A DNA stretch of 64,000 bases from a virus: IMG/VR virus record IMGVR_UViG_3300025141_015556. The stretch is one strand, 5' to 3'. The stretch's first letter is position 1. Each line of letters opens with the position of its first letter. Below the pieces are notes generated by a model. It saw nothing but the letters and a program-made list of their open reading frames with translations. It was not told where the DNA came from and did no database searches. This document shows positions 1-64,000 of the stretch, piece after piece. Position numbers and translations under genes: made by a program.

Positions 1-2
1 GT

Positions 3-3000
3 TAAATTAGTTGGGTCTGCGGGGGCTACCGTGGCAGCATTCGCAAAATTAAGTACCGGTGTTTCAAATTTGCTTTGAATAAGCCATGCGGGTTGCTCTT
101 CGCCAGTTTCCGAATTAAATACGGGTACCCTCTGCTTAAGATTAAAACTCTCGGATACTTGCTGTGCAAAATAATACCCAATAGCGTCGGTGTAGTAGCC
201 CGCTTCCATGCTTCTATCATACACTTGTTCTAGATTTGTAAATATATCTTCTAGATCTGCCTTCCCTGTAAACGATGGAGTATAAACAAAATTTACTGTA
301 CCAGTGCCATTAAAATATGCCGGCGTGTGGGGAGCAAAGCTACACGAATGTCCGGTTTCCGAGTCACCGATCGGGATCTCGGCGAGCTGGTCGCCGCGAT
401 CTAGAACAAAGGGCGGCCCAAAGGCGCTTCCCCGCTCATACATTTCGAAACTGCTTCTATCGACATAATCATAGCTGGTCGCGTGCACATCGCTCTGCGT
501 ACCTACTGGATCTAAGGTTCTATACAAAGTGAGAGTCATCGCATATTTATCGCCTTGAGTAACCCCCTCACCACTGGGATCAAAATCATTTTCTCCTACC
601 GATTGAAAAGTGGTTAAATTTTGATTTTGCATGAAGAACTCAGTGACGCCGCATAACCAATTATCAATAGCAAGTTCATAAATCTTGCTTCCAAGGCCGT
701 TCCATATGGTTCCATTGTGAAGATAAGATCCGGCCGCGGCACGAACATTAATACTGTTGCCAGATAAACTAGCCGATCTTAATCCACAATCATAAATTTT
801 TCCTAATTCGGAACCACTAATTGCCTCGGCTTTTAGATGTTCTCTAGGTCTGTATAATGCTTCAAATGAAATTCTTTGAAAATCGTATGCGTTTTGCGAC
901 GCATTTTTATTGCTGTTGCCGCTTAAAACTGAATTGTTGCCATATTGAAATTTGCCCTCTGGTAAATCTAATCCAACGGCCGAATCGACCGCCTGGCCGC
1001 AGTTCGCTATATCCGGCTGTGTACTGGGCTCAGAGGCGGTGCAATACGTTACAAAACTGCCAACTGCAATGCCAGATTTAATGGTATTGTATAAGATTCC
1101 TGGTCCAAAAAGAGGATTCAACATTGCTCTAAATGCGGCCGGGTAATTGCCTGAAACATTATCGCCGTATGATTTTGAAAACAGAGTCGCTAATTCTAAA
1201 GTTCTTTCAACTGGGTAAAATCCCTTATATGGCAAAAATTGCTTGATCGCAGATGCTTCCAAGCGCAATTTGTGTCGTTTAATTGCAGTATTTTCTGTTG
1301 AATTTTTTTCAGCGCCGGGGCCCCGCCATTGCCGTCCATTTACATCTCCATCAATAACACTAAAATATTTAAAGAACTCGGCAGTCCCATAATGTTTATA
1401 AAAATTCTTCTCCGAACTGCTCGACAGAGCCGAGCCAGTCAAGTCAAATACATCATCATAATCGGTAAGCCAGTTTTCTTGGGCTGTGTCAACATAGTCC
1501 TCAATGTGTTCACTAATTCTAAATTCAGGAACTATTGTGTGGTCCTTACCAATAAGGCGCAAATATTGACAATAATCTTCATATGTTCTATAAGGCGCTC
1601 TACCACTTGAAGTAAGATTCCAAGCAGAATCTCCCCCTACAACAGTATTTTCGCCGCGGCTGCCGTTATAACCAACTGGTATTCGACTAGCATATACCGC
1701 ACTAGCGGTTATATCAAGATTGCCAGATAACCCGTACCAAGCGCTATTAGATTGTAATTCGCCGGCCCCATCTTTTATTCCTAATGAAGGAGGGGTGGTT
1801 CTAAAATTGGCATGGCCATCTAGAGGCCAAATACTAGCGCTATCAAGCGAATCCTTAATCGTTGGATGACCCATGGCGGTAGTTAGAGTGGTGGTAGTTC
1901 TGTTTATTCTAAGATCATCCCAAATATTGTCGATAAGATATTGTGTTCTCGCTCGTGTTGTATTTTGATATACATTAACCTCGCGAGGATAAATTCTTTC
2001 TTTATATTCTATTGCCGAATTGTTTGAAATCAAAGTTTTGTTTTTAAACCACTGATATGCAGGACTCAGTTTAATGTCTTTATGTAGATTTAGCCTATTG
2101 TTCAAACTTTCATTAGAAAAATAATCTAAGTTGTTCGCCCATGAGACACGCACATCGACGCCATTATATAAAAATAACACAGGATGATATCTTGACATGA
2201 TTGGCTGCTCGGTGTATCGATAGGCCGCATTGCCCTGTAGAGAGCGTACTGGAACCACTGTTGTTCCATGTTGATGGCTAAATATTCTAGGGTTGGATCT
2301 CACCGATAAAATGTTTCTTTCTCTTTGATATCGCGCGATAGGATGCTCCCCTGTTCTAATTCGTTTCCACATGGGATATTGATATGGTCCATTGCGATGA
2401 AGCATTAGTGCATTAAAATTACTTGCAATGTTGTCAAATCTCACGAAAGCGGTTGCACCAGCATGGGTTGTCGGCCTCAGCGCGACCATGACATTGTTAT
2501 TGGCAACCTCGGCCGCGTTATATCCCAACATATTGCCAGATGGATCTGCAGAACAGCTTATGGGCTCGTATACAATCAGGTTTAAGCCGACAAAATCGCG
2601 CGCGATACCCGGCATCGACTCGTCGGAGATCTCATGCGGCGCAATACCAGACGCACTCATAAGTGGCATGCTCGTAGGAAGACCAGCGCTTAATTCGGTG
2701 TATCCGAATAAAACAGCGCTAGCGGTCAAAGAAGAGGTAACCCAATGATATTGCCTTGCCGATTGTGGTATCGGATGTTGAATCCAACCGTTATCTTGAA
2801 CTGAGGCGGTTATAACATCGTTTGTGAGTGCGTCATAATATGTTAGTGGATCATTAGTAAACTCTAATCGAAGTTTTGTGTTACGTTGAATCTTGTGGTA
2901 TGAAGGATTAGATGATACATCCGGATGGGGATGGGCTTTAGTGCCGCGGCCATATAAATCATCCGGAGTGGGCGTAAATACCGGATCGCCGCCAAAGCGC

Positions 3001-6000
3001 GTTGAATGAAGACTAAGTAGCGTTCTAAGCCCTCTCCAGTGGTTCCCTTGATCTTGTGCCTCCATGGCGGTCCATGTTTCCTCTGAACCGCTAGTCATAC
3101 TAAATCCAATTAATCCTCTAACAGATAGATTTCTATAATTCAAGTTGTTATAGACGCTAAATTCTTCATGAGGCGGATCCAAATATCCCCTTGATTGTAC
3201 TTCAGGCGCCGCGGGCGATATAAATCTATTAACTATGATCGTTTTATTAGAATCGCTTCCCGTTCTTTCCGGTAGTTCATAATTTAAAGCACCACTGACA
3301 TTCGATGCAGCAACCCTGCCGCTGGTGCCCGCTTCAATAAGATTATTTCCTGTAAGAGGGAATCTGCCCCTTGTGGCCGTTGTTTCAGGGTTGATGGCAA
3401 AATCAAATGATTGATCCTGCCAAAATGGATCGTTTGAAGTTCTTCCGCAAGATTGTATAATTTCATAATTATGTGTATAGTTGCCTAAAACACTAGAACC
3501 GGTAGTGGATTGAATATTTTTAATATTAACCGGCCTCTTTGCCATCACTTCTCGATATCTATTTCCTTTCGGGCGGTCATACCTATATGGCGGCCTGTTT
3601 GGCTGAAGATCGCCACGTCGGGTGGTTGTGTCAATATCATCGACTTCAGGATATCGAGGGCCCACAATGCCCAAAGCGCCAGTCGTCGTCCAATCCGGTC
3701 TGGGACGCAGATCGAAATCAATGCCACAGAGAATTTTAAACCCTTCTGGCCTATCATCAGGAGAATCTAAATTATTGGGCCCACTTTTATCTGAATCATA
3801 TTTGTTTAATTCAACGTGCCTGTATTCCCTACCGCCTACCCAATGAGAAGTGAAGGGACTTTGTATCGGGGCTTCATAAAATTCTCCATATGTATCGCTA
3901 TGTAAATTGGTGACCATAACGCCTGAAGCAAAATTGTGAGCAATCTCGTGGTTATAACCGGTTTCCACAGACGAGCTATATAAACTAAATGGAGCAATAT
4001 TATTACCATCTGCGGTCAAATAATCATCATCTCCGGGTCGATTAATTTTTGCGTTCAGCTTAAACCCTAGACGCTGTTTCCTGTCCGGGTATACTACGTC
4101 AAGGGTCGGACGGAGTTGCTCGACTTCATCACCAAACGCCAACGCTATATTAGCAGGAATGTTGAAGCTCGGGTCAAGATCCATCAACGGGCCATCCGGG
4201 TGAGTTACAGAAAAAATAATATCTTTTCTTTTGCTCGTGTGATAATTCACTCCATGAATAACTGGCATTTCAGAAATAGAAAGCCTAAAAATGCTAGTTT
4301 GTTCTCGCCTGAAGCCGCCGGAAACTGCCGGGTACACGCCTTCGTCTGTACTGTTTCGCAGGATCTCTCGATATTTGTTAATTGTTGTTACGCCACCAAA
4401 ACATGTATCAGTCCTTATTGCACTGTCTTTCCACCAATCGTAGTTTGCTTTTTGCAAATCGGTGCAATCAACACTACTTACAGATTTGCCTAATTCGTCA
4501 GCTATTTCTTCCGCGACAGGCGCATGTTTAAAAAGCCACCCGCCCATGCGATCCTGGTCTGTCGGTATTATTCTGCCGGTTGGGGCCGCGGCATCGGCCA
4601 TCGCGGCACCCCCAGCGGCGGGCGCTAGCGTCAATGGCAACCATGCCTGAGCCATGCCTGCCGCAAGAGGATCTGGATCTTTAAAATCAGACATGGGGGC
4701 TTTGAATTGATATTTGTTTCTTTCTAAAACATGGCTTTCAATCATTGTATGAACTGATTCCGCCACATCTGCAGACGCCGGAACTAGTTGCTGCAGCATA
4801 ATTGATAAAGAACTATCGAACCATTTATAAAACTCATAGAACTTATCAAAATCGATTGTGTCGTTCTGGACACGTTCAAAAAACTTTTGGCGTGCGTGCG
4901 CCATCAATTTATAATCTTGTCGACGTTTATTGACCGGCTGACCAATTAAATTATGAATATCATGAATTGTGGCAAAATAATTCATTATTTCTTCTGAGAT
5001 ACTTTGATACAAGCTTTTTTCAAACGCGAAAGAATAATTTACTGGTCGAGTGCCCCTTATAAAAATATCTCTTTCGGTCCCGTCATAAACCGTAATCATA
5101 TCTTCTGATTGTAGGCTCTCCGGTAAATTTTGTCTAGAAATGCTAATGAATTCTTTATCTATGGCTTTTGTATCATCGGCAGCAAAACCATATCCTAGGC
5201 CCGGGTGCTTCCTGTTCAATATTGGGCCAAGCCAACCAAATTTGCTTGAACCAGGGCTCAGATCTGTACCCAGATTTGGGGCTCCATACATGTCGGTGGC
5301 CAGTGAGGGCTCGCCACCAACATAAGAACCAGAAGAAGCATCAACTACGGTAAATTCGCCATCGGCGTTGGAGCCGGTATTTTGATTAAAATCCCAATTT
5401 AATATTAAAGTATCTTGGGATAGAACCTCGCCAAAAGATGCAGACGGCAAGAATGGAAAAGCATTTTCATTTGTTCTATAGGTTCCGAAATCAAGAATAT
5501 TTTTAGCATGCGCTCTTTGGGCCTTTTCATTTATATCATCGAGCCATACTCTTAGCGATCCCACCTTTACATCAGAATTGTGTATCAGACTGCCAGTAAA
5601 ATTATTTCTATGAGCTCCAACAAAAAATCTTCGGGAGCCGGTTAAAAAGAGGGCGCCCGATAGGGGTGCTTGGGGTATCACCGCCGCGAGGCGGCTTGCG
5701 GCGGCCATATCATAAGCGTTCCCGCTAACAGAAAACTCATTTACAATGACGCCGCCTTCCATATTAATGCCGCGGAATTCTACAATGTAGTCATTTCCTT
5801 TGGTTCCGTTGGTAAAGCCGAGGGCGCCAGTTACAAGACCAACATAAGGATATTTTTCAGGCCGAACTCTTACAACGAAATTCCAATTACTATTATCGTA
5901 TACATCTGTAAACAATGAACTTGTTAATTCATTAACTTCCGTGGTCTCGTTTAGAGGAAGAAATGAAAGGCCATCGGCGGCGGTTCCAGATCTGATTAAT

Positions 6001-8315
6001 TTAAATTTGGCGTCAGCGCTCCCTAACTCGTCTCGACATGCCACTACTTGGAAATTTCCCGCATCCTGTATAGCGAATGTTGAATCCCAATGTTGATGTG
6101 AGGAACTGTGCACCCCAAAGATAGAAGCTGTTAAAAATTCTTTGTTTATAAAATGTTTTGAAATCCTATCTAACTTTGGTGGAAAAACAACATTAGCCTC
6201 AACAGTAAAGGCAAACCCGCTGGTTAAATTTGTGCTCCCGCTTATATAACTTGAAGATTGAAATACAGTCGCCTCAACAGAGCTTGATCTATTAAAATCA
6301 ACAAACCTTTTTGGTATAACTCGACTTGTCGCATTGTTTTGGAGTTCATATTCAATATTGTTAGCATACATATTAAACTTGATGAGCTCCTCATCAACAC
6401 CAAAACAACGAATTAGATTTCTAAAAGACTTTTCAGTGCCTTTAGATTTATAAATAAATGATAAATTATTATAGATGTTTTGATAAATTGTATTTTTAAC
6501 ATCAACCAACGATTTTTCGTATAGTCTCTCCTCCGAGCGATCCGCCAATTTTTCTATTATATCCGCATCAAGAAATATTTCCGGCGAGATTAAACCCGCA
6601 GATTCTAAAAGCCTATTTGCAAAAGTTAAAGGTTTATTGGTGCCGCTGGGGTATTGCACATCTTTTAGTTTATTTAGGGCCTCAATTTGAAGATGCAGGG
6701 AATCTAAATAGCTGCCCATTATCTGCGTTAATTTATGCAAATTTTTGGAACCCTCTTGGTCCTCTTCGGTAACCCAAGTCGGCATCGTATTATAAAGAGC
6801 CGCATTGTTGTTGACATCGTGATATGACCCAGAACCTTGTAGTTCGTTAGCCAGAGTTATAACGTCTGGATGAAACGAATAGATGATTGGATCTAAAAAC
6901 TCTTTTATAGCAGCAGAGGCTGAAACTATTGCCGACCCTGTGTTTCTAGAGTTGGAAGTGTATCCGGTCCAGGAGCCGTTTGTTACTCTTCCAGAAAAGT
7001 CTAGCACCGTATTATCAACAGAGCTTGTCCCAGTAATTCCTTCGTTGAATTTATAATAGACACCCAGCGTAGTATTGGCCAAGTTTAATGAAGAGCTATT
7101 TCCAGGAATGGGGTCTGAATTTGTGCCCCCTCCGACTTGATCGATCCAATGGCGCCCAATGTCTTTAGAACTTCTTTGGGTTTTCCAGTACCTGAATTCA
7201 TCCAAAGAAGCAGACAGTTTGCCAGAGCCGGCTTCGCCCCAAGAAGCCAAACGAGCCCCTCCAGAGGGAGCCGTCACCAGGGCCCCAATTCTTGCTTGCA
7301 TGGAACCAGTAATATTTTCAACTGGCGCTGAAGAACTAAATACCGCTTCGTTGTTTAATACACCATCAACATAAAATCTGCTTATCGTGCCCTGGACGAG
7401 AGCGGTCGTAGAGGCTGATAGAAAAGAGAATGCATAGTGGTGCCAATTACCATCGGCTATGGAGGCGCTCGTGAACGCTTGTCTTGCGCCGCCGCTCACC
7501 GGTACAGTACCAGTAAGCGGATTGGCCCATTGAAATCCACTAGTGCCCGATACAAGAGTTACTGTAAACCCTCCGTCAGTATTCCCCAACACATCTGGTG
7601 CATGCGATGCGGTTAATTCAATTCTAAACCTTCCATAGCCTGTGCTGCCGGAGTGTTCGCCGTTCCAAAGATCAAAAATTACTTCTTTTTTAGTTACTTG
7701 CGCGTCACCTAGAGTATTAAAATCTAGAAATCGATCTTTTTTCAACCAAAATTCTACCGTTACGCCTTTGTCTGCAATGTCCAAAGCAAGATTGTCAGTA
7801 CGATTGCTTGCGGTATGATAGTAATTTGAGCCCGTAAACTGTATGGAATAATCTCCCATCCCATTTGGATTGGTGTGGGGTCCTCCATAAAAAGAAATAT
7901 ATTCTTCGGTAGTTGGTAGGCCATATCCTTCAGAGGTCATCGAGCCGTTTAAGACGCCCCACCCATCCGCAGAAAGAGTTGCATATCCGTTCGTGCGAGG
8001 ATATCTATTTTCATATAAGTAAAGATCAACATAAGAGGAACTATTTTCCCACTCTAAACGTTCTTTTAACGAGCCGTCATATGGATAAGTTTTATATATT
8101 CTTTTTATTGCTTGATCATAGTATTCTTCTGCAGATCCATATTTTGCAAAATTAGCAGGGTCTGAAAAGTCTATGGTGGGAATAAATCGATTGTCTTTGA
8201 TGACGTCTTGTTCGTGATAACCAACAGATTCTACTTCTTCGGCTATTTGGTCGGCGCTAACATCGGCTAGCACCTTTGCTTTTTGCATTTGGTCAAAAAG
8301 TTCACGTAATGACAT
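3..8315 (-). CDS. Giant virion structural protein (>2,770 aa, runs off the left edge) with LamG/concanavalin-like domains and a baseplate wedge/tail-protein-I-like segment
   Basis: Absent from the ORF track, consistent with no in-frame stop inside the window. Manual translation from ATG at 8315 gives MSLRELFDQMQKAKVLADVS...FIPTIDFSDPANFAKYGSAEEYY...YPYDGS. LamG-like motifs GVTVEFWLK, WHHYAFSF, FYVDG, LDEFRYW; segment IYNNLSFIYKSKGTEKSFRNLIRCFG. The same frame is open at the window start (WLIQSKFETPVLNF). Lies directly downstream of baseplate genes. Confidence 0.85.
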   Translation of the reverse strand, partial: MSLRELFDQMQKAKVLADVSADQIAEEVESVGYHEQDVIKDNRFIPTIDFSDPANFAKYGSAEEYYDQAIKRIYKTYPYDGSLKERLEWENSSSYVDLYLYENRYPRTNGYATLSADGWGVLNGSMTSEGYGLPTTEEYISFYGGPHTNPNGMGDYSIQFTGSNYYHTASNRTDNLALDIADKGVTVEFWLKKDRFLDFNTLGDAQVTKKEVIFDLWNGEHSGSTGYGRFRIELTASHAPDVLGNTDGGFTVTLVSGTSGFQWANPLTGTVPVSGGARQAFTSASIADGNWHHYAFSFLSASTTALVQGTISRFYVDGVLNNEAVFSSSAPVENITGSMQARIGALVTAPSGGARLASWGEAGSGKLSASLDEFRYWKTQRSSKDIGRHWIDQVGGGTNSDPIPGNSSSLNLANTTLGVYYKFNEGITGTSSVDNTVLDFSGRVTNGSWTGYTSNSRNTGSAIVSASAAIKEFLDPIIYSFHPDVITLANELQGSGSYHDVNNNAALYNTMPTWVTEEDQEGSKNLHKLTQIMGSYLDSLHLQIEALNKLKDVQYPSGTNKPLTFANRLLESAGLISPEIFLDADIIEKLADRSEERLYEKSLVDVKNTIYQNIYNNLSFIYKSKGTEKSFRNLIRCFGVDEELIKFNMYANNIEYELQNNATSRVIPKRFVDFNRSSSVEATVFQSSSYISGSTNLTSGFAFTVEANVVFPPKLDRISKHFINKEFLTASIFGVHSSSHQHWDSTFAIQDAGNFQVVACRDELGSADAKFKLIRSGTAADGLSFLPLNETTEVNELTSSLFTDVYDNSNWNFVVRVRPEKYPYVGLVTGALGFTNGTKGNDYIVEFRGINMEGGVIVNEFSVSGNAYDMAAASRLAAVIPQAPLSGALFLTGSRRFFVGAHRNNFTGSLIHNSDVKVGSLRVWLDDINEKAQRAHAKNILDFGTYRTNENAFPFLPSASFGEVLSQDTLILNWDFNQNTGSNADGEFTVVDASSGSYVGGEPSLATDMYGAPNLGTDLSPGSSKFGWLGPILNRKHPGLGYGFAADDTKAIDKEFISISRQNLPESLQSEDMITVYDGTERDIFIRGTRPVNYSFAFEKSLYQSISEEIMNYFATIHDIHNLIGQPVNKRRQDYKLMAHARQKFFERVQNDTIDFDKFYEFYKWFDSSLSIMLQQLVPASADVAESVHTMIESHVLERNKYQFKAPMSDFKDPDPLAAGMAQAWLPLTLAPAAGGAAMADAAAPTGRIIPTDQDRMGGWLFKHAPVAEEIADELGKSVSSVDCTDLQKANYDWWKDSAIRTDTCFGGVTTINKYREILRNSTDEGVYPAVSGGFRREQTSIFRLSISEMPVIHGVNYHTSKRKDIIFSVTHPDGPLMDLDPSFNIPANIALAFGDEVEQLRPTLDVVYPDRKQRLGFKLNAKINRPGDDDYLTADGNNIAPFSLYSSSVETGYNHEIAHNFASGVMVTNLHSDTYGEFYEAPIQSPFTSHWVGGREYRHVELNKYDSDKSGPNNLDSPDDRPEGFKILCGIDFDLRPRPDWTTTGALGIVGPRYPEVDDIDTTTRRGDLQPNRPPYRYDRPKGNRYREVMAKRPVNIKNIQSTTGSSVLGNYTHNYEIIQSCGRTSNDPFWQDQSFDFAINPETTATRGRFPLTGNNLIEAGTSGRVAASNVSGALNYELPERTGSDSNKTIIVNRFISPAAPEVQSRGYLDPPHEEFSVYNNLNYRNLSVRGLIGFSMTSGSEETWTAMEAQDQGNHWRGLRTLLSLHSTRFGGDPVFTPTPDDLYGRGTKAHPHPDVSSNPSYHKIQRNTKLRLEFTNDPLTYYDALTNDVITASVQDNGWIQHPIPQSARQYHWVTSSLTASAVLFGYTELSAGLPTSMPLMSASGIAPHEISDESMPGIARDFVGLNLIVYEPISCSADPSGNMLGYNAAEVANNNVMVALRPTTHAGATAFVRFDNIASNFNALMLHRNGPYQYPMWKRIRTGEHPIARYQRERNILSVRSNPRIFSHQHGTTVVPVRSLQGNAAYRYTEQPIMSRYHPVLFLYNGVDVRVSWANNLDYFSNESLNNRLNLHKDIKLSPAYQWFKNKTLISNNSAIEYKERIYPREVNVYQNTTRARTQYLIDNIWDDLRINRTTTTLTTAMGHPTIKDSLDSASIWPLDGHANFRTTPPSLGIKDGAGELQSNSAWYGLSGNLDITASAVYASRIPVGYNGSRGENTVVGGDSAWNLTSSGRAPYRTYEDYCQYLRLIGKDHTIVPEFRISEHIEDYVDTAQENWLTDYDDVFDLTGSALSSSSEKNFYKHYGTAEFFKYFSVIDGDVNGRQWRGPGAEKNSTENTAIKRHKLRLEASAIKQFLPYKGFYPVERTLELATLFSKSYGDNVSGNYPAAFRAMLNPLFGPGILYNTIKSGIAVGSFVTYCTASEPSTQPDIANCGQAVDSAVGLDLPEGKFQYGNNSVLSGNSNKNASQNAYDFQRISFEALYRPREHLKAEAISGSELGKIYDCGLRSASLSGNSINVRAAAGSYLHNGTIWNGLGSKIYELAIDNWLCGVTEFFMQNQNLTTFQSVGENDFDPSGEGVTQGDKYAMTLTLYRTLDPVGTQSDVHATSYDYVDRSSFEMYERGSAFGPPFVLDRGDQLAEIPIGDSETGHSCSFAPHTPAYFNGTGTVNFVYTPSFTGKADLEDIFTNLEQVYDRSMEAGYYTDAIGYYFAQQVSESFNLKQRVPVFNSETGEEQPAWLIQSKFETPVLNFANAATVAPADPTNL

Positions 8316-8318
8316 TTT

Positions 8319-10385
8319 TTATTCTACTACTCTAAATTTAAACTCTTCTGGTTGTTCAACCCAAGAACCGATTGACGGATTGTAATAGCTAACCCTTATG
8401 CCATAGCTATAATCAGATTCTAGAAGATTAATATCTAGATCGAAATAATTGCCAGAAAGATCATGTGATAAATAAGTAGAATATTTACTACCGGTTCCAT
8501 ATGGCACCACAAACAAGTCATCAGTGGTCCTCATTATTTTATAAGACGCACTTATTATTGTTTTACTAGGCGTCGTAGCAGTTGCAACATTATAAATGGT
8601 AGGATTCCAATTTTTCTCTCTAACAAAAAATCGAAACCGAGCTGTATCTTTTCTAGAATACTCAGCCCTAAGATTGGTAATATTGGTTACGTATTCAAAT
8701 GTAGGGGCGATGGTGTGCGCAATTCTCTCTTTTGGTTCAAACGAGCTTGTGAGATAGCGTATGGCCTGTGAAGTGCCAGTATGCCATACATCAAAAACAG
8801 TTGTTAATGTTTCGCCGACCGTTAATGAATGCCCCCCCGTCAGAGCAAAACTGGCTGAATATACACCTGTCGACATGCGATTGCCTGTAATATTAGTGTC
8901 GCCGGCAGCGACGACGCCGCCGCCTATGGGCAAATTCAAAGCATCACCGGCGGGAGTAGAAGAGCCAGAATACAAGCTTACAAATATTTTATTTGTGGAT
9001 CCGAGCGTTGGAATATCCACTAAGCGGCCATTTACATAATTATACAAATATATTGAATTTAAATTATCAACGGCGGGTACTAATGCACTACTAAGAAATG
9101 TATTGCCGCGATCATCTTCTGTTCTGCTATCCCACCTAGCTTCAATTACCGGCCTTTTAAAGAAAAATTCCGTCGACCTGGAGAAGAACTTTTTGGTATA
9201 ATATGAAACGCTTCCTGATTCCAGCGACTCTATAAGCTTTATTCCTAAACCATAATTAGCATATCCCTCGCCCGGCGCCCCGCCCCACGCTCCAGAAAAC
9301 CAATGTTCCATAAGCCCGGTTATATCAATCTCTAAATCTTCATATCCTTTTGAAAAGCTAGCAGTGTAACTAAAATCAGTGGAAGATGTGTGGTATGAGC
9401 CGCCCGCTTGCCATGTGCCCCTATCGCCCGAAGACGAAAGTCCCGCGACAGTAAGATACTGTATTTGATTATAAGGCTGGCCTTCCGAGTCGGCCGAAAT
9501 GCCATGGCCGCCTGACTTTTGAATAAGATTGTTTGGGTCTTCACTAACCCAGCCAGAAAATACAGAAGAAGTGATCGCAACCCTGGGGCCATCAAGTGAT
9601 TGACTAGTAACAGTAAAATGGCCATCGGCGTGAGTATCACTAAACGCTTGAGGATAAGTACTAGCAGCATAATCTACCATACTCGCGGAAAACATTGCTC
9701 CGGAGAGAGCGTGGAAAAATTGGTCCGCAGTCCCCCCGGCAGCACCTGAAACAAAAATCGCATCCGTATCGCATCGTCCATCGTTTGAGGCGGTACCGAT
9801 TTGAAATTTGAAAACATGGCCATCGGCGCCGGTAACAAATATTTTTGATAATTCGCCAAAATTATTGGTAGCGTGCCCCTGTAAGGAACCAGAGGAAGTA
9901 TTACCCTTTTGGGGATCTGCCACGAACGATGCTTTGCGGCCTCTTCTCATCCAGTTGGAACCCGATTCGTTGTAAGTTAAATCGGTATAGTTATCCATAT
10001 CAAGTCCGGGGCCCTCTTGCCAGGAGGCAGAAACCGGCAAAAAAACTAATTGAAAATCTTGAGGTAGCGTAAATGGATGTTCGGCATTAAACATTTTAAG
10101 ATGGAAAGTAACGCTACCACTTGGAGGGATGCTTCCGGACGTACGACTAGCAGATATTTCTGTTGTCGGAAATTTAATAAGAATCCGGGACAATTCTCGA
10201 CTATTTCCAGCGCCGAGGCCTAGGCTATCATTAGTCGAAGAAGCAGACGCCTGTGCGTAAAGCATAAACACTTCTAAAGAATCGGCGGCGCCCATATTCG
10301 AGCCAGTGCCTCTGGTAACCAAATTTGGCTCAAACGCGTTGGTTACAGTATTATCGGCATCAGCAACCCATCTTTTAATACCCAT
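8319..10385 (-). CDS. Virion structural/baseplate-associated protein, 688 aa, beta-rich, possible DNRLRE-like carbohydrate-binding N-terminus
   Basis: Long S/T/G-rich ORF; SRILIKF...FHLKMFNA...VSASWQEG pattern; lies between the wedge gene and the giant structural gene. Confidence 0.6.
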   Translation of the reverse strand: MGIKRWVADADNTVTNAFEPNLVTRGTGSNMGAADSLEVFMLYAQASASSTNDSLGLGAGNSRELSRILIKFPTTEISASRTSGSIPPSGSVTFHLKMFNAEHPFTLPQDFQLVFLPVSASWQEGPGLDMDNYTDLTYNESGSNWMRRGRKASFVADPQKGNTSSGSLQGHATNNFGELSKIFVTGADGHVFKFQIGTASNDGRCDTDAIFVSGAAGGTADQFFHALSGAMFSASMVDYAASTYPQAFSDTHADGHFTVTSQSLDGPRVAITSSVFSGWVSEDPNNLIQKSGGHGISADSEGQPYNQIQYLTVAGLSSSGDRGTWQAGGSYHTSSTDFSYTASFSKGYEDLEIDITGLMEHWFSGAWGGAPGEGYANYGLGIKLIESLESGSVSYYTKKFFSRSTEFFFKRPVIEARWDSRTEDDRGNTFLSSALVPAVDNLNSIYLYNYVNGRLVDIPTLGSTNKIFVSLYSGSSTPAGDALNLPIGGGVVAAGDTNITGNRMSTGVYSASFALTGGHSLTVGETLTTVFDVWHTGTSQAIRYLTSSFEPKERIAHTIAPTFEYVTNITNLRAEYSRKDTARFRFFVREKNWNPTIYNVATATTPSKTIISASYKIMRTTDDLFVVPYGTGSKYSTYLSHDLSGNYFDLDINLLESDYSYGIRVSYYNPSIGSWVEQPEEFKFRVVE

Positions 10386-12184
10386 TATTGCACCGATCCT
10401 TTAATGTCTGTATCTGCATATTTAAGTTCAAAAATTACATCGCGCTCTGCTTCAATAAATCGGCCGTCCGGCGATAAGGCCGCCAGCATATCATAGCTCG
10501 TCTCAGAATAATTACCACCAGATTTTTCAACTATATTAACACTCAAGACATCAATAATCCCGGGAACATCTTGTAGTGCCTTATAAATATCGGTTATATA
10601 TATTGGTTCGCCTATATCTCCCGTCTTGGAAAAGTGATCGCGGAGTGCGGCGTTGGCATTGTTTAATGTTGTATATCTGTTAACTTCGCGATCTGACATT
10701 ATCATATACTCTATTCCAAAATTCACTATTTTTGCATCTAGGATATCGATTGTATCGTTGACCATCTTGTATTGTGAAAGCCATGTTTTTAAATTTATCT
10801 TTAAAGTACCGTTAGAGGTAATAAGCTTCCCAGTAGATACATCTTCAGAAACAATATACAAATTCAAATTTCTCTTAAATTCACTAAAATCTCTTGCCGG
10901 CTGACATCGTTTAATTGAACCAAAACTTGCAGGCATCGAATATGTAAGCACTTTATAATCTTCGATTGTTACTGCTCGATTTTGTGCCGCAAAGTGAGAT
11001 ATAACCCTTTGTCTAACTTCTTCTGAAGATGGCAGACTTATATCACCAATCATCGGAGTCTCGTTTGTCAATTCTAAAGAGTTTTCTACGGTTGATCTAT
11101 TTGCGTTGCTAAGTGCGCCAGCATTAGTAAATTTAAAATTCGCATTTGAAACTTCAGTAACGGCATTAACGGCAGCATTAACGTCTTGAACCGTATTAAT
11201 TCTATATACAATCGTTAATGTAGTATTGGCCGGAGCTATACCAAATTTATCTGAGTTGATTAATTTAGTTGGATCGAACTCTTTGTCCGTAATATAATCG
11301 CGACCATGTAGCTGCAATATCACCTCGGACGGATCTGCAATCGATTTAGACAACAGCTCAGAATCAGACCCATACCCAAACTGTAAAAAGGTTCTGTCGC
11401 CTTCATATTCAACCGTATATCTTCGAGCAACTGGAACAGCCTTTAATATAGAAGGACTATTTCCTCTATCATTGTTATTGTTCTGTATGGCCTTATATAC
11501 TATATTTTGAGAAAGATTGTTTACTTCAAAATATTCATGGCCCTCGGAATCCTCTACAGAAATAATCTCCGCTACTTTATCGGTAGGAAGTTGAAGTTTA
11601 AAAAATCTCTGGAAGTCGGCAACATCAACCTCTGTGGTGCTTAGTCGTCCAGATACAACGGTGCCTTGAGCTCTAATAACCCATGTTTTAGGCTGATTCG
11701 TACTGCTGTTAATGGCGCCGGCGACGACTAAATTATTAATATTAGAAAAATTAACATCCTCTAAAAGCGTGTAGGTGCCGCCGCCAATAGAAGAAAAAGT
11801 AGATCCCGCTTTTAAAGTCGGAGCATAATTTAAATCTGGTGTGCCTCCTACGGCCAATGTGGTGGGCACTTCAATATAAAAAGTTAAGATTCCATACGAA
11901 GATGGGCTTGGACTAATTTTAAATCCAAATTGCTTTGCCAATCTTATAACATTATTATATTCAATCGCACTGTCTAAAAAGCTTTCATTTGCTTGATAGT
12001 CTAAATAAAAAGATAGAACGTCTCCAACATAAGAAACCGCATCCAGCATTAACGAGCCAAAACTGGCCTCATTAAAGTCTTTGTAAGTGTTCGGATAATA
12101 TCTTTTTGCATAATTTTCTAGATCGCGACGAATTGAATCAAATTCGCGACTTGTGTAATTTATTGGTTGTAGTTTTTTTGGCAT
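10385..12184 (-). CDS. Baseplate wedge protein (T4 gp6 / baseplate J-like)
   Basis: INYTSREFDSIRRDL...YKDFNEASFGSLMLDAVSYVGDVLSFYLDYQANESFLDSA and AQNRAVTIEDY are typical gp6-family motifs. Confidence 0.9.
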   Translation of the reverse strand: MPKKLQPINYTSREFDSIRRDLENYAKRYYPNTYKDFNEASFGSLMLDAVSYVGDVLSFYLDYQANESFLDSAIEYNNVIRLAKQFGFKISPSPSSYGILTFYIEVPTTLAVGGTPDLNYAPTLKAGSTFSSIGGGTYTLLEDVNFSNINNLVVAGAINSSTNQPKTWVIRAQGTVVSGRLSTTEVDVADFQRFFKLQLPTDKVAEIISVEDSEGHEYFEVNNLSQNIVYKAIQNNNNDRGNSPSILKAVPVARRYTVEYEGDRTFLQFGYGSDSELLSKSIADPSEVILQLHGRDYITDKEFDPTKLINSDKFGIAPANTTLTIVYRINTVQDVNAAVNAVTEVSNANFKFTNAGALSNANRSTVENSLELTNETPMIGDISLPSSEEVRQRVISHFAAQNRAVTIEDYKVLTYSMPASFGSIKRCQPARDFSEFKRNLNLYIVSEDVSTGKLITSNGTLKINLKTWLSQYKMVNDTIDILDAKIVNFGIEYMIMSDREVNRYTTLNNANAALRDHFSKTGDIGEPIYITDIYKALQDVPGIIDVLSVNIVEKSGGNYSETSYDMLAALSPDGRFIEAERDVIFELKYADTDIKGSVQ

Positions 12185-12212
12185 TTGAATAAACTCTAAA
12201 TATTCTGATTAA

Positions 12213-12617
12213 TTAGGTTCCCGATTCACTTATTTGTAAAAATGTTGCTATCTGTAAAGGCAAAATAGTAAAGAATATTGTCATAGATATAAATGATGGA
12301 TCAAAGCCTTCGCCGACAGAGGCAGGGTTAAATTCTATATCATCTACGGCTATATAGGGTAAGTATTCTCCCACTTGACTGTGTATTCTCTCTGTTATAT
12401 CGGAGTATGTCATGACGGTATTTGGCTGAAATAAATACCCTCTTAGGCCCACCCCAAAGCGCGGCCTCATAATGCGTTCCCCGGGATTAGTCAGCAGAAG
12501 CATCTTAAGATTTTGTTTTGCTAAATCTTCAAAGGTTGTGTTTAAATTATAAGCTCCAAAGGTAGGATCAACCGTTAATGGCAGCGCTACTGATAATCCT
12601 TCATTATTTGTTGGCAT
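12213..12617 (-). CDS. Baseplate wedge / sheath initiator, gp25 (GPW_gp25) family
   Basis: KQNLKMLLLTNPGERIMRPRFGVGLRGYLF motif; 134 aa; adjacent to the gp6-like gene. Confidence 0.9.
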   Translation of the reverse strand: MPTNNEGLSVALPLTVDPTFGAYNLNTTFEDLAKQNLKMLLLTNPGERIMRPRFGVGLRGYLFQPNTVMTYSDITERIHSQVGEYLPYIAVDDIEFNPASVGEGFDPSFISMTIFFTILPLQIATFLQISESGT

Positions 12618-12670
12618 GTGTCTTTTCCTTGTTTAAAATAAATAGGTATTAAAATACGTTTTATTCGGTA

Positions 12671-15600
12671 CTAATTTCCCGTACCTAATCCCCCACCGCT
12701 CAGGTACACTGGCTCTTCCTCTTCGGCGGCAGGTTCGTCTTCTGTGTGCGTTGGCCCCTCGTCTATACAACTGGCATCTTCTTCGGTCGGCTCATTATCG
12801 ACTATACCGCCTTCCATATTGTACTCTGGTATCAAATTCAGCAATAAATAAATAATACCGAAGGGCCCTGGTGGCGGGAAGAACAGGGCGGGTAATGTGC
12901 CGGTAAAATCAATCCCATTAATCCCAAAGTGGGGAAACAATCCAGGCGGCGCGGGGGGCTTCAAGCCACCCGGCTCAGCACAATTTTCCAGTCTATCCTC
13001 TGGAGATTCTCCATTCCACGGCGCCTTATCGAGGTCGACACCAATGCCGCGCAGCTTTCTATTTAATTGACAGAATAGTAGAAGAATAAGAGATCTAGCA
13101 TCTATGGTTACTGCGGAGAGGGGTGGAGGAAGCGTCGCCATCGCAGTATCAATAGCATCTATGAGTTGCATCAAAACTTGACCTGTGATATCTCTGACTA
13201 TTTTCCAAATAGCCACATGAGGATCCAGGATCTCTGCCAAGCCCTTAACGATACGAATTGGTGTCATACGTAGCGCATTGAGTATAAAGCCCTGTGCGTT
13301 AAACCCACGGGCCTTCGATCCAGCCATGGCACCCTGTAAGTAATCAATGGTTATTGGCCCTTCGCTTGGTCGCAATCCGGCGTCTGGTGAACAAACTGCA
13401 GTAGCAAATATATTGGCAGCCGTATCCATTGGATCACTAAAGGCTCTAGAGATCTGATTAGAAAATTTCTGTTCTGTTAACAAAAAGGAATTCATCAACA
13501 CTGATGTAAGTACTTGTTGTCTATCGAACACTTTAGTAAAAAACGTTTGAAATATTGGGGAATCTTTAACATTTTGTACATGGTTTACCCCTTGCAATTG
13601 CATTATATACCCCACGTTTCCTTGGATAGCGGTGTAGCCCGGGGGGGGCCCACTACCGCCCGGGCCGCCGGGAATAGACATAGGGTCGCCGCAAGGATCA
13701 AGCATCGTGCCGCCGCTGGAGGAGCCCTTAGATAAGAGATCGGCCATCGCCTGATCCAGAATCTCGAGATCGCCCAACATCGCGTCTCCTAAGCATTGGG
13801 TACCACACTCAAATAAAGGAATCCCAACTGTTTTAAAATTATCCAGGGGGGCGACATCCTGTTCATTGCCTCGGCCGGTGGTATCGCTCAGTGCTAAATA
13901 TGCCTCTTCAAAATTCAAAATAGAATTAAGTCTATTTACATTTATGTCATCGAACTCTGTCATCGACTCCATTCGTTGCAAATGAAACACAGTATCATAT
14001 AGTGGCCATAACAGGTTATTTTTCGGATCCCCCCAGCCCCCTATTCCAAAGCCTTCGTGCGATGTGGAATCCTCAAAAGGCGGATAATAAACAAGTTTAT
14101 AAGTTAGTCGTAAATTTATTAATTGAATTGTGGAGTTCCACACACCGAGGAAGTTGGAATCCCCATCTAGCCATCTAATCATTTTTTCTAAAGACATACT
14201 TGTCTGATATTTTGGACCAGAATTGGTTTGATAGGCTGCATCCGGATGAGGATTATTTGTAGCGGTTAGTCGCACTTCGCTTTGAATGTTCTGATAATCG
14301 TCGCTGCCGGCATGTGATGAGCCAGGGTAGGGCGAGTCGACCGCAGCGATCGCGATTTGGTCGACCCAATGATATAAATATGGAACCGGATCCTCTTCTC
14401 CGGTGGTCTTATCGATAAATCTAACTTGATCCCATCTCATAATCTTTTCAAGCTTAAACCCGCCATACCCCATTAAATCAATATTTTTTTCTAGCTCTGG
14501 ATGTATTGCAAGGTGAAGATCCTGGGGCAATCTGGATATATTGTCAACGCCAGCAATAAAAGGTTCAGAAAAGCCTATAACATCCTCAATGAAAACCTCT
14601 TCTACTGACTTAGTGGCATTTTTGGAAATTATATTTTGCATAGCCATGGCAGAATCTAATATTCTCTGTATCAAAATATATCTAACGGAATTACCCTCCT
14701 CCAAGAGTTCGGCTTCATGGCCCGGACCTATTCCCAAAACCTCTAATATGCGGGGATCAAAATTCCGATCCGGGCGATTATATTTTCTTGCTATATAGTT
14801 ATTGGCAACGTTTGTAAAAACAGTTTCAAATGGGCTGTATTCTGGTCCGAATTGTCCTTCAAGCGCTCTGGGTATATTAATACGAAGTGAAGGATCCTGT
14901 ATATATGTTTTAAAATTTCTATATATGGAGTTCAACACCTGATCTACAACCGCCGGATTTTGCCACAAATCCTCAAGTTTAAACGCAGACAATATAAAAA
15001 CATTTTTAAGAAAGAACTGAGCAATAAATAATTGCATAAGGATCAGAACGGAAGCATACTGAACACAATTTAATACAACTTTACGCTGCGGAGTACTGTC
15101 AGAACAGCTCCCCTCATCATATTCTTGTTGTACTCTCTTTATTATTCCATTAAGGTCCATAAGATCGCCAATTTTTTGAGGATCATTTTGGCACTCTGAA
15201 TTATCTTTTACAAAAACAGCCTTCAACAATTTTGCAGCGGTAAATGTTCCATTTTCTAAACAATAGTTAGTCAATTGTTTTACTAGGCCGGCCTGGGCTG
15301 AATAGTAATATTGATTTTGAAGAGCATTATAGTATTTATTCGAAGCCGCATTCGCATCTACGGTATCGACTGCGAGGCCGGCCGTTGAGTCCTGGGATCC
15401 GCCCGTCTGGCTCCAGCCAGCAGTCTCAAGTACAGAATAGTCTTTCAAAAACGAATTGAGAGAATTATAGGCCAAACTAGCAAACGCCCCGGCGCCCGGG
15501 TTCGCATTAATATTCTCCCAGCTGCGTCCGAGCCCCGTATCAAAGGCGGCGGGGCCAAAAACGTCAAGAAACTCTGTTTTGCTGTATAGTTGTCCATTGC

Positions 15601-18600
15601 TGGTTACAGCCGGATCGAAATGTCTACCGCCGGTAAAAGAAGTGGTGGTAATGTATTTCTCAGCCGGAAGAGCATTATTAATTGTATCATTAGAAAGGTG
15701 CTGAATAGTTTGATAGGCGGTGCTCGCGGGAGTGCTGGGCGCTCCTAAAGTATATTGCGTAATGCTGCTTGTTGGCGCGCCGGCCGGGGTGACCGCGGAC
15801 CCGGCGCCCATGGATGTGCCTGGTGGCGCTGAAGAACCTTGAAGAGGTACCTCGTCGGCAAGAGTCATTACCGTGCTCATGTTTTTGGACGACGGAAGCG
15901 CGGGCGGCGGCGGATTATCGATCAAGTCGAATTTAGTAGAGTATACATCCCACGATTCGGGACCAGTGGCTTGCGAGAAAGCGACGGTTTTAGAGAATGT
16001 CGGAAACCATTGGAAAGTTTTCTTCGAGTCGAGTTCGAAGAACGGTCTGAGAGTAGCCATGGACGGCATGAATTCATCCACTCCCGTGCGGACAGACCGC
16101 GGAAACCTATAAGAAACGCTTGGAAGAGGTTTTGTATGATCAAGGTTGGTGAGATCTTCTCCCAGTTGTGTTAATGCCGAAGCATCAAAATTTTCAAATA
16201 CCGCGGCCAGTGCATCAAGAACTGCTCGCAAGTTTTCAACACCTCCAAAAACATCCTGAATGTCGGGACATGGGAATTGGGCTTGGGCCGACTCGGGGTT
16301 TTGAAAAAACTCGTTTATATTGTCTTCTAAATTCCCTGCCTGGTCGCTGACCGAGTTGATGCCATTCATCATATCTTCGAAGGCCTCACTAATATCGTCC
16401 ATAAGAGGCCCAGGATCCGGTGGGTCGGCCTCCTCGAACTGCCCCTGGCCCTCCAGGCCGGCGGCGCACATGGCTATGTTCTTATTTTGACCCATCACCG
16501 GCTCTAATAAAATTGATTTTGTTGCTTCGGCTGCAAAATAAAGCGGGCCGGCTACAGCCTCCACCAAAGTACTAATAAGTTGTGGAATTGAATGATCTAC
16601 TAGTGGGTTGGGAATATAATTCGGCTTTATGGGGCAAGTCAAATTAATATCGGGTATCGGTATTTCAAGCCCATTTTCTAACATATCCAGAAGATTATCA
16701 ATATTTTCTCTGTCAACGCTGTTTAGTACCTGTTCCTCTGTCAAACAAAGATCATCTAACCTTGGAGCTATACCATCTAAAACCTCTTCACACATGGAGG
16801 ACGTATCTATAAGATTGCCCAAGCAACTGAAGAAAGTGCCAACTAGTGAAGTGGAATTTAAGCTGTACCTGATTTGGTTCTCTGCATACAAGGCACTAAA
16901 ATTTGTCACCTCGTTTAATACTAGGGAAGTGGCGGTACCCTTTAGAAGCTGACACAACTCAGAGGGCCTTAATATTCCTGAAACATCAGAAAGATATTTC
17001 ATGCCCACATCTTGCGAAATTAAAAAGTCTGAAAAACAAGCAGCCGACCCTACGGGTTGTCCCAGTAGACTTGGTTCATTGAGTCTAGGATCTTTCGCTT
17101 TAAACATATTGGCTAAATTTAATTGCCCATAGTCGCCCGAGCCGGCCAGATCTTTTTCGGCGCATGCTTCTCTTATAAGTTCAACTATGCCCATCACCAA
17201 GCCTTTAACTATGCCCAATAACACGTCAATTAGCATTTTTCGTATCATTTCATGTATGTTTCCGTCAATAGAAAAAAAGCTTAAATCAATTTCTAATGTG
17301 GGCATTTTAGGCACTTTTGGTTTTCTTGGTTTTTCAAAAAAGTTTTCTGCATTTGATATAAAATCTTTTATATCCGATCTTATATCATTAAATTGAAAAG
17401 TAGAATTAAATATTAAACATCGAAGAGCCTCTTTTATGAGCATGTCGAGACCCGTCTTATTGAGCACCTCTTTAAAAATTTGCATACCCTCGGAATTTTG
17501 AAATTCCCTCATCTTATTCATTACTTTTTTAACAGCATCTTCAACATCTTTTTCCGTACGTTCCAACTCGGTACTTAAAATAAATTCTTGATTTGTGGGG
17601 TCATGGAGAACGGCCGTCCGGGCTCGCAGTTGGGGGAAAGTTAGATGTAAGGTTTTAGTTCCCGCGGGGATTTTTGCAATAGTGCCGTCACCTAAAACGG
17701 CGCTCATGCCCTCCTCTGGGATATCAACCGCCTGGGCAAGTCCGTAGCTGGCCAAAGTTTCTAACACCTCTCCGGCTGGGGCGGTATGCGATGGGCCACA
17801 ATATAATATGTGATATGTTCGCATTACAGAGTTGGCAATTCTGTTTATAAAAAATTGAAATTTTCTAGAGGGAGACTCCGAGTTTAAACCTCTTGATATA
17901 GACAACATGTCTCCCCACCTGTTTAAATAAACCATAGTCTGGAAATTTGTAAACGGTTCCGAATCCAGCGCTGATAAATAACCAACTACTACTTGCCTGT
18001 GGATACCGGTTCTAGACATAAGCATGCTTATAATTTGATACCGATCATTAAATATTATCTGGATGTCGTCTTCGGGTGTTGGGTTTTCAAGCCCATTCAA
18101 AGACAATAGATTTCCTAACGACGAAATCGTTTCAGAAAGTCTCAGCGACTCCTGTTCAAGATTCATTCCGGGTGTTATTTGACCATCAAATTCTTTAATT
18201 TGAGTGTCGTACATGCCCATAAGTTGGTTTATTGTTTGCAACTCTGAATCAACAGCCGACCAGTTTAAAATCAGTGCGGAGGGGGTGTTGCCGGGGGCGC
18301 TCAAGACAATTTGGCGAGATTCATTCCAATAATCCAGCGCATACGAAAAATTAGGAAAGTAGGGGAAAGAAGTAAATTCAAGAGTAGTCACCTTTTCGCC
18401 CAAATGTCTTTCCCGCAGAGTCAAAGTATCGTCGGGGCAAATTTTTGTAAGAGGAAGAGACTCTAAGAAGTTGGGGTCTAAAAATTGTGCAAGCTCGTCT
18501 CTTCTTATCCAAGACGGATTCTGGAAAATGGGATTATCAATAGATCGATTGGCGAGAGCCATTGTTTCGCTCATTCCAACATATACTTTATAGGTACTTC

Positions 18601-18940
18601 CGGGGCGCCCCCCTTTTCTATATTCTTTAACATGGAGCGCGCTTCTAATAATACTGAATATTGTGGCGGCATTACTGATAGATGCAGAAATCAACTCAGA
18701 AGGTAGCCCGGATGCTGCTTGAGAAAAGGCGCTAGGATCGATATATGGAAACCACAACTCAGGAAAATAAAATTTAAGGAATTCAACGGTAGCCAGATCA
18801 GTTAAAACATCAGTACGGCCGGTAACTTCAATTTCTTCTGCATAATCAGTTAATAGAACAATATTGTTTATACCATTGTTTACTAACGGCAAATTTATCT
18901 CTTTATAAAACCAATCTGTTGTAATGTTTGTGTTTGGCAT
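12671..18940 (-). CDS. Very large (2,089 aa) virion-associated protein of unknown function
   Basis: Uninterrupted ORF within the baseplate module; acidic, largely helical, scattered Cys; hydrophobic Pro-rich C-terminal segment (FFPPPGPFGIIYLLLNL). Confidence 0.6.
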   Translation of the reverse strand: MPNTNITTDWFYKEINLPLVNNGINNIVLLTDYAEEIEVTGRTDVLTDLATVEFLKFYFPELWFPYIDPSAFSQAASGLPSELISASISNAATIFSIIRSALHVKEYRKGGRPGSTYKVYVGMSETMALANRSIDNPIFQNPSWIRRDELAQFLDPNFLESLPLTKICPDDTLTLRERHLGEKVTTLEFTSFPYFPNFSYALDYWNESRQIVLSAPGNTPSALILNWSAVDSELQTINQLMGMYDTQIKEFDGQITPGMNLEQESLRLSETISSLGNLLSLNGLENPTPEDDIQIIFNDRYQIISMLMSRTGIHRQVVVGYLSALDSEPFTNFQTMVYLNRWGDMLSISRGLNSESPSRKFQFFINRIANSVMRTYHILYCGPSHTAPAGEVLETLASYGLAQAVDIPEEGMSAVLGDGTIAKIPAGTKTLHLTFPQLRARTAVLHDPTNQEFILSTELERTEKDVEDAVKKVMNKMREFQNSEGMQIFKEVLNKTGLDMLIKEALRCLIFNSTFQFNDIRSDIKDFISNAENFFEKPRKPKVPKMPTLEIDLSFFSIDGNIHEMIRKMLIDVLLGIVKGLVMGIVELIREACAEKDLAGSGDYGQLNLANMFKAKDPRLNEPSLLGQPVGSAACFSDFLISQDVGMKYLSDVSGILRPSELCQLLKGTATSLVLNEVTNFSALYAENQIRYSLNSTSLVGTFFSCLGNLIDTSSMCEEVLDGIAPRLDDLCLTEEQVLNSVDRENIDNLLDMLENGLEIPIPDINLTCPIKPNYIPNPLVDHSIPQLISTLVEAVAGPLYFAAEATKSILLEPVMGQNKNIAMCAAGLEGQGQFEEADPPDPGPLMDDISEAFEDMMNGINSVSDQAGNLEDNINEFFQNPESAQAQFPCPDIQDVFGGVENLRAVLDALAAVFENFDASALTQLGEDLTNLDHTKPLPSVSYRFPRSVRTGVDEFMPSMATLRPFFELDSKKTFQWFPTFSKTVAFSQATGPESWDVYSTKFDLIDNPPPPALPSSKNMSTVMTLADEVPLQGSSAPPGTSMGAGSAVTPAGAPTSSITQYTLGAPSTPASTAYQTIQHLSNDTINNALPAEKYITTTSFTGGRHFDPAVTSNGQLYSKTEFLDVFGPAAFDTGLGRSWENINANPGAGAFASLAYNSLNSFLKDYSVLETAGWSQTGGSQDSTAGLAVDTVDANAASNKYYNALQNQYYYSAQAGLVKQLTNYCLENGTFTAAKLLKAVFVKDNSECQNDPQKIGDLMDLNGIIKRVQQEYDEGSCSDSTPQRKVVLNCVQYASVLILMQLFIAQFFLKNVFILSAFKLEDLWQNPAVVDQVLNSIYRNFKTYIQDPSLRINIPRALEGQFGPEYSPFETVFTNVANNYIARKYNRPDRNFDPRILEVLGIGPGHEAELLEEGNSVRYILIQRILDSAMAMQNIISKNATKSVEEVFIEDVIGFSEPFIAGVDNISRLPQDLHLAIHPELEKNIDLMGYGGFKLEKIMRWDQVRFIDKTTGEEDPVPYLYHWVDQIAIAAVDSPYPGSSHAGSDDYQNIQSEVRLTATNNPHPDAAYQTNSGPKYQTSMSLEKMIRWLDGDSNFLGVWNSTIQLINLRLTYKLVYYPPFEDSTSHEGFGIGGWGDPKNNLLWPLYDTVFHLQRMESMTEFDDINVNRLNSILNFEEAYLALSDTTGRGNEQDVAPLDNFKTVGIPLFECGTQCLGDAMLGDLEILDQAMADLLSKGSSSGGTMLDPCGDPMSIPGGPGGSGPPPGYTAIQGNVGYIMQLQGVNHVQNVKDSPIFQTFFTKVFDRQQVLTSVLMNSFLLTEQKFSNQISRAFSDPMDTAANIFATAVCSPDAGLRPSEGPITIDYLQGAMAGSKARGFNAQGFILNALRMTPIRIVKGLAEILDPHVAIWKIVRDITGQVLMQLIDAIDTAMATLPPPLSAVTIDARSLILLLFCQLNRKLRGIGVDLDKAPWNGESPEDRLENCAEPGGLKPPAPPGLFPHFGINGIDFTGTLPALFFPPPGPFGIIYLLLNLIPEYNMEGGIVDNEPTEEDASCIDEGPTHTEDEPAAEEEEPVYLSGGGLGTGN

Positions 18941-18946
18941 GATATA

Positions 18947-19954
18947 TTAATTGGTGTTATTCCACTTGCTGTTTATATATTTTGGTCCCGAGGGCTCCAG
19001 CCGATCTGCTCGCGTCATTTCAAGAGTAACTTTGTTTTGAGTAACTCCAACTGTTACATTGGTTAAAACATCAATCATATTTTTAACTCCCATAGCTGTT
19101 AAAGGAGGAGAAGGGCTTGAAATCAATCCCGGCCAATTGCTGTGGTGTTGGTGGTTCATTACAACTGAATTAAAATTTTGTTGATATGTGGAAAAAGTGT
19201 CGATAAACTTTCTCAAATTGATAAGTTCCTCAAAAATACGCTTTAAAGTGTCTACCAGATTATCTCCCTTTACAAGCGGCTGTAGGGAGTTTGTATTATC
19301 AAATTTAGGTTCTGAGCAAATGTTGCCGGCAATTAAATCAATTCCGGCATAATGACCCTCTATCTTGCCCCCTTGAGAGTTGTGCGTGTCCCCGCCGCTA
19401 ATCAATTTAATGCCCTGGCGACCTATAACACGAATGGCGTCGGCTTTTATCGCCACACAGGACTGCGCCTCGTCGAATTTAGTATTGCCCACTTTACCGG
19501 CCGCGAGGCCAAAATATGTGTCGACATCAGATTTTTGTGAGATATAGATTCGGGCGGCGTCTCTTTTAAAGTCTGGATCAATATAAATATTTTCTGTCGT
19601 TTCGTCATCAGGTTTGCCGGGGGCGGCCCAATTTGCCGTTACTGACTTTGCGGCATTAATGCCCATACGCCCAGCAACAATATCTATAGATCCACAATGA
19701 GTGTGGCCTTTGCCCCCATAACCGTGAAGAGGAGTACCATTTCTATCGACACCTAAAATAACAAACGCATTTCCCTTTTGCAAAGAGCCCTTAGTTATGG
19801 GCCCTTCCGCTTCGGTCAAAATAAACCCCGGTACATCGTCATCAAGGCGCTGCTGTCCGGCAATCCCATACCATCGAGAGCGCTCGCCTTCAGGAAGATT
19901 CGCTAGCCAATCTCTCATTCCCGGGGAATATTTAACTGCTTTTTTGGTGCCCAT
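18947..19954 (-). CDS. Putative baseplate central spike protein (gp5/gpV-like C-terminal part)
   Basis: Short beta-strand repeats (IDIVAG, IAIKADAIRVIGRQGIKLISG), LVKGDNL motif and HxH (NHQHH) typical of metal-binding spike tips; module context. Confidence 0.55.
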   Translation of the reverse strand: MGTKKAVKYSPGMRDWLANLPEGERSRWYGIAGQQRLDDDVPGFILTEAEGPITKGSLQKGNAFVILGVDRNGTPLHGYGGKGHTHCGSIDIVAGRMGINAAKSVTANWAAPGKPDDETTENIYIDPDFKRDAARIYISQKSDVDTYFGLAAGKVGNTKFDEAQSCVAIKADAIRVIGRQGIKLISGGDTHNSQGGKIEGHYAGIDLIAGNICSEPKFDNTNSLQPLVKGDNLVDTLKRIFEELINLRKFIDTFSTYQQNFNSVVMNHQHHSNWPGLISSPSPPLTAMGVKNMIDVLTNVTVGVTQNKVTLEMTRADRLEPSGPKYINSKWNNTN

Positions 19955-19963
19955 GCTTGTGTT

Positions 19964-21256
19964 TTATTGTGATTTTCCTAATTCTTCACACCCGGCGACG
20001 GATTTGGAGTCACCAGCTGCCGACGGCACCACATCGGCCTTGTTGTCCTTTAACCACTTAAGTGGTTCCACGCGTACACTGCCGTAGCCCTCGCCCGAGT
20101 ACTTAATGTTCTCCTTGTTCACTGCTTTGCCATTCCCGACGAGGGCTTCGACATCATAGACTTCAAAATGTAGGTGCGGGCCGGTGCTTCCGCCACTAGT
20201 GCCCATAAATCCTATGGGGGTCGCCGCCTTCACGATGGCGTTTTGCTGGGGGAACGCCTTCCTCCACTGGTCTATATTGCTTCCGCGGACGGAGTATCGG
20301 CCGGGGCCGAGGAGATGAGAATAGCGCGTAACTGATTTGCTTTCCTCGTGGTATATGAGAACCGTGTACCCATAACCCCTTTCCCATCCTTTAAAAATCA
20401 CAAGGCCGTCCGAAGCGGCAAGAGCTTCTATGGCGTTACAGGTGCCGGCCTCGGTCTGTTCGCTCAGGAAGCGATTGTCGGACGTCCAGCATTTGGCCTT
20501 GCCCATCGCATCCTTAGTTGGCGCAATATCAATTCCATGGTGTGGTTTTATCTTTCCAGAGCCTTTTGGATCCAGACGCCTTGGGTTCTTGCAGCTCGTA
20601 ATTACCCATCTACTATTGGGAAGATTTAAAGGAAATACCCAGTCCTCAGTGGATACTTTCTGCACCACGTCAATTCGTTGGACATGGTTTCTAGTCCAGT
20701 AGTCGCCTAACTTTTCCGACCCAGCAATTAATAATTTGCGTTTTGTGGTGCGGATCACTACCGGTCTTTTTGTAATATCATTTTGTGCAAATCGTACTTT
20801 TACAATAGTTCCGGGGGCCAAATTTCCAAAATTTTCGCCAATAATAGTGGCAGCGTCTGGATATGTATTAATAATTGCTTGATGAATTCCGGTTACGGTA
20901 ATCGATGTAAGTTTATTAGGGGCTGGTAAATATCCATGAAGCTCGGGTATCATTATTTTATAAGCCCAATAGTCGGTATCCTGCTGCTGGCTCTGGTCGG
21001 CGGTGGCGCGAACTGTTCTTTGTATTTCGTCTGCAACAATAGGATAAGGGCTCTGCGATGATCTTAAAATAATACCATTCCACACTGTTTTACCTCTTGT
21101 AATATTTGGTATATAATAATGTGAAAAAGCTTTTGCTTGAGAAGTTAAGGCAGTCGAGTACTTATTTTGGCCCAAACGCGGCTGGTCGGCCTGCAATTCG
21201 ATCGTGTTGGTCGATCCAAATGTGAGCTGTTCCCACTTTGTTATGGTCGAGGTCAT
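19964..21256 (-). CDS. Baseplate hub-associated protein with a C-terminal M23 family peptidoglycan endopeptidase
   Basis: M23 motifs HHGIDIA, GYGYTVLIYH, YSHL, GTSGGSTGPHLHFEV; OB-fold-like N-terminal half (PGTIVKVRF). Confidence 0.8.
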   Translation of the reverse strand: MTSTITKWEQLTFGSTNTIELQADQPRLGQNKYSTALTSQAKAFSHYYIPNITRGKTVWNGIILRSSQSPYPIVADEIQRTVRATADQSQQQDTDYWAYKIMIPELHGYLPAPNKLTSITVTGIHQAIINTYPDAATIIGENFGNLAPGTIVKVRFAQNDITKRPVVIRTTKRKLLIAGSEKLGDYWTRNHVQRIDVVQKVSTEDWVFPLNLPNSRWVITSCKNPRRLDPKGSGKIKPHHGIDIAPTKDAMGKAKCWTSDNRFLSEQTEAGTCNAIEALAASDGLVIFKGWERGYGYTVLIYHEESKSVTRYSHLLGPGRYSVRGSNIDQWRKAFPQQNAIVKAATPIGFMGTSGGSTGPHLHFEVYDVEALVGNGKAVNKENIKYSGEGYGSVRVEPLKWLKDNKADVVPSAAGDSKSVAGCEELGKSQ

Positions 21257-21552
21257 TATTCCTCTTCCTTGTTTAACATATCATAGAGCTCTTCTTTGTC
21301 AGAATCGCTCAAGGAGGTACTGCCGATTTGCTGTTTTTGAAGCAAGGAAGTTATTTTAACCATTTGTTCATTTGATCTTTGCAGATTTTCTATGTACTTG
21401 GCCGCAACAGAACCCAACTCCCTGCGCGCAGAGTCAGTTTGTTTCATGTCGTTCATAGCGTCCATAAGAAGTGTTTTTGCAAGAGCCCGATCTTCTCTTA
21501 TGTTACGGGTTGCCTCTTCTATATAGCTGTCTAAATTTCGCCCTTTTCCCAT
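21256..21552 (-). CDS. Hypothetical helical phage protein
   Basis: 98-aa ORF coupled to both neighbours. Confidence 0.6.
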   Translation of the reverse strand: MGKGRNLDSYIEEATRNIREDRALAKTLLMDAMNDMKQTDSARRELGSVAAKYIENLQRSNEQMVKITSLLQKQQIGSTSLSDSDKEELYDMLNKEEE

Positions 21553-22229
21553 CTTTCTTTAAAAGCCTTATATTTTTTACGAAGTTTGTTCAAATTATTA
21601 ACTACCTGTTTAGTGTTAAGCCCGGTGAGTTCTCGTAAGTATAAATAAATAGCTTTCTTGTTAAAAATTTCTATATCCTCGGAACTTTCGAACAATATTT
21701 TAACTGCTTCTAAAACTTTTCGTTCGTTCTCTTTTATCATATCGTCGGACCAAGTTTTTACTTCTTCATAAAAATTATCCCAAAATTCTTTTTCTTCGCG
21801 GAGACGGTCATATTGTTTTTCTTGGGAGATTAGCCTCTCCTCCAAAGGATTGAGCATGTCCTCAAAATATATTTCTTTTTGGTTTCGCCGGGCATTTCTT
21901 TTAACTTTATGAATAAACCAATTTTTTGTTACAACAGAAAAATATGAAAATGCCTTAGACCCCTTGCTTGGATCATATTTATTTAAAATAGTGGTTAGCC
22001 ATATCTTGCAATCATCACGCAAAGAATCTATATTTGGCAAAGAGGTAAATCGATAAGTGAAAATTATCTTATTCACCATTTCATCAAGAGCCGGCTGAAT
22101 GAGATCTTTATACAGTACGCCGCGGCGGTCTCGGTCTGCTGTGTTGGAATATTCTATGATCGCTTCTTCATGAACCTTCGTAAAATAATAATTCTTATTC
22201 CGCTTCTTCTTTTTGGTACTCCGTGGCAT
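21531..22229 (-). CDS. Phage sigma factor for late transcription (T4 gp55-like)
   Basis: Sigma region-2-like motif KYDPSKGSKAFSYFSVVTKNWFI resembling the gp55 FDPEK...FAYFT motif; N-terminal NYYFT; 232 aa. Confidence 0.7.
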   Translation of the reverse strand: MPRSTKKKKRNKNYYFTKVHEEAIIEYSNTADRDRRGVLYKDLIQPALDEMVNKIIFTYRFTSLPNIDSLRDDCKIWLTTILNKYDPSKGSKAFSYFSVVTKNWFIHKVKRNARRNQKEIYFEDMLNPLEERLISQEKQYDRLREEKEFWDNFYEEVKTWSDDMIKENERKVLEAVKILFESSEDIEIFNKKAIYLYLRELTGLNTKQVVNNLNKLRKKYKAFKERWEKGEI

Positions 22230-22530
22230 CTTCCTCCTCTGCTAGCATTACTTCGGTTGTGAGACTATATATTTCTTCAAATTTTTCCAACTCTTCTCTC
22301 ACGATTTTTGTTCTTTCAATGAGTCCTTCAATTACCGGCTCACCATGATACATTTCCATTTGAAACAAATTATCAACATACTCTTCAAAGGAGCTAAAAA
22401 TGATATATAAATCGCCTAAATTATCGGATGTATAAAGCAGCTTTGATAAAATCTTTAAGATATACCATACAAAAACTATATTGAGTGCCACCGAGATTGC
22501 TAAAATTATTGGGATGTATAAGCCGCTCAT
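22195..22530 (-). CDS. Hypothetical protein with N-terminal transmembrane helix
   Basis: Hydrophobic N-terminus LYIPIILAISVALNIVFVWYIL followed by an acidic tail. Confidence 0.6.
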   Translation of the reverse strand: MSGLYIPIILAISVALNIVFVWYILKILSKLLYTSDNLGDLYIIFSSFEEYVDNLFQMEMYHGEPVIEGLIERTKIVREELEKFEEIYSLTTEVMLAEEEDATEYQKEEAE

Positions 22531-22781
22531 TGTCTTTTTTTCTCAAGCACTTCTTTTTGTTTTTGAAGATCTTTTCGAGCCTCTTTTATAAATTCTTCAG
22601 TCGCTTGGCCTATCTTCCCGTATTTTTTTTCTTTTTTTAGATTCAAATTGATTTTAGGTATTAACTTAATTAATGATTTTTTAGCACCACACTCCGTGCA
22701 ATCTTCCCACGTTTCAATATGCGGGTGCACGACTGTGCACTCATTTTTACATGAGTCACATCTATAAGAATACCTAGGCAT
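22527..22781 (-). CDS. FmdB family zinc-ribbon protein
   Basis: MPRYSYRCDSC...CTECG (MPxYxYxCxxC...CxxCG). Confidence 0.85.
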   Translation of the reverse strand: MPRYSYRCDSCKNECTVVHPHIETWEDCTECGAKKSLIKLIPKINLNLKKEKKYGKIGQATEEFIKEARKDLQKQKEVLEKKRQ

Positions 22782-22783
22782 TA

Positions 22784-23020
22784 TTAGTTCATGTCTTTAT
22801 CCGACAAGGTCGCGGTGGCGAACTCTTCAACATTCTTCACCTCAACGCCCTCTAAACTAACCACCGGAGGATTGGTTACCACCAGCGTACTGTGGCTAGA
22901 ATCTGCCGGATCGAATTGGAAATTCATTTCCCCCAAAAGGGGCACAATGTCTGTTTCTTCCATTAAACACTTTTGTAACGCCATCATTAAGGCTCCCATG
23001 GCTTGATTTCCTAATTTCAT
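22784..23020 (-). CDS. Hypothetical phage protein
   Basis: 78-aa ORF with AGGAG ribosome-binding site upstream. Confidence 0.6.
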   Translation of the reverse strand: MKLGNQAMGALMMALQKCLMEETDIVPLLGEMNFQFDPADSSHSTLVVTNPPVVSLEGVEVKNVEEFATATLSDKDMN

Positions 23021-23182
23021 TTACTTACTTCTCCTTTCGAGTTCTCGTAGCCGCCGATCAATGTCTTTTAAGTGCTTTTCCAATTCGCGAGCTTGAGTAC
23101 GAATGGCCGTCTCGACCATGGTCTCTGCGAGATCTTTTACGCGCTGTTCCGACAGCGTTACTGCCTTTTTAGCTGTTTTCAT
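23021..23182 (-). CDS. Small coiled-coil protein (53 aa, not in ORF track)
   Basis: Manual translation [53 protein letters not shown]; ATGA overlap with the upstream stop and TAA-ATG abutment downstream, filling the gap exactly. Confidence 0.7.
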   Translation of the reverse strand: MKTAKKAVTLSEQRVKDLAETMVETAIRTQARELEKHLKDIDRRLRELERRSK

Positions 23183-23496
23183 TTGATATTTTCCTTCCTT
23201 TCTTTAAAATATTCTATAGAATTTATTGATTTATCATCAATATATAGATCATAGTGAGGTTTCCCAAGTTTTAAATCGTGATGTTTGGCTCCCCACTCTT
23301 CTAGCTGATTTTTTGTTAATTCTGTCCAATCAATTTTAGTTTTACTTCCGCGCGCCGTCCAATATACAATTGTATTGCCCTCATCATAAAGTTTATTTAC
23401 TTTTACTATATTTTCTTGAATAGGAACGGCCTTTGGATATTCGCGTTCGTTTTCATAAAAACATATTGTTTCGTCTATATCAACATAAATTATCAC
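23179..23496 (-). CDS. Small HAD-superfamily phosphatase (capsule-biosynthesis phosphatase type)
   Basis: [11 protein letters not shown] (DxD), WTARG, KP..DLYIDDK. Confidence 0.85.
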
Positions 23497-23885
23497 TTAT
23501 AATTCTCCAAAATATTAGTAGTTGAGTAATTTTTCATTCTATCAAAAAATAATATTTTTTTTGCATATTCCGCGCCAACTATTTTTTTTTCTTCCCAATC
23601 TGATCCGACTACCATTATATCAGGATTAATTTCTTTTATACAGTCCTCTAATTCCACCGGTGAGTCGAATATTCTTACCTCATCAATATGTTGTAGACAC
23701 TCTAATAAAAATTTTCGATCCTCTTGGGTGTTAACTGGTCGCTTGGAGCCCTTATCTTTTTTAACTTTTTTATCAGAATCGATCCCCACTATTAATTTAT
23801 CACCCATAGACCTTGCAAATTTAAACAATTCGGCGTGACCTCGATGAAGCACATCAAAACATCCGTTAGTCCAGACTACTTTCAT
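23493..23885 (-). CDS. Heptose-1-phosphate adenylyltransferase (HldE/RfaE domain II, stand-alone)
   Basis: [31 protein letters not shown]. Confidence 0.85.
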
Positions 23886-24625
23886 TTTAAAATGCTAACG
23901 CCCCTTCTTTGGACTACCAACGTGGCCGATTCATTGGCGAATTTGATTGATTCCTGCATGGAGCCGGTTTCAATATATTTAACCACCAAAGAGGCAACAA
24001 ACGTATCGCCGGCGCCAGATAAATCTTTTATTTGAACTTCGGGGACCGCGTAAATAACATTATTGTGGCGAGCGCCGCGAGGGCCCAGCGTAACGATTAA
24101 TTTTTCCTCAAGGACGTCGGTTAAGCGATCTTCAGAACGCCTATATTCTGCTTGATTGATTTTAATATAAGAGGTTTTCTCAGCCCAGGCGCCCAAAGTT
24201 TTTTTTGTGTCCAGAAAAACCACATTATGGTTGGAAGAAATATATTCTATGTGTTCTTCCAATAAAAATCCTTTATTGTAGTCTGATATAACCACGCCAT
24301 CGTAATTTGTAAATCTAATTTTTTTAAGTTTTTCAAATGCGATGGGCTCATACAAATCATCATTCTTATCCAGACGCATTAACATATGATTGGTTTTATA
24401 ATCTATAAATCTAGTTTTTGTTATGTCTTTCCAATTTTTGTTTGTACAAAGATCCGCTTCTGCCCCAAAACTTGCAATGTTTTTTTGAACATTCAGCGCC
24501 ATGCCGCCATTTTCAACCGTCTTAAAGGGATTAAAAATTGGGGCCGGCGCAGTTGGTTCTAGACGATCACAATTACCATAGACAAAAATGTCTCTGCAAC
24601 TGTCGCCTATCACCAAGATTTTCAT
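23882..24625 (-). CDS. PfkB-family kinase, HldE/RfaE domain I (heptose-7-phosphate kinase-like)
   Basis: ILVIGD...[32 protein letters not shown]. Confidence 0.85.
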
Positions 24626-24626
24626 G

Positions 24627-25862
24627 TCAGCCTCTCACAACGTCACAGATGAAGCTTATCTCATGTGGGAGTAGTTCGGGGTAGTTTGGCAAAAAGAACC
24701 CCGTAGAATGGATCCTGTCGCTCATAGGGGCCTCAAATTCACCATATAGGTCAGCCCAGAACGGATGGCGGCCGAGATTCCCAGCGCTAAAGATTCTCGT
24801 CTCAATCCCATTCTCAATCAATCTTTTAACAATTTCTTTTCTGTGTTCTGTGCTTTTAGCTAGCGCGCCAAACGAAATGGAAACTGGATTATTGTCGCCC
24901 CAATCCTGAAATTCTACACACCCCTCTAGTTCCGCTGCATATTGTAGATGATTTCGATTCCTTTTTTTGGCAACCCATTCGGCACGTTCAATTTGCTTTA
25001 TGCCCAAAAACGCTTGTAAATCGGTTGATCTTAAATTAAATCCGGGCACAAAAAAGGTAAAGGGCTTATGAAAATCGTCTACTTGATATTCCTCGATCAT
25101 TGCTTCATAAACGCCAGAATCAAGGTCTTTACCCCATCCATGGCTCCGCAACATTAATAAAATCTGTTGAAGTTCCATATCATTTGTATTAACCATTCCC
25201 CCTTCAATCGTAGATAATTGATGTCCAAAATAAAAAGAAAACGAAGACATGTCGCCAACTGTTCCAACTTTGGCTCCGTCAGCATAAGATGCGCCCAATG
25301 CTGCGCAAGCATCTTCCATTAAAAAGAAGCCATATTTTTCTTTAAGCTGTAGAATCCTCTCTCTATGGTGCGGAACACCAAGAACCTGAACAAAAATAAC
25401 TGCGTCGGGATTCTCCTTTTTACAAATCTTCTCCAGCTCGTCTAGGTCAATTCCATAGGTTTTTTTGTCTGCTTCAACCATTATCGGTTCTAAACCAAAT
25501 TGAATAGCGGGAGCAATGGTGGTCACCCAGCCCACAGATGGAACGACTATTTTTTTGTTTTCTATTTTACCGGCCATCATCGCGGCATAGATCATCAACA
25601 GATTGGCGGAAGAACCAGAATTATTAAAAACAGCAAATCTAGTTCCAATAAACTCGGCCCACTTTTTTTCTATCCCTGGCGTTAAATTGCCCTTTGTAAG
25701 CCTAGGATACGACTTAAGCCAATTACAAAGATCATCAATATCCTTTTCGTTGATGGTTTCTTTGGCTAATGGATATTTAATTTCAGGCGCCTTGTTTGGA
25801 TCGGCCGCAGGATCATACTCTTTAACACCATGTTTGCCCAATTCAATATATTTAACACTCAT
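24627..25862 (-). CDS. DegT/DnrJ-fold PLP/PMP enzyme, ColD-like NDP-4-keto-6-deoxyhexose 3-dehydratase
   Basis: NSGSSANLL, EDACAALG; SFSFYFGHQLSTIEGG has His at the usual Schiff-base Lys position. Start moved to ATG 25862 (ATGA overlap). Confidence 0.8.
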   Translation of the reverse strand: MSVKYIELGKHGVKEYDPAADPNKAPEIKYPLAKETINEKDIDDLCNWLKSYPRLTKGNLTPGIEKKWAEFIGTRFAVFNNSGSSANLLMIYAAMMAGKIENKKIVVPSVGWVTTIAPAIQFGLEPIMVEADKKTYGIDLDELEKICKKENPDAVIFVQVLGVPHHRERILQLKEKYGFFLMEDACAALGASYADGAKVGTVGDMSSFSFYFGHQLSTIEGGMVNTNDMELQQILLMLRSHGWGKDLDSGVYEAMIEEYQVDDFHKPFTFFVPGFNLRSTDLQAFLGIKQIERAEWVAKKRNRNHLQYAAELEGCVEFQDWGDNNPVSISFGALAKSTEHRKEIVKRLIENGIETRIFSAGNLGRHPFWADLYGEFEAPMSDRIHSTGFFLPNYPELLPHEISFICDVVRG

Positions 25863-26863
25863 TCTTTTCTCCCAAATTGGCATTGACACCATGGTGCACG
25901 GGCCGCACCATCTATTGCGCCCGCAATCGCGTCGACCTGTTCGAAGGCAAATGTTTCATTTCCATATAGATCTCCCCAGTCTCCGACATATTCATCTGCA
26001 TCCTCTATTATTTCTTCATAATTTAGATCATCCACCCAATCGCCTACCTGTAATTTGTAGGAACCGCCGCGAACGCGCTTGTTGGGGAAGTATTCAACCC
26101 ACTTCATAATAGTGTCTATAAATTCGGGAGGAGCTTTGAATTGCAATTCATATAATTCTTGCTTTACCACGTGAACATCAGAAAAAGAATACTTCTTACT
26201 AAAAAATGATATCATTTTTTTACCGACCAGATCTTTTAAAAATTTTTCGGGGTCGGCGGAGATCTTTTCTTTTATCATATCGTTGTGGTAGACGCGCTGT
26301 TCTAAAAACTCTTTTAAAATTTCTGGTTTCTTTTCAACATACTTTATGATAAATTCAAGAACGGCGCTATAAACACCGGGCCAATGACCCCCGTGTAAAT
26401 TAAATTCATCTCCGGTGATATATCCTCCCTTTTTCACTTTCGGAAGCCAATGCGCCAAATCGGCTTTTGCATCTTTATATTCGTATGAAGCGTCGAAATG
26501 GATCCAATCAAAATAATGATTTTCAAACTTTTTTGACGCTTCTACGGAATAATCTTGAATCAACGTAACGCCACCCTTATCAGAAAAATAATCAAACGTC
26601 ACTTCTTTATGTTTCTTGGTGTCCCATCTTTTGTTACTCCATTCACACATATCCCATGGGTCAATCAAATAAAGTTCTTTAGGAGCGCATAACTCATAGA
26701 TAGCGGCTGCATTATCACCTCTATCTACTCCTATTTCTGCTACTATAGCATTTGAAGGCAAAGTTTCATATAGAGCCTCCCTTGAAGAGGATGCCTCTTT
26801 ATATGGAACTCCTCCATCTGTCAACATTTTTATATATTCTGCTTTGGTTGGGCCTATACTCAT
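25859..26863 (-). CDS. Class I SAM-dependent methyltransferase (Methyltransf_24-like)
   Basis: AEIGVDRG, LYLIDPW, FDWIHFDA.YEY, WLPKVKKGGYITG. Confidence 0.8.
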   Translation of the reverse strand: MSIGPTKAEYIKMLTDGGVPYKEASSSREALYETLPSNAIVAEIGVDRGDNAAAIYELCAPKELYLIDPWDMCEWSNKRWDTKKHKEVTFDYFSDKGGVTLIQDYSVEASKKFENHYFDWIHFDASYEYKDAKADLAHWLPKVKKGGYITGDEFNLHGGHWPGVYSAVLEFIIKYVEKKPEILKEFLEQRVYHNDMIKEKISADPEKFLKDLVGKKMISFFSKKYSFSDVHVVKQELYELQFKAPPEFIDTIMKWVEYFPNKRVRGGSYKLQVGDWVDDLNYEEIIEDADEYVGDWGDLYGNETFAFEQVDAIAGAIDGAARAPWCQCQFGRKE

Positions 26864-26876
26864 AATTTATTTTCTC

Positions 26877-27407
26877 CTATAGACAAATCCCCGAAAAAAA
26901 CACGCCATTCTTGTCTCTTTCAGAAAGAATTGGGTTTGTAATTGCCCAATCAATATTCAATGTTGGATCGTCCCAAGCTATTGTAACCTGTTCTTCTGGC
27001 CCCTTATAGTGTTCAGACCATTTATAATAAAAAACACATTTATCAGATAAACACAAATGTGCATTAACACAACCGGCTGGCACTATTACCACCATCGGTT
27101 CATTATCAGAAATTAAATATGTTTCTACATTCCCATAGGTTCTTGAATCCTTACGGGTATCAACTATTGCCAATTGAAATTGGCCACTTAGGCACGTTAT
27201 AAGCTTTGCTGTATGGGGGTCGCCATGAAAACCCCTAAGTACTCCAAATCTAGAAATAGTTATTTTATCGGCGACAAAATTTAAATCTGTATAATCGTCG
27301 GTATACACAGTCCAAATTTCTCCTCGATAATCTTTAAATGTATCGAGAGTAATGCTCTTCAGGCCATCAATTTTTGTTGATTCAGTTACTGTCTTTATTA
27401 TCTTCAT
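26877..27407 (-). CDS. rmlC: dTDP-4-dehydrorhamnose 3,5-epimerase family
   Basis: FKDYRG, GVLRGFH, VDTRKDSRTYG, WDDPTLNIDW, PILSERD. Confidence 0.85.
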   Translation of the reverse strand: MKIIKTVTESTKIDGLKSITLDTFKDYRGEIWTVYTDDYTDLNFVADKITISRFGVLRGFHGDPHTAKLITCLSGQFQLAIVDTRKDSRTYGNVETYLISDNEPMVVIVPAGCVNAHLCLSDKCVFYYKWSEHYKGPEEQVTIAWDDPTLNIDWAITNPILSERDKNGVFFSGICL

Positions 27408-28344
27408 ATAACACTTGTATCTTGTCGTATATGTCTTCGACGCTCAGCCCGTTGGTGTCAAGCAGGTGATCACGAGTGCCGTTTTCAAAAATATATCTTT
27501 CCGGCAGGCCAATTCTCAATACGCGTTTTTGTGAATTTAGGTCTGCCATAGTTTCACAAATCGCTGAGCCAAACCCACCAAACAAATTCTGTTCCTCGAT
27601 GGTTACAACAGTGTCTTTATCACTCAACGCCGCTTCAAGTGCTTCGGTGTTAATGGGCTTAATCTTAAACAGATCGACCACAGAAACATGTTTCCCTTCT
27701 GCAGTTAGTCGATTCGCAACATCTAGAGCGCGCCCCAGCATGTAGCCACTAGAAAGAATGCAAATTTTTGGGCCAGTGCCGGATCCATGTTTTATGGTCG
27801 TTAGGCCGCGGCTAAGAATATCTTCATTTACATCGAGCATGTGAAGCATTTGCGGATATGATCTTTCTAGCCTGATATATCTAAACCTTATAGGGTGTCG
27901 GCATGTTATTTCCACCAGCGCCTCCGCGGTAGCAGAGTTACACGGAGAATATATCTCAATATCACAGAGCGATCTCATGTAGGCTATATCTTCTGTGGGG
28001 CAGTGTGCTGGGCCGGCCGGAGTGTACCCCAGCGCTATGCCGTTTCCGAGTACCGTAATGGGATTGTTTGCCATCGCGCAGGAGTATCGAAGCTGCTCGA
28101 AACACCGAGCGGACCACGCCGCCATGTAATAAATGTAAACTTTTTTCCCAGTTGCTGACAAACCGGCGGCAAAATTTATCGCGTTCTGCTCTGATATGCC
28201 AGCTGCAAAGAACTGCTGTGGAAGTTCTTGGCGCCATCGATCCAATGAAGGGGCGCCCATATCAACAGATATTAAAATTATACTTTTATCTTTTTTCGCC
28301 TTTTCAAACAGAGCAGAAATAAAGGCGTCTCTCTGAGCTTTCAA
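27382..28344 (-). CDS. Split transketolase-like enzyme, C-terminal (pyrimidine-binding) subunit
   Basis: RDAF, GISEQNAINFAAGLS, GPAH..TEDIA, GGFGSAI; likely TTG start at 28344 after GGAGG. Confidence 0.85.
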   Translation of the reverse strand: MKAQRDAFISALFEKAKKDKSIILISVDMGAPSLDRWRQELPQQFFAAGISEQNAINFAAGLSATGKKVYIYYMAAWSARCFEQLRYSCAMANNPITVLGNGIALGYTPAGPAHCPTEDIAYMRSLCDIEIYSPCNSATAEALVEITCRHPIRFRYIRLERSYPQMLHMLDVNEDILSRGLTTIKHGSGTGPKICILSSGYMLGRALDVANRLTAEGKHVSVVDLFKIKPINTEALEAALSDKDTVVTIEEQNLFGGFGSAICETMADLNSQKRVLRIGLPERYIFENGTRDHLLDTNGLSVEDIYDKIQVLYEDNKDSN

Positions 28345-29102
28345 CTTAATTCCTCCAGACCTATTCTTATTAACTCTTCTTCTTTGGGAATAATTGTATG
28401 ATATTGCCAAACGTCTTCCATATAACTAACCCCTTTGCCTTTGATAGTGTTGGCTATAACCACCTGGGGGGTTGTGGCCTCTTTTGAAAAAACACTTCTT
28501 AGGTCGTCAAAGTTATGGCCATCGATTGTTACCGCGTCGAATCCAAAACTCTTAAACTTCTCTTCCAGCGGCTCTAATTTTAATAACTCTTCCGTCTTTC
28601 CTAAAATTCCCATCTTATTTCGATCAACAATTACGCGCAAATTGTTTATATTGTGATGAGCGATAAACATCAGGCTCTCCCAGATCGATCCTTCGTATAG
28701 TTCAGCATCTCCAACAACCACATAAACGTTTTTGCCGCTGCCATATGCCACGCCGGTTCCATAACCAAGACCATTCCCTAGCGAGCCGCCAACAAAATGA
28801 CACCCTGGAATGGTGGAATCGGAATGCAAACGCAGTATTCCTTCGGGTGTGCAATATTTTTCTAGTTCTTCGGCACTATAATACCCCAAGTCGGCTAAAA
28901 TAGGGTATAAAGTGGGAGACCCGTGTCCCTTGCTGAACAACAAAATGTCCTTTTTGTGGTCAAACAAGGTATTTTCATCAAAATATAACGAAATTAATAT
29001 GTCCACACTGGACAAACAGCTCGCCAAATGGCCCGCTTTTGCCCTTGTTTTGAACTCAAAAATCCTTTTTCTAACCGATTTTGCGGCTTTTTCCAAATCC
29101 AT
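28341..29102 (-). CDS. Split transketolase-like enzyme, N-terminal TPP-binding subunit
   Basis: GHLASCLS, FSKGHG, GSLGNGLG, TPP motif GDAELYEGSIWE...N, TIKGKG. Confidence 0.88.
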   Translation of the reverse strand: MDLEKAAKSVRKRIFEFKTRAKAGHLASCLSSVDILISLYFDENTLFDHKKDILLFSKGHGSPTLYPILADLGYYSAEELEKYCTPEGILRLHSDSTIPGCHFVGGSLGNGLGYGTGVAYGSGKNVYVVVGDAELYEGSIWESLMFIAHHNINNLRVIVDRNKMGILGKTEELLKLEPLEEKFKSFGFDAVTIDGHNFDDLRSVFSKEATTPQVVIANTIKGKGVSYMEDVWQYHTIIPKEEELIRIGLEELS

Positions 29103-29108
29103 CGTTGT

Positions 29109-30659
29109 TTAATCCCCCAAAATTTGCCTTTTAAGGCGTATTTTTGTCATTTCTTCAATATTGCTACGAGCAACAGTACCATACTTATTTTCAATTTTTT
29201 CCAAAAAGGGTGGATAAGAATGATACGTTATAAATGCCTCATCTCTAAACTTTAAAATTTCTTCTGGAGAAAGACTAAATGTTGGAAGCGGCTTTGTGTT
29301 GTAAGAATGAAAAGAGTAACCGGCATAATCATCTGGTAGCTCCACTCCGGACGTCCTGGCATCTTTGTATAATTGACTTCCCGGAAGTGCCATGGCGGCA
29401 TACATATTCCATGCCAACGTGTTCAATTCCAGGCTTAAGTCTAGTGTCTTCTGCATTGTTTCGGGGGTGTCGCCCGGTAGGCCAACCAAATAATTAGCAA
29501 TAATTTCAATATCGGAATCGTGAACCTTTTTAACCACATCTTGGATGTCTACATCTTGGAATTTGCCCTTGGTGACCTCTAGACGAACTTTGCGGTCTGC
29601 GGATTCAATACCCAAACAAAGCCACTTAATTCCCGCTTCTCTAACTAGCTTTAGGTTCTCGGGATCACGGATGGTGTCAATTCGAGAATACGCCCACATG
29701 CTTAATTTCTCACCATAGCCGCGCTCCTTCAAAAGTTTACAGAGCGGAATATAATATCTCTTATTTAACAGGAACATTTCATCGCTAATTCTTAATGTTT
29801 CAACCCCCATATCGACAAGCTTATCAAATTCTTTGATTATAAACTCCGGAGACCAAAATCTCATTTTAGAATAATTTGACGCAACCCCAATAGGATCATT
29901 ATCGCTTCTATTAATAATGTTAATCATACAAAAACTACAATTGAACTGACAGCCCAGAGAGGTATAAATGGCAGCAAATGGAGTTCTTCTTTCGTGTTGA
30001 TACTCCGCATGCCAAAAATGAGCACGATACAAATCCAAGGGCTCTTTATCATACGGTAAAAGATCCCAAGCATAGCCGGGAAGGTCTTCGTCCATCCTGT
30101 CTTGTGGAACAATCACTTCTGGGTCTGTCAAAAACGCTTTCCCGTTTTTTCTAAAGCCAATACCCTTAATGTGCGCAAGCTGGTCAAGGTTGCTTAAATC
30201 AAAATTTTGCGATAACAGGTTTCGAAGCGCATAAACACCCTCATTTGTAAAAGCAATGTCTATGGAATCCTCTGTATCGAGCACCTCATAGGGGAGTGCT
30301 TGAACGTGCGAACCTAGCAGCCCAATAGGAACGTCAACACCCGACTCTTTAAGAGCCGTCGCAGCTTTAATTGTACCACTCATATTAACAGTCCCAGAAT
30401 TAGGATTCTGCCCATAAACCACAAAACAAACCAATCGAGGGTTAAGTTCTCTTATCCGATTGACAACTTGTTGGCTTGTTATCCTTTCTGCCAGCATGTC
30501 TAATATAGCCACGCTATATCCAACCGACCGGCACGATTCTGCCAACAGCAGCGACCACGTTGGCGTTTCAACCGCCGAATAATCATCTGCCAACCCCTGG
30601 TATATTTCTTTAGAATTACCAGGATTGACAAACACAACATCTAATTTCTTCATTTTCAC
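29109..30659 (-). CDS. Cobalamin-binding radical SAM enzyme (class B methyltransferase-like)
   Basis: N-terminal B12-binding-like domain; TSLGCQFNCSFC (CxxxCxxC); LGIESA; GLPGDT. Confidence 0.88.
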   Translation of the reverse strand: MKMKKLDVVFVNPGNSKEIYQGLADDYSAVETPTWSLLLAESCRSVGYSVAILDMLAERITSQQVVNRIRELNPRLVCFVVYGQNPNSGTVNMSGTIKAATALKESGVDVPIGLLGSHVQALPYEVLDTEDSIDIAFTNEGVYALRNLLSQNFDLSNLDQLAHIKGIGFRKNGKAFLTDPEVIVPQDRMDEDLPGYAWDLLPYDKEPLDLYRAHFWHAEYQHERRTPFAAIYTSLGCQFNCSFCMINIINRSDNDPIGVASNYSKMRFWSPEFIIKEFDKLVDMGVETLRISDEMFLLNKRYYIPLCKLLKERGYGEKLSMWAYSRIDTIRDPENLKLVREAGIKWLCLGIESADRKVRLEVTKGKFQDVDIQDVVKKVHDSDIEIIANYLVGLPGDTPETMQKTLDLSLELNTLAWNMYAAMALPGSQLYKDARTSGVELPDDYAGYSFHSYNTKPLPTFSLSPEEILKFRDEAFITYHSYPPFLEKIENKYGTVARSNIEEMTKIRLKRQILGD

Positions 30660-30662
30660 CTC

Positions 30663-31592
30663 TCAATAATTAGCATACCACGGAGCTTTAATTATATCAT
30701 ATGCCTTAACCAATTGTTGAATTCCCAAATCTAAATCGTTTTCACACTTAAACCCCATAGAATAGAATTTTTCACTACTCACAATGTAATCGCGTTTATC
30801 TAAGTCCTCTGTGAACTCTGCCCTTATAATCTCCAAAGGAATATGTTTTTGGATTGTCTCCGCTAGCTGCAGCTTGTTCATATTCAATGAATCGTTACCT
30901 ACATTATAAGTTTCATTCTTACACTTCTCCCAGTTGTCAATCACAAATCTGAACGATCGACATATATCATGTAGGTGTACATAGTTTCTCATAAATTCAC
31001 ATTCGTAAAGCACCAGCACCTTTTCATCAAGTGCCTTCAAAACAAAGTTGTTCACCAACAAATCGGTTCTCATCCTAGAAGAGGGCCCAAACACCGTGGC
31101 CAACCTAAACGTAATATGGTTTTCAACATTTCTATACTCTTGCTCTCCCGCAACTTTAGTTTTACCATAAAGAGAGATAGGATTTAAGGGGGACTCTTCC
31201 GTGCAAAAACTGCCCCTTTCCCCGACACCGTAGCCGGAATTTGTACAGGGGTAGATAACCATTTGATCTTTTGATTTATTTTTCGCTATCCGTGCATTAA
31301 CTTCATGATTGATCTCTTTTGCCTCTTCCGGATTATCACGGCAAAGCGGAAAGCCGACCAGCGCCGCTAGCGGTATTATAATATCAGCATCGGCGAGACA
31401 AGAATTTAATAGTTTGCGATTCCTTACGTCCCCTTTTATAAATTTAAATTTTGGGTGCGAAATGTATCTCAACAAAGACGTCGTATCATACATTAATGTA
31501 TCTAAACAACTGACCTCATGACCATCCCTAAGTAGATAATCCGTTAATTCGCTCCCAATGTAGCCGGCGCCACCTGTAATCAAAACCCTCAT
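30663..31592 (-). CDS. NAD-dependent nucleotide-sugar epimerase/reductase
   Basis: GGAGYIGS, YGKTK, RLATVFG.S.RMR.DLLVN. Confidence 0.88.
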   Translation of the reverse strand: MRVLITGGAGYIGSELTDYLLRDGHEVSCLDTLMYDTTSLLRYISHPKFKFIKGDVRNRKLLNSCLADADIIIPLAALVGFPLCRDNPEEAKEINHEVNARIAKNKSKDQMVIYPCTNSGYGVGERGSFCTEESPLNPISLYGKTKVAGEQEYRNVENHITFRLATVFGPSSRMRTDLLVNNFVLKALDEKVLVLYECEFMRNYVHLHDICRSFRFVIDNWEKCKNETYNVGNDSLNMNKLQLAETIQKHIPLEIIRAEFTEDLDKRDYIVSSEKFYSMGFKCENDLDLGIQQLVKAYDIIKAPWYANY

Positions 31593-31593
31593 T

Positions 31594-31893
31594 TTACCAC
31601 TCTATCTTCCCCGTTAATATGTCTTTTAACATAACCCAGTCACAAACCTTGGCCCACAACGGCTTTGACCAAGCCGCGGGCGTACTCTTCTCAAAAAACA
31701 AGTGGCCAGCCCAAGCAAAAGGATAAACCACAAACGGTGCCGCTAAAAGCAGAAGCCATTTTTGTGCTACAATTGCATATACTAGTGTGAGCACAGTTGC
31801 CAGTTGCCCCAACACGTGTAATCTACGATTATTCCTATTCGTATGCAAAAGAAGATAATATTCGTAATATCTCCAAAATTCTAATTTATCCAT
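31594..31893 (-). CDS. DUF962/Mpo1-like small membrane protein
   Basis: H...NRRLH..G, YPFAWAGHLFFEK..PA. Confidence 0.75.
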   Translation of the reverse strand: MDKLEFWRYYEYYLLLHTNRNNRRLHVLGQLATVLTLVYAIVAQKWLLLLAAPFVVYPFAWAGHLFFEKSTPAAWSKPLWAKVCDWVMLKDILTGKIEW

Positions 31894-32290
31894 CCCAGCT
31901 TATCTCCCAGTCTTTAAACTCCGCTGCCAAACAATCAATTTTATAATCTTTTCTACCGCCGGCAACTTCTTGAATTTTGTTTTTTGCTGTGTTTCTAATT
32001 CCATTAAGGCCGTGAGTAAGTTCAAGATTATTACCATCCTTAATGCCTTTTCGATAGTTTGATTCGTTATGCCAAATATGCAAATTCATTTGTGACAATA
32101 CAACAACCGATCTAATCAATTTGGCATCAACCGAACCACAGTCCGGGAGCAATAAGTCTATATCATGACAAATATCATTTATTTCCTGCGCATACTGCTC
32201 CTTGTTCTCGGACAAAAACACTTCCTTAAGCTGCACAATAGACAATCTATCTATCAACTCAGACAACGTGGGCAAATATTTCCTACTCAT
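31886..32290 (-). CDS. Hypothetical helical protein of the glycan locus
   Basis: ELIDRLSIVQLK...N..IWH.E...R...N..R...KNKI pattern; coupled to neighbours. Confidence 0.6.
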   Translation of the reverse strand: MSRKYLPTLSELIDRLSIVQLKEVFLSENKEQYAQEINDICHDIDLLLPDCGSVDAKLIRSVVVLSQMNLHIWHNESNYRKGIKDGNNLELTHGLNGIRNTAKNKIQEVAGGRKDYKIDCLAAEFKDWEISWDG

Positions 32291-33200
32291 TCTTTTCCAC
32301 CGCTATCGCCTGCACAATACCATCAGCCAAACGATCATCAACATTGGTATACTTTTTGGCAATTTCATAATTCTCTTCCACATATTCTAACATCTCACGA
32401 TATTTTTTTTCAGTTAAGCTGTCGAGAATCTCAAACAGCTCGGGGCCGGTCTTAAAACTTAAAATTCCACGAGCATTAAAGTAATCTCCTATATTTTCAC
32501 ATCCCCAAAATATAGGAATTGTCCCGCATCGAAACGTATCAACAAGCGTCTCAGTAAAATAATTATCATGCTTTGCGTTCATAACGGTAATACTAAAACA
32601 ATAATCACTTAATGGAGTTCTCTTATCATCAAACGGCTTGTAGGCCGAACCCCATAAATCTACTTCAATCTTGCCCTGAATCGACTCAGCAATAATATGC
32701 CTGAGCTTGTGGCCGCGGCACCAACTTTTATCTGATATAATGTGAGACACTAGCTTCGTTTTGTCGTATACTTTTGCGTTCTCGTCTTCAATCCAGGTGG
32801 TGCCGACTCCTTCAATCTTTATATACTTATCGCCGCGGTTCAACAATTCCTTGTCGTGGGTAAATATAAAGTCAAACTTGTTTTCAACCTGTCCGATCCA
32901 CTCATATGCAAACGGGTGAACAGTTCGGCATTCGTTCACAAAAGCAATTTTATATTTGCTTTTTACACTATCAACGTATGGAGAAAAAAAGTCCTTGTCT
33001 GTAAAGACCGTTGCCAAGGTTTCCTCCTCTGGGGGTTGCGCGGGTGAGACCGCACAATCTTGAATGCCCCCTAAATACTGCCACTGAACCTTTTTCGGCG
33101 TACAGGCGGCGCCAGTTAGGCTCCAAAGATCGTTCTTATAGCATTTGGTGGTCATCAAGCTATCGTATAAATTAATTTTCATTTTATCTTCTTGCGTCAT
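32283..33200 (-). CDS. Glycosyltransferase family 10-like (fucosyltransferase-type)
   Basis: FDFIFTHD, S.K....GHKLRH, YCFSITVMN...DNYFTETLVDTF..GTIPIFWG (variant of the GT10 ENS...YxTEK motif). Confidence 0.75.
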   Translation of the reverse strand: MTQEDKMKINLYDSLMTTKCYKNDLWSLTGAACTPKKVQWQYLGGIQDCAVSPAQPPEEETLATVFTDKDFFSPYVDSVKSKYKIAFVNECRTVHPFAYEWIGQVENKFDFIFTHDKELLNRGDKYIKIEGVGTTWIEDENAKVYDKTKLVSHIISDKSWCRGHKLRHIIAESIQGKIEVDLWGSAYKPFDDKRTPLSDYCFSITVMNAKHDNYFTETLVDTFRCGTIPIFWGCENIGDYFNARGILSFKTGPELFEILDSLTEKKYREMLEYVEENYEIAKKYTNVDDRLADGIVQAIAVEKNE

Positions 33201-34180
33201 TATCCGCTCGTCTCCTCATAATCGAGTAAGTATTTGTTGAAAAGATCAGAATTTTTATTTTTCAACACGCCGTCCACTTGCATTAAAAACTCTTTAGTGC
33301 ACTCTTCTGAGTGTTTAACCTTGCGGCCATAGCTGCATGCTATGTGGCCCTGTGCTTTATACCTGTTTATAGACGCGTCCTTGTGATATTCTATATCATC
33401 AACAATTTTATCCAAATTATCTCTAAAGCGGCTTGTTTGTACAGAAGATGCCAACGCGTTCTCCCCCATAAAATTAATCACCCTATTTAATTCAGGAAAA
33501 GGATCCCGAATAAAATCTTCATATTTGATCAATAGGGCCTTGTTTGAATTTGTTTTAGAAACTTTATCGTGATATTCCAAAAGTTCATAATATCGTTTCA
33601 ATTGATAACTAAAATGAAAATGATGAAGAAAAGTGCCAGAAAGAATCGCTTCTAGGCCGGGCCCTTTTTTCTCTGTGGGGTTCTCTTCTATGGTTGGATA
33701 GCCAGTTAATAAAAAATCTTTTAAGCGCTGTTCTGCTTTCAGTTCAGTATACAATTTCTGAAATTGGGGATTCGATACCCAAGCCGGCCCTTTCGTCAAT
33801 GACGCCGAATTACTGAGCCGTTCGCCAGATTCTGTCACCAACGCGGGCCTCTCGTCAGCGGGGAAAAATTTTTCCAGATATTCCCAAAGGCGCCAAACTA
33901 TCGCCGATGGCTCTTTTATATAAGTATTCTTTAGCTCGCTAAAGATAGCTTCTTTATAATTTCTTAACAATAAAATACTCTTCACATCAAAATTGTTTTC
34001 AAGGGTCCAAAGGTCGTTATCATAATTGTGAGAGTGGTACAAAGGATATTCCGCTTCTATGTCTGTTTCAGCAATAAACGCAAAACAATAACGAAACCAG
34101 TTAGACCCAGAACGAGGATAAGATAAACAATACATCACATCTTGACTCGGGTGGTCAATTACTTTTACTTTTTTATTCAT
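33200..34180 (-). CDS. Sulfotransferase-domain protein
   Basis: PAPS-binding loop SYPRSGSNWFR, LLRN...AIFS, IKYEDF..DP. Confidence 0.7.
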   Translation of the reverse strand: MNKKVKVIDHPSQDVMYCLSYPRSGSNWFRYCFAFIAETDIEAEYPLYHSHNYDNDLWTLENNFDVKSILLLRNYKEAIFSELKNTYIKEPSAIVWRLWEYLEKFFPADERPALVTESGERLSNSASLTKGPAWVSNPQFQKLYTELKAEQRLKDFLLTGYPTIEENPTEKKGPGLEAILSGTFLHHFHFSYQLKRYYELLEYHDKVSKTNSNKALLIKYEDFIRDPFPELNRVINFMGENALASSVQTSRFRDNLDKIVDDIEYHKDASINRYKAQGHIACSYGRKVKHSEECTKEFLMQVDGVLKNKNSDLFNKYLLDYEETSG

Positions 34181-34524
34181 TAGTCGCCCTTTTTAATACG
34201 ATAGCTGTCTTCATCAAAATGCTGTGTTGAAAATTCAAATAACTCTGTGTCCTGTAGGGCATACATCTGATGTCTAAGACCTCGATAAACATGGAAAGTG
34301 TCACCAGGATCTAATATTTTTTCCTTGGCGCCATTAAGATCGTCTCGATCCGAATATTTGACTAATAATTTGCCAGATTGTACATAAAACACCTCGTCCT
34401 TGAGCTTATGATAGTGCCACGAACATCGTTTACCTTTCACAAAATATAGCAATTTACCACAATATTCTTCGCAGTTAACAATCCATTTTTCAAATCCCCA
34501 CCCCTTGGAGACAAAATTTACCAT
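34180..34524 (-). CDS. Cupin-fold sugar isomerase-like protein
   Basis: KGWG.E.W, CSWHYHKLKDEVFYV, H.M, EFST.H. Confidence 0.8.
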   Translation of the reverse strand: MVNFVSKGWGFEKWIVNCEEYCGKLLYFVKGKRCSWHYHKLKDEVFYVQSGKLLVKYSDRDDLNGAKEKILDPGDTFHVYRGLRHQMYALQDTELFEFSTQHFDEDSYRIKKGD

Positions 34525-35333
34525 ACTGACTTTCCTCCGTCGATAACGAGGTTTTCTCCAGTCATGTACGTGCTGGCATCAGAGCATAAAAATACAATCG
34601 CTCCCTTATATTCATCAATATCTGCCATTCTACCCATTGGGATTATGTTAGAAAGCTTTTTAACAAACTCTTCAGGATGATTATTATATACTCCCGTGGG
34701 GCTTAGACTGTTTACTCGAATATTTTTCTGAGCGAAATATACAGCAAGATATTTTGTCATTCCAATAATTGCCCATTTGGCTGCGGAATATGTAATAGGC
34801 TTTACATTCTGTTCTTCCTCGGATAGTCCCTCTTTCCTGTAAAGTCTTTGATCGGGAGCAATAACCCCCAAATCTGATGATATGTTTAATATGACACCTC
34901 CTCCGTTTTCTAGCATTTTGTTAGAAACTGCTTGAGAGCAAAAAAATGTACCATTCATAGCAGCGTCGACACCCTGAAACCAGTACGCTGGGGTCATAGT
35001 CTCAAACCGACTGTCGGGAGTTAGGCCTGCTTCTTTCTTTACTTTTGGATCCTTTGCGGCATTGTTAATTAATATATCAATTTTATCACAAAGTTCCACC
35101 ACTGCTTTAACCGATCGAGGATCTGTTACGTCCATATGATAAGCAGCTGCTGATCCTTCGCCATATTTATCATTCAATTGTCGAGCCTTTTCTTCAGCCC
35201 GATCTAGATGATGATCTGTTAAGATTACGGTTCCCCCGTACTCGACAATTGCCTCTGCATGTTTAGGGCCGAGCAAACCGCCAGCACCAGTAATTAATGC
35301 CACTTTGCCGGTTAAATCAAATAGGTTTTTCAT
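34518..35333 (-). CDS. SDR oxidoreductase (PtmA-like, nonulosonate/glycan pathway)
   Basis: TGAGGLLG, LINNAA, YSAAK, IRVNSLSP.G; start moved to MKNLFDL at 35333. Confidence 0.85.
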   Translation of the reverse strand: MKNLFDLTGKVALITGAGGLLGPKHAEAIVEYGGTVILTDHHLDRAEEKARQLNDKYGEGSAAAYHMDVTDPRSVKAVVELCDKIDILINNAAKDPKVKKEAGLTPDSRFETMTPAYWFQGVDAAMNGTFFCSQAVSNKMLENGGGVILNISSDLGVIAPDQRLYRKEGLSEEEQNVKPITYSAAKWAIIGMTKYLAVYFAQKNIRVNSLSPTGVYNNHPEEFVKKLSNIIPMGRMADIDEYKGAIVFLCSDASTYMTGENLVIDGGKSVW

Positions 35334-36087
35334 TGTATAAAGCCTCCATAATTCGTTTATGTTCCTTAATTGTTGTTGTCTCATTACCGAACTCGCCCCT
35401 GGCAGTTTGTAATGTGTATAGCCCATTATACCTGTTTTTTTTCAAAAAGTGAAATATTTGTTTGAAGTTTGTGTCGCCCGTTGGTGGAGAGACTGTTTGT
35501 GCGTCATGTGTGCGATCTTTTAGATGCACATTTTTTATACGATCAAAAATTTGTTCTAGGTACTCTATATGATCAAACCCACAAGATGTTATATTCCCCG
35601 TATCATAAGTAACATAGCAACGATCTGATAAAGATAAAATTTCTTTTAATTTCTCAACCCTTAATTCCGCTTCAAATAAAAAATTTAATGAGCCGTAACG
35701 ATCAATAATCTCGGCCATCAGTTCACAAAAATCTTGTCTAATTTGGTTATCTTCTACGCTACTGTCCTCTAGTAAAGGAATTGTAATGTTATCAATATTG
35801 TTTTTTATAGCTGCGTCGCATAGAGGAATTAAATTACTATGAAGATAACTCTTGTTTACAAATCGACTATCTACCAAGTTGTCAGCGCAAATAGAACTGA
35901 TAGAATAATCAGATACGTTAGCAGTAAAAATTGGATTAGTATCAAACGATTTTTTTGTAACTATCCACTCTATGTGGTTTAAACCAATTTTCGGTAACAG
36001 ATCGAACTCTCTCTGCCAATTGGATGGACATTCTTGAAATCCTTCGACCGGTCGAGAAAGGCGCCCTTGAATTATTCCCATTTTCAT
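35317..36087 (-). CDS. Xylose-isomerase-like TIM-barrel sugar phosphate epimerase/isomerase
   Basis: GIIQGRLS, IEW, YDTGN, VHLKDR, G..NF. Confidence 0.8.
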   Translation of the reverse strand: MKMGIIQGRLSRPVEGFQECPSNWQREFDLLPKIGLNHIEWIVTKKSFDTNPIFTANVSDYSISSICADNLVDSRFVNKSYLHSNLIPLCDAAIKNNIDNITIPLLEDSSVEDNQIRQDFCELMAEIIDRYGSLNFLFEAELRVEKLKEILSLSDRCYVTYDTGNITSCGFDHIEYLEQIFDRIKNVHLKDRTHDAQTVSPPTGDTNFKQIFHFLKKNRYNGLYTLQTARGEFGNETTTIKEHKRIMEALYNEKPI

Positions 36088-36518
36088 GAAAGCTCCTCGA
36101 CTAGTTCTATAAATGTGCCGTCAGGATCTTTGCAAAATGCCACTTTTGCTTTCCCGTCACGAGATTTTGTTGGAGGATTGTTAAATTCAATCCCCTCGCC
36201 AGCTAAATCATCATATAGTTTTTGCAGGTTGTCTACTGTTAAAGCTATATGTGTACAGCCAATATTATTAATATTAATTGCTTGGCCGGCCTTTTTGTGC
36301 GGATTGTGAAAATAAAGTAACTCTATCATATCTTGATTTTCAAGAATCAATTTAACGGTGCGCACTCTAACATTTTCTAAGCCCAAAAATAAATCAATAT
36401 ATTTTCCACTTTCGAGTTGGTTTTTTTTTACCTCAAAGCCTAATATGTCACAATAAAACTCTAATGACTTATCAAGATTGTTAACGACGATCCCGGCATG
36501 TCTAATATTTTTTATCAT
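36084..36518 (-). CDS. VOC (glyoxalase-like) family protein
   Basis: HAGIVV..LDKSLEFY..ILG, IELL, HIALTV, DPDGTFIELVE. Confidence 0.85.
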   Translation of the reverse strand: MIKNIRHAGIVVNNLDKSLEFYCDILGFEVKKNQLESGKYIDLFLGLENVRVRTVKLILENQDMIELLYFHNPHKKAGQAININNIGCTHIALTVDNLQKLYDDLAGEGIEFNNPPTKSRDGKAKVAFCKDPDGTFIELVEELS

Positions 36519-37231
36519 TTTTTTGCGATCGCTAGCAGCATTACTTCTTTAGAGAATCTGACATATTTGTTAAATTTATTAGACACTCGCCATGGCACAT
36601 TGTTTAAAGGACTATAAGGGATTGGCAAAAAGGATAAAATCTTTGAGAAAATTTTTAGCCATGGATATTTCCATAGAACCGGTAATTGATAGAAATAATG
36701 CACTTCAACATTTTGAAAGCCCGCCATTTTTAATGCATCCTCTAGAGAGGTGCGCGTAAAAGGTGTCACATGTGTGTGATCGATATAAAACGCCCCTTTG
36801 TAATTGTGCTCCCAACTTGGTGTCAGAATTACTGCGGTACCTCCTGGCTTCAATTGCTGATGAGAATATTCAAGCAACTTCATCGGATCTCTCATGTGTT
36901 CGATAACTGACTTGCTAAAAACAAAATCAAATTTAATCTCCGGGAACGGCAAGTCGTCATTTTCTAAATCTGCCACCACAACTGGGATATTCTCTACAAA
37001 TTTTGGAGCCTCTGATGATATGTCGGTTCCATAGCTTTCTAATCCGAGGTCTCTGAATACTTTTAGATAATCACCTCGGCCACAACCTAGGTCTAATATT
37101 TTTCCTGGTCCTTTGTAGTGTTCAGCAATGAGGTGCTTTGCAAACAAAAGAGGATACTCCCCATAAGGCGCGCGTTCTTCTGAGTATGTTACCTTTAAGT
37201 AATCGTTAGACTTAAGTGAAGTTTTACTCAT
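36515..37231 (-). CDS. Class I SAM-dependent methyltransferase
   Basis: ILDLGCGRG, FDFVFSKSVIEH, LKPGG. Confidence 0.88.
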   Translation of the reverse strand: MSKTSLKSNDYLKVTYSEERAPYGEYPLLFAKHLIAEHYKGPGKILDLGCGRGDYLKVFRDLGLESYGTDISSEAPKFVENIPVVVADLENDDLPFPEIKFDFVFSKSVIEHMRDPMKLLEYSHQQLKPGGTAVILTPSWEHNYKGAFYIDHTHVTPFTRTSLEDALKMAGFQNVEVHYFYQLPVLWKYPWLKIFSKILSFLPIPYSPLNNVPWRVSNKFNKYVRFSKEVMLLAIAKK

Positions 37232-37299
37232 GCTCGTCTCTTGCTATACAGCTTTCTATAACATCAAAAGCTTCTTCAATCGCATCTGATGTTTTGGTT
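37211..37299. repeat. Direct repeat copy 1 (20 bp + 55 bp identical blocks) of the aminotransferase-end/methyltransferase-start junction
   Basis: cttaagtgaagttttactca (37211-37230) and tcttgctatacagc...gcatctgatgtt (37239-37293) are identical to 38121-38140 and 38143-38197. Confidence 0.95.
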
Positions 37300-38141
37300 G
37301 GACATTCTTGAAAAAGAACAATACTTGGTATCCTGCCCACCACAATAAACTCATCTTTTGATATATCTTGTTGAGTTTTCCAGTATTCAAATATTTCAAT
37401 GTCACTAAAATTACAGCTGCGCAACAGTTCACTAGCTTCGTGCCTTGTGTAGTTTCTTAAGACAACACTGCTTTTTGATATCTTAGTTGTTGTTCGGTGA
37501 GTAAAGACTTTAGTCAAAGCAAGGTGTGAATTTTTAAGTTCACAATCCCACAGCAAATATTGCCAGGGATCTGGTTCATCAAACTCTTGCCAAATTTTAG
37601 CTCTGTTGTTGTCCATGCACTTTAAAATTTTATTATGATCATCGAGTTCTAGAACGATTACTCCCCCATTGTTTATCCTTCCATGGATCTTCTTAAGAAA
37701 CGCTACGCCGGCCCCCCTTTTGACCGGCTCAAAAAATTGGAATGCTAAGTCGGCGCAAAATATTAAGTCAAACTTTGGGAATGATGCCAAATCGCAACAA
37801 AAAATGTCCTTGTTTATATTTATGACATTATCTGCGCCCAAATCATCTTTCCATCTATTGGCGAATTCGTATCTTGATTTGCTTAACTCGACACCATACC
37901 CTTTGTTTAGAATGCCCTCTTCTCTCAATGCGTATAGAAATTTTGAATTACCCGAACCGACATCTAGCACATTGATTTTTCTACTGAACAAGGTTTTGAT
38001 CCGACTAACTTTATTTTTAACATCATCTAACTTAGCTTTCCTATATTTCTCTTCTTCGGGCTTAGAAGAAAACACCTCGTATCCCTCGTAAGCTGAATCA
38101 TTTACGTGTTCATCCCTGTTCTTAAGTGAAGTTTTACTCAC
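37224..38141 (-). CDS. Class I SAM-dependent methyltransferase flanked by direct repeats
   Basis: VLDVGSGN, GVELS, FDLIFC; starts MSKTSLK like the downstream gene and ends TSDAIEEAFDVIESCIAR like the upstream gene. Confidence 0.85.
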   Translation of the reverse strand: MSKTSLKNRDEHVNDSAYEGYEVFSSKPEEEKYRKAKLDDVKNKVSRIKTLFSRKINVLDVGSGNSKFLYALREEGILNKGYGVELSKSRYEFANRWKDDLGADNVININKDIFCCDLASFPKFDLIFCADLAFQFFEPVKRGAGVAFLKKIHGRINNGGVIVLELDDHNKILKCMDNNRAKIWQEFDEPDPWQYLLWDCELKNSHLALTKVFTHRTTTKISKSSVVLRNYTRHEASELLRSCNFSDIEIFEYWKTQQDISKDEFIVVGRIPSIVLFQECPTKTSDAIEEAFDVIESCIARDEHE

Positions 38142-38203
38142 TTCTTGCTATACAGCTTTCTATAACATCAAAAGCTTCTTCAATCGCATCTGATGTTATG
38201 GTT
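38121..38203. repeat. Direct repeat copy 2
   Basis: Differs from copy 1 by the spacer between the blocks (ct versus tgctcgtc) and one substitution near the end. Confidence 0.95.
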
Positions 38204-39396
38204 AAAGGGGGGCCAAGTTTAATCGATTCCCGAGAAGTATATACCGGCAAAACCCCATTGACAATGCAATCTTTGACAATAGAGGTGGCTATCTCACCAC
38301 TTTCAAAAAGCAGCCCCGTAACCATTCCTCGCGTATTGACCGCAGTTACGGGCAGATATTTAAGAAGGTCTTTGCTTCTTTTTTCAAACACTTTACATCT
38401 CTCTTGAAAATCTCTTTGGAATCCTTCATCTGTCAGGAATTGTAGATTGGCTAATGCTGCTGCGCAGCATAAAGCATTTCCGCCATGGGTGCTGCTCAAA
38501 TTGGCATCAAGATCCACATCTATCAGACCTTTAGAGCCCAGCACCGCACCTACCGGCAATGATGAAGAAATTCCCTTACCCAGACAAATCAAGTCTGGTT
38601 TTATGTTTTCTCCATATGTCATATATCCATAAAGAGCGCCCATACGATAGAAGCCGGCTTGAATCTCATCAAAACACACAAGTGCGCCGGCGCCTCTAGC
38701 GAATTTATATAGCTCCTGTATATATTCTTGAGGATACATACACGCACCCCATCCTTGATATGTCTCCAAAAAGAAAGCGGCTATTTGATCGGCCGGCGGG
38801 AGGCTAGCAGGATTAAATTTTGTCGACGCTAAATATGGAAATTTAATAAATACGACATCCTCGTCATTTACTGAGGACCAACCACTGGACTCTGCCGATC
38901 CACAAATAAGGTCTGAGCTTAATACCCTTCCGTGATAGCTGCCCTCAAAAACTATAATATATTTTTTGTCGTTCCTCCTAGCCCACAACTTTATTAGTTT
39001 ATATGCTATATCAGTGGCCTCAGAACCAGTATTAACCAAAACAGCTTTCTCTAAATTGGAAGGAGATATGTCGATTAGCTTTTCAACAAATTTATGGCGG
39101 ATCTCGGTAATATATTGATATGCAAATACTAAATTACTATCTAATTGTTTCTTTATTGCATCTTTAATGGCTGGATTGGAGTGTCCCGCATTCGCCGTGA
39201 ATATACCAGCTGTCATATCAATCCACTTATTTCCGGCTTTATCGAATACAGATGCCCCTTCTGCATGATCCCACACCACCGGTAATTGGTGTTTATTGGC
39301 TTTAGTTTCCAATTCGTATCTTTTTTTATTGAGAGCGCCCTTTTTTAGTTCATAACTGTCAGCTATTTTTCTATATTTGGTGTTGATCATAACCAT
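38134..39396 (-). CDS. Class III PLP-dependent aminotransferase
   Basis: GNKWID, GHSNP, NTGSEA, GSYHGR, FDEIQAGFYR.G, PDLICLGKG, STHGGN; start may be ATG 39390. Confidence 0.9.
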   Translation of the reverse strand: MVMINTKYRKIADSYELKKGALNKKRYELETKANKHQLPVVWDHAEGASVFDKAGNKWIDMTAGIFTANAGHSNPAIKDAIKKQLDSNLVFAYQYITEIRHKFVEKLIDISPSNLEKAVLVNTGSEATDIAYKLIKLWARRNDKKYIIVFEGSYHGRVLSSDLICGSAESSGWSSVNDEDVVFIKFPYLASTKFNPASLPPADQIAAFFLETYQGWGACMYPQEYIQELYKFARGAGALVCFDEIQAGFYRMGALYGYMTYGENIKPDLICLGKGISSSLPVGAVLGSKGLIDVDLDANLSSTHGGNALCCAAALANLQFLTDEGFQRDFQERCKVFEKRSKDLLKYLPVTAVNTRGMVTGLLFESGEIATSIVKDCIVNGVLPVYTSRESIKLGPPLTITSDAIEEAFDVIESCIARSE

Positions 39397-40115
39397 CTAT
39401 CAAGCTCTTCCAATAAAATATGACTATTAGAATCTAATTTATATTGTAACAGATCAAATTGAACCTGTGTATCTACTTCTAGCACAAAATCAGTTACAAT
39501 TGGCAAAATTTTGTTTCCAAATGTGGTGCCCTTTAAGACTGTCGTTTTTTTTACTATATCTATATAGCCATTCGGCTGGTAAGCGGGAGGAAACACTTGG
39601 CGCGGTAAATTACTATAATTTTTATTACCCTTAAAGCTTCTAAAAAAGCCTCCACATTTACCAGACTTGTTTATTTTCAATACTTTATAGGGAGACTCTG
39701 GCAACTCGTGCATCGATCGCACTCCTGTCGCTTTATGTTCTTGTTTCTTATAATAGGTATCGATATGCTTATCCAAGCTGTTCGGGTCTCTCAGGGGCGT
39801 TGTGGGCCTGATATAGGCCACTTCAGAACCCTCAATTTCGCTAAAATAGTGCCCTATAACATCAATATCGGTAGCATCATCAGATGCATACTTTGAAGGA
39901 CGCAAAAAGGGCACTTCGGCGCCATATTTAAAAGCTATGCCGGCTACCTCCTTGTCATCTGTGGATACTATAATACGATCGATATTTTTAGATATTCTGC
40001 AGGCAATTATTGAGTAAGCTAGCAATGGGTGGCCGCAAAGCGTTTTTATGTTTTTCTTTGGCACCCCCTTACTACCACCGCGTGCCGGTATCAGAGCGTG
40101 CATCACTTTACTCAC
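39387..40115 (-). CDS. neuA: CMP-nonulosonic acid synthetase (acylneuraminate cytidylyltransferase)
   Basis: ALIPARGGSKGVPKKNI, VSTDD, EVPFLRP, PTTPLR, Y.PNGYI, EVDT. Confidence 0.88.
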   Translation of the reverse strand: MSKVMHALIPARGGSKGVPKKNIKTLCGHPLLAYSIIACRISKNIDRIIVSTDDKEVAGIAFKYGAEVPFLRPSKYASDDATDIDVIGHYFSEIEGSEVAYIRPTTPLRDPNSLDKHIDTYYKKQEHKATGVRSMHELPESPYKVLKINKSGKCGGFFRSFKGNKNYSNLPRQVFPPAYQPNGYIDIVKKTTVLKGTTFGNKILPIVTDFVLEVDTQVQFDLLQYKLDSNSHILLEELDRWL

Positions 40116-40951
40116 AATGTATTATATTTACGGAGTTTTTTAGCTATGGGAACTTCGGTTTTCATAACTCTCTTAACAGGGCTTCCGAGAGCCTGTTCGA
40201 TATCTCTTACATATTCCACAAGGCGCCTCAAACCTGTAATCTCCAGCGATGCGGCCTGATCTGACCCATACATTGCACGATCTAGAGTAATGTGGCGCTC
40301 CAAGGATGTTGCACCGCGAGAAACGGCGGCGCAGCTAACTATAATCCCCGATTCATGACCACTATAGCCCACATCGCACTGATATCTATCTTTAAGTGTG
40401 TCCATCACCAATAAATTAGCGTCCTGTATTTGCATTGGATACGTGCTATTGGTGTGCATAAGTTCAAATGGACAATTTGCATCTTTAAAAACTTGGACCG
40501 CTGTGTCTATTTGCTCAAGAGTGCTCATCCCTGTAGATATAAATGTGTGTTTTTGCTCTGCTGCAATGTCCTCTAGAAGCTCACGATAAGTTAGCATCGC
40601 AGAAGCCACTTTGTTATATTTTAAGTCATATTGTCTCAAAAATCTTTGACTCTCTGGGTCCCATGCGGAAGCGAACCATTCAATGCCTTTTTCTCGGCAA
40701 TAATTATCAATTTTATCATAATCCTCTTTTGATAATTCTAGCCCAAGTTTTTGATCTCTATTGGTCTTTCCCCATGGGCTTTCACGAGGTTTATCTAATT
40801 CTTCTTTAGAATACACTAAATTTATGGTTCTTTTTTGAAATTTAACCGCATCGCAGCCGGCATCTGCCGCGGCATCAATTAATTTTTTAACGACGTTCAT
40901 ATCTCCATTGTGGTTAATGCCGATCTCTGCGGCTATAAAAGTATGGGTCAT
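40112..40951 (-). CDS. neuB: Nonulosonic acid synthase (NeuB family), short form without C-terminal SAF domain
   Basis: AEIGINHNGD, AGCDAVKFQKR, KVAS, ISTGMS, STYP, GYSGHE, ERHITLDR.MYGSDQAASL. Confidence 0.9.
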   Translation of the reverse strand: MTHTFIAAEIGINHNGDMNVVKKLIDAAADAGCDAVKFQKRTINLVYSKEELDKPRESPWGKTNRDQKLGLELSKEDYDKIDNYCREKGIEWFASAWDPESQRFLRQYDLKYNKVASAMLTYRELLEDIAAEQKHTFISTGMSTLEQIDTAVQVFKDANCPFELMHTNSTYPMQIQDANLLVMDTLKDRYQCDVGYSGHESGIIVSCAAVSRGATSLERHITLDRAMYGSDQAASLEITGLRRLVEYVRDIEQALGSPVKRVMKTEVPIAKKLRKYNTL

Positions 40952-41889
40952 GGTTCTAGTTCTCCCTTTTCAAACTCATTATACCACGCATCTTTATTCA
41001 AATTAATAATTTTTGTCCCTAATAATTCAGCACTTTCATTCAATATCCTCATGTCGTTTTGTAAAAATTTACGATATGTTGTTTTCCAATGGCCTAAATT
41101 TCCGGGATTTACAACATACGACACGATGTTGTTCAATGGCAATCCGTATCCTAGAGAATAGTCTAAGTCAAGTCCCGAAACATACACTTTAGAAAACCCC
41201 ATCAAGAGTGCAAAATTAATTGCTAGGATTCCAACTGTATGTCCCGGCCCCATGTGCTGGTCGTGTCCTGAGATCTTTTGTAAGGTTTCTTGGATTGTGG
41301 TATCTAGTCGACCAGCACAACATTTATTATGAATATCAAAACCACCACCAATTCGGCCATGGATGTTTTTATACCAGTCTAAAAAATTCTCTACGTCGGG
41401 TTTTTGCCAAATTTGTGAATTGTTGCCGTAATCAAGAAAATTTAAATTTTTGTTTTCAATATAGTGATTCTTAAAATTACTAAGTATTTCTCTGCACGTG
41501 TGGCCCTTAAAATGTCTAGTATCATAGGGCAGATAATCATACTTTAAATTTTTTTCTACAAATTCTAGCTCTGTTAAATCGGCAGTGCGATTATATAACA
41601 AAGGAATATTGTATTTATTGAATATATCATGGGGATACCCACGTTGAGTCCATAGCGGATCATTCGATATAGAGGCTTTAATAGTAAATTCTCCATTTGA
41701 AACTACCCAATAATTTGGTTTTTCGTGGAACCAGTCAAACCATTCGTTAACTGAAATTCTCTTTGCCTTGTTCTCCTTTTGCAACTGTTCAATTTTTTCC
41801 CTATGATCGTTCAGGCTTGGGCCATGAAGAGCTACAATACAAATCTCCCCTTTGTGCTTACCGATTATATCTTCTAAATTAATTTTCAT
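40948..41889 (-). CDS. Maf/DUF115 (MptE-like) domain protein, putative nonulosonate transferase
   Basis: HKGEICIVALHGPSL and ALLMGFSKVYVSGLDLDY resemble the Maf motifs GPSL and MGFxxIYLxGxD; adjacent to neuB/neuA. Confidence 0.6.
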   Translation of the reverse strand: MKINLEDIIGKHKGEICIVALHGPSLNDHREKIEQLQKENKAKRISVNEWFDWFHEKPNYWVVSNGEFTIKASISNDPLWTQRGYPHDIFNKYNIPLLYNRTADLTELEFVEKNLKYDYLPYDTRHFKGHTCREILSNFKNHYIENKNLNFLDYGNNSQIWQKPDVENFLDWYKNIHGRIGGGFDIHNKCCAGRLDTTIQETLQKISGHDQHMGPGHTVGILAINFALLMGFSKVYVSGLDLDYSLGYGLPLNNIVSYVVNPGNLGHWKTTYRKFLQNDMRILNESAELLGTKIINLNKDAWYNEFEKGELEP

Positions 41890-41893
41890 CTTA

Positions 41894-42844
41894 TTACCAT
41901 TTGAAATTATTCTTATAGTGCTCTACTATGGATTTAAGCTCTTTGTCAAATGCTTTATTTGGGCGCCAGTCCAATAGTCTTAATTTACTATCATCCAGGG
42001 CATACCGCACGTCCTGGCCTTCTCGTCCCCAAGATAGATCAACATACTGTTCCCAATTATCGCCAACCCCATAATATTCCTTAATAATTTTTTTCACCGT
42101 ATCAATGTTTTTTTGTTCAAAGCCGCCGGCAACATTATAAATTTCATTTGTTTTCCCAGAGTCTATGATTTTAAGTACCGCTTCTGCGGTATCGTCAGCA
42201 TGAAGCCAATTTCTAATTGGAGTGCCATTGTTGTGTAAACGAATTTTTATTCCTCGATTAAAATTTTTAACCGCCAAGGGAATCAGCTTTTCTGGGTATT
42301 GGCCAATTCCGTAATTGTTGGTTGGACGTAAAATAATATATTCTAGATTATATGTCCGCGCCCACGCTAACACCAGCATGTCGCCAGCTGCCTTGGTGGC
42401 CGAGTAGGGATTACTAGGCTTAAGGCGATCGGTTTCAAAATGTTTGCCAGTCTCTATATCTCCATAAACTTCGTCTGTGCTAAAATGAAATAGAACCGGC
42501 CTCTTAGAAACATTATCTGGTTTATGGCGAATCAAATCTAATAGGTTTTTCACACCAGCTACATTGCTATTAATAAAGTCATCGCTCTCAACAATACTAT
42601 TTCCAACATGCGACTCGGCTGCAACATTAATAACGTAATCGCAATCATACAAGTGTTCTAAATCTTTAATATCAATCTTTTGAAATGCAAAATTTTTATA
42701 CTCTAAAAATTCTTTTAGTAGCGACATGTCGGCCACATAGGTTCCTTTATCAATCCCGTAAACTTGCCAGCCATGTTCCAGACATTTCCGAGTAACATAG
42801 GATCCTATGAATCCCAAACATCCGGTTACGTAAACTATTTTCAT
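41894..42844 (-). CDS. rmlB: dTDP-glucose 4,6-dehydratase family
   Basis: TGCLGFIGS, AAESHV, STDEVYGD, PSNPYSATKA, NNYG..QYPEKLIP, R.GQD.RYA. Confidence 0.88.
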   Translation of the reverse strand: MKIVYVTGCLGFIGSYVTRKCLEHGWQVYGIDKGTYVADMSLLKEFLEYKNFAFQKIDIKDLEHLYDCDYVINVAAESHVGNSIVESDDFINSNVAGVKNLLDLIRHKPDNVSKRPVLFHFSTDEVYGDIETGKHFETDRLKPSNPYSATKAAGDMLVLAWARTYNLEYIILRPTNNYGIGQYPEKLIPLAVKNFNRGIKIRLHNNGTPIRNWLHADDTAEAVLKIIDSGKTNEIYNVAGGFEQKNIDTVKKIIKEYYGVGDNWEQYVDLSWGREGQDVRYALDDSKLRLLDWRPNKAFDKELKSIVEHYKNNFKW

Positions 42845-44172
42845 ACCGGGCCCCTCGCCATGAATTTATCAACCACTGACTCAATATAATTAATTTTTTC
42901 CGTAGTAATCACGGGGCTGCAGCCCAAAAAAAAGGTATCTGTTGTTACTTTTCTTGCTACCGGATAATTTGAAATTATTTCGTTTGTTGGCATATATTCA
43001 GAATAAGCCGGCTGCAGCATTACATTACCAGCAAAATAAGGCCGTGTTTGTATCTTGTGGTTCTCTAAAAACATACAAAAGTCAGATCGACTAAATAGAG
43101 AATTGTCTTTTATAGTTAATGCATATGCAAACCAATCTGGATCTGCTTTTGGGGTTGTTTTTGGTAAATGAAAATACTCTTCGTATTTCTGAAATATGCG
43201 ATTTAGTGCTGCGTGGTTTTTCCTACGCAAAGTGCCTATCTCTTTTAATTTCTTCATTTGTGCTAAACCAATCGCTGCCTGCAATTCAATTGGTTTCAAA
43301 TTATATCCTATTTCTGAATATACATACTTATGATCAAAAGTGTGGTCGGGGAGTGCCGGGAGCCACGAAGAAAATCTCTTCCCGCATGTTCCCTTCGCAG
43401 CAAGGTTGGCCTTTCCAACACAATAGCATGCGCGACCCCACTCTCTAAAGCTTCTTACAACGCGCTCTTGTTCTGGTGTATTGGTCGCCACAAAGCCCCC
43501 CTCGCCTATCGTAATATGGTGAGCGGGATAAAAAGAGCAACTGGCCATGGCGCCAAAAGAACCCAAAGGAAGACCATCATAATAAGATCCCAGAGCATCA
43601 CAACAATCCTCAAGCAAAATTAAATTATACTTTCGAACCAAATCCATAAGTTTGTACATATTTGGAGGATTTCCTAGAACATGCGCGAAGGTAATAACTT
43701 TGATATCATGTTCTTGAAGCGCCGCCTCCGCCAGTTCGAGGTCTATATTCATTGTATCTAATTCAATATCAACAAAAACTGGCTCAAACCCTACCTGAAA
43801 TATCGGATTTATAGTTGTTGGAAATCCCGCTACGGGCGTTAATACTTTCGTTCCAGCAGGCAGGTTGTAAAGATTTTTAGACTTTAGAGCGCTCATCATT
43901 AACAGGTTTGCACTAGATCCACTATTTGTTAGCAGCCCGAAGCTTTTACCGAGCTTCTTCGGAAATGATTTTTCAAACTCAATGGCCCGGGCGCCCAGAA
44001 CAAGCCAGCCATCTAAAAGCGACTTTATTGCGTTTTTATATTCTGCAGAGTCAAAATAAGGGCCCGCATATTTAATCCATCTGCCGGGCGCCCACTCTTC
44101 TTCCATATGATCATTAACATAATCCTCAACCAAATTGAGAATATTTTGAAGATCTTCTTTTTTCTTAGACAC
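42841..44172 (-). CDS. rfbH: CDP-4-keto-6-deoxyglucose 3-dehydrase (E1, DdhC/RfbH)
   Basis: NSGSSANLL, AGFPTTINP, FAHVLGNP, EDCCDALG, SFYPAHHITIGEGG, WGRACYC...TCGKRF, DHKYVYSEIGYNLK. Confidence 0.88.
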   Translation of the reverse strand: MSKKKEDLQNILNLVEDYVNDHMEEEWAPGRWIKYAGPYFDSAEYKNAIKSLLDGWLVLGARAIEFEKSFPKKLGKSFGLLTNSGSSANLLMMSALKSKNLYNLPAGTKVLTPVAGFPTTINPIFQVGFEPVFVDIELDTMNIDLELAEAALQEHDIKVITFAHVLGNPPNMYKLMDLVRKYNLILLEDCCDALGSYYDGLPLGSFGAMASCSFYPAHHITIGEGGFVATNTPEQERVVRSFREWGRACYCVGKANLAAKGTCGKRFSSWLPALPDHTFDHKYVYSEIGYNLKPIELQAAIGLAQMKKLKEIGTLRRKNHAALNRIFQKYEEYFHLPKTTPKADPDWFAYALTIKDNSLFSRSDFCMFLENHKIQTRPYFAGNVMLQPAYSEYMPTNEIISNYPVARKVTTDTFFLGCSPVITTEKINYIESVVDKFMARGPV

Positions 44173-44674
44173 TTTTTTCTCTTTTTACTAAATTGTAAAC
44201 CAATTCAGCAGGAATTCTATCGCCATCTATCGTAAAGCTTCTTCGAATCCCGTCATAAAAACAGGATTCAATAACCGCTCTTGCCGCTGTGTCAACCGTT
44301 ATAAGCTCCATTTCTCCATATGGTGTTGCCTCGCCCTTTTGAAATTTCTCGATTATTCCATTGCCGACAAATGTAGGAAATCTTATAACTAATGAATCTT
44401 TACAGTGCAAAAGAACGTATGCTTCGGCTAATTGTTTGTAACGAGTATACCATGTTTCTCTTTGAGATTTTGTAGAGACAAAAATTATTTTTTGTGCGCT
44501 ATGCTCATCGACAAAACTTTGAAGCTTTTTATATTCTTTTTTTTGTTCTTCTTCGGTTTTATTTTGGACACTCCAGGTATGATAAACATATACCTCTTCA
44601 TTTGTTTGTCGGCCCCCCACATATTTTTTTAATTGTTGGCCCAGTTGCCCCCTGCCGTTAACTAGGTGTATCAT
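44165..44674 (-). CDS. Minimal RmlD-like NAD(P)-dependent reductase (169 aa)
   Basis: GRGQLG Rossmann motif, IIFVST, YTRYK (YxxxK). Confidence 0.55.
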   Translation of the reverse strand: MIHLVNGRGQLGQQLKKYVGGRQTNEEVYVYHTWSVQNKTEEEQKKEYKKLQSFVDEHSAQKIIFVSTKSQRETWYTRYKQLAEAYVLLHCKDSLVIRFPTFVGNGIIEKFQKGEATPYGEMELITVDTAARAVIESCFYDGIRRSFTIDGDRIPAELVYNLVKREKSV

Positions 44675-44676
44675 TT

Positions 44677-45438
44677 TTAAAGCTTTTCGAGAGGGTTGTA
44701 GGTGGGCATATTGCGTATCGTTATTTCAGTTTGAAGCTGCAAGTGCCTTTCTACTTTATCTACATTTAATGGGTTGGCTCTATTATAAACATACAATATA
44801 TCCGAAATGAAGTGGCTTTTTTTACCGGCTAATTCAATTAATGGGAACATCCAAGCCAAATCCCAAGCAAAAGGAAGGTGATGATCTTTGTCAGACTTGT
44901 TTGGCTCTTTAAACGATTTTTCTTGATCAATGTGTTTCCATAGTCCATATTTAAACGTTTGCAGATGGCTAGTCATCCATTGTGCGGTTCTTATTGAATT
45001 ATTGTCAATTATATGATCGGGTAGCTTAATGGAAAATTTACCACGCACATTGTGAGGATATTCAATATAGCTCCCATAGGTTACCCAACAGTCGGTTTCA
45101 TTATAGTTTTTATTTAAAATTGTAAAAACATCTGGTCTGGCTAACCAATCATCTCCATGTAATATAAGAATAACGTCTGAATCTTCGGGATCAAATTCTT
45201 TAATCGTATCGCACAAATTTCTTAATGCATATTTTTTTTCTGTATTTTTGATTAGCCTAAATCTTGGATCACCAGAAATTTCTTGTTCCACGAGTTGTGT
45301 TGACGTATCCGTTGATATGTCGTCTATTAAGATACACTCATAATGTTCATAATCCTGCCTTTTTACACTCCTGATGGTTCGTAAAATCCACTCTTCTGCA
45401 TTATAAAACGGGATAAAAACCTTGAAATTGTTATCCAT
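44677..45438 (-). CDS. Glycosyltransferase family 2
   Basis: IPFYNAEEWI...SV..Q, IDDISTD, GDDWL. Confidence 0.88.
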   Translation of the reverse strand: MDNNFKVFIPFYNAEEWILRTIRSVKRQDYEHYECILIDDISTDTSTQLVEQEISGDPRFRLIKNTEKKYALRNLCDTIKEFDPEDSDVILILHGDDWLARPDVFTILNKNYNETDCWVTYGSYIEYPHNVRGKFSIKLPDHIIDNNSIRTAQWMTSHLQTFKYGLWKHIDQEKSFKEPNKSDKDHHLPFAWDLAWMFPLIELAGKKSHFISDILYVYNRANPLNVDKVERHLQLQTEITIRNMPTYNPLEKL

Positions 45439-46279
45439 TTAATAGTTCCATAACGGTTGATGGAATTTCTTTTCTTTTCATTCTCATGATATCGATGAGT
45501 GCGCTGCCCTTAAATTTAAACCAATCCTCTTGAGAGGCGCCCAGTCTTTTATTGGTAATGGTCTTCATACCCATCATTCTTGCTTCACATACGATTCGAG
45601 ACAGGGTTTCGGGGGTTTTGGGAAAAAATACCAAACCGTAATTAGTTCCAAGGCGCCTCAAAAAATCTAAATATGGCAAAGTAGGAATAAGTTCATAATC
45701 TAGCTTTTTAACTTCACAAAATCTTATTGCATCTGTTGTATTTTTATGGTAAATATGAGAATGCATAATTGAAAATTTTAATAATTTCTCTTTTGTGCTC
45801 ATCTCTTTTAAAAACTCTAGTACTTCTTCTGACCACAAATTACCACCAACGCTTATAATATTGTCTAAATTAAGATTTTTTTCTACTATTTCTTTATGAA
45901 AAGTAGATTGGCATATTACCGCTACTGCGTTTTTATAAAAATCAAAATTAACTATTTGATCTTTGGGTGCCATATAGTCATCATATTCACCAGGATTTCT
46001 ATTCAATAAATATTTATGATCATGCTCATATACTATATACTTATAATTTTCTTGTATTCTCTGTTTTGAGCCCTCACTTAAATTAATATAATTGCCAATT
46101 ATGAAATGCTTATAGCCAACTTTATCAAAATGATCAAACGCCTCATCATTACAATCAACACTTTTAATTTTTAATATGTTGTGTTCTTCGGACAATATCT
46201 GAATAAGCTCTTCGTTATTCAGTTCTCCGCCGCCGCCGACCTCGTTAGAAAAAAAATCAGCAATAAATCCAATATTCAT
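45431..46279 (-). CDS. GT-B glycosyltransferase-like protein
   Basis: GGGELNN, EHDHKY, FFPKTPETLSRIVCEARMMG (ExxxxxxxE). Confidence 0.7.
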   Translation of the reverse strand: MNIGFIADFFSNEVGGGGELNNEELIQILSEEHNILKIKSVDCNDEAFDHFDKVGYKHFIIGNYINLSEGSKQRIQENYKYIVYEHDHKYLLNRNPGEYDDYMAPKDQIVNFDFYKNAVAVICQSTFHKEIVEKNLNLDNIISVGGNLWSEEVLEFLKEMSTKEKLLKFSIMHSHIYHKNTTDAIRFCEVKKLDYELIPTLPYLDFLRRLGTNYGLVFFPKTPETLSRIVCEARMMGMKTITNKRLGASQEDWFKFKGSALIDIMRMKRKEIPSTVMELLNG

Positions 46280-47577
46280 TATTCATGTTCCTCGGCATTT
46301 AAATCTTCTAGCCACCCCTCTAAATCCAACACTTCGTTAATTTGATCTATGGGGCCCCACGAATCTTCAGGCCAAAAAGCCTCTAAAAATTCTTGATATT
46401 GGTCTTCTTTATCAAAATTCTTTAATATATGTTTTTGCAATCTTTTTGCACTTGAGCGATATCTATCTGTATTAATATACACATCACGTAGCTGTTTTTT
46501 ATAGCTTTTTTCATCGGCATATGCCCACATAGACTCTTTTTGTATCACCCCTTCCCACACGGCTTCAGGAGGGACGGGTTGTAGTTGATAGTCAACCTTC
46601 GAAATCATCGGGCGCATTTTACCTTTCTTATTTGGAGCATAAATAAAATCAGCCTGTCCAGACCAAGAAATGGTTATTAGTGGTAATCCGTTACATGCCC
46701 CCTCGAACAAAGGAAGCCCAAACCCCTCCCCATGGCCAATGTTGATCAGCGCACATATTTGTGGGTGATTATATAGCCATGCTAAATTGCCTTCACTCAC
46801 GGTACCGTGCAAAAGATATATCTTACATTTCCTATCCGGATACTTCCCTACAAAATATTCTAACTTCTCGCGAGTCGTTTTTCTATCTATCATATTATCG
46901 CTAGCTGTATTGGTCTTTACAATCAACCCCACCTCATCATCATGAAATTCTTCAATAAACCAATTAATAGTATTAGTTAAATTTTTACGAGGGCCCCATT
47001 GGGACACCGTAATAAAGTTTTTTTCATAATCAAGTTTTAAATCATCAAGCGGAACGGGATTATATTTTCTAACCGCATAATTAACAGAATTAATGGGCGT
47101 TGTCAGGTGATAATCTTCTATAACTTCTCCTGTTTCGTTATTCGTCGCAGAGCAAATTGTTCTTTGATATACGTCTTTAGAGTGTTCAGAAACTACAATA
47201 ATTTTATCCATCTCGTTTCCTTTTCCTAACCAAATGGGAGCAGCCATGGTTGTTTCTATGCCGGCAGTAAATCCTATATTAACAGGCGCCATTTTTTCCC
47301 ACTCGTTGGGTATAGTAACCTGCAGGCTCGCATCAAATTGTCCCTTTTGGTGCAAATACATATTGGTTTTTGCCAATAAGGCTTCCATCCATTTTCTCTC
47401 TTCATCAATCTTAATAATACAGCCGGTTTGCCCCCAAGGAATATTGATCAAATATAAATCTAAAATATCTTCTCTTTGTCGAAGCGCTCGGAGAGCAAAT
47501 CTTGTCTGTTCGCCATAACCGGATCTAGAAAACGCCGGGGCGCGAATTATAACTTTTTTACGTGCATCTATGCTCAT
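46279..47577 (-). CDS. Glycosyltransferase family 4
   Basis: SGYG, RKN, HGEGFGLPLFEGACNGLP. Confidence 0.85.
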   Translation of the reverse strand: MSIDARKKVIIRAPAFSRSGYGEQTRFALRALRQREDILDLYLINIPWGQTGCIIKIDEERKWMEALLAKTNMYLHQKGQFDASLQVTIPNEWEKMAPVNIGFTAGIETTMAAPIWLGKGNEMDKIIVVSEHSKDVYQRTICSATNNETGEVIEDYHLTTPINSVNYAVRKYNPVPLDDLKLDYEKNFITVSQWGPRKNLTNTINWFIEEFHDDEVGLIVKTNTASDNMIDRKTTREKLEYFVGKYPDRKCKIYLLHGTVSEGNLAWLYNHPQICALINIGHGEGFGLPLFEGACNGLPLITISWSGQADFIYAPNKKGKMRPMISKVDYQLQPVPPEAVWEGVIQKESMWAYADEKSYKKQLRDVYINTDRYRSSAKRLQKHILKNFDKEDQYQEFLEAFWPEDSWGPIDQINEVLDLEGWLEDLNAEEHE

Positions 47578-48887
47578 GCGATCTCTCCAAATTCATATGA
47601 TTTATAATTTTTTCTATTTTCCCAAGATCCACATTCTTCATAAGTCGTGGTAAAAATATGATCCCATGCCTTTATATAATTTTCAAATCCATAATTATCT
47701 ATTACATGCTGGCGGCCGGCGGCGCCGAGAAGGGCCCTCTCTTCAGGAGACATATTATAAATTTTTAACAGCCCATCAACAAATTGCTCTCTAGAAATCC
47801 TATCTTCATAAATATAAGGCACCTCTTGTGACCCAATAACCGCTTTGGAAGACGGCTCGATTCCTACACCATATTCATATAATGTAACTGGTTCTGCTTT
47901 TTGAGCCCTTTCAAGCAATAAATTATGAGAAATTGAATCAGTCTTTGTTACCTGTTCTTGCAACCCTCCCGTCATTGTTACCACAATCGGCGTCTCACAA
48001 GACAGTGATTCTAACGTTGCTAAGCCAAATCCCTCAGCATCTGCTATATTAATGGTACAATCGGCCAGATTATATAATTTAGCCAAATCTTCTGGGGGCA
48101 TCTTGTGCCTAGAAAATTTTAATTGCCCTTCATTAAGATGTAAATGGAACATGAGCTGGTCTAAATCTTGACCATGTTGATCTTTGGTTTCGGTGTGCAT
48201 AACCAGTTGGGCCTTATCGTGCCCCACAATATCTAAAAATTCTTTAAACCACCATATAACGCTACCAGATTGCTTTCTTCGTGCGTTTCTATTGTTCCAA
48301 AAGACTATAAAAGTCTCCGGATCGTTTGAATTCTGTTCCCGAAGATCGTCCATCTCTGAACCTTTGATTTTCTTAAATATTTCAGTGTTCACCGCGTGTG
48401 GAATATAGCTACTTTTAACTTCGGGAGCAATTTCACTAAGCACGTCGTGCGTTAGTTTTGATATGCAGGCAACATAATCATTTGATAAATAAGCCCCTTT
48501 ATTATACTCTGGATAAGGATAATTATCCCAAACATGATAATATATCATTGGTAGGTGGGCCCTAATTTCATTTTCAATGTCCCACAGCCATCCATAAAAT
48601 CTTGGGTCTGTCATGAACCAAAGAATGTCAGGCTTATGTACGTGGATTAAAGAGCGTATCTGATCTTGGGTTCCATAGCCATCAACGGGAAATATTATCC
48701 AGTCATCACCAAAGCCTTCAACTTTGGTTGGATTATAATCTGTATGTTTAATGGCGCCACCAAGAGAAATAAATTCATATCGGCCGGTCTTAAGCATTCC
48801 TTCAATAATATATTTAGTTTGCGTCCCAACCCCAGAAGGAGAAAGGGGATGATCGCTTAGTGTCAAAACTTTAATTTTTTTTGTCAT
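47574..48887 (-). CDS. Glycosyltransferase family 4
   Basis: SGVG, NRNARRK, AEGFGLATLESLSCETP, TGGLQEQ. Confidence 0.88.
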   Translation of the reverse strand: MTKKIKVLTLSDHPLSPSGVGTQTKYIIEGMLKTGRYEFISLGGAIKHTDYNPTKVEGFGDDWIIFPVDGYGTQDQIRSLIHVHKPDILWFMTDPRFYGWLWDIENEIRAHLPMIYYHVWDNYPYPEYNKGAYLSNDYVACISKLTHDVLSEIAPEVKSSYIPHAVNTEIFKKIKGSEMDDLREQNSNDPETFIVFWNNRNARRKQSGSVIWWFKEFLDIVGHDKAQLVMHTETKDQHGQDLDQLMFHLHLNEGQLKFSRHKMPPEDLAKLYNLADCTINIADAEGFGLATLESLSCETPIVVTMTGGLQEQVTKTDSISHNLLLERAQKAEPVTLYEYGVGIEPSSKAVIGSQEVPYIYEDRISREQFVDGLLKIYNMSPEERALLGAAGRQHVIDNYGFENYIKAWDHIFTTTYEECGSWENRKNYKSYEFGEIA

Positions 48888-48895
48888 GTTACTCC

Positions 48896-49654
48896 CTATG
48901 GACAGTGTTTTGTTTTATGAAAAATACATCTATCACACGATGTGCGTTTTTTTATGTAGCGCTTGTTTTTAATATTGTAAATCGCCATAGTTAAAAGTTT
49001 AAGTGCATTTTTTGTTTTTCTTGGACCACTAGTGACCCGAAAAATCTCTACTTTATCTTTTTTGGCTGTTCTTTTTAGTAATGCAAAATGGGTCTCTACC
49101 TGAGATGGGTCTATATTATGCTTTTTACAAAAAAAGTGCTTATATAAGGTAAGTTGATATGTGACGATTCGGTCGGCTCTCCGACGGGCATCCCACCCCC
49201 AAGAGGTTGATTTCCAATCGATAACATGATATTTGCCATCTTCTGTTTTAATTACCGCATCAATAAATCCTTTAAAATTAAGCTCTTCGTCGATTGGAAC
49301 CATCAGCTTTTCTTCGCTGGAAATAATATCATATTTAGTAAAATATTTCTTAAGGGCTGGCATTATTTCCGGGATTAGAGCGATGCCTTGAGGTACCATC
49401 TCTACAGCCCTCTTAAGGTTAAATTCGACTTTACCCTCTTCTAAAATTTTGAGTCGTTTTTTAAACTCCTGGACAAAAAAGCTATCATCCACAGCCTCTT
49501 TAAGTAACTTTTTCTCACAAACTTCATGAATAGCACTTCCAAAAGCGGTATATTCATTGCCTTTAAATGCTTCTAATTTATCAATATATACAAGCTTATG
49601 ATAAAAAGGACAAAATTGCCAGTTTTTCAACTCTGAATATGATATATGTGGCAT
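48896..49654 (-). CDS. Cas4/AddB-like PD-(D/E)XK exonuclease with Fe-S cysteines
   Basis: ISYS....W..CP, GSAIH, GFIDAV, IDWKS, QLTLY, C-terminal CDRC......CP. Confidence 0.85.
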   Translation of the reverse strand: MPHISYSELKNWQFCPFYHKLVYIDKLEAFKGNEYTAFGSAIHEVCEKKLLKEAVDDSFFVQEFKKRLKILEEGKVEFNLKRAVEMVPQGIALIPEIMPALKKYFTKYDIISSEEKLMVPIDEELNFKGFIDAVIKTEDGKYHVIDWKSTSWGWDARRRADRIVTYQLTLYKHFFCKKHNIDPSQVETHFALLKRTAKKDKVEIFRVTSGPRKTKNALKLLTMAIYNIKNKRYIKKRTSCDRCIFHKTKHCP

Positions 49655-50325
49655 TATTCCTCCCTTTCAAAGTGTAACTTCTCTATAATTTGATACAGCG
49701 CGGGGCTTATCTGTGCAACAGTTTGGGGCCCATCAAGATAATATTTTTCAAGCCCATTGGCAAAGTATTCCCGCAGAGAGGTGGCGCCATATGGAGACAA
49801 AAACAAACCGATCGTCAGTGCTAATAAAACTGGATATCCCACTGTTTCCGACAGAAACATATCAAATTCATCGGTATAATCAACAATTAAATAATATTTT
49901 TCTGGGAATTCATACCCTGAACGGTCCAACACTTCCTTTAGTTTTAGGCGCTTTGCCAGAAATTCTTTCTCTAATTTTAGAGTATAAATAGCGCCGCTGT
50001 GGCGCTCCTCTAGTGAGTGCGCCAGTTCGTGTACTATATTCTCCAACATATCATAAACTGTTGGTTCTCTATTTGTCACATAGATTGCACCATCAACATA
50101 CAGCGCATTTTTGTCTTCTAGGTTTGGAAATTCCCCTACATAGATTATTTCTACATCTTCCAATAAATGACCAGGCACTATATCTTTAAATTGAGTAATA
50201 AAATCCCCTATATCCCACTCGTTCGATTCCAAAGAATCTTTAATAACAATTGGAACTCCATAAACAGAGTGTTCTACTCTACTTTTTTCTTGATTTTTTA
50301 TGTATTCAAGCAGGGTCTTGTTCAT
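49654..50325 (-). CDS. Putative zinc metallopeptidase (HExxH...E, gluzincin-like)
   Basis: VHELAHSLE and downstream SLREYFA. Confidence 0.55.
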   Translation of the reverse strand: MNKTLLEYIKNQEKSRVEHSVYGVPIVIKDSLESNEWDIGDFITQFKDIVPGHLLEDVEIIYVGEFPNLEDKNALYVDGAIYVTNREPTVYDMLENIVHELAHSLEERHSGAIYTLKLEKEFLAKRLKLKEVLDRSGYEFPEKYYLIVDYTDEFDMFLSETVGYPVLLALTIGLFLSPYGATSLREYFANGLEKYYLDGPQTVAQISPALYQIIEKLHFEREE

Positions 50326-50566
50326 CTTTCATTTTTTCATGAGTCTCTATATCAATAAACGCCTGTTGGTATCCTCGCAAAAAATTTTCTTGCGCAATAA
50401 CAAACAAAAATTCCGGAAAATCGCGAGCAAAAACCTCAACAATCATTTCTACAGTAACCTCGCCATTTTCAGGATCATAGTTTTCTCCGACATGGTTTAC
50501 TATAAGCTCTTTTAATTCATTTTCTTTTTCTACTTTTTTCTTTAAAATAGTATTTTCTTCTTCCAT
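50306..50566 (-). CDS. Hypothetical phage protein
   Basis: 86-aa ORF (FPEFL..IAQENFLRGYQQA). Confidence 0.6.
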   Translation of the reverse strand: MEEENTILKKKVEKENELKELIVNHVGENYDPENGEVTVEMIVEVFARDFPEFLFVIAQENFLRGYQQAFIDIETHEKMKDEQDPA

Positions 50567-50569
50567 AGT

Positions 50570-51904
50570 TTATAAGCATTTGGCTGCATAAGTTGCAACC
50601 TTAGAACGCTCTCCTTTCGTTAGTGTCATATGACCAGCAAGATCAAATTTTTTAAATTTTTCAACTGCGTGTGTTAGTCCATTTGTTGTCTCATCAACGT
50701 ATACATTATCAATTTGTTCTACGTCGCCAGTTAAAACGATTTTCGTTCCTTCTCCTACTCTGGTTATTATAGTCTTTAATTCATGAGTTGTCAAGTTTTG
50801 TGCCTCATCAATTATAATAAATGCATTTGCGATTGAGCGTCCTCTAATATATGTTAAGGCCTCAATCTCAATACGGCCGCGGTCCATATACATTTCAAGT
50901 GTGGTTTTATCATTTCCCATAAGAAATTGTAAGTTGTCCTGGATTGGCATTAACCATGGCTTCATCTTTTCTTCCAGAGTTCCTGGTAGGAACCCCAGGT
51001 CCTTTCCTAGCGGCTGTACTGGCCGTGAAACGATTAGTCTGCTATATCTGCACTCGATGCCCGAGGTCGGGTCTTCAACCGTTTGTTGAAGGCCTGCGGC
51101 GACGGCACAAAGTGTTTTGCCGGAGCCCGCTTTGCCAATTAATGTAACCAATTTGACATTAGGATCCATAAGGAGATCTAAAGCGAAGGCCTGTTCTTTG
51201 TTTCGAGATTTTATCCCCCAAACGCCCTTTTTAAATTCAACCATCTGCTTAATGGGGGTTGTCGATGATTTAAATCTCCCCAATGCTGTCTTTTTCTGAT
51301 TTGCATTAGAAACAAGCATTATGAATTCGTTATAATTATACGCCGCATTCTCCAATAAAATTTCTTCACCGTTGTAATATCTATCAATTATTGCGTCATC
51401 AACAAGGTGAGAAGAAAGACCTGAATATATGCTTTCGCTGTCTTTAACCGCTTGATTTACAATATAATCCTCTGTTGAAAGGCCCACAGAATCACAAATT
51501 ACTCGCATATTGATATCCCGAGATATTAATATAACCTTTCGATCGGCATGCTGTTTTTTTACAGCCATGGCTGTGGCTATAATTAAATGATCCGGTATCG
51601 ATGGGTCCAAATCTTTAGGAAGGCCTGAATTTCCAAGGCCCTCTGTGCCCCATGCGAATAAGTAACCATTTCCCTTTCTGATTCGGACGCCATTAAAAAG
51701 GGACCCTTTGGCCCGAAGTTCATCTAGTATCCGAATTATTTTTCGAGATTGTGAACCAGCGCCATCTTGCCGCTTTTTATTTTTATCGATTTCTTCTAGT
51801 ACTTTGAATGGCACCACAATATCATGGTGGCTGTATTCATATATACAACTTGCATTTGTTAAAAACACACTTGTATCTAAGACATAGATTTTCTTTCTGC
51901 TCAT
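50570..51904 (-). CDS. phoH: PIN-domain/PhoH ATPase fusion (PhoH2 type)
   Basis: PIN motifs YVLDTSV, VLEEID, DHLII, SRDINMR; PhoH motifs GKAGSGKT, GFLPG, YIRGRS, IIDEAQN, GDVEQID. Confidence 0.92.
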   Translation of the reverse strand: MSRKKIYVLDTSVFLTNASCIYEYSHHDIVVPFKVLEEIDKNKKRQDGAGSQSRKIIRILDELRAKGSLFNGVRIRKGNGYLFAWGTEGLGNSGLPKDLDPSIPDHLIIATAMAVKKQHADRKVILISRDINMRVICDSVGLSTEDYIVNQAVKDSESIYSGLSSHLVDDAIIDRYYNGEEILLENAAYNYNEFIMLVSNANQKKTALGRFKSSTTPIKQMVEFKKGVWGIKSRNKEQAFALDLLMDPNVKLVTLIGKAGSGKTLCAVAAGLQQTVEDPTSGIECRYSRLIVSRPVQPLGKDLGFLPGTLEEKMKPWLMPIQDNLQFLMGNDKTTLEMYMDRGRIEIEALTYIRGRSIANAFIIIDEAQNLTTHELKTIITRVGEGTKIVLTGDVEQIDNVYVDETTNGLTHAVEKFKKFDLAGHMTLTKGERSKVATYAAKCL

Positions 51905-51928
51905 ATGTTTTACAATAATTAGGCTTAT

Positions 51929-52171
51929 CTAGCGTTTAATCGTATGAAGTAAAATTAATGGTATCCAAAATAAGCCAAGTAATGCCAAAACAATTTGTAT
52001 ACCAACAGAAGAATCTAAATATCCTGTAAGTCTAAAAGCATTTGCTATATTGGCAACGAACGCTCCATTAATATATATCCACGTCAAGCCAACAAAAAGT
52101 ATCAGCAGCGCAACCAAAACATTTAAAGCTTTTATTATAAATTGTTTCAAAAAATCAATAATTTTACTCAT
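51929..52171 (-). CDS. Small two-TM membrane protein
   Basis: Two hydrophobic helices. Confidence 0.55.
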   Translation of the reverse strand: MSKIIDFLKQFIIKALNVLVALLILFVGLTWIYINGAFVANIANAFRLTGYLDSSVGIQIVLALLGLFWIPLILLHTIKR

Positions 52172-52476
52172 TCGTCTCTCCTATATAATTGATCATCTCC
52201 GACGCGTCCTAAGCCGCGGCCATCTGTTGATCGCGGGTACCACTTACTTGTGGTCATAATTTCGTTAAAATTGCTCAAAGTATAATAATTATCACCATTT
52301 ACTGTTTCCAATCGCCACCTGGTAGACCGATCTACGTGATCGCTCATTGCTGTAGCTGTCCAAGATTTTATATCTTCTAGCCGCAAATAAGTGTGATAAT
52401 TTTCACCATCAACAACATGTGTAAAATTAACAAAATAAGCACCCCCTTCTTGGGAGGAATCAACATTAATTTTCAC
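52168..52476 (-). CDS. Hypothetical protein
   Basis: 102-aa ORF overlapping both neighbours. Confidence 0.55.
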   Translation of the reverse strand: MKINVDSSQEGGAYFVNFTHVVDGENYHTYLRLEDIKSWTATAMSDHVDRSTRWRLETVNGDNYYTLSNFNEIMTTSKWYPRSTDGRGLGRVGDDQLYRRDE

Positions 52477-52975
52477 AACTTCTTCCTTTCGTGTCTCTCA
52501 AAATAATTGATTTTTCTGGTTTTAAATCTAGTTCGTCTTTCACATCTACAGGTTCGAGGCCGGCATCTTTCACCAAGTCCGTACTGCTTTGAATCTTATT
52601 GCCTCCGAGGGCCCAAACCATTTGAATCCCTAATTCCTTACACACGTCCATTTCTGGAGTGTTGCTATCTGTCCTATCGCCGCCGTTACCAAACATATCG
52701 GGTTTAAATTGCTTTAATGCATCGCAAACTGTTCCATCGCCATCATTAACTTTTGCCACATCATGAACCCCAACAATACTATTAAGTATTTCAGCACGTT
52801 CTTCCCACGGCATAAAGATATAACCCTTTTTTCTCATAAGCCAACTATCACTATTAACAACAACTATAACATTACCTAATTCTGCCGCGGCCCTAATCAT
52901 CCGAATGTGGCCTATGTGCACAGGATCGAACCCGCCAGAAACAACTATAGTGGTATAGGGTGTCCTATTAGTCAT
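52466..52975 (-). CDS. Cytidylyltransferase family protein (TagD-like)
   Basis: VSGGFDPVHIGH, VNSD.WL.RKKG, FGNGGDR, KIQSS. Confidence 0.85.
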   Translation of the reverse strand: MTNRTPYTTIVVSGGFDPVHIGHIRMIRAAAELGNVIVVVNSDSWLMRKKGYIFMPWEERAEILNSIVGVHDVAKVNDGDGTVCDALKQFKPDMFGNGGDRTDSNTPEMDVCKELGIQMVWALGGNKIQSSTDLVKDAGLEPVDVKDELDLKPEKSIILRDTKGRSCEN

Positions 52976-53219
52976 TTTCTATAGCTTCCTCGAGAGGAGG
53001 AAAAAAATTCCTTTGCAGGCACGATATGGCCTCTTCCGCCTCAGATAATTTCTTTGCGGCTTCAATTACTTCGTTTACTACTGTTGGGTGATCACCAACG
53101 CCCACTGAACCATATAGATATAAGTCTAATGTAGTAAGCGCTTTTTGCCTATCTGCTTCGAATTGGCTTAAAGAAGCTCTTAATAGCCCAGATGCTAATC
53201 TCTCTGTATATTCTGACAT
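52968..53219 (-). CDS. Hypothetical phage protein
   Basis: 83 aa, helical hairpin around VGVGDHP, AGGAG RBS. Confidence 0.6.
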   Translation of the reverse strand: MSEYTERLASGLLRASLSQFEADRQKALTTLDLYLYGSVGVGDHPTVVNEVIEAAKKLSEAEEAISCLQRNFFPPLEEAIEND

Positions 53220-53237
53220 TTATTTCTCCTTATTATA

Positions 53238-53654
53238 TTACCAATATAACACATATTGATCTGAATTGTTACTATTGTCAATTATCGTATATTCAATGTC
53301 AACCGGTTCGTCACATTGAATTACATGATATTCTCTTTCTGCCTGGAAGAGGCCTCTCACGTGATCATACTCTCTAATTTCTATTATATCAGAATCATCT
53401 GATAAAAGAGAGTAAATTCTTATGTGTAGATAAAATAGATCCTCATATCCATCTTCGTCATAGGCCGAGGCCCACACGCGCCATTTATCAAAAAATCCAG
53501 AATCATAACATTCCCAACCAACTTCTAGAAGTTCAGGATCGTAATCATAAAAATTGTAGCCATGCGCGTATTCAGGATCCTCATATAGCACAAGGCAAGA
53601 CGATATAAAAGAAGCGGCCATAACTGCCACAACTGTTCGAATTATTATATTCAT
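53238..53654 (-). CDS. Putative lipoprotein
   Basis: Signal peptide ending in lipobox-like ISSC; acidic beta-rich mature region. Confidence 0.6.
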   Translation of the reverse strand: MNIIIRTVVAVMAASFISSCLVLYEDPEYAHGYNFYDYDPELLEVGWECYDSGFFDKWRVWASAYDEDGYEDLFYLHIRIYSLLSDDSDIIEIREYDHVRGLFQAEREYHVIQCDEPVDIEYTIIDNSNNSDQYVLYW

Positions 53655-53917
53655 TATTCCTCTTCTCTAATAAACACGACATTTCCTTGTCTTTTAAAAT
53701 TGCGAGCGTCTGTATTGTTCTTTTCAAGATCGTCCATTTCCCACGGTAGCGGGATCAGGTCGTGATATGCCATTGCAGCCTCTAAATGATGTACTCTAGA
53801 CCAGATTTTTTTTATCGTATCCTCGTGTAAATCAAATACCTTTTTGTTAAAATACATGGTTATAGTGCTTATTAAAAGAGCGCTAATGGATGCAACAAAT
53901 AAAATATCTAAAGTCAT
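53654..53917 (-). CDS. Hypothetical membrane-anchored protein
   Basis: N-terminal TM helix; ATG 53917 preferred because the track start (53932) lies inside the predicted promoter. Confidence 0.55.
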   Translation of the reverse strand: MTLDILFVASISALLISTITMYFNKKVFDLHEDTIKKIWSRVHHLEAAMAYHDLIPLPWEMDDLEKNNTDARNFKRQGNVVFIREEE

Positions 53918-53922
53918 ACTAT

Positions 53923-53950
53923 ATAATATCATATATTATATTAAAGTCAA
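53923..53950 (-). promoter_or_regulatory. Sigma70-type promoter (TTGACT-16 bp-TATTAT, extended -10 TG)
   Basis: Minus strand TTGACT ttaatataatatatga TATTAT atagt ATG. Confidence 0.5.
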
Positions 53951-53990
53951 GTTAAATTTAATAGTTGAGGTCGTGTCGGCCTACCATTTT

Positions 53991-54209
53991 TTAATATTCT
54001 TCAAATTTATTACTAGTATGAATCACCATAGTTCTTAGTCCTTCATAGGTTGGCGGAATTGATTTTCTGAGTGTCGAGGAATCGTGAGTAGAGCTTATAT
54101 AAATATAAAGCGCCACTCCTAGCGTTCCACGTTTAATCTCATAATAGTGATCGGGGCCGAATTCTAAAGCAGCTTGCAAGATGATATCATCTTTTTGTAT
54201 TTCTGTCAT
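53991..54209 (-). CDS. Hypothetical protein
   Basis: ATG 54209 just downstream of the tRNA CCA; the track GTG start lies inside the tRNA. Confidence 0.55.
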   Translation of the reverse strand: MTEIQKDDIILQAALEFGPDHYYEIKRGTLGVALYIYISSTHDSSTLRKSIPPTYEGLRTMVIHTSNKFEEY

Positions 54210-54215
54210 ATATTC

Positions 54216-54292
54216 TGGCACACTCGGCAGGATTCGAACCTGCGGCCTGCGGATTAGAAGTCCGCTGCTCTATCCGACTGAGCTACGAGTGC
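54216..54292 (-). tRNA. tRNA-Arg(UCU), CCA encoded
   Basis: GCACTCGTAGCTCAGTCGGATAGAGCAGCGGACTTCTAATCCGCAGGCCGCAGGTTCGAATCCTGCCGAGTGTGCCA; full cloverleaf, anticodon TCT, Arg identity base A20. Confidence 0.97.
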
Positions 54293-54811
54293 TTGTTTCC
54301 TTTCGTATTCTGATACCGCTTCATAAAGCAATATATTTGCCGCCTGAGAAGTGTTTAAACAATATCCCACACCGGGCATATCTATACATACTACATCACA
54401 TTTTTGAATTATTTCAGCAGGAACTCCAGCTTGTTCGTTGCCCACAACCAAACACACACCGCGAGAGAAATCGAAATCATAAGAGCCCAATGATCGAGCC
54501 CCTTCCGCCAATTCAGCAACCACAACTTGAATGCCTGCAACTTCCATTTGCATAAGGAATTCGCGCGGGTTTTTAAATCTTTCAATCTCGACATAGTCTA
54601 TCAGGCTTCCAGACGAAGCTTTTATGCTACTCCGCTCAGGAATGTGTCCAATAACATAAAGCCGTTCTGCACCAAAGCAAGCAGCACTCCTAATGAGATA
54701 CCCAAGATTATCATCCACGCGGAAATTGATAGCACAGAGGCTAATCGGATACCTCTTGGAAGTTTTAAGTTTTTTATCATAACGTTGTCTTCTAGTTTCC
54801 TTTCGAACCAT
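54254..54811 (-). CDS. SpoU/TrmH-family (SPOUT) RNA 2'-O-methyltransferase; 3' end overlaps the tRNA
   Basis: NLGYLIRSAACFG, LVVGNEQAG, IDMPG...CLNTSQAANILLYE. Confidence 0.88.
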   Translation of the reverse strand: MVRKETRRQRYDKKLKTSKRYPISLCAINFRVDDNLGYLIRSAACFGAERLYVIGHIPERSSIKASSGSLIDYVEIERFKNPREFLMQMEVAGIQVVVAELAEGARSLGSYDFDFSRGVCLVVGNEQAGVPAEIIQKCDVVCIDMPGVGYCLNTSQAANILLYEAVSEYERKQALVAQSDRAADF

Positions 54812-54817
54812 ATTAAC

Positions 54818-54846
54818 AGTATACCTTATATGGTTTAGTTTGTCAA
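54818..54846 (-). promoter_or_regulatory. Near-consensus sigma70 promoter for the SpoU-tRNA unit, probably leaderless
   Basis: TTGACA (54846-54841), 17 bp, TATACT (54823-54818), then 6 nt to the ATG. Confidence 0.8.
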
Positions 54847-54848
54847 AT

Positions 54849-54875
54849 AAAAAAGCCGCCCCGGAGGGCGGCTTT
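54849..54875 (-). terminator. Rho-independent terminator
   Basis: Minus strand AAAGCCGCCC-TCCG-GGGCGGCTTT followed by further Ts (C-UCCG-G tetraloop), 20 nt after the stop at 54895. Confidence 0.9.
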
Positions 54876-54894
54876 CAATTAATATGGTTTAAAT

Positions 54895-55344
54895 TTATAT
54901 GATGTTGGCAGCAGAAGCAATCATGTGCCAGTGGCCATCATTGGTCGTATCGGAATGTGCTCTATAAACAAAGATTGCACCACCGTTATTACCGGCCTTC
55001 AGCGTAGTGTCGCCATCGGCAATACCCCAAATTGGGGCGCCCACTACAGTCCCAGGAGTGAGGGTTGTGGATTTGAAGGTCAGAGCCTGGCCCACTGAGC
55101 CTGTCTGACAAACAAATAAAACTTGGCCATCGCGACCACCGTTAAAGCCATTAATATTACATGCCGCAACCGAAGCCGAGACCCACAATACACTAGCATT
55201 AGTGACGTCTGGTTGGAAAGCGTTGACCGTGGTGCTGGATGTCAGTGCACCGGCAATTGCCAGAGACCCGCTTAAAGTAACCTTTTGATCCCCGATAAAG
55301 ATATCATTCATTTTTCTTAATACATTAACTGCTCTTTTGCTCAT
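54895..55344 (-). CDS. Putative small virion structural/decoration protein
   Basis: Beta-rich, S/T/G/A-rich 149 aa with four [ST][GAS]S motifs; CTATATA motif upstream and strong terminator downstream. Confidence 0.5.
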   Translation of the reverse strand: MSKRAVNVLRKMNDIFIGDQKVTLSGSLAIAGALTSSTTVNAFQPDVTNASVLWVSASVAACNINGFNGGRDGQVLFVCQTGSVGQALTFKSTTLTPGTVVGAPIWGIADGDTTLKAGNNGGAIFVYRAHSDTTNDGHWHMIASAANII

Positions 55345-55420
55345 TTAGAAATCCTCCGGCACCAATAGCCTTTTGCTTTTCATTAATATATAGTTACCCG
55401 TTGATTAAAAAGCTTTAGCA

Positions 55421-55681
55421 TTATTTTTTTCTACGCTTTTTACTAAGCCTTTTTTTCCTTCGAGCTTTTTCCTCTTTTTTAAGATGTTCTACTACGAGGG
55501 ACGGGTCTATTCTGGTTTTTACCGCAAAATATATTCCCCGAGGTCCGCAACGATGAATTTTCACTTGCAAATCCTCCTCTTGCGAAAGCTCAGCGCGCTT
55601 TGCATCAGCTTGTTTAAAGGTGTCATACTTGGCAATGCGCTTCCAGGGGGGGCCCTCCTGGTGTATTGTCTCGTCGTTCAT
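55421..55681 (-). CDS. Hypothetical basic protein (Lys/Arg-rich tail)
   Basis: AGGAG RBS; C-terminus KKEEKARRKKRLSKKRRKK. Confidence 0.65.
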   Translation of the reverse strand: MNDETIHQEGPPWKRIAKYDTFKQADAKRAELSQEEDLQVKIHRCGPRGIYFAVKTRIDPSLVVEHLKKEEKARRKKRLSKKRRKK

Positions 55682-55694
55682 TAATCTCTCCTTG

Positions 55695-55732
55695 TGTTAC
55701 CGTTATCAGTAATTGTTACCGTTATCAGTAAT
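55695..55732. repeat. Perfect 19-bp tandem repeat in a 5' UTR
   Basis: tgttaccgttatcagtaat x2 (55695-55713, 55714-55732). Confidence 0.9.
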
Positions 55733-55748
55733 CATACCGATAAATACT

Positions 55749-55777
55749 AGTATAACTAACAAACAGCCCACTGTCAA
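55749..55777 (-). promoter_or_regulatory. Near-consensus sigma70 promoter
   Basis: TTGACA gtgggctgtttgttagt TATACT (17-bp spacer). Confidence 0.8.
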
Positions 55778-55802
55778 GAAAATATTTTCAAACATTTGGA
55801 AC

Positions 55803-56366
55803 TCATCGTGAAAGCCCTTCGGTATCCCAGCCACCAAGAAGCCATTTTGGATTCATCAAATGGTTAATTTTATTATAATGTAAAAAACCAAGGGCATGCC
55901 CAAGCTCATGTTCCAATACTGTTTCCTTGATATCTTTTTTCATATATATAATTGCCCATTCAACTTCATTATGGTCATTGTCAATAAAAAAGTGAGTTTC
56001 CGCTAGCACATCGGGGCCTAACTTAGAATCTTGAGTTGCTAGATGGACAGTAATATATCCCGCGGGAGTTGCTTGATTACATTTATCCATAGGGTCATAT
56101 TTGTATTGTGTTCTAAAAAACCGATGGCCCAAATTTTGCCAAAATTTAACGGCTTTGTTGGCGTCTGCCTTGGTTAAAGGGGCGCTATCACATATTATAA
56201 CAGTAGGAGTACGTTTCCAAGTTGCAACTTGGACTGACCAATCATTTATGGCTGGGATTTTATCAAAATTAGCCTTGTATTCAAAAGCTTGAGCATGATT
56301 GATCAACAAACCAAACAAACTGCCAATTAAAATCACATATATGGCCATTCTTAAGACGGCATTCAT
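55803..56366 (-). CDS. Secreted matrixin-like (metzincin) zinc metalloprotease, paralogue 1
   Basis: Signal peptide ending AQA; HELGHALGFLH; Met-turn HLMNP. Confidence 0.85.
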   Translation of the reverse strand: MNAVLRMAIYVILIGSLFGLLINHAQAFEYKANFDKIPAINDWSVQVATWKRTPTVIICDSAPLTKADANKAVKFWQNLGHRFFRTQYKYDPMDKCNQATPAGYITVHLATQDSKLGPDVLAETHFFIDNDHNEVEWAIIYMKKDIKETVLEHELGHALGFLHYNKINHLMNPKWLLGGWDTEGLSR

Positions 56367-56373
56367 ACATTAT

Positions 56374-56883
56374 TTAGTTGCTAGAAATTATTTTATAATA
56401 AACAGTTGATCTAATTACTTGATTATACTCTTCTTCTTTAATAACCAATGTAATCATTTTGTGAGGGTCATCATCTGGGCGCCAGATAATTTGCAATGTA
56501 TTAATATCTTCTTCCCACACCCAATCAAATTCGTTTCCCTTTTGCTTATCCTCAGTGATATGTAAACAATCATATTTGTTATTGGTAAGAATTCTTATTA
56601 AATTATCGTACAGGCTGATCCCGCTACGCAACGTTAAGTTCTCGCCACAAAAATATAAACTAGTAGAGCTTTCTAATTCTAAATAAAGAAAACCAGAAAG
56701 CAGTTCTGTTTCAACATTTTCAAAGCATCGCCACACGGCAGGATCAAGTACCTGTATGGGATCTGGCCAATAGCAGCCTATATGAAAATATACATCCCCA
56801 TAATCATTAGTGATCTCTGGCGGATCTGCGTGATCGCAGGCACAGAATAGTATTAAAAATAATAATAAATAAGCCTTATACAC
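56374..56883 (-). CDS. Putative lipoprotein
   Basis: MYKAYLLLFLILFCAC lipobox-like signal; several additional Cys. Confidence 0.55.
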   Translation of the reverse strand: MYKAYLLLFLILFCACDHADPPEITNDYGDVYFHIGCYWPDPIQVLDPAVWRCFENVETELLSGFLYLELESSTSLYFCGENLTLRSGISLYDNLIRILTNNKYDCLHITEDKQKGNEFDWVWEEDINTLQIIWRPDDDPHKMITLVIKEEEYNQVIRSTVYYKIISSN

Positions 56884-56906
56884 CCTATAGTAGATAGAGA
56901 ATAATA

Positions 56907-57089
56907 TTATAAACCGGAGTCGACTGTATCGATTTCTTGGTCCGCGGTTTCAAATAAAGCTTTGATCTTGCCACCAAATTGTACACTAATCGCTATACAA
57001 ACGACGGCAATCGCTACCAAAATAATGACGTATTCGGTCATTCCTTGGCCGCGCTTGTTAGTGTGAAATTTGGTTATTTGGTTGAACAT
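56907..57089 (-). CDS. flp: Flp family (Tad/type IV) pilin
   Basis: Prepilin cleavage site KRG|QGMTEY with Glu+5/Tyr+6, hydrophobic helix, FG..I..LF; 60 aa; GAGGAG RBS and TATAAT upstream. Confidence 0.85.
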   Translation of the reverse strand: MFNQITKFHTNKRGQGMTEYVIILVAIAVVCIAISVQFGGKIKALFETADQEIDTVDSGL

Positions 57090-57151
57090 GGGAACTCCTC
57101 AAAGTAACTATATTATAGTATCGTCAATCTCCTTTAAACCATGTTACAGAG

Positions 57152-57700
57152 TTATGGTTTTTTCAGACCCTCGTCGTTCCAGCCGCCATAAATAAGCTTT
57201 TCGTTCATAAGGTGACCGGTTTTTTCAGTATGCATCCATCCCAATGCGTGTCCTATCTCGTGTTCCAGAACGCGCTTCCTAACCATAGGCTTTAAATATA
57301 TTTTTGCCCAACTAATTTCTTGTGAGTCATTATCAACATAAAAATGCGTTATTGCCAGATTATCGCCCGGCTCGAATGTTTCTTGTGTTACCAAATTAAT
57401 AGTAATATATCCTACCGGATCAGGGTCCTGGCAAACCTTACGTGCACGGTCGCCTCGTATATAGATGCTGTGATAAAACACATATCCGCGTTCACTCCAC
57501 CAGCCTAGGGCTTTTTTAACATCGTCTTTTTTGACAGGAGCATTGTCGCACAACACAACCGTCGGAGTTCTTTCCCAATGGCCAATCTGGGCTAAGTCCT
57601 TTTTGGATATTTTAATAACATCCAAGCCCTCTATCACGGGATTGGTAGCAAAACCATTGCCAGGTATTAACAATAATAATATTAAAAATAGTTTTCTCAT
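57152..57700 (-). CDS. Secreted matrixin-like metalloprotease, paralogue 2
   Basis: Signal peptide; HEIGHALGWMH; HLMNE. Confidence 0.85.
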   Translation of the reverse strand: MRKLFLILLLLIPGNGFATNPVIEGLDVIKISKKDLAQIGHWERTPTVVLCDNAPVKKDDVKKALGWWSERGYVFYHSIYIRGDRARKVCQDPDPVGYITINLVTQETFEPGDNLAITHFYVDNDSQEISWAKIYLKPMVRKRVLEHEIGHALGWMHTEKTGHLMNEKLIYGGWNDEGLKKP

Positions 57701-58233
57701 CTTACCAATACGTCATCGCCCCAGCCTGCATAAATATGGTACGTGTGCATCAGATGACCCTCAATATTTAGGTGTCCGAACCCAAGAGCGTGTCCTAGCT
57801 CATGTTCGACGATGCCGCGTTCATCGACAGTCTCCGCCTTAAAAAACACCTTGGCGTAGTACATGTGTATATAATCATCTTCCAAGAGGTAGCGTGTAAC
57901 AGCCATATCAATTTCTTTCCGTACGGCTTCCGGCACAAGCTTTGCAACAACGATGTAGCCCCCAGGAAAAGACTTCCAGGCGTTCTTGCAGATCGTCCGG
58001 GCTGTGGGGTCTTCTGACAAAGGAACATATTCGAACAGGTGTCCTCGACTTTTCCACCAAGAAAGGGCGCCCAGCAGACGCTCTTCACTTACGGGTGCGT
58101 CGTCGCACAAAATCACCTTGGGGGGACTACGCCATGTTCCAAAGATTAAATCGCCTTCCGTTTCGGGATCGGTCGCAAAAGCGTTGCCGGCGAACAGCAA
58201 CGCTATCATTAACAATGATATTACTCTTTTCAT
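57697..58233 (-). CDS. Secreted matrixin-like metalloprotease, paralogue 3
   Basis: Likely start MKRVISLL (58233) giving a signal peptide ending AFA; HELGHALGFGH; HLMHT. Confidence 0.85.
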   Translation of the reverse strand: MKRVISLLMIALLFAGNAFATDPETEGDLIFGTWRSPPKVILCDDAPVSEERLLGALSWWKSRGHLFEYVPLSEDPTARTICKNAWKSFPGGYIVVAKLVPEAVRKEIDMAVTRYLLEDDYIHMYYAKVFFKAETVDERGIVEHELGHALGFGHLNIEGHLMHTYHIYAGWGDDVLVR

Positions 58234-58252
58234 TTTTTCTTTCGTGTTAGAT

Positions 58253-58575
58253 TGGTGGAGGTGGCGGGAATCGAACCCGCTTCCAAAGCATTCGTCTTTC
58301 AAGTCATTCACAAGCATAGTTATATTTTAATCTAAATACACAAAATAGTCAAGCTTTTTATGCGCAAAACTTTGACAAAAGCGCTTATTTTCTCAATACT
58401 CTTCTTGGACACTTGGTATGAAGAGCAACCAAGGATTAAGCAGCTAAGGCTAAATCGTAATCTGCGTTATTGGCAGTTATATTTTTTTCTGTAAAGTTTT
58501 GTGTGATTTCCAGAACTTGCACAGCTTGCACTCTTATAGAGACTCTTTTACCCTGTCGAGACCTTAAACACCCCC
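58253..58575 (-). ncRNA. ssrA: tmRNA (one-piece, 323 nt), tag peptide (A)ANNADYDLALAA
   Basis: 5' GGGGGTG pairs with 3' CACCTCC-A-CCA with a G3.U alanine determinant; T-arm GCGGGTTCGATTCCCGC; resume context ATAACT-GCC; tag ORF 58474-58436. Confidence 0.95.
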
Positions 58576-58605
58576 CTCTTATATACTATAATATTATTAT
58601 ATATA

Positions 58606-58965
58606 CTATTCTTCTTCAGAAAAGAAACTAATGACTTCATACTTCTTAATTGCCTTCTTAAAATTTCTCTCAGATATTCCTAATATTCTGGTAGCATCCT
58701 TTCTGGTCTTAGTTACTCCCATCGCTGCTTTAATAGCTGCATCTTTAATGAGATCTGGTAGTGACTTCCATAATAATATACCATGGATTTTGCCTCTTGT
58801 CAATCTTGCAGCTAGTTCTAATCGCAAAGCAATAATATCTTCCAGAGTTAAAGCGCCAAGCATGGCTTCAAACTCTTCAGATGATCTGCCTTCTTTTCTT
58901 AACTTGCGGGAAACGCTAAAATATCGATTGCGGCCTAGTTTTTCGTGTCGTTTGAGAGTAGCCAT
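58606..58965 (-). CDS. Fis-like helix-turn-helix protein
   Basis: C-terminal AIKAAMGVTKTRKDATRILGISERNFKKAIKKY resembles the Fis/HTH_8 pattern. Confidence 0.65.
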   Translation of the reverse strand: MATLKRHEKLGRNRYFSVSRKLRKEGRSSEEFEAMLGALTLEDIIALRLELAARLTRGKIHGILLWKSLPDLIKDAAIKAAMGVTKTRKDATRILGISERNFKKAIKKYEVISFFSEEE

Positions 58966-59756
58966 TCAACGATTTCGTCCATATCTAAGTTTACTTTTTC
59001 TTGAAGCTGCACCGGGGGTCCAGGAGGGGGAGCCTCTGGGCCGGGAGCCACCTGGGCATCAGCCGGTGTTTGAATATCTGGTGCCGGCAAGTCTGTCTGT
59101 AACTCTTCCTCGAAGCGCTCAAAGTAAAGCTTGAGATTGGTTAAAAGATAGTCCTTAAACATCGCGCGGTCTGATGGGTCATCCAAATCATCAAATGCGG
59201 TTATAACGTTCTTTTCAACGTCCTTATAGTCAGTATAAGCTCTGTTGCGGCCGGTTCTATCTTGGCCAGCCAAAGTAAAGCCTTCTACTTCATCTTCTTC
59301 GGTTGGTTCTCTTTTTTCTACATCGATAAAAGCAGGGTCATCTTCGGGTCGACCACCCACGTCGATATCGATAATCTCTTCTAGTGCCGGCGCTGTATCT
59401 GGTGCGTCAAATCTGGCATCCTCTACCTCAAGCGAAGAATCGACAGCATTTAAAATATGATTTTTATAAGATTGTCGCTGTTCTTCTTTGGAGGTAAGAG
59501 ACTTATAACCTTGGCGTAAAACACTCAAAAGATTGGTATTCTTAAAAAGGTCTTCTAGTGCGTTAATGCCGGTATTGGCATGCACAGCGTCCGTTGAAAC
59601 AGCCGGGTCGGCTTCTGTAATGAGTTGGCGGATAACGGTTCTCAGCTGTTGCTCTTCTTGTAGCTGATCGCCTCGACGTCGCTGAATTACTTTAATAGCT
59701 TCGCGAATGTGCTGCCGTAGTTGCATTTCTTGTACAAATTGTTCTCTATCGATCAT
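58935..59756 (-). CDS. Acidic hypothetical protein, probable head-internal/assembly protein
   Basis: Repeated E..LR..IR..I amphipathic motif; Pro-rich linker. Confidence 0.6.
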   Translation of the reverse strand: MIDREQFVQEMQLRQHIREAIKVIQRRRGDQLQEEQQLRTVIRQLITEADPAVSTDAVHANTGINALEDLFKNTNLLSVLRQGYKSLTSKEEQRQSYKNHILNAVDSSLEVEDARFDAPDTAPALEEIIDIDVGGRPEDDPAFIDVEKREPTEEDEVEGFTLAGQDRTGRNRAYTDYKDVEKNVITAFDDLDDPSDRAMFKDYLLTNLKLYFERFEEELQTDLPAPDIQTPADAQVAPGPEAPPPGPPVQLQEKVNLDMDEIVEWLLSNDTKN

Positions 59757-62266
59757 GATGGTGCCCCGCTATTAATTAAATAGTTCATTACTTCTTCAAC
59801 CAGCGATGTGCCTGTTAAGTTTTGATTTTTCTTTTGTTTCTCGTTTTCTTCTTCTGTGTCTAGGTCGTGCCACGGGCCGCCCTTTGCTCCGGAGGCGCCT
59901 CCTTCTATGGCTCCTCCCGCCATGGTAGACATTTCTTCTATATTAGTTTTTTTATCGATGAAAAAACCAGGATGGGAAGCTTCCCATTCCGACTCGTCAG
60001 ATACATCATCTGTTGGCTTTGTTGAGCCGCCAGGGGTTACTATTCCAGGTTTCCAGTCGCGATGCCGCAGACCTATCTGGTCCAAGTTGTGCCGGGCTCT
60101 ATTGCGCAAGACACTCACGTTCCCCCAAAACCGGTCATAGTACGGTTTGCGTATCCGGTCGAAGGTATCCCGAGCGCTTTCCTCATTTATTATTTCATCG
60201 ATTAGCCCAAGTAAATCGGAAGCGCGAAAGGTTTCCGCCAAGGGCTGTTCCTCCTCGGCCTCTTCTTGTGTGGTTCCTCCAAGAACTCTTGTAAAAATAT
60301 ATTCTGCCTGATCTTGTGAACTCTCTGGTAAGAAGGATTTAAATCTTTTTAGATCTCCGTCTAAAAGCGCTTGGCGCATTTGGCTAGCGCTCATTTTCTG
60401 AAGAGGATCCTCGCCGCCCGGAAGAGGGGTAACCATTAAAGAGCCTACCGTCAAATCTGGGCGCGCCTTTTTTATACTTTTACCGATATCTCCATGTTGC
60501 CTGTCTGCTGTACTGGCGGCAATATGTAAAGTAGAGCCCTTGGGAAGCCCTAGGGCAGAGTTATAGATAGCTTGCAAGGGGCTATTCGATACTCTCATAT
60601 CTCCATTTTTGTTTTTAATAGGTTCGCCATCCTCATCTAATACAGGCAAACCGCCTTTTGGAACAGTTATTATTGCAAGCTCATCCAGTCCTATACCATT
60701 TTCGTTTTGTAAAAGGATCCTAAGCATTTGCATAGATTGAACCAAGCTTACGCTGTCGCGAGGCGTTTCTCCGGTCACTAAATATGGTTTGGCATTAGGT
60801 TTCTTGGCGGTGGCTTCCTTAATCAAATGTATGTGCCCCTTATGAGGAGGCTTAAAGCCGCCTGGGATAAAAATAAACTCTTTTCCTTTGTTGGTAAAGG
60901 CCTCATTAAGAGGTACCAAGTCATCAAATAAATCAGCTGGTATTCCTGGTCGCGATCCCGGGAAGTTCTGCAATCCAAGCAACTGATTCATGGGAGCAAA
61001 GTTCCCAGTAAACTTATATGTATGACCATCAAAATCAAACACGAACCCTTCTGCGGCAGTGACTATTTTTTCAACGTTTTTGAGCTTCTTCATTTGTTGT
61101 GCTAAAAAGTCTTTTGCTTCGGGGCTGTGGGAATTTTCCACCGTTTGAATGATATGAGATATTTTCTTTTGAAGTTCTCCGACCTCTCTGCGGTTATCTA
61201 GAATAAAAGCGCTTTCAAGGCTTTTTAACATTTCCACTGAAAAGTCATGAATAAGATCTTCTAGCGGCTCTAAAATATCTTTTATTGTTAGCTTGGAGTT
61301 GGTAATCAGCTCTCTTATTTGTGCGTCCATTTCTGGAGTGCGATCGGGCACAGCATCAAGAATACCTTTATTGTGAAGGCCGCGGCTTCTTTTATCTGGG
61401 CCCCCTTTCACATCATAATATTCAGCATACATACGCCTATAAAGAAGCTTTCTAGCTTCGAAGTTGAGGTTTGGTAATCTTTGGTTAACGATATTTTCAA
61501 GACTATTGATTATAAACTGGCCGATGTTTTTATCATCTGTTAGACCATTAGCAGACATAAGCTTATTTAATCGAAGGATGGCCTCATCATAGATGGCACC
61601 GGTGGATAGGTTTTGAAGTTGGATAACTGCTCCAACTTGCAGACCCATCCCTTCTCTTTCGATATTGTTATAAAAAGACTCTAGATATGCTTCTAGTTTG
61701 GTGGCCTTTTCCTCGGCCTCCTCGCGAGACATACTAACAGTATTCTGGGCCTCTTCGTCATAAGCCTCGTGCCCAACACGATGGATTAAAAGAGATTCAA
61801 CATCATAGTTAATGGCATTTCTGCTGGATGCGCTCATCACCTCGGCGTTATAAAAGATATCTGCGTCTTGGCCAAAAAACTCAAGCTGCAGCGCCGGAGG
61901 CAAGCTTTGTGCAAAAGCCTCAAAAGTTGCCATGGCTTGCGCATAGGAAGCGCGAACATGTTCGGGGGTTTCTCTCTTTTTTCTAAGCTTTCCTGTTCTT
62001 AGGCCTTTAAAGGTTGGATTCTCTGCGGCCATATAAGCCATTAAATCATCAGAGTTAAACCCTCTTCTATAAGCGTGATCGTCGTTTCTTATAGCAACTG
62101 CTTCGGCGCGCACCACAGAATACGAAATGGAGATATTTTGGCCATCTGTTTTTTCAGTACCTGAAAGTTTCCCGTCAGAGGCCAGCTTGAAAACCTCTTT
62201 TAGCTTTCCAAAGGTTAGCCCAGGATCATCATATAGATGCGACATATGTCCTGCGCGGCCGCCCAT
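59753..62266 (-). CDS. Fusion of a ligase-type (KxDG) adenylation domain and a HIGH-superfamily nucleotidyltransferase domain
   Basis: N-terminal TEKTDGQN, NAEV, AEGFVF, YKFTG; C-terminal PGGFKPPHKGH ... KMSASQMR. Confidence 0.7.
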   Translation of the reverse strand: MGGRAGHMSHLYDDPGLTFGKLKEVFKLASDGKLSGTEKTDGQNISISYSVVRAEAVAIRNDDHAYRRGFNSDDLMAYMAAENPTFKGLRTGKLRKKRETPEHVRASYAQAMATFEAFAQSLPPALQLEFFGQDADIFYNAEVMSASSRNAINYDVESLLIHRVGHEAYDEEAQNTVSMSREEAEEKATKLEAYLESFYNNIEREGMGLQVGAVIQLQNLSTGAIYDEAILRLNKLMSANGLTDDKNIGQFIINSLENIVNQRLPNLNFEARKLLYRRMYAEYYDVKGGPDKRSRGLHNKGILDAVPDRTPEMDAQIRELITNSKLTIKDILEPLEDLIHDFSVEMLKSLESAFILDNRREVGELQKKISHIIQTVENSHSPEAKDFLAQQMKKLKNVEKIVTAAEGFVFDFDGHTYKFTGNFAPMNQLLGLQNFPGSRPGIPADLFDDLVPLNEAFTNKGKEFIFIPGGFKPPHKGHIHLIKEATAKKPNAKPYLVTGETPRDSVSLVQSMQMLRILLQNENGIGLDELAIITVPKGGLPVLDEDGEPIKNKNGDMRVSNSPLQAIYNSALGLPKGSTLHIAASTADRQHGDIGKSIKKARPDLTVGSLMVTPLPGGEDPLQKMSASQMRQALLDGDLKRFKSFLPESSQDQAEYIFTRVLGGTTQEEAEEEQPLAETFRASDLLGLIDEIINEESARDTFDRIRKPYYDRFWGNVSVLRNRARHNLDQIGLRHRDWKPGIVTPGGSTKPTDDVSDESEWEASHPGFFIDKKTNIEEMSTMAGGAIEGGASGAKGGPWHDLDTEEENEKQKKNQNLTGTSLVEEVMNYLINSGAPS

Positions 62267-62267
62267 T

Positions 62268-62519
62268 CTAACTCTCCTTGTTTTCTTCTAGTATATTAAC
62301 CTGTTCTTCTAGAACTTTAATCTGTTCTTGCATTTTGCGGCAATGCTTGCGCACTTCTTGTAAGTTAGATTTGGCTATTTCAACTCTGCGTGTATCTCTT
62401 TGCGATCGAGGCACGATTGCATTTAAAGTTTCTGAAATCGATTGAATGTAGGTCTGCACGCTCGGCTTTGTGCCTTCGCCTAGGAGGAACTCCCGAGTCA
62501 TTCGATTTAAATCAACCAC
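62268..62519 (-). CDS. Hypothetical coiled-coil protein
   Basis: 83 aa, heptad-like C-terminus. Confidence 0.6.
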   Translation of the reverse strand: MVDLNRMTREFLLGEGTKPSVQTYIQSISETLNAIVPRSQRDTRRVEIAKSNLQEVRKHCRKMQEQIKVLEEQVNILEENKES

Positions 62520-62521
62520 GA

Positions 62522-62791
62522 TTAACTACTCTTTTTGGTTTTTGTGGTTTTTTTTGCGGTAGGCTTACGAGTTCTCGTTTTTTTGGTTGTGGTTCGCTCG
62601 GCCTCTGGCAATATTGGATTATCTTTGCGGAAAGCCTCAATTGCCGTTTCAACCTGAATGCGCACCGGGGTTACTGTAGTGGCTTCCTCTACTGTGGCGG
62701 GCTCCGGTGTCGCGCCGCCCAGGCCCGATAGTATATTAGAAGGCAATATACCAAGCTGTACCTTTTTTAGAACTTTTCTTTTAGATGACAT
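62522..62791 (-). CDS. Small protein with Lys/Thr-rich histone-like tail
   Basis: AGGAG RBS; TTTKKTRTRKPTAKKTTKTKKSS. Confidence 0.65.
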   Translation of the reverse strand: MSSKRKVLKKVQLGILPSNILSGLGGATPEPATVEEATTVTPVRIQVETAIEAFRKDNPILPEAERTTTKKTRTRKPTAKKTTKTKKSS

Positions 62792-62806
62792 TATTTTATC
62801 TCCTTG

Positions 62807-64000
62807 TTACTTATCTTCCGGGTCGCGACCTTGCGCGATATTCCACGTATCAGATCGGTACGGGTTCCATTTCACCTCGGGGTTTGCCTGAAGGCCTGAA
62901 ATGTCTCCGCCGGTATCGATGCTAGGTATGATGTCCGTATCTAAGAAATCTTCAATCCCGTAGCCTTCTCCCGAAGACTTTGTGGGAAGCACCCCGGTTC
63001 GCGCGCCTAGTTCGGCGGCTCCCAAGTAGCCGGCGGCACCTGCGAGGCCGACCTTGCCTCCCCTCTTTGCACTCGCGATGTCGGCGGCTCTACCGCGCGC
63101 TCTTCGTGCAGCATGCTTTGCGCGTCGGTCGACCTCGTTGCCGGCAATGCGCCGGATTTCAGGGTCCCATGGACCATAGACGGGCGCGCCACCACGGACC
63201 TGGGGGGAACCGGCGGGGACATCGACTGCGTACGGCAATCGATGACCACTCACACCGCTCGCGGGACCTTTTCTCATCTTCGCATCTCGGCCGGAGATTC
63301 TGTCGTCAAAGGAGCGCTCAATCGTTCCATATCCCTGCTCCGCGCGAGTACCTAAGCCGTGCTTGAGGTTGGCGTCTTTTGCTATTTGGCCGGCAAGCTT
63401 ATCAATGGCGGCGGTCCTCTCAGCCGTCGCGAGGGCCCGGGCTTTGGCCGCGGCTTCTTCTGCGGCTGCTGCTGCGCGAGTGCGCTCGGACCATGCAGGC
63501 GCGGCGGTCTCCAGATCGATCAGCGGATTGTGAAGTGCTGCGCTTTCTGCTTCATTAAGCCTCTCGAATATTCTTTTAGCTACATCGCGAGCTTGATCAA
63601 TGGTGAGAGATTCTTTATATGTGCGTGTCGATGTGGTAACTGTGCCAAAGTTTTTGCCGTACTTTTTCTCTGCGTCCGATACTGCAGTGTCCATTTTATC
63701 AAAAGCACTGTCGGCACCTGTCTTTGCCGCCGGCGCAGATGGCCCGGGACCAGGAGATCGCTTCACCGCCGGCGAAGGAGGCGTAGAAGGCTTCGCCGCA
63801 TCTAGCTTGGCTGTTTCGCGCTCCATCTCGGCAAACGCGTCTTCAGGGCCCTCCTCAAGGTATTTGGGCTCTCCGAAGTCTGGGACGGGCTGTTCCTTCC
63901 AGCGCCAGCTGTCGTCAGGCGGCGGCCCGGGCTCTTTGGCGTAAGGTTCTGGGGCGTGCGAGGCGGGTGGCTCGGCGAAGGGGTCAAGGCCCGAATCAAA
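62807..64000 (-). CDS. Ala/Pro/Gly-rich low-complexity protein, 5'-truncated by the window edge
   Basis: The frame of the 339-aa track ORF stays open from 63826 to 64000 (FDSGLDPFAEPPASHAPEPYAKEPGPPPDD...). Confidence 0.65.
   Translation of the reverse strand, partial: FDSGLDPFAEPPASHAPEPYAKEPGPPPDDSWRWKEQPVPDFGEPKYLEEGPEDAFAEMERETAKLDAAKPSTPPSPAVKRSPGPGPSAPAAKTGADSAFDKMDTAVSDAEKKYGKNFGTVTTSTRTYKESLTIDQARDVAKRIFERLNEAESAALHNPLIDLETAAPAWSERTRAAAAAEEAAAKARALATAERTAAIDKLAGQIAKDANLKHGLGTRAEQGYGTIERSFDDRISGRDAKMRKGPASGVSGHRLPYAVDVPAGSPQVRGGAPVYGPWDPEIRRIAGNEVDRRAKHAARRARGRAADIASAKRGGKVGLAGAAGYLGAAELGARTGVLPTKSSGEGYGIEDFLDTDIIPSIDTGGDISGLQANPEVKWNPYRSDTWNIAQGRDPEDK

Follow-up and report, generated by a model that had tools for sequence, protein, structure and literature searches.

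A dispersed [ST][GAS]S motif enriched in tail-peripheral proteins of a Far-T4 phage, and a conserved GT4 pair as its candidate O-glycosylation reader

The window, meaning the whole 64,000-nucleotide stretch analysed here, derives from an uncultured marine phage (IMGVR_UViG_3300025141_015556) and carries the tail, baseplate, sugar-pathway and glycosyltransferase genes listed in Table 1. Its sheath, capsid and gp6 proteins are closest to those of Microcystis phage Mel-JY01, Flavobacterium phage immuto and Rhodothermus phage RM378, and a PIN-PhoH gene is present. By the description of Roux et al. (2015, PMC4360716), Far-T4 phages carry PhoH and T4-like core virion genes whose nearest counterparts are in RM378 and uncultured aquatic contigs, and by the nearest matches of its core virion genes together with PhoH the phage is placed in this group.

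Table 1. Features of the window discussed in the text
Feature	Coordinates	Strand	Basis and remarks
Giant tail-peripheral protein	3..8315	-	2,771 aa seen, C-terminus beyond the window; 43 sites
688-aa protein	8319..10385	-	Encoded just after gp6; 21 sites
gp6-like wedge, 599 aa	10385-12184	-	PHROG baseplate wedge; 0 sites, 1.9 expected
gp25	12213-12617	-	Pfam GPW_gp25; 0 sites, 0.2 expected
2,089-aa protein	12671-18940	-	Non-enriched comparator; 4 sites, 4.5 expected
Variable sugar-nucleotide/tailoring island	23179..46279	-	Pfam; also PfkB kinase, two DegT enzymes, RmlC, split transketolase, B12 radical-SAM enzyme, SDRs, sulfotransferase, methyltransferases, aminotransferase
GT10	32283-33200	-	Pfam, in island
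CMP-transferase (CTP_transf_3)	39387-40115	-	Pfam, in island
NeuB	40112-40951	-	Pfam, in island
Maf/MptE-like protein (PF01973)	40948-41889	-	Pfam, in island
GT2	44677-45438	-	Pfam, in island
Second GT4-like protein, 432 aa	46279..47577	-	Weak Pfam GT4 matches
Conserved GT4 glycosyltransferase, 437 aa	47574..48887	-	Pfam Glycos_transf_1 and GT4-conflict; E-x7-E present
PIN-PhoH	50570-51904		
149-aa protein	54895..55344	-	4 sites

The giant protein is helical in its N-terminal region and continues with jelly-roll domains of the LamG/pentraxin type; its Pfam match to Laminin_G_3 (E = 4e-5) lies below the cut-off, and Foldseek searches with its AF2 model return pentraxin, LamG and carbohydrate-binding jelly rolls. 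The C-terminal half of the 688-aa protein is modelled as tandem FN3/Ig-like β-sandwiches (AF2, Foldseek), while residues 128–322 form an insert specific to the window. The 149-aa protein, whose structural neighbours in the Atlas are gp53-like C, depolymerase C-terminal and gp9/10-like domains, is probably a small tail-fibre or tail-tip β-sandwich protein, and a homologue is absent from the relatives G1 and G4.

Analysis reveals that these three proteins carry an excess of the tripeptide [ST][GAS]S relative to 2,000 composition-preserving shuffles: 43 sites against 9.8 expected in the giant protein (z = 10.7), 21 against 5.2 in the 688-aa protein (z = 7.2), and 4 against about 0.65 in the 149-aa protein (z = 4.4). 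The last enrichment is weak when taken alone (P = 0.0024 in 100,000 shuffles, 0.13 after correction for 55 ORFs). The remaining 52 ORFs pooled show no excess, with 17 sites against 23.2 expected. The enrichment in selected virion proteins and its protein specificity, both advanced in the original prediction from hand counts, therefore hold, and those counts (about 21 in the 688-aa protein, 4 in the 149-aa protein, none in the gp6-like wedge and about 3 in the 2,089-aa protein) are accurate, the last figure being 4. Within the giant protein, 250-residue blocks place 26 sites in residues 1–1000, almost none in 1001–1440 and a moderate density in 1500–2500; within the 688-aa protein both the core (14 sites against 3.4 expected) and the window-specific insert (7 against 1.8) are enriched.

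The excess is narrowly defined in sequence and direction. When all 8,000 tripeptides are scanned without prior selection, SAS, TGS, SGS and TAS occupy ranks 1 to 4, and position 3 is Ser, not Thr: [ST][GAS]T in the giant ORF shows no excess (7 against 7.4 expected). Order is equally strict, TAS occurring 9 times (7 + 2) against 0 (0 + 0) for SAT and TGS 9 + 2 times against 3 + 0 for SGT; permutations of the motif are not enriched, nor are variants whose central residue is T, N, D, P or V. The sites are dispersed along the proteins with irregular spacing, and no internal repeats were found in the enriched families. Additionally, hydrophobic residues flank the motif at position −1 in 51% (1.6-fold) and at position +1 in 56% (1.75-fold) of 515 sites, in keeping with the earlier description of dispersed sites, outside low-complexity tracts and often preceded by a hydrophobic residue. 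Codon use is the same within the motif as outside it, and 62 of 68 nine-mers are distinct. Together, these observations place the excess at the protein level; it is neither driven by the DNA nor produced by a repeat.

A statistical or compositional artefact, caused by stretches locally rich in Ser, Thr and Gly, by low complexity or by concealed repeats, would draw on the richness of the enriched proteins in Ser, Thr, Gly and Ala and on the marginal status of the 149-aa case alone after multiple testing. It is highly improbable: the excess survives per-protein shuffling even when this is confined to blocks of 10, 20 or 40 residues, the reversed and permuted motifs are flat, repeats are lacking, and the pattern is replicated in 79 relatives, all with a 3–5 fold excess, and in three cultured phages.

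The motif excess is restricted to outer, tail-peripheral proteins. Both gp6 and gp25 are never enriched, gp6 orthologues having been checked across genomes; the major capsid protein is enriched in none of the genomes compared, and the tape measure protein of G1 shows no enrichment. Orthologues of the giant protein are enriched across all relatives. Among relatives the motif also occurs in variable outer regions of the sheath and in the neck adaptor; in the four enriched sheaths, 0 of 42 sites fall within the conserved C-terminal domain. A glycan coat on exposed virion proteins, as originally proposed, would thus not extend to the whole virion, and the coat reading is weakened by the lack of enrichment in the major capsid protein, which is the virion's most exposed.

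Site positions turn over while density is maintained. In the giant protein, 6–11 of about 19–25 sites are shared between orthologues at 37–41% identity, and 0–2 are in common with immuto or Mel-JY01. The 688-aa family retains about 8 sites in >75% of 55 homologues, and these conserved sites interchange within the motif class, for example among TAS, SSS and TGS. Sequence comparison of this kind points to selection on motif density, not on site position.

These features bear on the alternative that the motif stays unmodified and is a structural or physico-chemical trait of the tail proteins of this lineage, such as a β-strand cap, a tight-packing element in which two hydroxyls enclose a small residue, or a feature that favours surface hydration or hinders aggregation. 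Such a trait would accord with the hydrophobic and aromatic flanks, the β-rich character of the enriched proteins, the many sites in strands or at strand edges and the conserved sites of the 688-aa family; several highly conserved sites lie in or at β-strand edges with hydrophobic flanks, and some of them may be partly buried. This explanation is nevertheless unlikely. The enriched folds are unrelated (FN3-like, LamG-like, fibre-tip-like, sheath and neck adaptor), and BLAST between enriched families detects no homology. Motif sites follow the same secondary-structure distribution as other Ser/Thr, with 3 of 31 inside strands, a result that also disposes of the expected confinement to surface loops. 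Moreover, the turnover of most sites at constant density argues against a structural role, the analogous FN3-, LamG- and fibre-rich giants of T4, S-B64, Mosig and SP-15 carry the motif at expectation, and strict directionality with Ser rather than Thr at position 3 is hard to derive from surface chemistry alone.

The large glycan island anticipated near these genes is present and consists of soluble enzymes, as indicated by its Pfam content and by a Kyte-Doolittle scan that detects no polytopic membrane protein; membrane or export machinery was not found in the island. Its content varies among relatives: G4 has most of the island genes, and G1 only NeuB and one epimerase. The PF01973 Maf-like gene is missing from G002 (100% complete), G003, immuto, Mel-JY01 and RM378, all of them motif-enriched. 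Because it is absent from several equally enriched relatives, the Maf-like gene is not the motif reader across the lineage, and because they vary between relatives, neither it nor most of the sugar pathway is the common factor. The original attribution of the motif to transferases of the island accordingly needs narrowing, since neither the island as a whole nor its GT2 or Maf enzymes are the shared element.

At the edge of the island, adjoining a Cas4-like nuclease and DNA-metabolism genes, lies the GT4 pair. The 437-aa enzyme has an invariant E285-x7-E293, is 58–60% identical in G001–G005 and is also found in G006–G010, giving 10 of 10 related contigs. Among cultured phages, long matches (70–93% of the query) occur only in immuto, Mel-JY01, RM378 and LR756508. 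Its closest solved relative is chlorovirus B736L, to which it is homologous along its full length (3oy2; E = 3e-11, residues 4–397 aligned to 2–390), and its PDB matches include BshA-like and PimA-like enzymes. The 432-aa protein is a distant paralogue, 23% identical to the first and retaining E-x7-E. Among five genomes checked, it has homologues in G1, G4, immuto and Mel-JY01, and a marginal N-terminal match in RM378. The gene order PD-(D/E)XK nuclease, GT4, second ORF is conserved, the second ORF being called a glycosyltransferase only in immuto.

The motif tracks this pair. Genomes with the 437-aa GT4 have proteome-wide observed/expected ratios of 1.56–1.76, and T[GA]S far exceeds S[GA]T in them. 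T4, S-B64, Mosig and SP-15, which lack the enzyme, are flat (0.95–1.39), as are their giant and fibre proteins, although not at zero, with 1–2 ORFs each at z ≥ 3. RM378, although GT4-positive, is only weakly enriched (2 sheath sites, 1.8 expected), and its copy of the second GT4 can scarcely be recognised. The predicted co-occurrence with glycan genes is therefore retained for phage glycosyltransferases, present across the relatives and in none of the four T4-like controls, but not for the island in its entirety. By these comparisons the GT4 pair is the sole lineage-wide gene set found here to track the motif, in a search that was not exhaustive. Since all GT4-positive phages belong to a single deep lineage, Far-T4, the association effectively represents one evolutionary event and could be coincidence; a GT4-negative Far-T4 member, which would have provided a control inside the lineage, was not found.

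Because the excess occurs only in phages sharing the GT4 pair, the motif is probably the attachment site of a phage-made sugar coat. With modest confidence, [ST][GAS]S is read as an O-glycosylation acceptor motif recognised by the GT4 pair and bearing a variable glycan. A fuller version, held more tentatively and with slightly less than even confidence, takes hydrophobic-[S/T]-[G/A/S]-S-hydrophobic as a true linear O-glycosylation sequon whose reader is a GT4 pair core to abundant aquatic Far-T4 phages, the code remaining constant while each variable island writes a different glycan. In the cytoplasm of the infected cell, the 437-aa GT4, as the candidate initiating transferase, would read the ordered peptide on baseplate-distal, fibre, sheath-surface and neck proteins and add the first sugar to a Ser hydroxyl, perhaps with its paralogue. 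Variable transferases of the adjacent island, here GT2, GT10 and the Maf-like enzyme, would then lengthen the glycan from island-made nucleotide sugars, including CMP-nonulosonic acid supplied through NeuB and the CMP-transferase. Across the lineage the acceptor code would be constant and the glycan would differ by phage. The cytoplasmic route is supported by the soluble pathway, the island having no membrane or export machinery; the motif is not depleted from cytoplasmic non-virion proteins, which counts against O-glycosylation. We infer from these patterns the modification of the motif, the modified Ser, the initiating enzyme and the role of the coat in protection, anti-fouling or host interaction. 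If correct, phage tails would bear a sugar coat that can diversify much as bacterial O-antigens do, and no short sequon for cytoplasmic protein O-glycosylation would have been defined before this one.

Directionality and density selection imply macromolecular recognition without specifying the reader. That reader could instead serve another modification (phosphorylation or acylation), or be a chaperone for assembly or an attachment factor peculiar to this lineage; the target of the GT4 pair and island would then lie elsewhere, in DNA, a small molecule or the surface of the host. The genomic neighbours of the pair would suit this account, and GT4 enzymes have many non-protein acceptors, often lipids and small molecules, as with the BshA-like and PimA-like matches. 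It is nonetheless rather improbable. Neither protein kinases nor acyltransferases nor fibre chaperones turned up in Pfam and PHROG searches of the island, the 50–62 kb ORFs and selected structural ORFs; a product destined for the host surface would need export machinery, which the island does not have; and a non-exhaustive search found no other lineage-wide gene that follows the motif. DNA as the GT4 target is less likely because LC-MS of immuto DNA found fdPreQ1 alone and the study mentions no glycosylated base (PMC10516641).

Several known systems resemble a GT4-read acceptor motif in part. As summarised in PMC12619734, which cites Freeman 2023 (Cell Host Microbe), mycobacteriophage virions are glycosylated by phage-encoded glycosyltransferases; the glycans, chemically proven at the C-terminal ends of capsid and tail-tube subunits, have a presumed shielding role. 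The likeness lies in the phage's own soluble glycosyltransferases (here two GT4s, GT2, GT10 and a Maf-like enzyme by Pfam) and in virion acceptors, which here are candidates. Unlike that system, the present one concerns a Far-T4 myovirus lineage with a large sugar-biosynthesis island and, as candidate sites, a dispersed tripeptide on tail-peripheral proteins. Acceptors of the C-terminal capsid and tail-tube type were rejected, the sites being dispersed and the major capsid never enriched.

Maf enzymes O-glycosylate Ser/Thr of a folded structural protein in the cytoplasm, without a known consensus and with a need for flagellin features (PMC9290775, PMC11339370). Maf1 of Aeromonas modifies hydrophobic-flanked S-x-S doublets in flagellin with Leu or Ile in the middle (PMC9290775), and flagellin O-glycosylation with nonulosonic acids also occurs with Clostridium botulinum Maf (PMC11339370). 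The window likewise has a Maf/MptE-like gene, NeuB and a CMP-transferase, and its candidate Ser/Thr sites are apolar-flanked; the middle residue, unlike that of Maf1 targets, is Gly, Ala or Ser. Maf as motif reader was rejected, since PF01973 does not co-occur with the candidate acceptor sites across the lineage.

Adjacent soluble transferase pairs are also known from streptococci, where GtfA/GtfB act on Ser-repeat adhesins. The phage pair resembles these enzymes in adjacency, solubility and a very short local motif with candidate Ser acceptors, and phmmer and profile searches return no GtfA/GtfB PDB matches for it. Paired soluble SdgA/SdgB and GtfC/GtfD glycosylate Ser in short motifs within the SD repeats of staphylococcal adhesins (PMC5230774). 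Unlike the long tandem low-complexity repeats of adhesin acceptors, the phage sites are dispersed in folded domains, and both phage paralogues keep E-x7-E. A tandem Ser-repeat acceptor was rejected on irregular spacing and the lack of repeats or internal homology. The BAHT heptosyltransferase family (TibC, Aah), which targets Ser in β-helix repeats, has no match in the island Pfam scans, and the phage candidate acceptors are not β-helix repeats.

Finally, chlorovirus B736L is a virus-encoded GT4 proposed to act on the capsid glycan, its acceptor being unproven; the capsid Asn residues that carry N-linked glycans in chloroviruses share no sequence pattern (PMC4691112). An N-linked capsid target of this type was rejected, because Asn is not part of the motif and the capsid shows no enrichment. 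In the phage as in chlorovirus, virus-encoded soluble enzymes and pathways for sugar nucleotides are proposed to add glycans to virion proteins independently of host ER or periplasmic machinery; in contrast to chlorovirus, the candidate sites here are Ser-based, follow a clear pattern and lie on tail proteins.

The tripeptide [ST][GAS]S is strongly over-represented in a few proteins of the window, as revealed by 2,000 composition-preserving shuffles per protein. The original prediction of enrichment in selected virion proteins is upheld by these counts: the giant protein has 43 instances vs 9.8 expected (z = 10.7), the 688-aa protein 21 vs 5.2 (z = 7.2) and the 149-aa protein 4 vs 0.62 (z = 4.4), the last, taken alone, being marginal once all 55 ORFs are corrected for (P = 0.0024, times 55). 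No further ORF of the window stands out, the remaining 52 pooled giving 17 vs 23.2 and gp6 giving 0 vs 1.9. The excess persists in block shuffles of 10, 20 or 40 residues, and local composition is therefore rejected as its cause. Residue order is strict (TAS 9 vs SAT 0; TGS 11 vs SGT 3); [ST][GAS]T lies at expectation (7 vs 7.4), permuted tripeptides of the same residues are flat, and T, N, D, P or V at the middle position brings no enrichment. When all 8,000 tripeptides are scanned against per-protein composition in the two large proteins, SAS, TGS, SGS and TAS occupy ranks 1–4. Codon usage does not differ between motif and non-motif positions, and 62 of 68 nine-mers are distinct; the signal therefore acts at the protein level, and a DNA-level cause is rejected. 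Additionally, the sites are irregularly spaced and BLAST detects neither internal repeats nor homology among the enriched proteins, which rejects hidden repeats or a shared domain at the BLAST level. An artefactual excess is considered extremely improbable. The most economical reading of such an ordered peptide would be an acceptor for O-glycosylation.

Flank statistics over 515 instances, drawn from the window and from relatives carrying its GT4 glycosyltransferases, reveal hydrophobic residues at position −1 (51%, 1.6-fold) and +1 (56%, 1.75-fold), with aromatics enriched at −2, charged residues rarer at −3, −1 and +1, and proline rarer at +1. A precedent is Maf1, which modifies hydrophobic-flanked S-x-S doublets in flagellin with "no known consensus sequence" (PMC9290775).

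Structurally, the confidently modelled C-terminal half of the 688-aa protein is predicted to consist of tandem FN3/Ig-like sandwiches, and residues 1–1,000 of the giant protein to contain LamG/pentraxin-like jelly rolls, a model that, together with a sub-threshold Pfam match, agrees with the LamG label first given to this protein. The 149-aa protein resembles a fibre-tip β-sandwich. Enrichment extends in relatives to the sheath, to a neck-adaptor-like protein and to a family of fibre-like paralogues; PHROG and Pfam assign no family to the 688-aa and 149-aa proteins or to several others that are enriched. Of the 31 motifs that fall where the two models are confident, strand edges and loops hold 12 each, helices 4 and strand interiors 3, a distribution shared by other Ser/Thr residues (Fisher P = 1.0). 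The motif therefore does not correspond to any one structural element, and a single context such as a turn or strand cap is not supported. Sheath and capsid counts come from relatives rather than from the window's own genes: in four enriched sheaths, 42/42 sites fall in the variable N-terminal two-thirds and 0 in the conserved C-terminal domain, which forms the inner layer in T4 gp18. Enrichment is never seen in capsid, gp6 or gp25, nor in the tape measure of the related contig G1 (G001), and the unenriched capsid counts against the O-glycosylation reading.

Several regional features accompany these carriers. Residues 128–322 of the 688-aa protein form a poorly modelled insert of ~195 residues, missing from ~500-aa homologues, that is motif-rich (7 vs 1.8) and weakly similar (E = 0.002) to the enriched neck-adaptor-like 414-aa protein of the related contig G4. 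In the giant protein, a stretch of ~440 residues (~1001–1440) with only 0–1 site separates a very rich N-terminal from a moderately rich C-terminal part and is perhaps buried or serves as an anchor. For the 2,089-aa protein, encoded between gp25 and the 335-aa protein, tblastn detects no counterpart in G1 or G4; at this position G1 has a 2,522-aa ORF. The protein appears to be a hypervariable giant of the baseplate region, and neither it nor the G1 ORF is enriched (4 vs 4.5 and 5 vs 4.3, respectively). The fibre-like paralogues have a common C-terminal domain of ~100 residues and variable N-terminal parts, and most are enriched, the RM378 member (416 aa) being an exception.

Across 79 relatives from IMG/VR (40–55% identity in the 688-aa protein), the motif is without exception in 3–5 fold excess, both in the 688-aa homologue and in the downstream giant ORF; the cultured-phage collection yields no match to the 688-aa gene in nucleotide or protein searches. 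Alignment of 55 homologues reveals ~8 sites retained in >75% of sequences, which swap within class (TAS/SSS/TGS; SSS/SGS; SAS/TAS/SCS), together with dozens of further columns that bear the motif only sporadically. Only 6–11 of about 19–25 sites coincide between giant-protein orthologues (37–41% identity), 1–3 of about 10 from sheath to sheath, and 0–2 in comparisons with immuto or Mel-JY01, although each compared protein retains its excess. Density kept while positions turn over is the prediction of selection on site number, as acts on modification sites, whereas positions would be retained if the fold determined the motif. That the motif is structural or physico-chemical and stays unmodified is judged unlikely.

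The window belongs to an uncultured T4-like phage, and its genes form a single long array on the minus strand. In order of transcription, this array comprises a PIN-PhoH fusion, a SpoU methylase and small ORFs; a Cas4-like PD-(D/E)XK nuclease; two GT4 glycosyltransferases; ~23 kb of sugar-nucleotide and tailoring genes, including GT2, GT10, NeuB, a CMP-transferase and a Maf/MptE-like gene; and a baseplate operon encoding an M23 peptidase, the 335-aa and 2,089-aa proteins, gp25, the gp6-like wedge, the 688-aa protein and the giant protein, whose ORF extends past the window edge. By sheath, capsid and gp6, the nearest cultured relatives are Microcystis phage Mel-JY01, Flavobacterium phage immuto and Rhodothermus phage RM378, and the phage is therefore placed in the "Far-T4" group defined by Roux et al. 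2015, for which PhoH is listed as a marker (PMC4360716).

Coordinates of features in the window and in related phages
Genome	Feature	Coordinates	Strand	Observation
Window	Giant protein	3-8315	-	
Window	688-aa protein	8319-10385	-	
Window	2,089-aa protein	12671-18940	-	
Window	432-aa GT4	46279-47577	-	
Window	437-aa GT4	47574-48887	-	
Window	PIN-domain-PhoH fusion	50570-51904	-	444 aa; 50-62% identity kept in G1 and G4
Window	149-aa protein	54895-55344	-	
Window	Three small paralogous ORFs	55803-56366, 57152-57700, 57697-58317	-	One G1 gene (about 9118-9642) is matched by all three; weak matrixin-like (Peptidase_M10) matches in two
Window	GC-rich end	62001-64000		GC 53% vs about 40% in rest of window
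Window	Ala-rich ORF	62807-64000	-	No Pfam family; no match in G1 or G4
G1	Fibre-like paralogues	90448-93638		
Mel-JY01	Fibre-like paralogues	172489-181432		
immuto	Fibre-like paralogues	91310-93397		
G1	DnaB-like helicase	147111-148466 (L088:7111-8466)		
G4	DnaB-like helicase	46153-47646 (L094:6153-7646)		

The 437-aa GT4 is conserved at 58–60% identity in related contigs G001–G005 and is found in five further contigs. Within the cultured-phage collection, long matches (70–93% of the query) are confined to immuto, Mel-JY01, RM378 and uncultured LR756508; the match in Synechococcus phage S-CBS4 is weak and partial. The order nuclease, GT4, second ORF is kept in immuto, Mel-JY01 and RM378; this second ORF matches the 432-aa GT4 of the window in immuto and Mel-JY01, and marginally in RM378. 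The expected co-occurrence of enrichment with glycan genes holds for the GT4 (pair), which enriched relatives carry, and breaks down for the Maf-like gene, which is missing from G002 (100% complete), G003, immuto, Mel-JY01 and RM378, all five of them enriched; Maf is therefore rejected as a lineage-wide motif reader. The complete genome G1, with no close Maf homologue, seemed to be an equally enriched relative without glycan genes, but this failed, since it has an island of its own with NeuB, an epimerase and the GT4 pair beside the nuclease, and also a divergent MptE-like gene.

Proteome-wide observed/expected ratios are 1.62 (G1), 1.69 (G4), 1.74 (immuto), 1.76 (RM378) and 1.56 (Mel-JY01) with the GT4 pair, vs 1.36 (S-B64), 1.39 (Mosig), 1.17 (T4) and 0.95 (SP-15) without it. 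Giant, fibre and baseplate proteins of these control phages lie at expectation, for example T4 gp34 (4 vs 3.9) and gp7 (1 vs 1.7), and those of S-B64 (19 vs 15.1) and SP-15 (15 vs 15.7). In protein sets not chosen by motif, T[GA]S : S[GA]T is 50:17 in G1, 42:26 in G4, 66:43 in immuto and 28:9 in RM378, vs 23:23, 25:40, 4:5 and 5:9 in controls; the Mel-JY01 ratio is distorted by one SGT-repeat protein. Among the S/T-rich ORFs of Mel-JY01 (PP395634.1), at least one protein has a massive SGT/TSG/GTS repeat (SGT 98 vs 15.6), a tandem Ser-Gly-Thr pattern different from the motif. All GT4-bearing phages belong to one lineage, so that the motif–GT4 association rests on a single origin, which also counts against the O-glycosylation reading. 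Recognition of the motif by another enzyme or an assembly factor is given slightly less weight than the unmodified structural role.

Both GT4 paralogues contain an E-x7-E signature, and the closest solved relative in profile searches is chlorovirus NY-2A B736L (full length, E = 3e-11), a virus-encoded GT-B enzyme that binds GDP-mannose and whose action on the capsid glycan is proposed but unproven (PMC4691112). Paired soluble transferases that modify Ser in short motifs are known from staphylococcal adhesins (PMC5230774); no GtfA/GtfB homology is found for the GT4 pair. The island proteins lack polytopic membrane segments, which fits a soluble cytoplasmic pathway. LC-MS of immuto DNA identified fdPreQ1 in place of dG and reported no glycosylated base (PMC10516641), which weakens a DNA glycosyltransferase role for the pair, lowering the likelihood of DNA as its target without removing it. 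From sequence comparison, we somewhat favour the motif as an acceptor for O-glycosylation of tail-peripheral proteins, in which the conserved GT4 (pair) would read the ordered peptide and the variable island would supply the glycan and extend it. Mycobacteriophage virion glycosylation is a precedent (Freeman 2023, in the passage of PMC12619734 that cites it). Our literature searches returned no published account of such a motif in phages.

We know of few phage-encoded virion glycosylation systems, and of none with a known acceptor rule; O-glycosylation in the bacterial cytoplasm, for example of flagellins, is to our knowledge described as lacking a consensus sequence. If correct, the O-glycosylation reading would place, on the tails of a phage lineage that abounds worldwide in marine and fresh waters, a short acceptor motif of fixed order that evolution has maintained; it would account for the large sugar-biosynthesis islands of these phages, which lack export genes, make glycosites predictable from sequence only and offer a compact tag and enzyme pair for glyco-engineering. 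Because three GT4-bearing relatives are cultured (immuto, Mel-JY01 and RM378), the acceptor idea is directly testable.

Outside the virion proteins, a DnaB-like helicase carries 3–4 motif sites vs 0.5 expected in both G1 and G4; these are probably conserved catalytic-core tripeptides rather than a tail signal.

Follow-up and report, generated by a model that had tools for sequence, protein, structure and literature searches.

On the minus strand of the window, that is, of the whole stretch of 64,000 nucleotides analyzed here (IMG/VR virus record IMGVR_UViG_3300025141_015556), an open reading frame (ORF) of 185 amino acids at 54254..54811 (-) encodes a SpoU/TrmH-like SPOUT RNA methyltransferase, as judged from the ORF call and a Pfam match. 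This gene, called SpoU below, runs into a tRNA-Arg(UCU) gene with an encoded CCA at 54216..54292 (-), which is recognized by ARAGORN (anticodon tct) and scores 73.8 bits in Rfam against a cut-off of 29. According to the ORF and ARAGORN coordinates, the two overlap by 39 nt (54254..54292 (-)), and the final 12 sense codons and the stop of SpoU are tRNA sequence. The first in-frame stop is the TAA at 54256..54254, which consists of the third anticodon base and the next two bases of the loop (tRNA bases 37-39 by sequence index). The tRNA-encoded part of the protein comprises residues 174-185 (ALVAQSDRAADF); in translation, the C-terminus reads ...ERKQALVAQSDRAADF or, over a longer stretch, ...YERKQALVAQSDRAADF. 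A first-pass annotation of this DNA had proposed that the SpoU frame has no stop ahead of the tRNA and that it closes in the anticodon loop, and both statements are borne out by the ORF together with the tRNA found by ARAGORN and Rfam. Here, then, a domain-bearing gene has its stop inside a valid, co-oriented tRNA.

The tRNA itself is probably functional. Across eight distinct homologues, all 168 pair cells hold standard pairs and three pairs are changed on both sides, which, together with the score, indicates that the gene evolves as a tRNA. The MFE fold of the SpoU-tRNA junction contains no cloverleaf, and its stability is like that of shuffled sequences (z = -0.89). This fold adds no information, since the tRNA is already secured by the covariance model and by the compensatory changes.

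Upstream of SpoU, an intrinsic-terminator-like hairpin of 11 pairs (7 of them G-C), followed by a T run, lies at 54851..54876 (-) and ends the upstream gene (54895..55344). Next comes a sigma-70-type promoter-like site, TTGACA-17-TATACT, at 54818..54846 (-), which agrees with the consensus at 11 of 12 positions in a consensus scan and would, on that basis, function as a promoter. The earlier claim that the unit has its own near-consensus promoter straight after a strong terminator is therefore in agreement with the sequence scan, and the same pairing is present in three related loci. The -10 hexamer of this site, TATACT, ends exactly 6 nt ahead of the ATG (window 54811-54846 (-)); therefore, transcription may start at or beside the A of the ATG, and the SpoU mRNA is possibly leaderless. 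The spacing is the same before SpoU in the related loci L081 (about 4470-4503), L082 (about 875-907), and L084 (about 4470-4503), each of which has an equivalent terminator-like hairpin directly ahead of the promoter. Four other overlap loci are devoid of the terminator/promoter module, and SpoU abuts the upstream ORF in them.

Between 54811 and 54216, the consensus scan found no terminator-like sites. The promoter-like sites that it found inside the SpoU ORF are all weak (9/12), including one at 54359..54330; the possibility that they form an internal promoter for the tRNA was considered and rejected, as these sites are forced by the coding sequence and are not conserved. Beyond the tRNA, the next ORF (72 aa, MTEIQKDDIIL...; 53991..54209 (-)) has its ATG 6 nt past the CCA. 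Its homologues begin 4 nt after the CCA in L081/L082, L086, and L099-L102, while in L084 an unlike ORF follows the tRNA, with its start 8 nt past the CCA.

The window also carries a one-piece phage tmRNA at 58253..58575 (-), recognized by ARAGORN and by Rfam (118.6 bits). Its tag, ANNADYDLALAA, ends in LAA and is thus taken here to resemble known degradation tags. The same tag is found in the tmRNA of the related locus L001, and it was found in no cellular genome among the 185,579 species searched; therefore, the host cannot be deduced from the tag. SmpB was not found on five related phage contigs, and the SmpB of the host would therefore be needed. Among cultured phages, a blastn search with the tmRNA gave only short matches to its 3′ end, in Stenotrophomonas, Xanthomonas, and Alcaligenes phages, and in several of the matched Stenotrophomonas phage records a tmRNA is annotated where the match falls. 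In general, 2.3% of phage genomes carry a tmRNA, with a role that is so far speculative (PMC9004378). About 19 nt past the 3′ end of the tmRNA in the window begins an ORF (57697-58233 (-)) with a signal-peptide-like start (MKRVISLLMIALLF...) and a HELGHALGFGH zinc-protease motif; a longer listed version of it (start 58317) merely reads through the 3′ part of the tmRNA.

The SpoU family

Residues 25-163 of SpoU match the Pfam family SpoU_methylase (PF00588) with 92.8 bits (gathering score, 29.7) and cover profile positions 4-142 of 142, which makes the protein a member of this family. In 30 family members, N35, G37, R41, V122-V123-G124-N125-E126, L152-N153-T154, and E164 are invariant. SPOUT motifs 1-3 are all present in SpoU, including the Asn and Arg of motif 1 and the Asn-Glu of motif 2; from what is known of TrmH, these conserved residues presumably have a catalytic role. 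The ATG at 54811 is taken as the start because the N-terminus is conserved across the family. A basic N-terminus, MxRxETRRQRYDKKLK, is shared by its members, residues 3-167 of SpoU align with residues 4-166 of the Thermus TrmH chain (1v2x), and Aquifex TrmH (1zjr) also aligns from the N-terminus. TrmH, a tRNA Gm18 2′-O-methyltransferase of the SPOUT class, is therefore like SpoU in its fold family and conserved motifs, but the solved TrmH chains have a longer C-terminal region that is absent from the SpoU family, in which the core ends at about residue 171-175.

The substrate of SpoU is a different matter. The TrmH model NF008295, membership in which would imply G18 specificity, gives 59.8 bits (cut-off, 227), and SpoU thus falls outside the TrmH equivalog, while the RlmB model TIGR00186 gives 60 bits (cut-off, 160). 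Since the two models tie and both scores are far under their cut-offs, no substrate can be assigned to SpoU.

At E <= 1e-10, the family comprises 551 clusters of 45-100% identity, mostly from marine metagenomes, and the contigs bearing its members are 45-395 kb long. The protein cluster of the window is found on three contigs. Among GenBank phages, the best relative has just 35% identity, so none is close, and DNA similar to the locus was found only at the tRNA. The C-terminal tails differ freely in both length and sequence, with total lengths of 171-195 aa in 120 proteins. Genes of this family frequently have tRNA neighbors, which vary in identity (Arg, Asn, Thr, Leu, Gly): a tRNA lies within 2 kb downstream in 41 of 99 loci and within 2 kb upstream in 18 of 74. 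These counts would suggest that SpoU genes adjoin tRNA genes beyond chance expectation. Such proximity may be regarded as compatible with a tRNA substrate, but it is no proof of one, and the idea that 2′-O-methylation by SpoU guards tRNAs against anticodon nucleases is speculation. A large and apparently unstudied family of SpoU-like phage methyltransferases beside phage tRNA genes points to phage-directed RNA modification. This family of over 500 clusters is a side result, and it is possibly of more use than the overlap itself.

Overlaps between genes and tRNAs in related phages

A scan of JGI metagenomes and IMG/VR yielded 160 SpoU loci. In eight of these (L081, L082, L084, L086, and L099-L102), a homologous tRNA-Arg(UCU) lies directly behind SpoU, and in all eight the junction and the frame are identical to those of the window, with no stop before the tRNA, at 69-85% SpoU identity. 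Conservation in relatives, which the first-pass annotation had named as a point to check, thus holds: a stop just before the tRNA is seen in none of the eight tRNA-carrying relatives, and the overlap is kept in every one. Two forms of the junction occur. In L081 and L082, whose SpoU is 85% identical to that of the window, the stop is also in the anticodon loop and the overlap is 39 nt long. In L084, L086, L099, L100, L101, and L102 (69-74% identity), a TAG at D-loop bases 16-18 ends the frame after an overlap of 18 nt. A single D-loop base separates the two variants, C versus A at position 17, and the tail accordingly extends 12 codons into the tRNA in the window, L081, and L082 versus 5 codons in most relatives. 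The last codons before the tRNA in the overlap loci are CAA, TAT, TCA, and CAG.

Protein sequences show related endings. P0071 ends in ALVAQ and P0084 in APVAQ, which is consistent with the two stop forms, and the P0003, P0071, and P0084 types are represented among the loci of the metagenome scan. P0002, known as a protein only, ends in ALVAQQDRATDF and corresponds to another D-loop variant, which lacks a stop at that place. Two other proteins, likewise seen without their DNA, have the tails ...STRSLVG* (P0021) and ...GTRSSVG* (P0090). These tails are as expected from a tRNA 5′ half (..ACTCGTAGCTCAGTTGGTTAG) translated in a third frame, in which the stop occupies tRNA bases 21-23, and they would be a second type of junction.

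The overlap in the window goes back to a common ancestor with at least eight sampled relatives. On the SpoU tree, which is poorly resolved, the overlap-bearing proteins are scattered, and the AU test does not reject a single clade for them (p = 0.132); therefore, no claim of repeated gain or loss is made. A scan of IMG/VR for the junction pattern gave zero matches.

In relatives without the tRNA, SpoU ends normally at residues 171-175, which is where the tRNA begins in the window. For instance, in L001 (70% identity, no tRNA), the stop falls at the position at which the tRNA of the window starts. The slot between SpoU and the conserved next ORF is occupied by the tRNA-Arg, by a spacer of 66-76 nt, by a 4-nt gene overlap, or by about 200-260 nt; this longest form holds a small ORF in the loci examined (L002, L013, L159). 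The spacers of 66-76 nt have no likeness to a tRNA. That the 76-nt spacer of L001 could be a decayed tRNA was considered and rejected, as Rfam returned nothing and, when aligned locally with the tRNA, the spacer did not outscore shuffled sequences. Relatives of 55-57% identity have the homologous tRNA-Arg farther downstream, 467-507 nt past SpoU, where a different ORF, of 88 aa, reaches 10 nt into it. In distant relatives with a tRNA-Asn, -Thr, or -Leu directly behind SpoU, the stop is 1, 9, or 10 nt before the tRNA.

Genes other than SpoU also end inside tRNAs. Among 96 distinct tRNA contexts in the related loci in which a clean ORF of 60 aa or more lies within 150 nt upstream, the stop of the upstream ORF lies inside the tRNA in 26 (27%), and in 28 further contexts the ORF ends 0-10 nt from the tRNA. 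In 16 of the 26 overlaps, the stop is a TAG formed by tRNA bases U8-A9-G10, with an overlap of 10 nt; examples are found in L009-L014, L084:5105-5320, L099:2273-2497, L123:1155-1394, L016:3236-3502, L033:2976-3248, and L052:1548-1964. The ORF families involved are unrelated and represent roughly nine or ten independent events. The same script applied to five unrelated tRNA-rich phages found 2 overlaps in 22 contexts (9%) and 8 more ORF ends at 0-10 nt, in what is a small comparison that ignores kinship.

Homologues of the downstream ORF of the window (MTQIQQDDIL...) themselves enter a tRNA-Thr in L099, L102, and L123. In Morganella phage MP1, a cultured T4-like phage (L166; KX078569.1 61500-68500), an ORF of 102 aa ends 26 nt inside a tRNA-Trp and one of 175 aa stops 3 nt inside a tRNA-Asn; therefore, overlaps of genes into tRNAs are not confined to the marine group.

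The tmRNA has a wider distribution than the SpoU overlap. Of the overlap loci, all 4 with enough flanking sequence have it upstream of SpoU, but so do 10 of the 13 non-overlap loci (70-79% identity), and two distant relatives carry it on their contigs. It is thus a trait of the whole phage group and is independent of the overlap.

Readings of the overlap

In what is probably an uncultured marine T4-like phage, a gene for a SpoU-family (TrmH-like) RNA 2′-O-methyltransferase is joined without a spacer or a stop codon to a working tRNA-Arg(UCU). A single transcript probably starts from one early sigma-70-type promoter, and on it a possibly leaderless SpoU would be followed by the tRNA and, if co-transcribed, by the next ORF. 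On the uncut transcript, ribosomes would go 12 codons into the tRNA and stop at the UAA of the anticodon loop, and the product would be the 185-aa protein with an unselected tail. Cleavage by host RNase P, which is expected between 54293 and 54292 from the position of the tRNA 5′ end, would take the stop away from the SpoU message. The cut message would end in ...AAA CAA, and its ribosomes would be rescued by tmRNA-SmpB, after which the protein would be tagged and the message degraded. Both the cutting of RNase P at the 5′ ends of tRNAs and rescue by tmRNA are established biology, and the earlier proposal that the RNase P cut strips SpoU of its stop is upheld as a consequence of them. The prediction of a stop-less SpoU mRNA, made from the sequence, is thus sound. 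As a ribosome that terminates inside the tRNA keeps it unfolded, translation of the tail and processing of the tRNA would be mutually exclusive at any moment.

As for why the overlap exists, we lean toward considering it a tolerated by-product of the way in which this phage group crowds genes very closely against tRNAs. This reading is favored because each of the three frames of a tRNA meets a stop codon in the first 10 to 39 bases; therefore, a gene pressed against a tRNA can lose its own stop while its protein is unharmed. Selection for the overlap appears, then, to be absent. Nevertheless, some observations count against packing. The overlap has been kept while the proteins diverged by about 30%, and no stop has arisen ahead of the tRNA, even though one could be created by a single-base change, for example from CAA to TAA. 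In addition, the frequency of overlaps, 27% here, compares with 9% in the control phages and about 0.2% in bacteria (PMC4131195).

The overlap could instead have been selected as a switch specific to SpoU, as the first-pass annotation suggested. Each transcript would then yield either intact methyltransferase or mature tRNA plus a tagged, short-lived enzyme, and the dose of the enzyme would be tied to its substrate. The retention of the overlap in all eight tRNA-carrying relatives would fit with such a device, as would the dedicated terminator and promoter before the unit in four loci, the tRNA genes near SpoU genes, and the LAA end of the tmRNA tag. However, both the position of the stop and the length of the tail vary (5 versus 12 codons), SpoU lacks a promoter of its own in four overlap loci, and the TrmH and RlmB models provide no substrate for the enzyme. 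Furthermore, the layout is not specific to SpoU, as unrelated ORFs enter tRNAs likewise (26 of 96 contexts), and relatives that have no tRNA, or whose stop lies just before another tRNA, are common. The proposed link to the tmRNA does not hold either, since 10 of the 13 non-overlap loci of 70-79% identity and the distant relatives carry one too. Thus, the overlap is probably not a device for regulating SpoU, and a switch of this kind must be considered unlikely.

Perhaps the function lies at the level of the group, with tRNAs acting as punctuation, as signals for processing within early polycistronic transcripts. Excision of a tRNA would leave the upstream message stop-less and the downstream one nearly leaderless, and tmRNA would deal with the stalled ribosomes. 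In accordance with this, the upstream stop lies inside 27% of the tRNAs preceded by an ORF and 0-10 nt away in 28 further contexts, downstream ATGs are found 4-8 nt past the CCA, and tmRNA occurs throughout the group, including in distant relatives. The higher frequency of overlaps, together with the group-wide tmRNA, therefore leaves room for a functional link across the group. Against this, the association amounts to a single phylogenetic event, and tmRNA and overlaps part company in other phages: Stenotrophomonas phage Moby, with a tmRNA and 23 tRNAs, has zero overlaps, XacN1 has a tmRNA but no clean overlap, and Morganella phage MP1 has overlaps but gave no match to the tmRNA of the window by blastn, a search of limited reach. 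The lack of SmpB in five related contigs also speaks against it. Such punctuation is consequently regarded as quite unlikely. The same low expectation applies to its most elaborate form, in which early transcripts would be punctuated throughout: the leaderless SpoU message, made from a strong promoter, would double as the 5′ leader of pre-tRNA-Arg, RNase P would end SpoU without a stop, 3′ trimming would leave the next gene nearly leaderless, and the group-wide tmRNA would both clear the ribosomes that stall and determine the dose of these proteins, among them an enzyme that possibly modifies the released tRNA.

It is very unlikely, in turn, that the overlap is of little consequence because mature tRNA comes mainly from other transcripts, made from an internal or later promoter, with most SpoU messages left intact or degraded in other ways. 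Weak promoter-like sites do exist in the 3′ end of SpoU (54359..54330, 9/12), and similar ones are seen in L084, L099, L101, and L102. These are poor matches, however; they coincide with the codons for the conserved motif CLNTSQAANILLYE, L081 and L086 lack them, and read-through transcripts would fold into a substrate for RNase P anyway. Finally, a sequencing or assembly error that removed the SpoU stop, or a decaying gene, is hardly credible, for although the stop in L001 (70% identity, no tRNA) lies where the tRNA of the window begins, the junction is common to independent samples (L081 and L082 from two other samples, plus six loci), the core motifs of SpoU are invariant, and its protein cluster occurs on three contigs.

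Under any of the readings in which RNase P does truncate such messages, phages rich in gene-into-tRNA overlaps would routinely make stop-less mRNAs. If true, this would be a concrete reason for phage-encoded tmRNAs, whose role has so far been guessed at (PMC9004378). The SpoU locus is a clean test case, as it combines a strong promoter, one gene, and one tRNA with natural 5-codon, 12-codon, and zero-overlap variants.

Comparison with known systems

The mRNA of arfA is cleaved by RNase III, which gives a non-stop message, and its product is destroyed when tmRNA is active. The proposal for SpoU is similar in that RNA processing takes away the stop and the fate of the protein hangs on trans-translation. 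There are differences, nevertheless. The truncated product of arfA is functional and the circuit senses the capacity of tmRNA, whereas nothing suggests that a truncated SpoU is the intended product, and the cleavage hairpin of arfA has no counterpart at the SpoU locus. In addition, an arfA-like circuit calls for a gene-specific layout with a conserved position and for a rescue system confined to the genomes with the overlap. Here, the layout is neither specific to the gene nor constant in position, and the tmRNA accompanies overlap and non-overlap loci alike (4/4 and 10/13, respectively).

In mitochondria, tRNAs punctuate transcripts, and stops are completed by polyadenylation. As at the SpoU locus, tRNAs lie there without spacers between coding regions, and their excision defines the ends of mRNAs. 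An incomplete stop of the mitochondrial type is not found at the junctions described here, since CAA, TAT, TCA, or CAG followed by A residues give no stop.

Close parallels are known from bacteria. Hudson, Lau and Williams (2014) described non-stop mRNAs that arise from the overlap of genes with tRNA or tmRNA genes in bacteria (PMC4131195). Among 115,660 RNA genes, their count of co-oriented upstream genes was 250, with examples such as smpB into ssrA in Carsonella and FtsW-family genes into tRNA-Ile in Helicobacter (PMC4131195). As with SpoU, a gene with a Pfam domain lies upstream and co-oriented, its stop is in a valid tRNA, and maturation is predicted to remove that stop; moreover, each case, SpoU included, is one evolutionary event common to related genomes (PMC4131195). 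Unlike the bacterial cases (PMC4131195), the SpoU overlap is in a phage, the gene encodes an RNA methyltransferase, and the genome has its own tmRNA. Overlaps are also far more common in this phage group (26/96) than in bacteria (250/115,660; PMC4131195), although the counting methods differ.

Among phages, a comparable arrangement is that of segB and tRNA-Arg in T4, for which Brok-Volchanskaya et al. (2008) suggested a cut during tRNA maturation that falls between the last sense codon and the stop and thereby lowers expression (PMC2330249). In both loci, an ORF of a T4-type phage sits directly before a tRNA-Arg, on one precursor transcript in T4 (PMC2330249) and probably also here. By contrast, segB encodes a homing endonuclease in a tRNA cluster and its stop abuts the end of the tRNA, while SpoU is a methyltransferase that enters a solitary tRNA to a depth of 12 codons (5 in most relatives); in both cases, loss of the stop is a prediction.

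Thus, the removal of a stop codon by tRNA processing is an idea already published for bacteria (PMC4131195) and for T4 segB (PMC2330249). What is new here is the instance, namely, a methyltransferase gene that extends 5 or 12 codons deep into the tRNA and has kept doing so over about 30% divergence. On present evidence, the SpoU locus is one more example of a described phenomenon, now in a phage and with a methyltransferase, and the main lesson is that tRNA genes allow tightly packed phage genes to lose their own stop codons.
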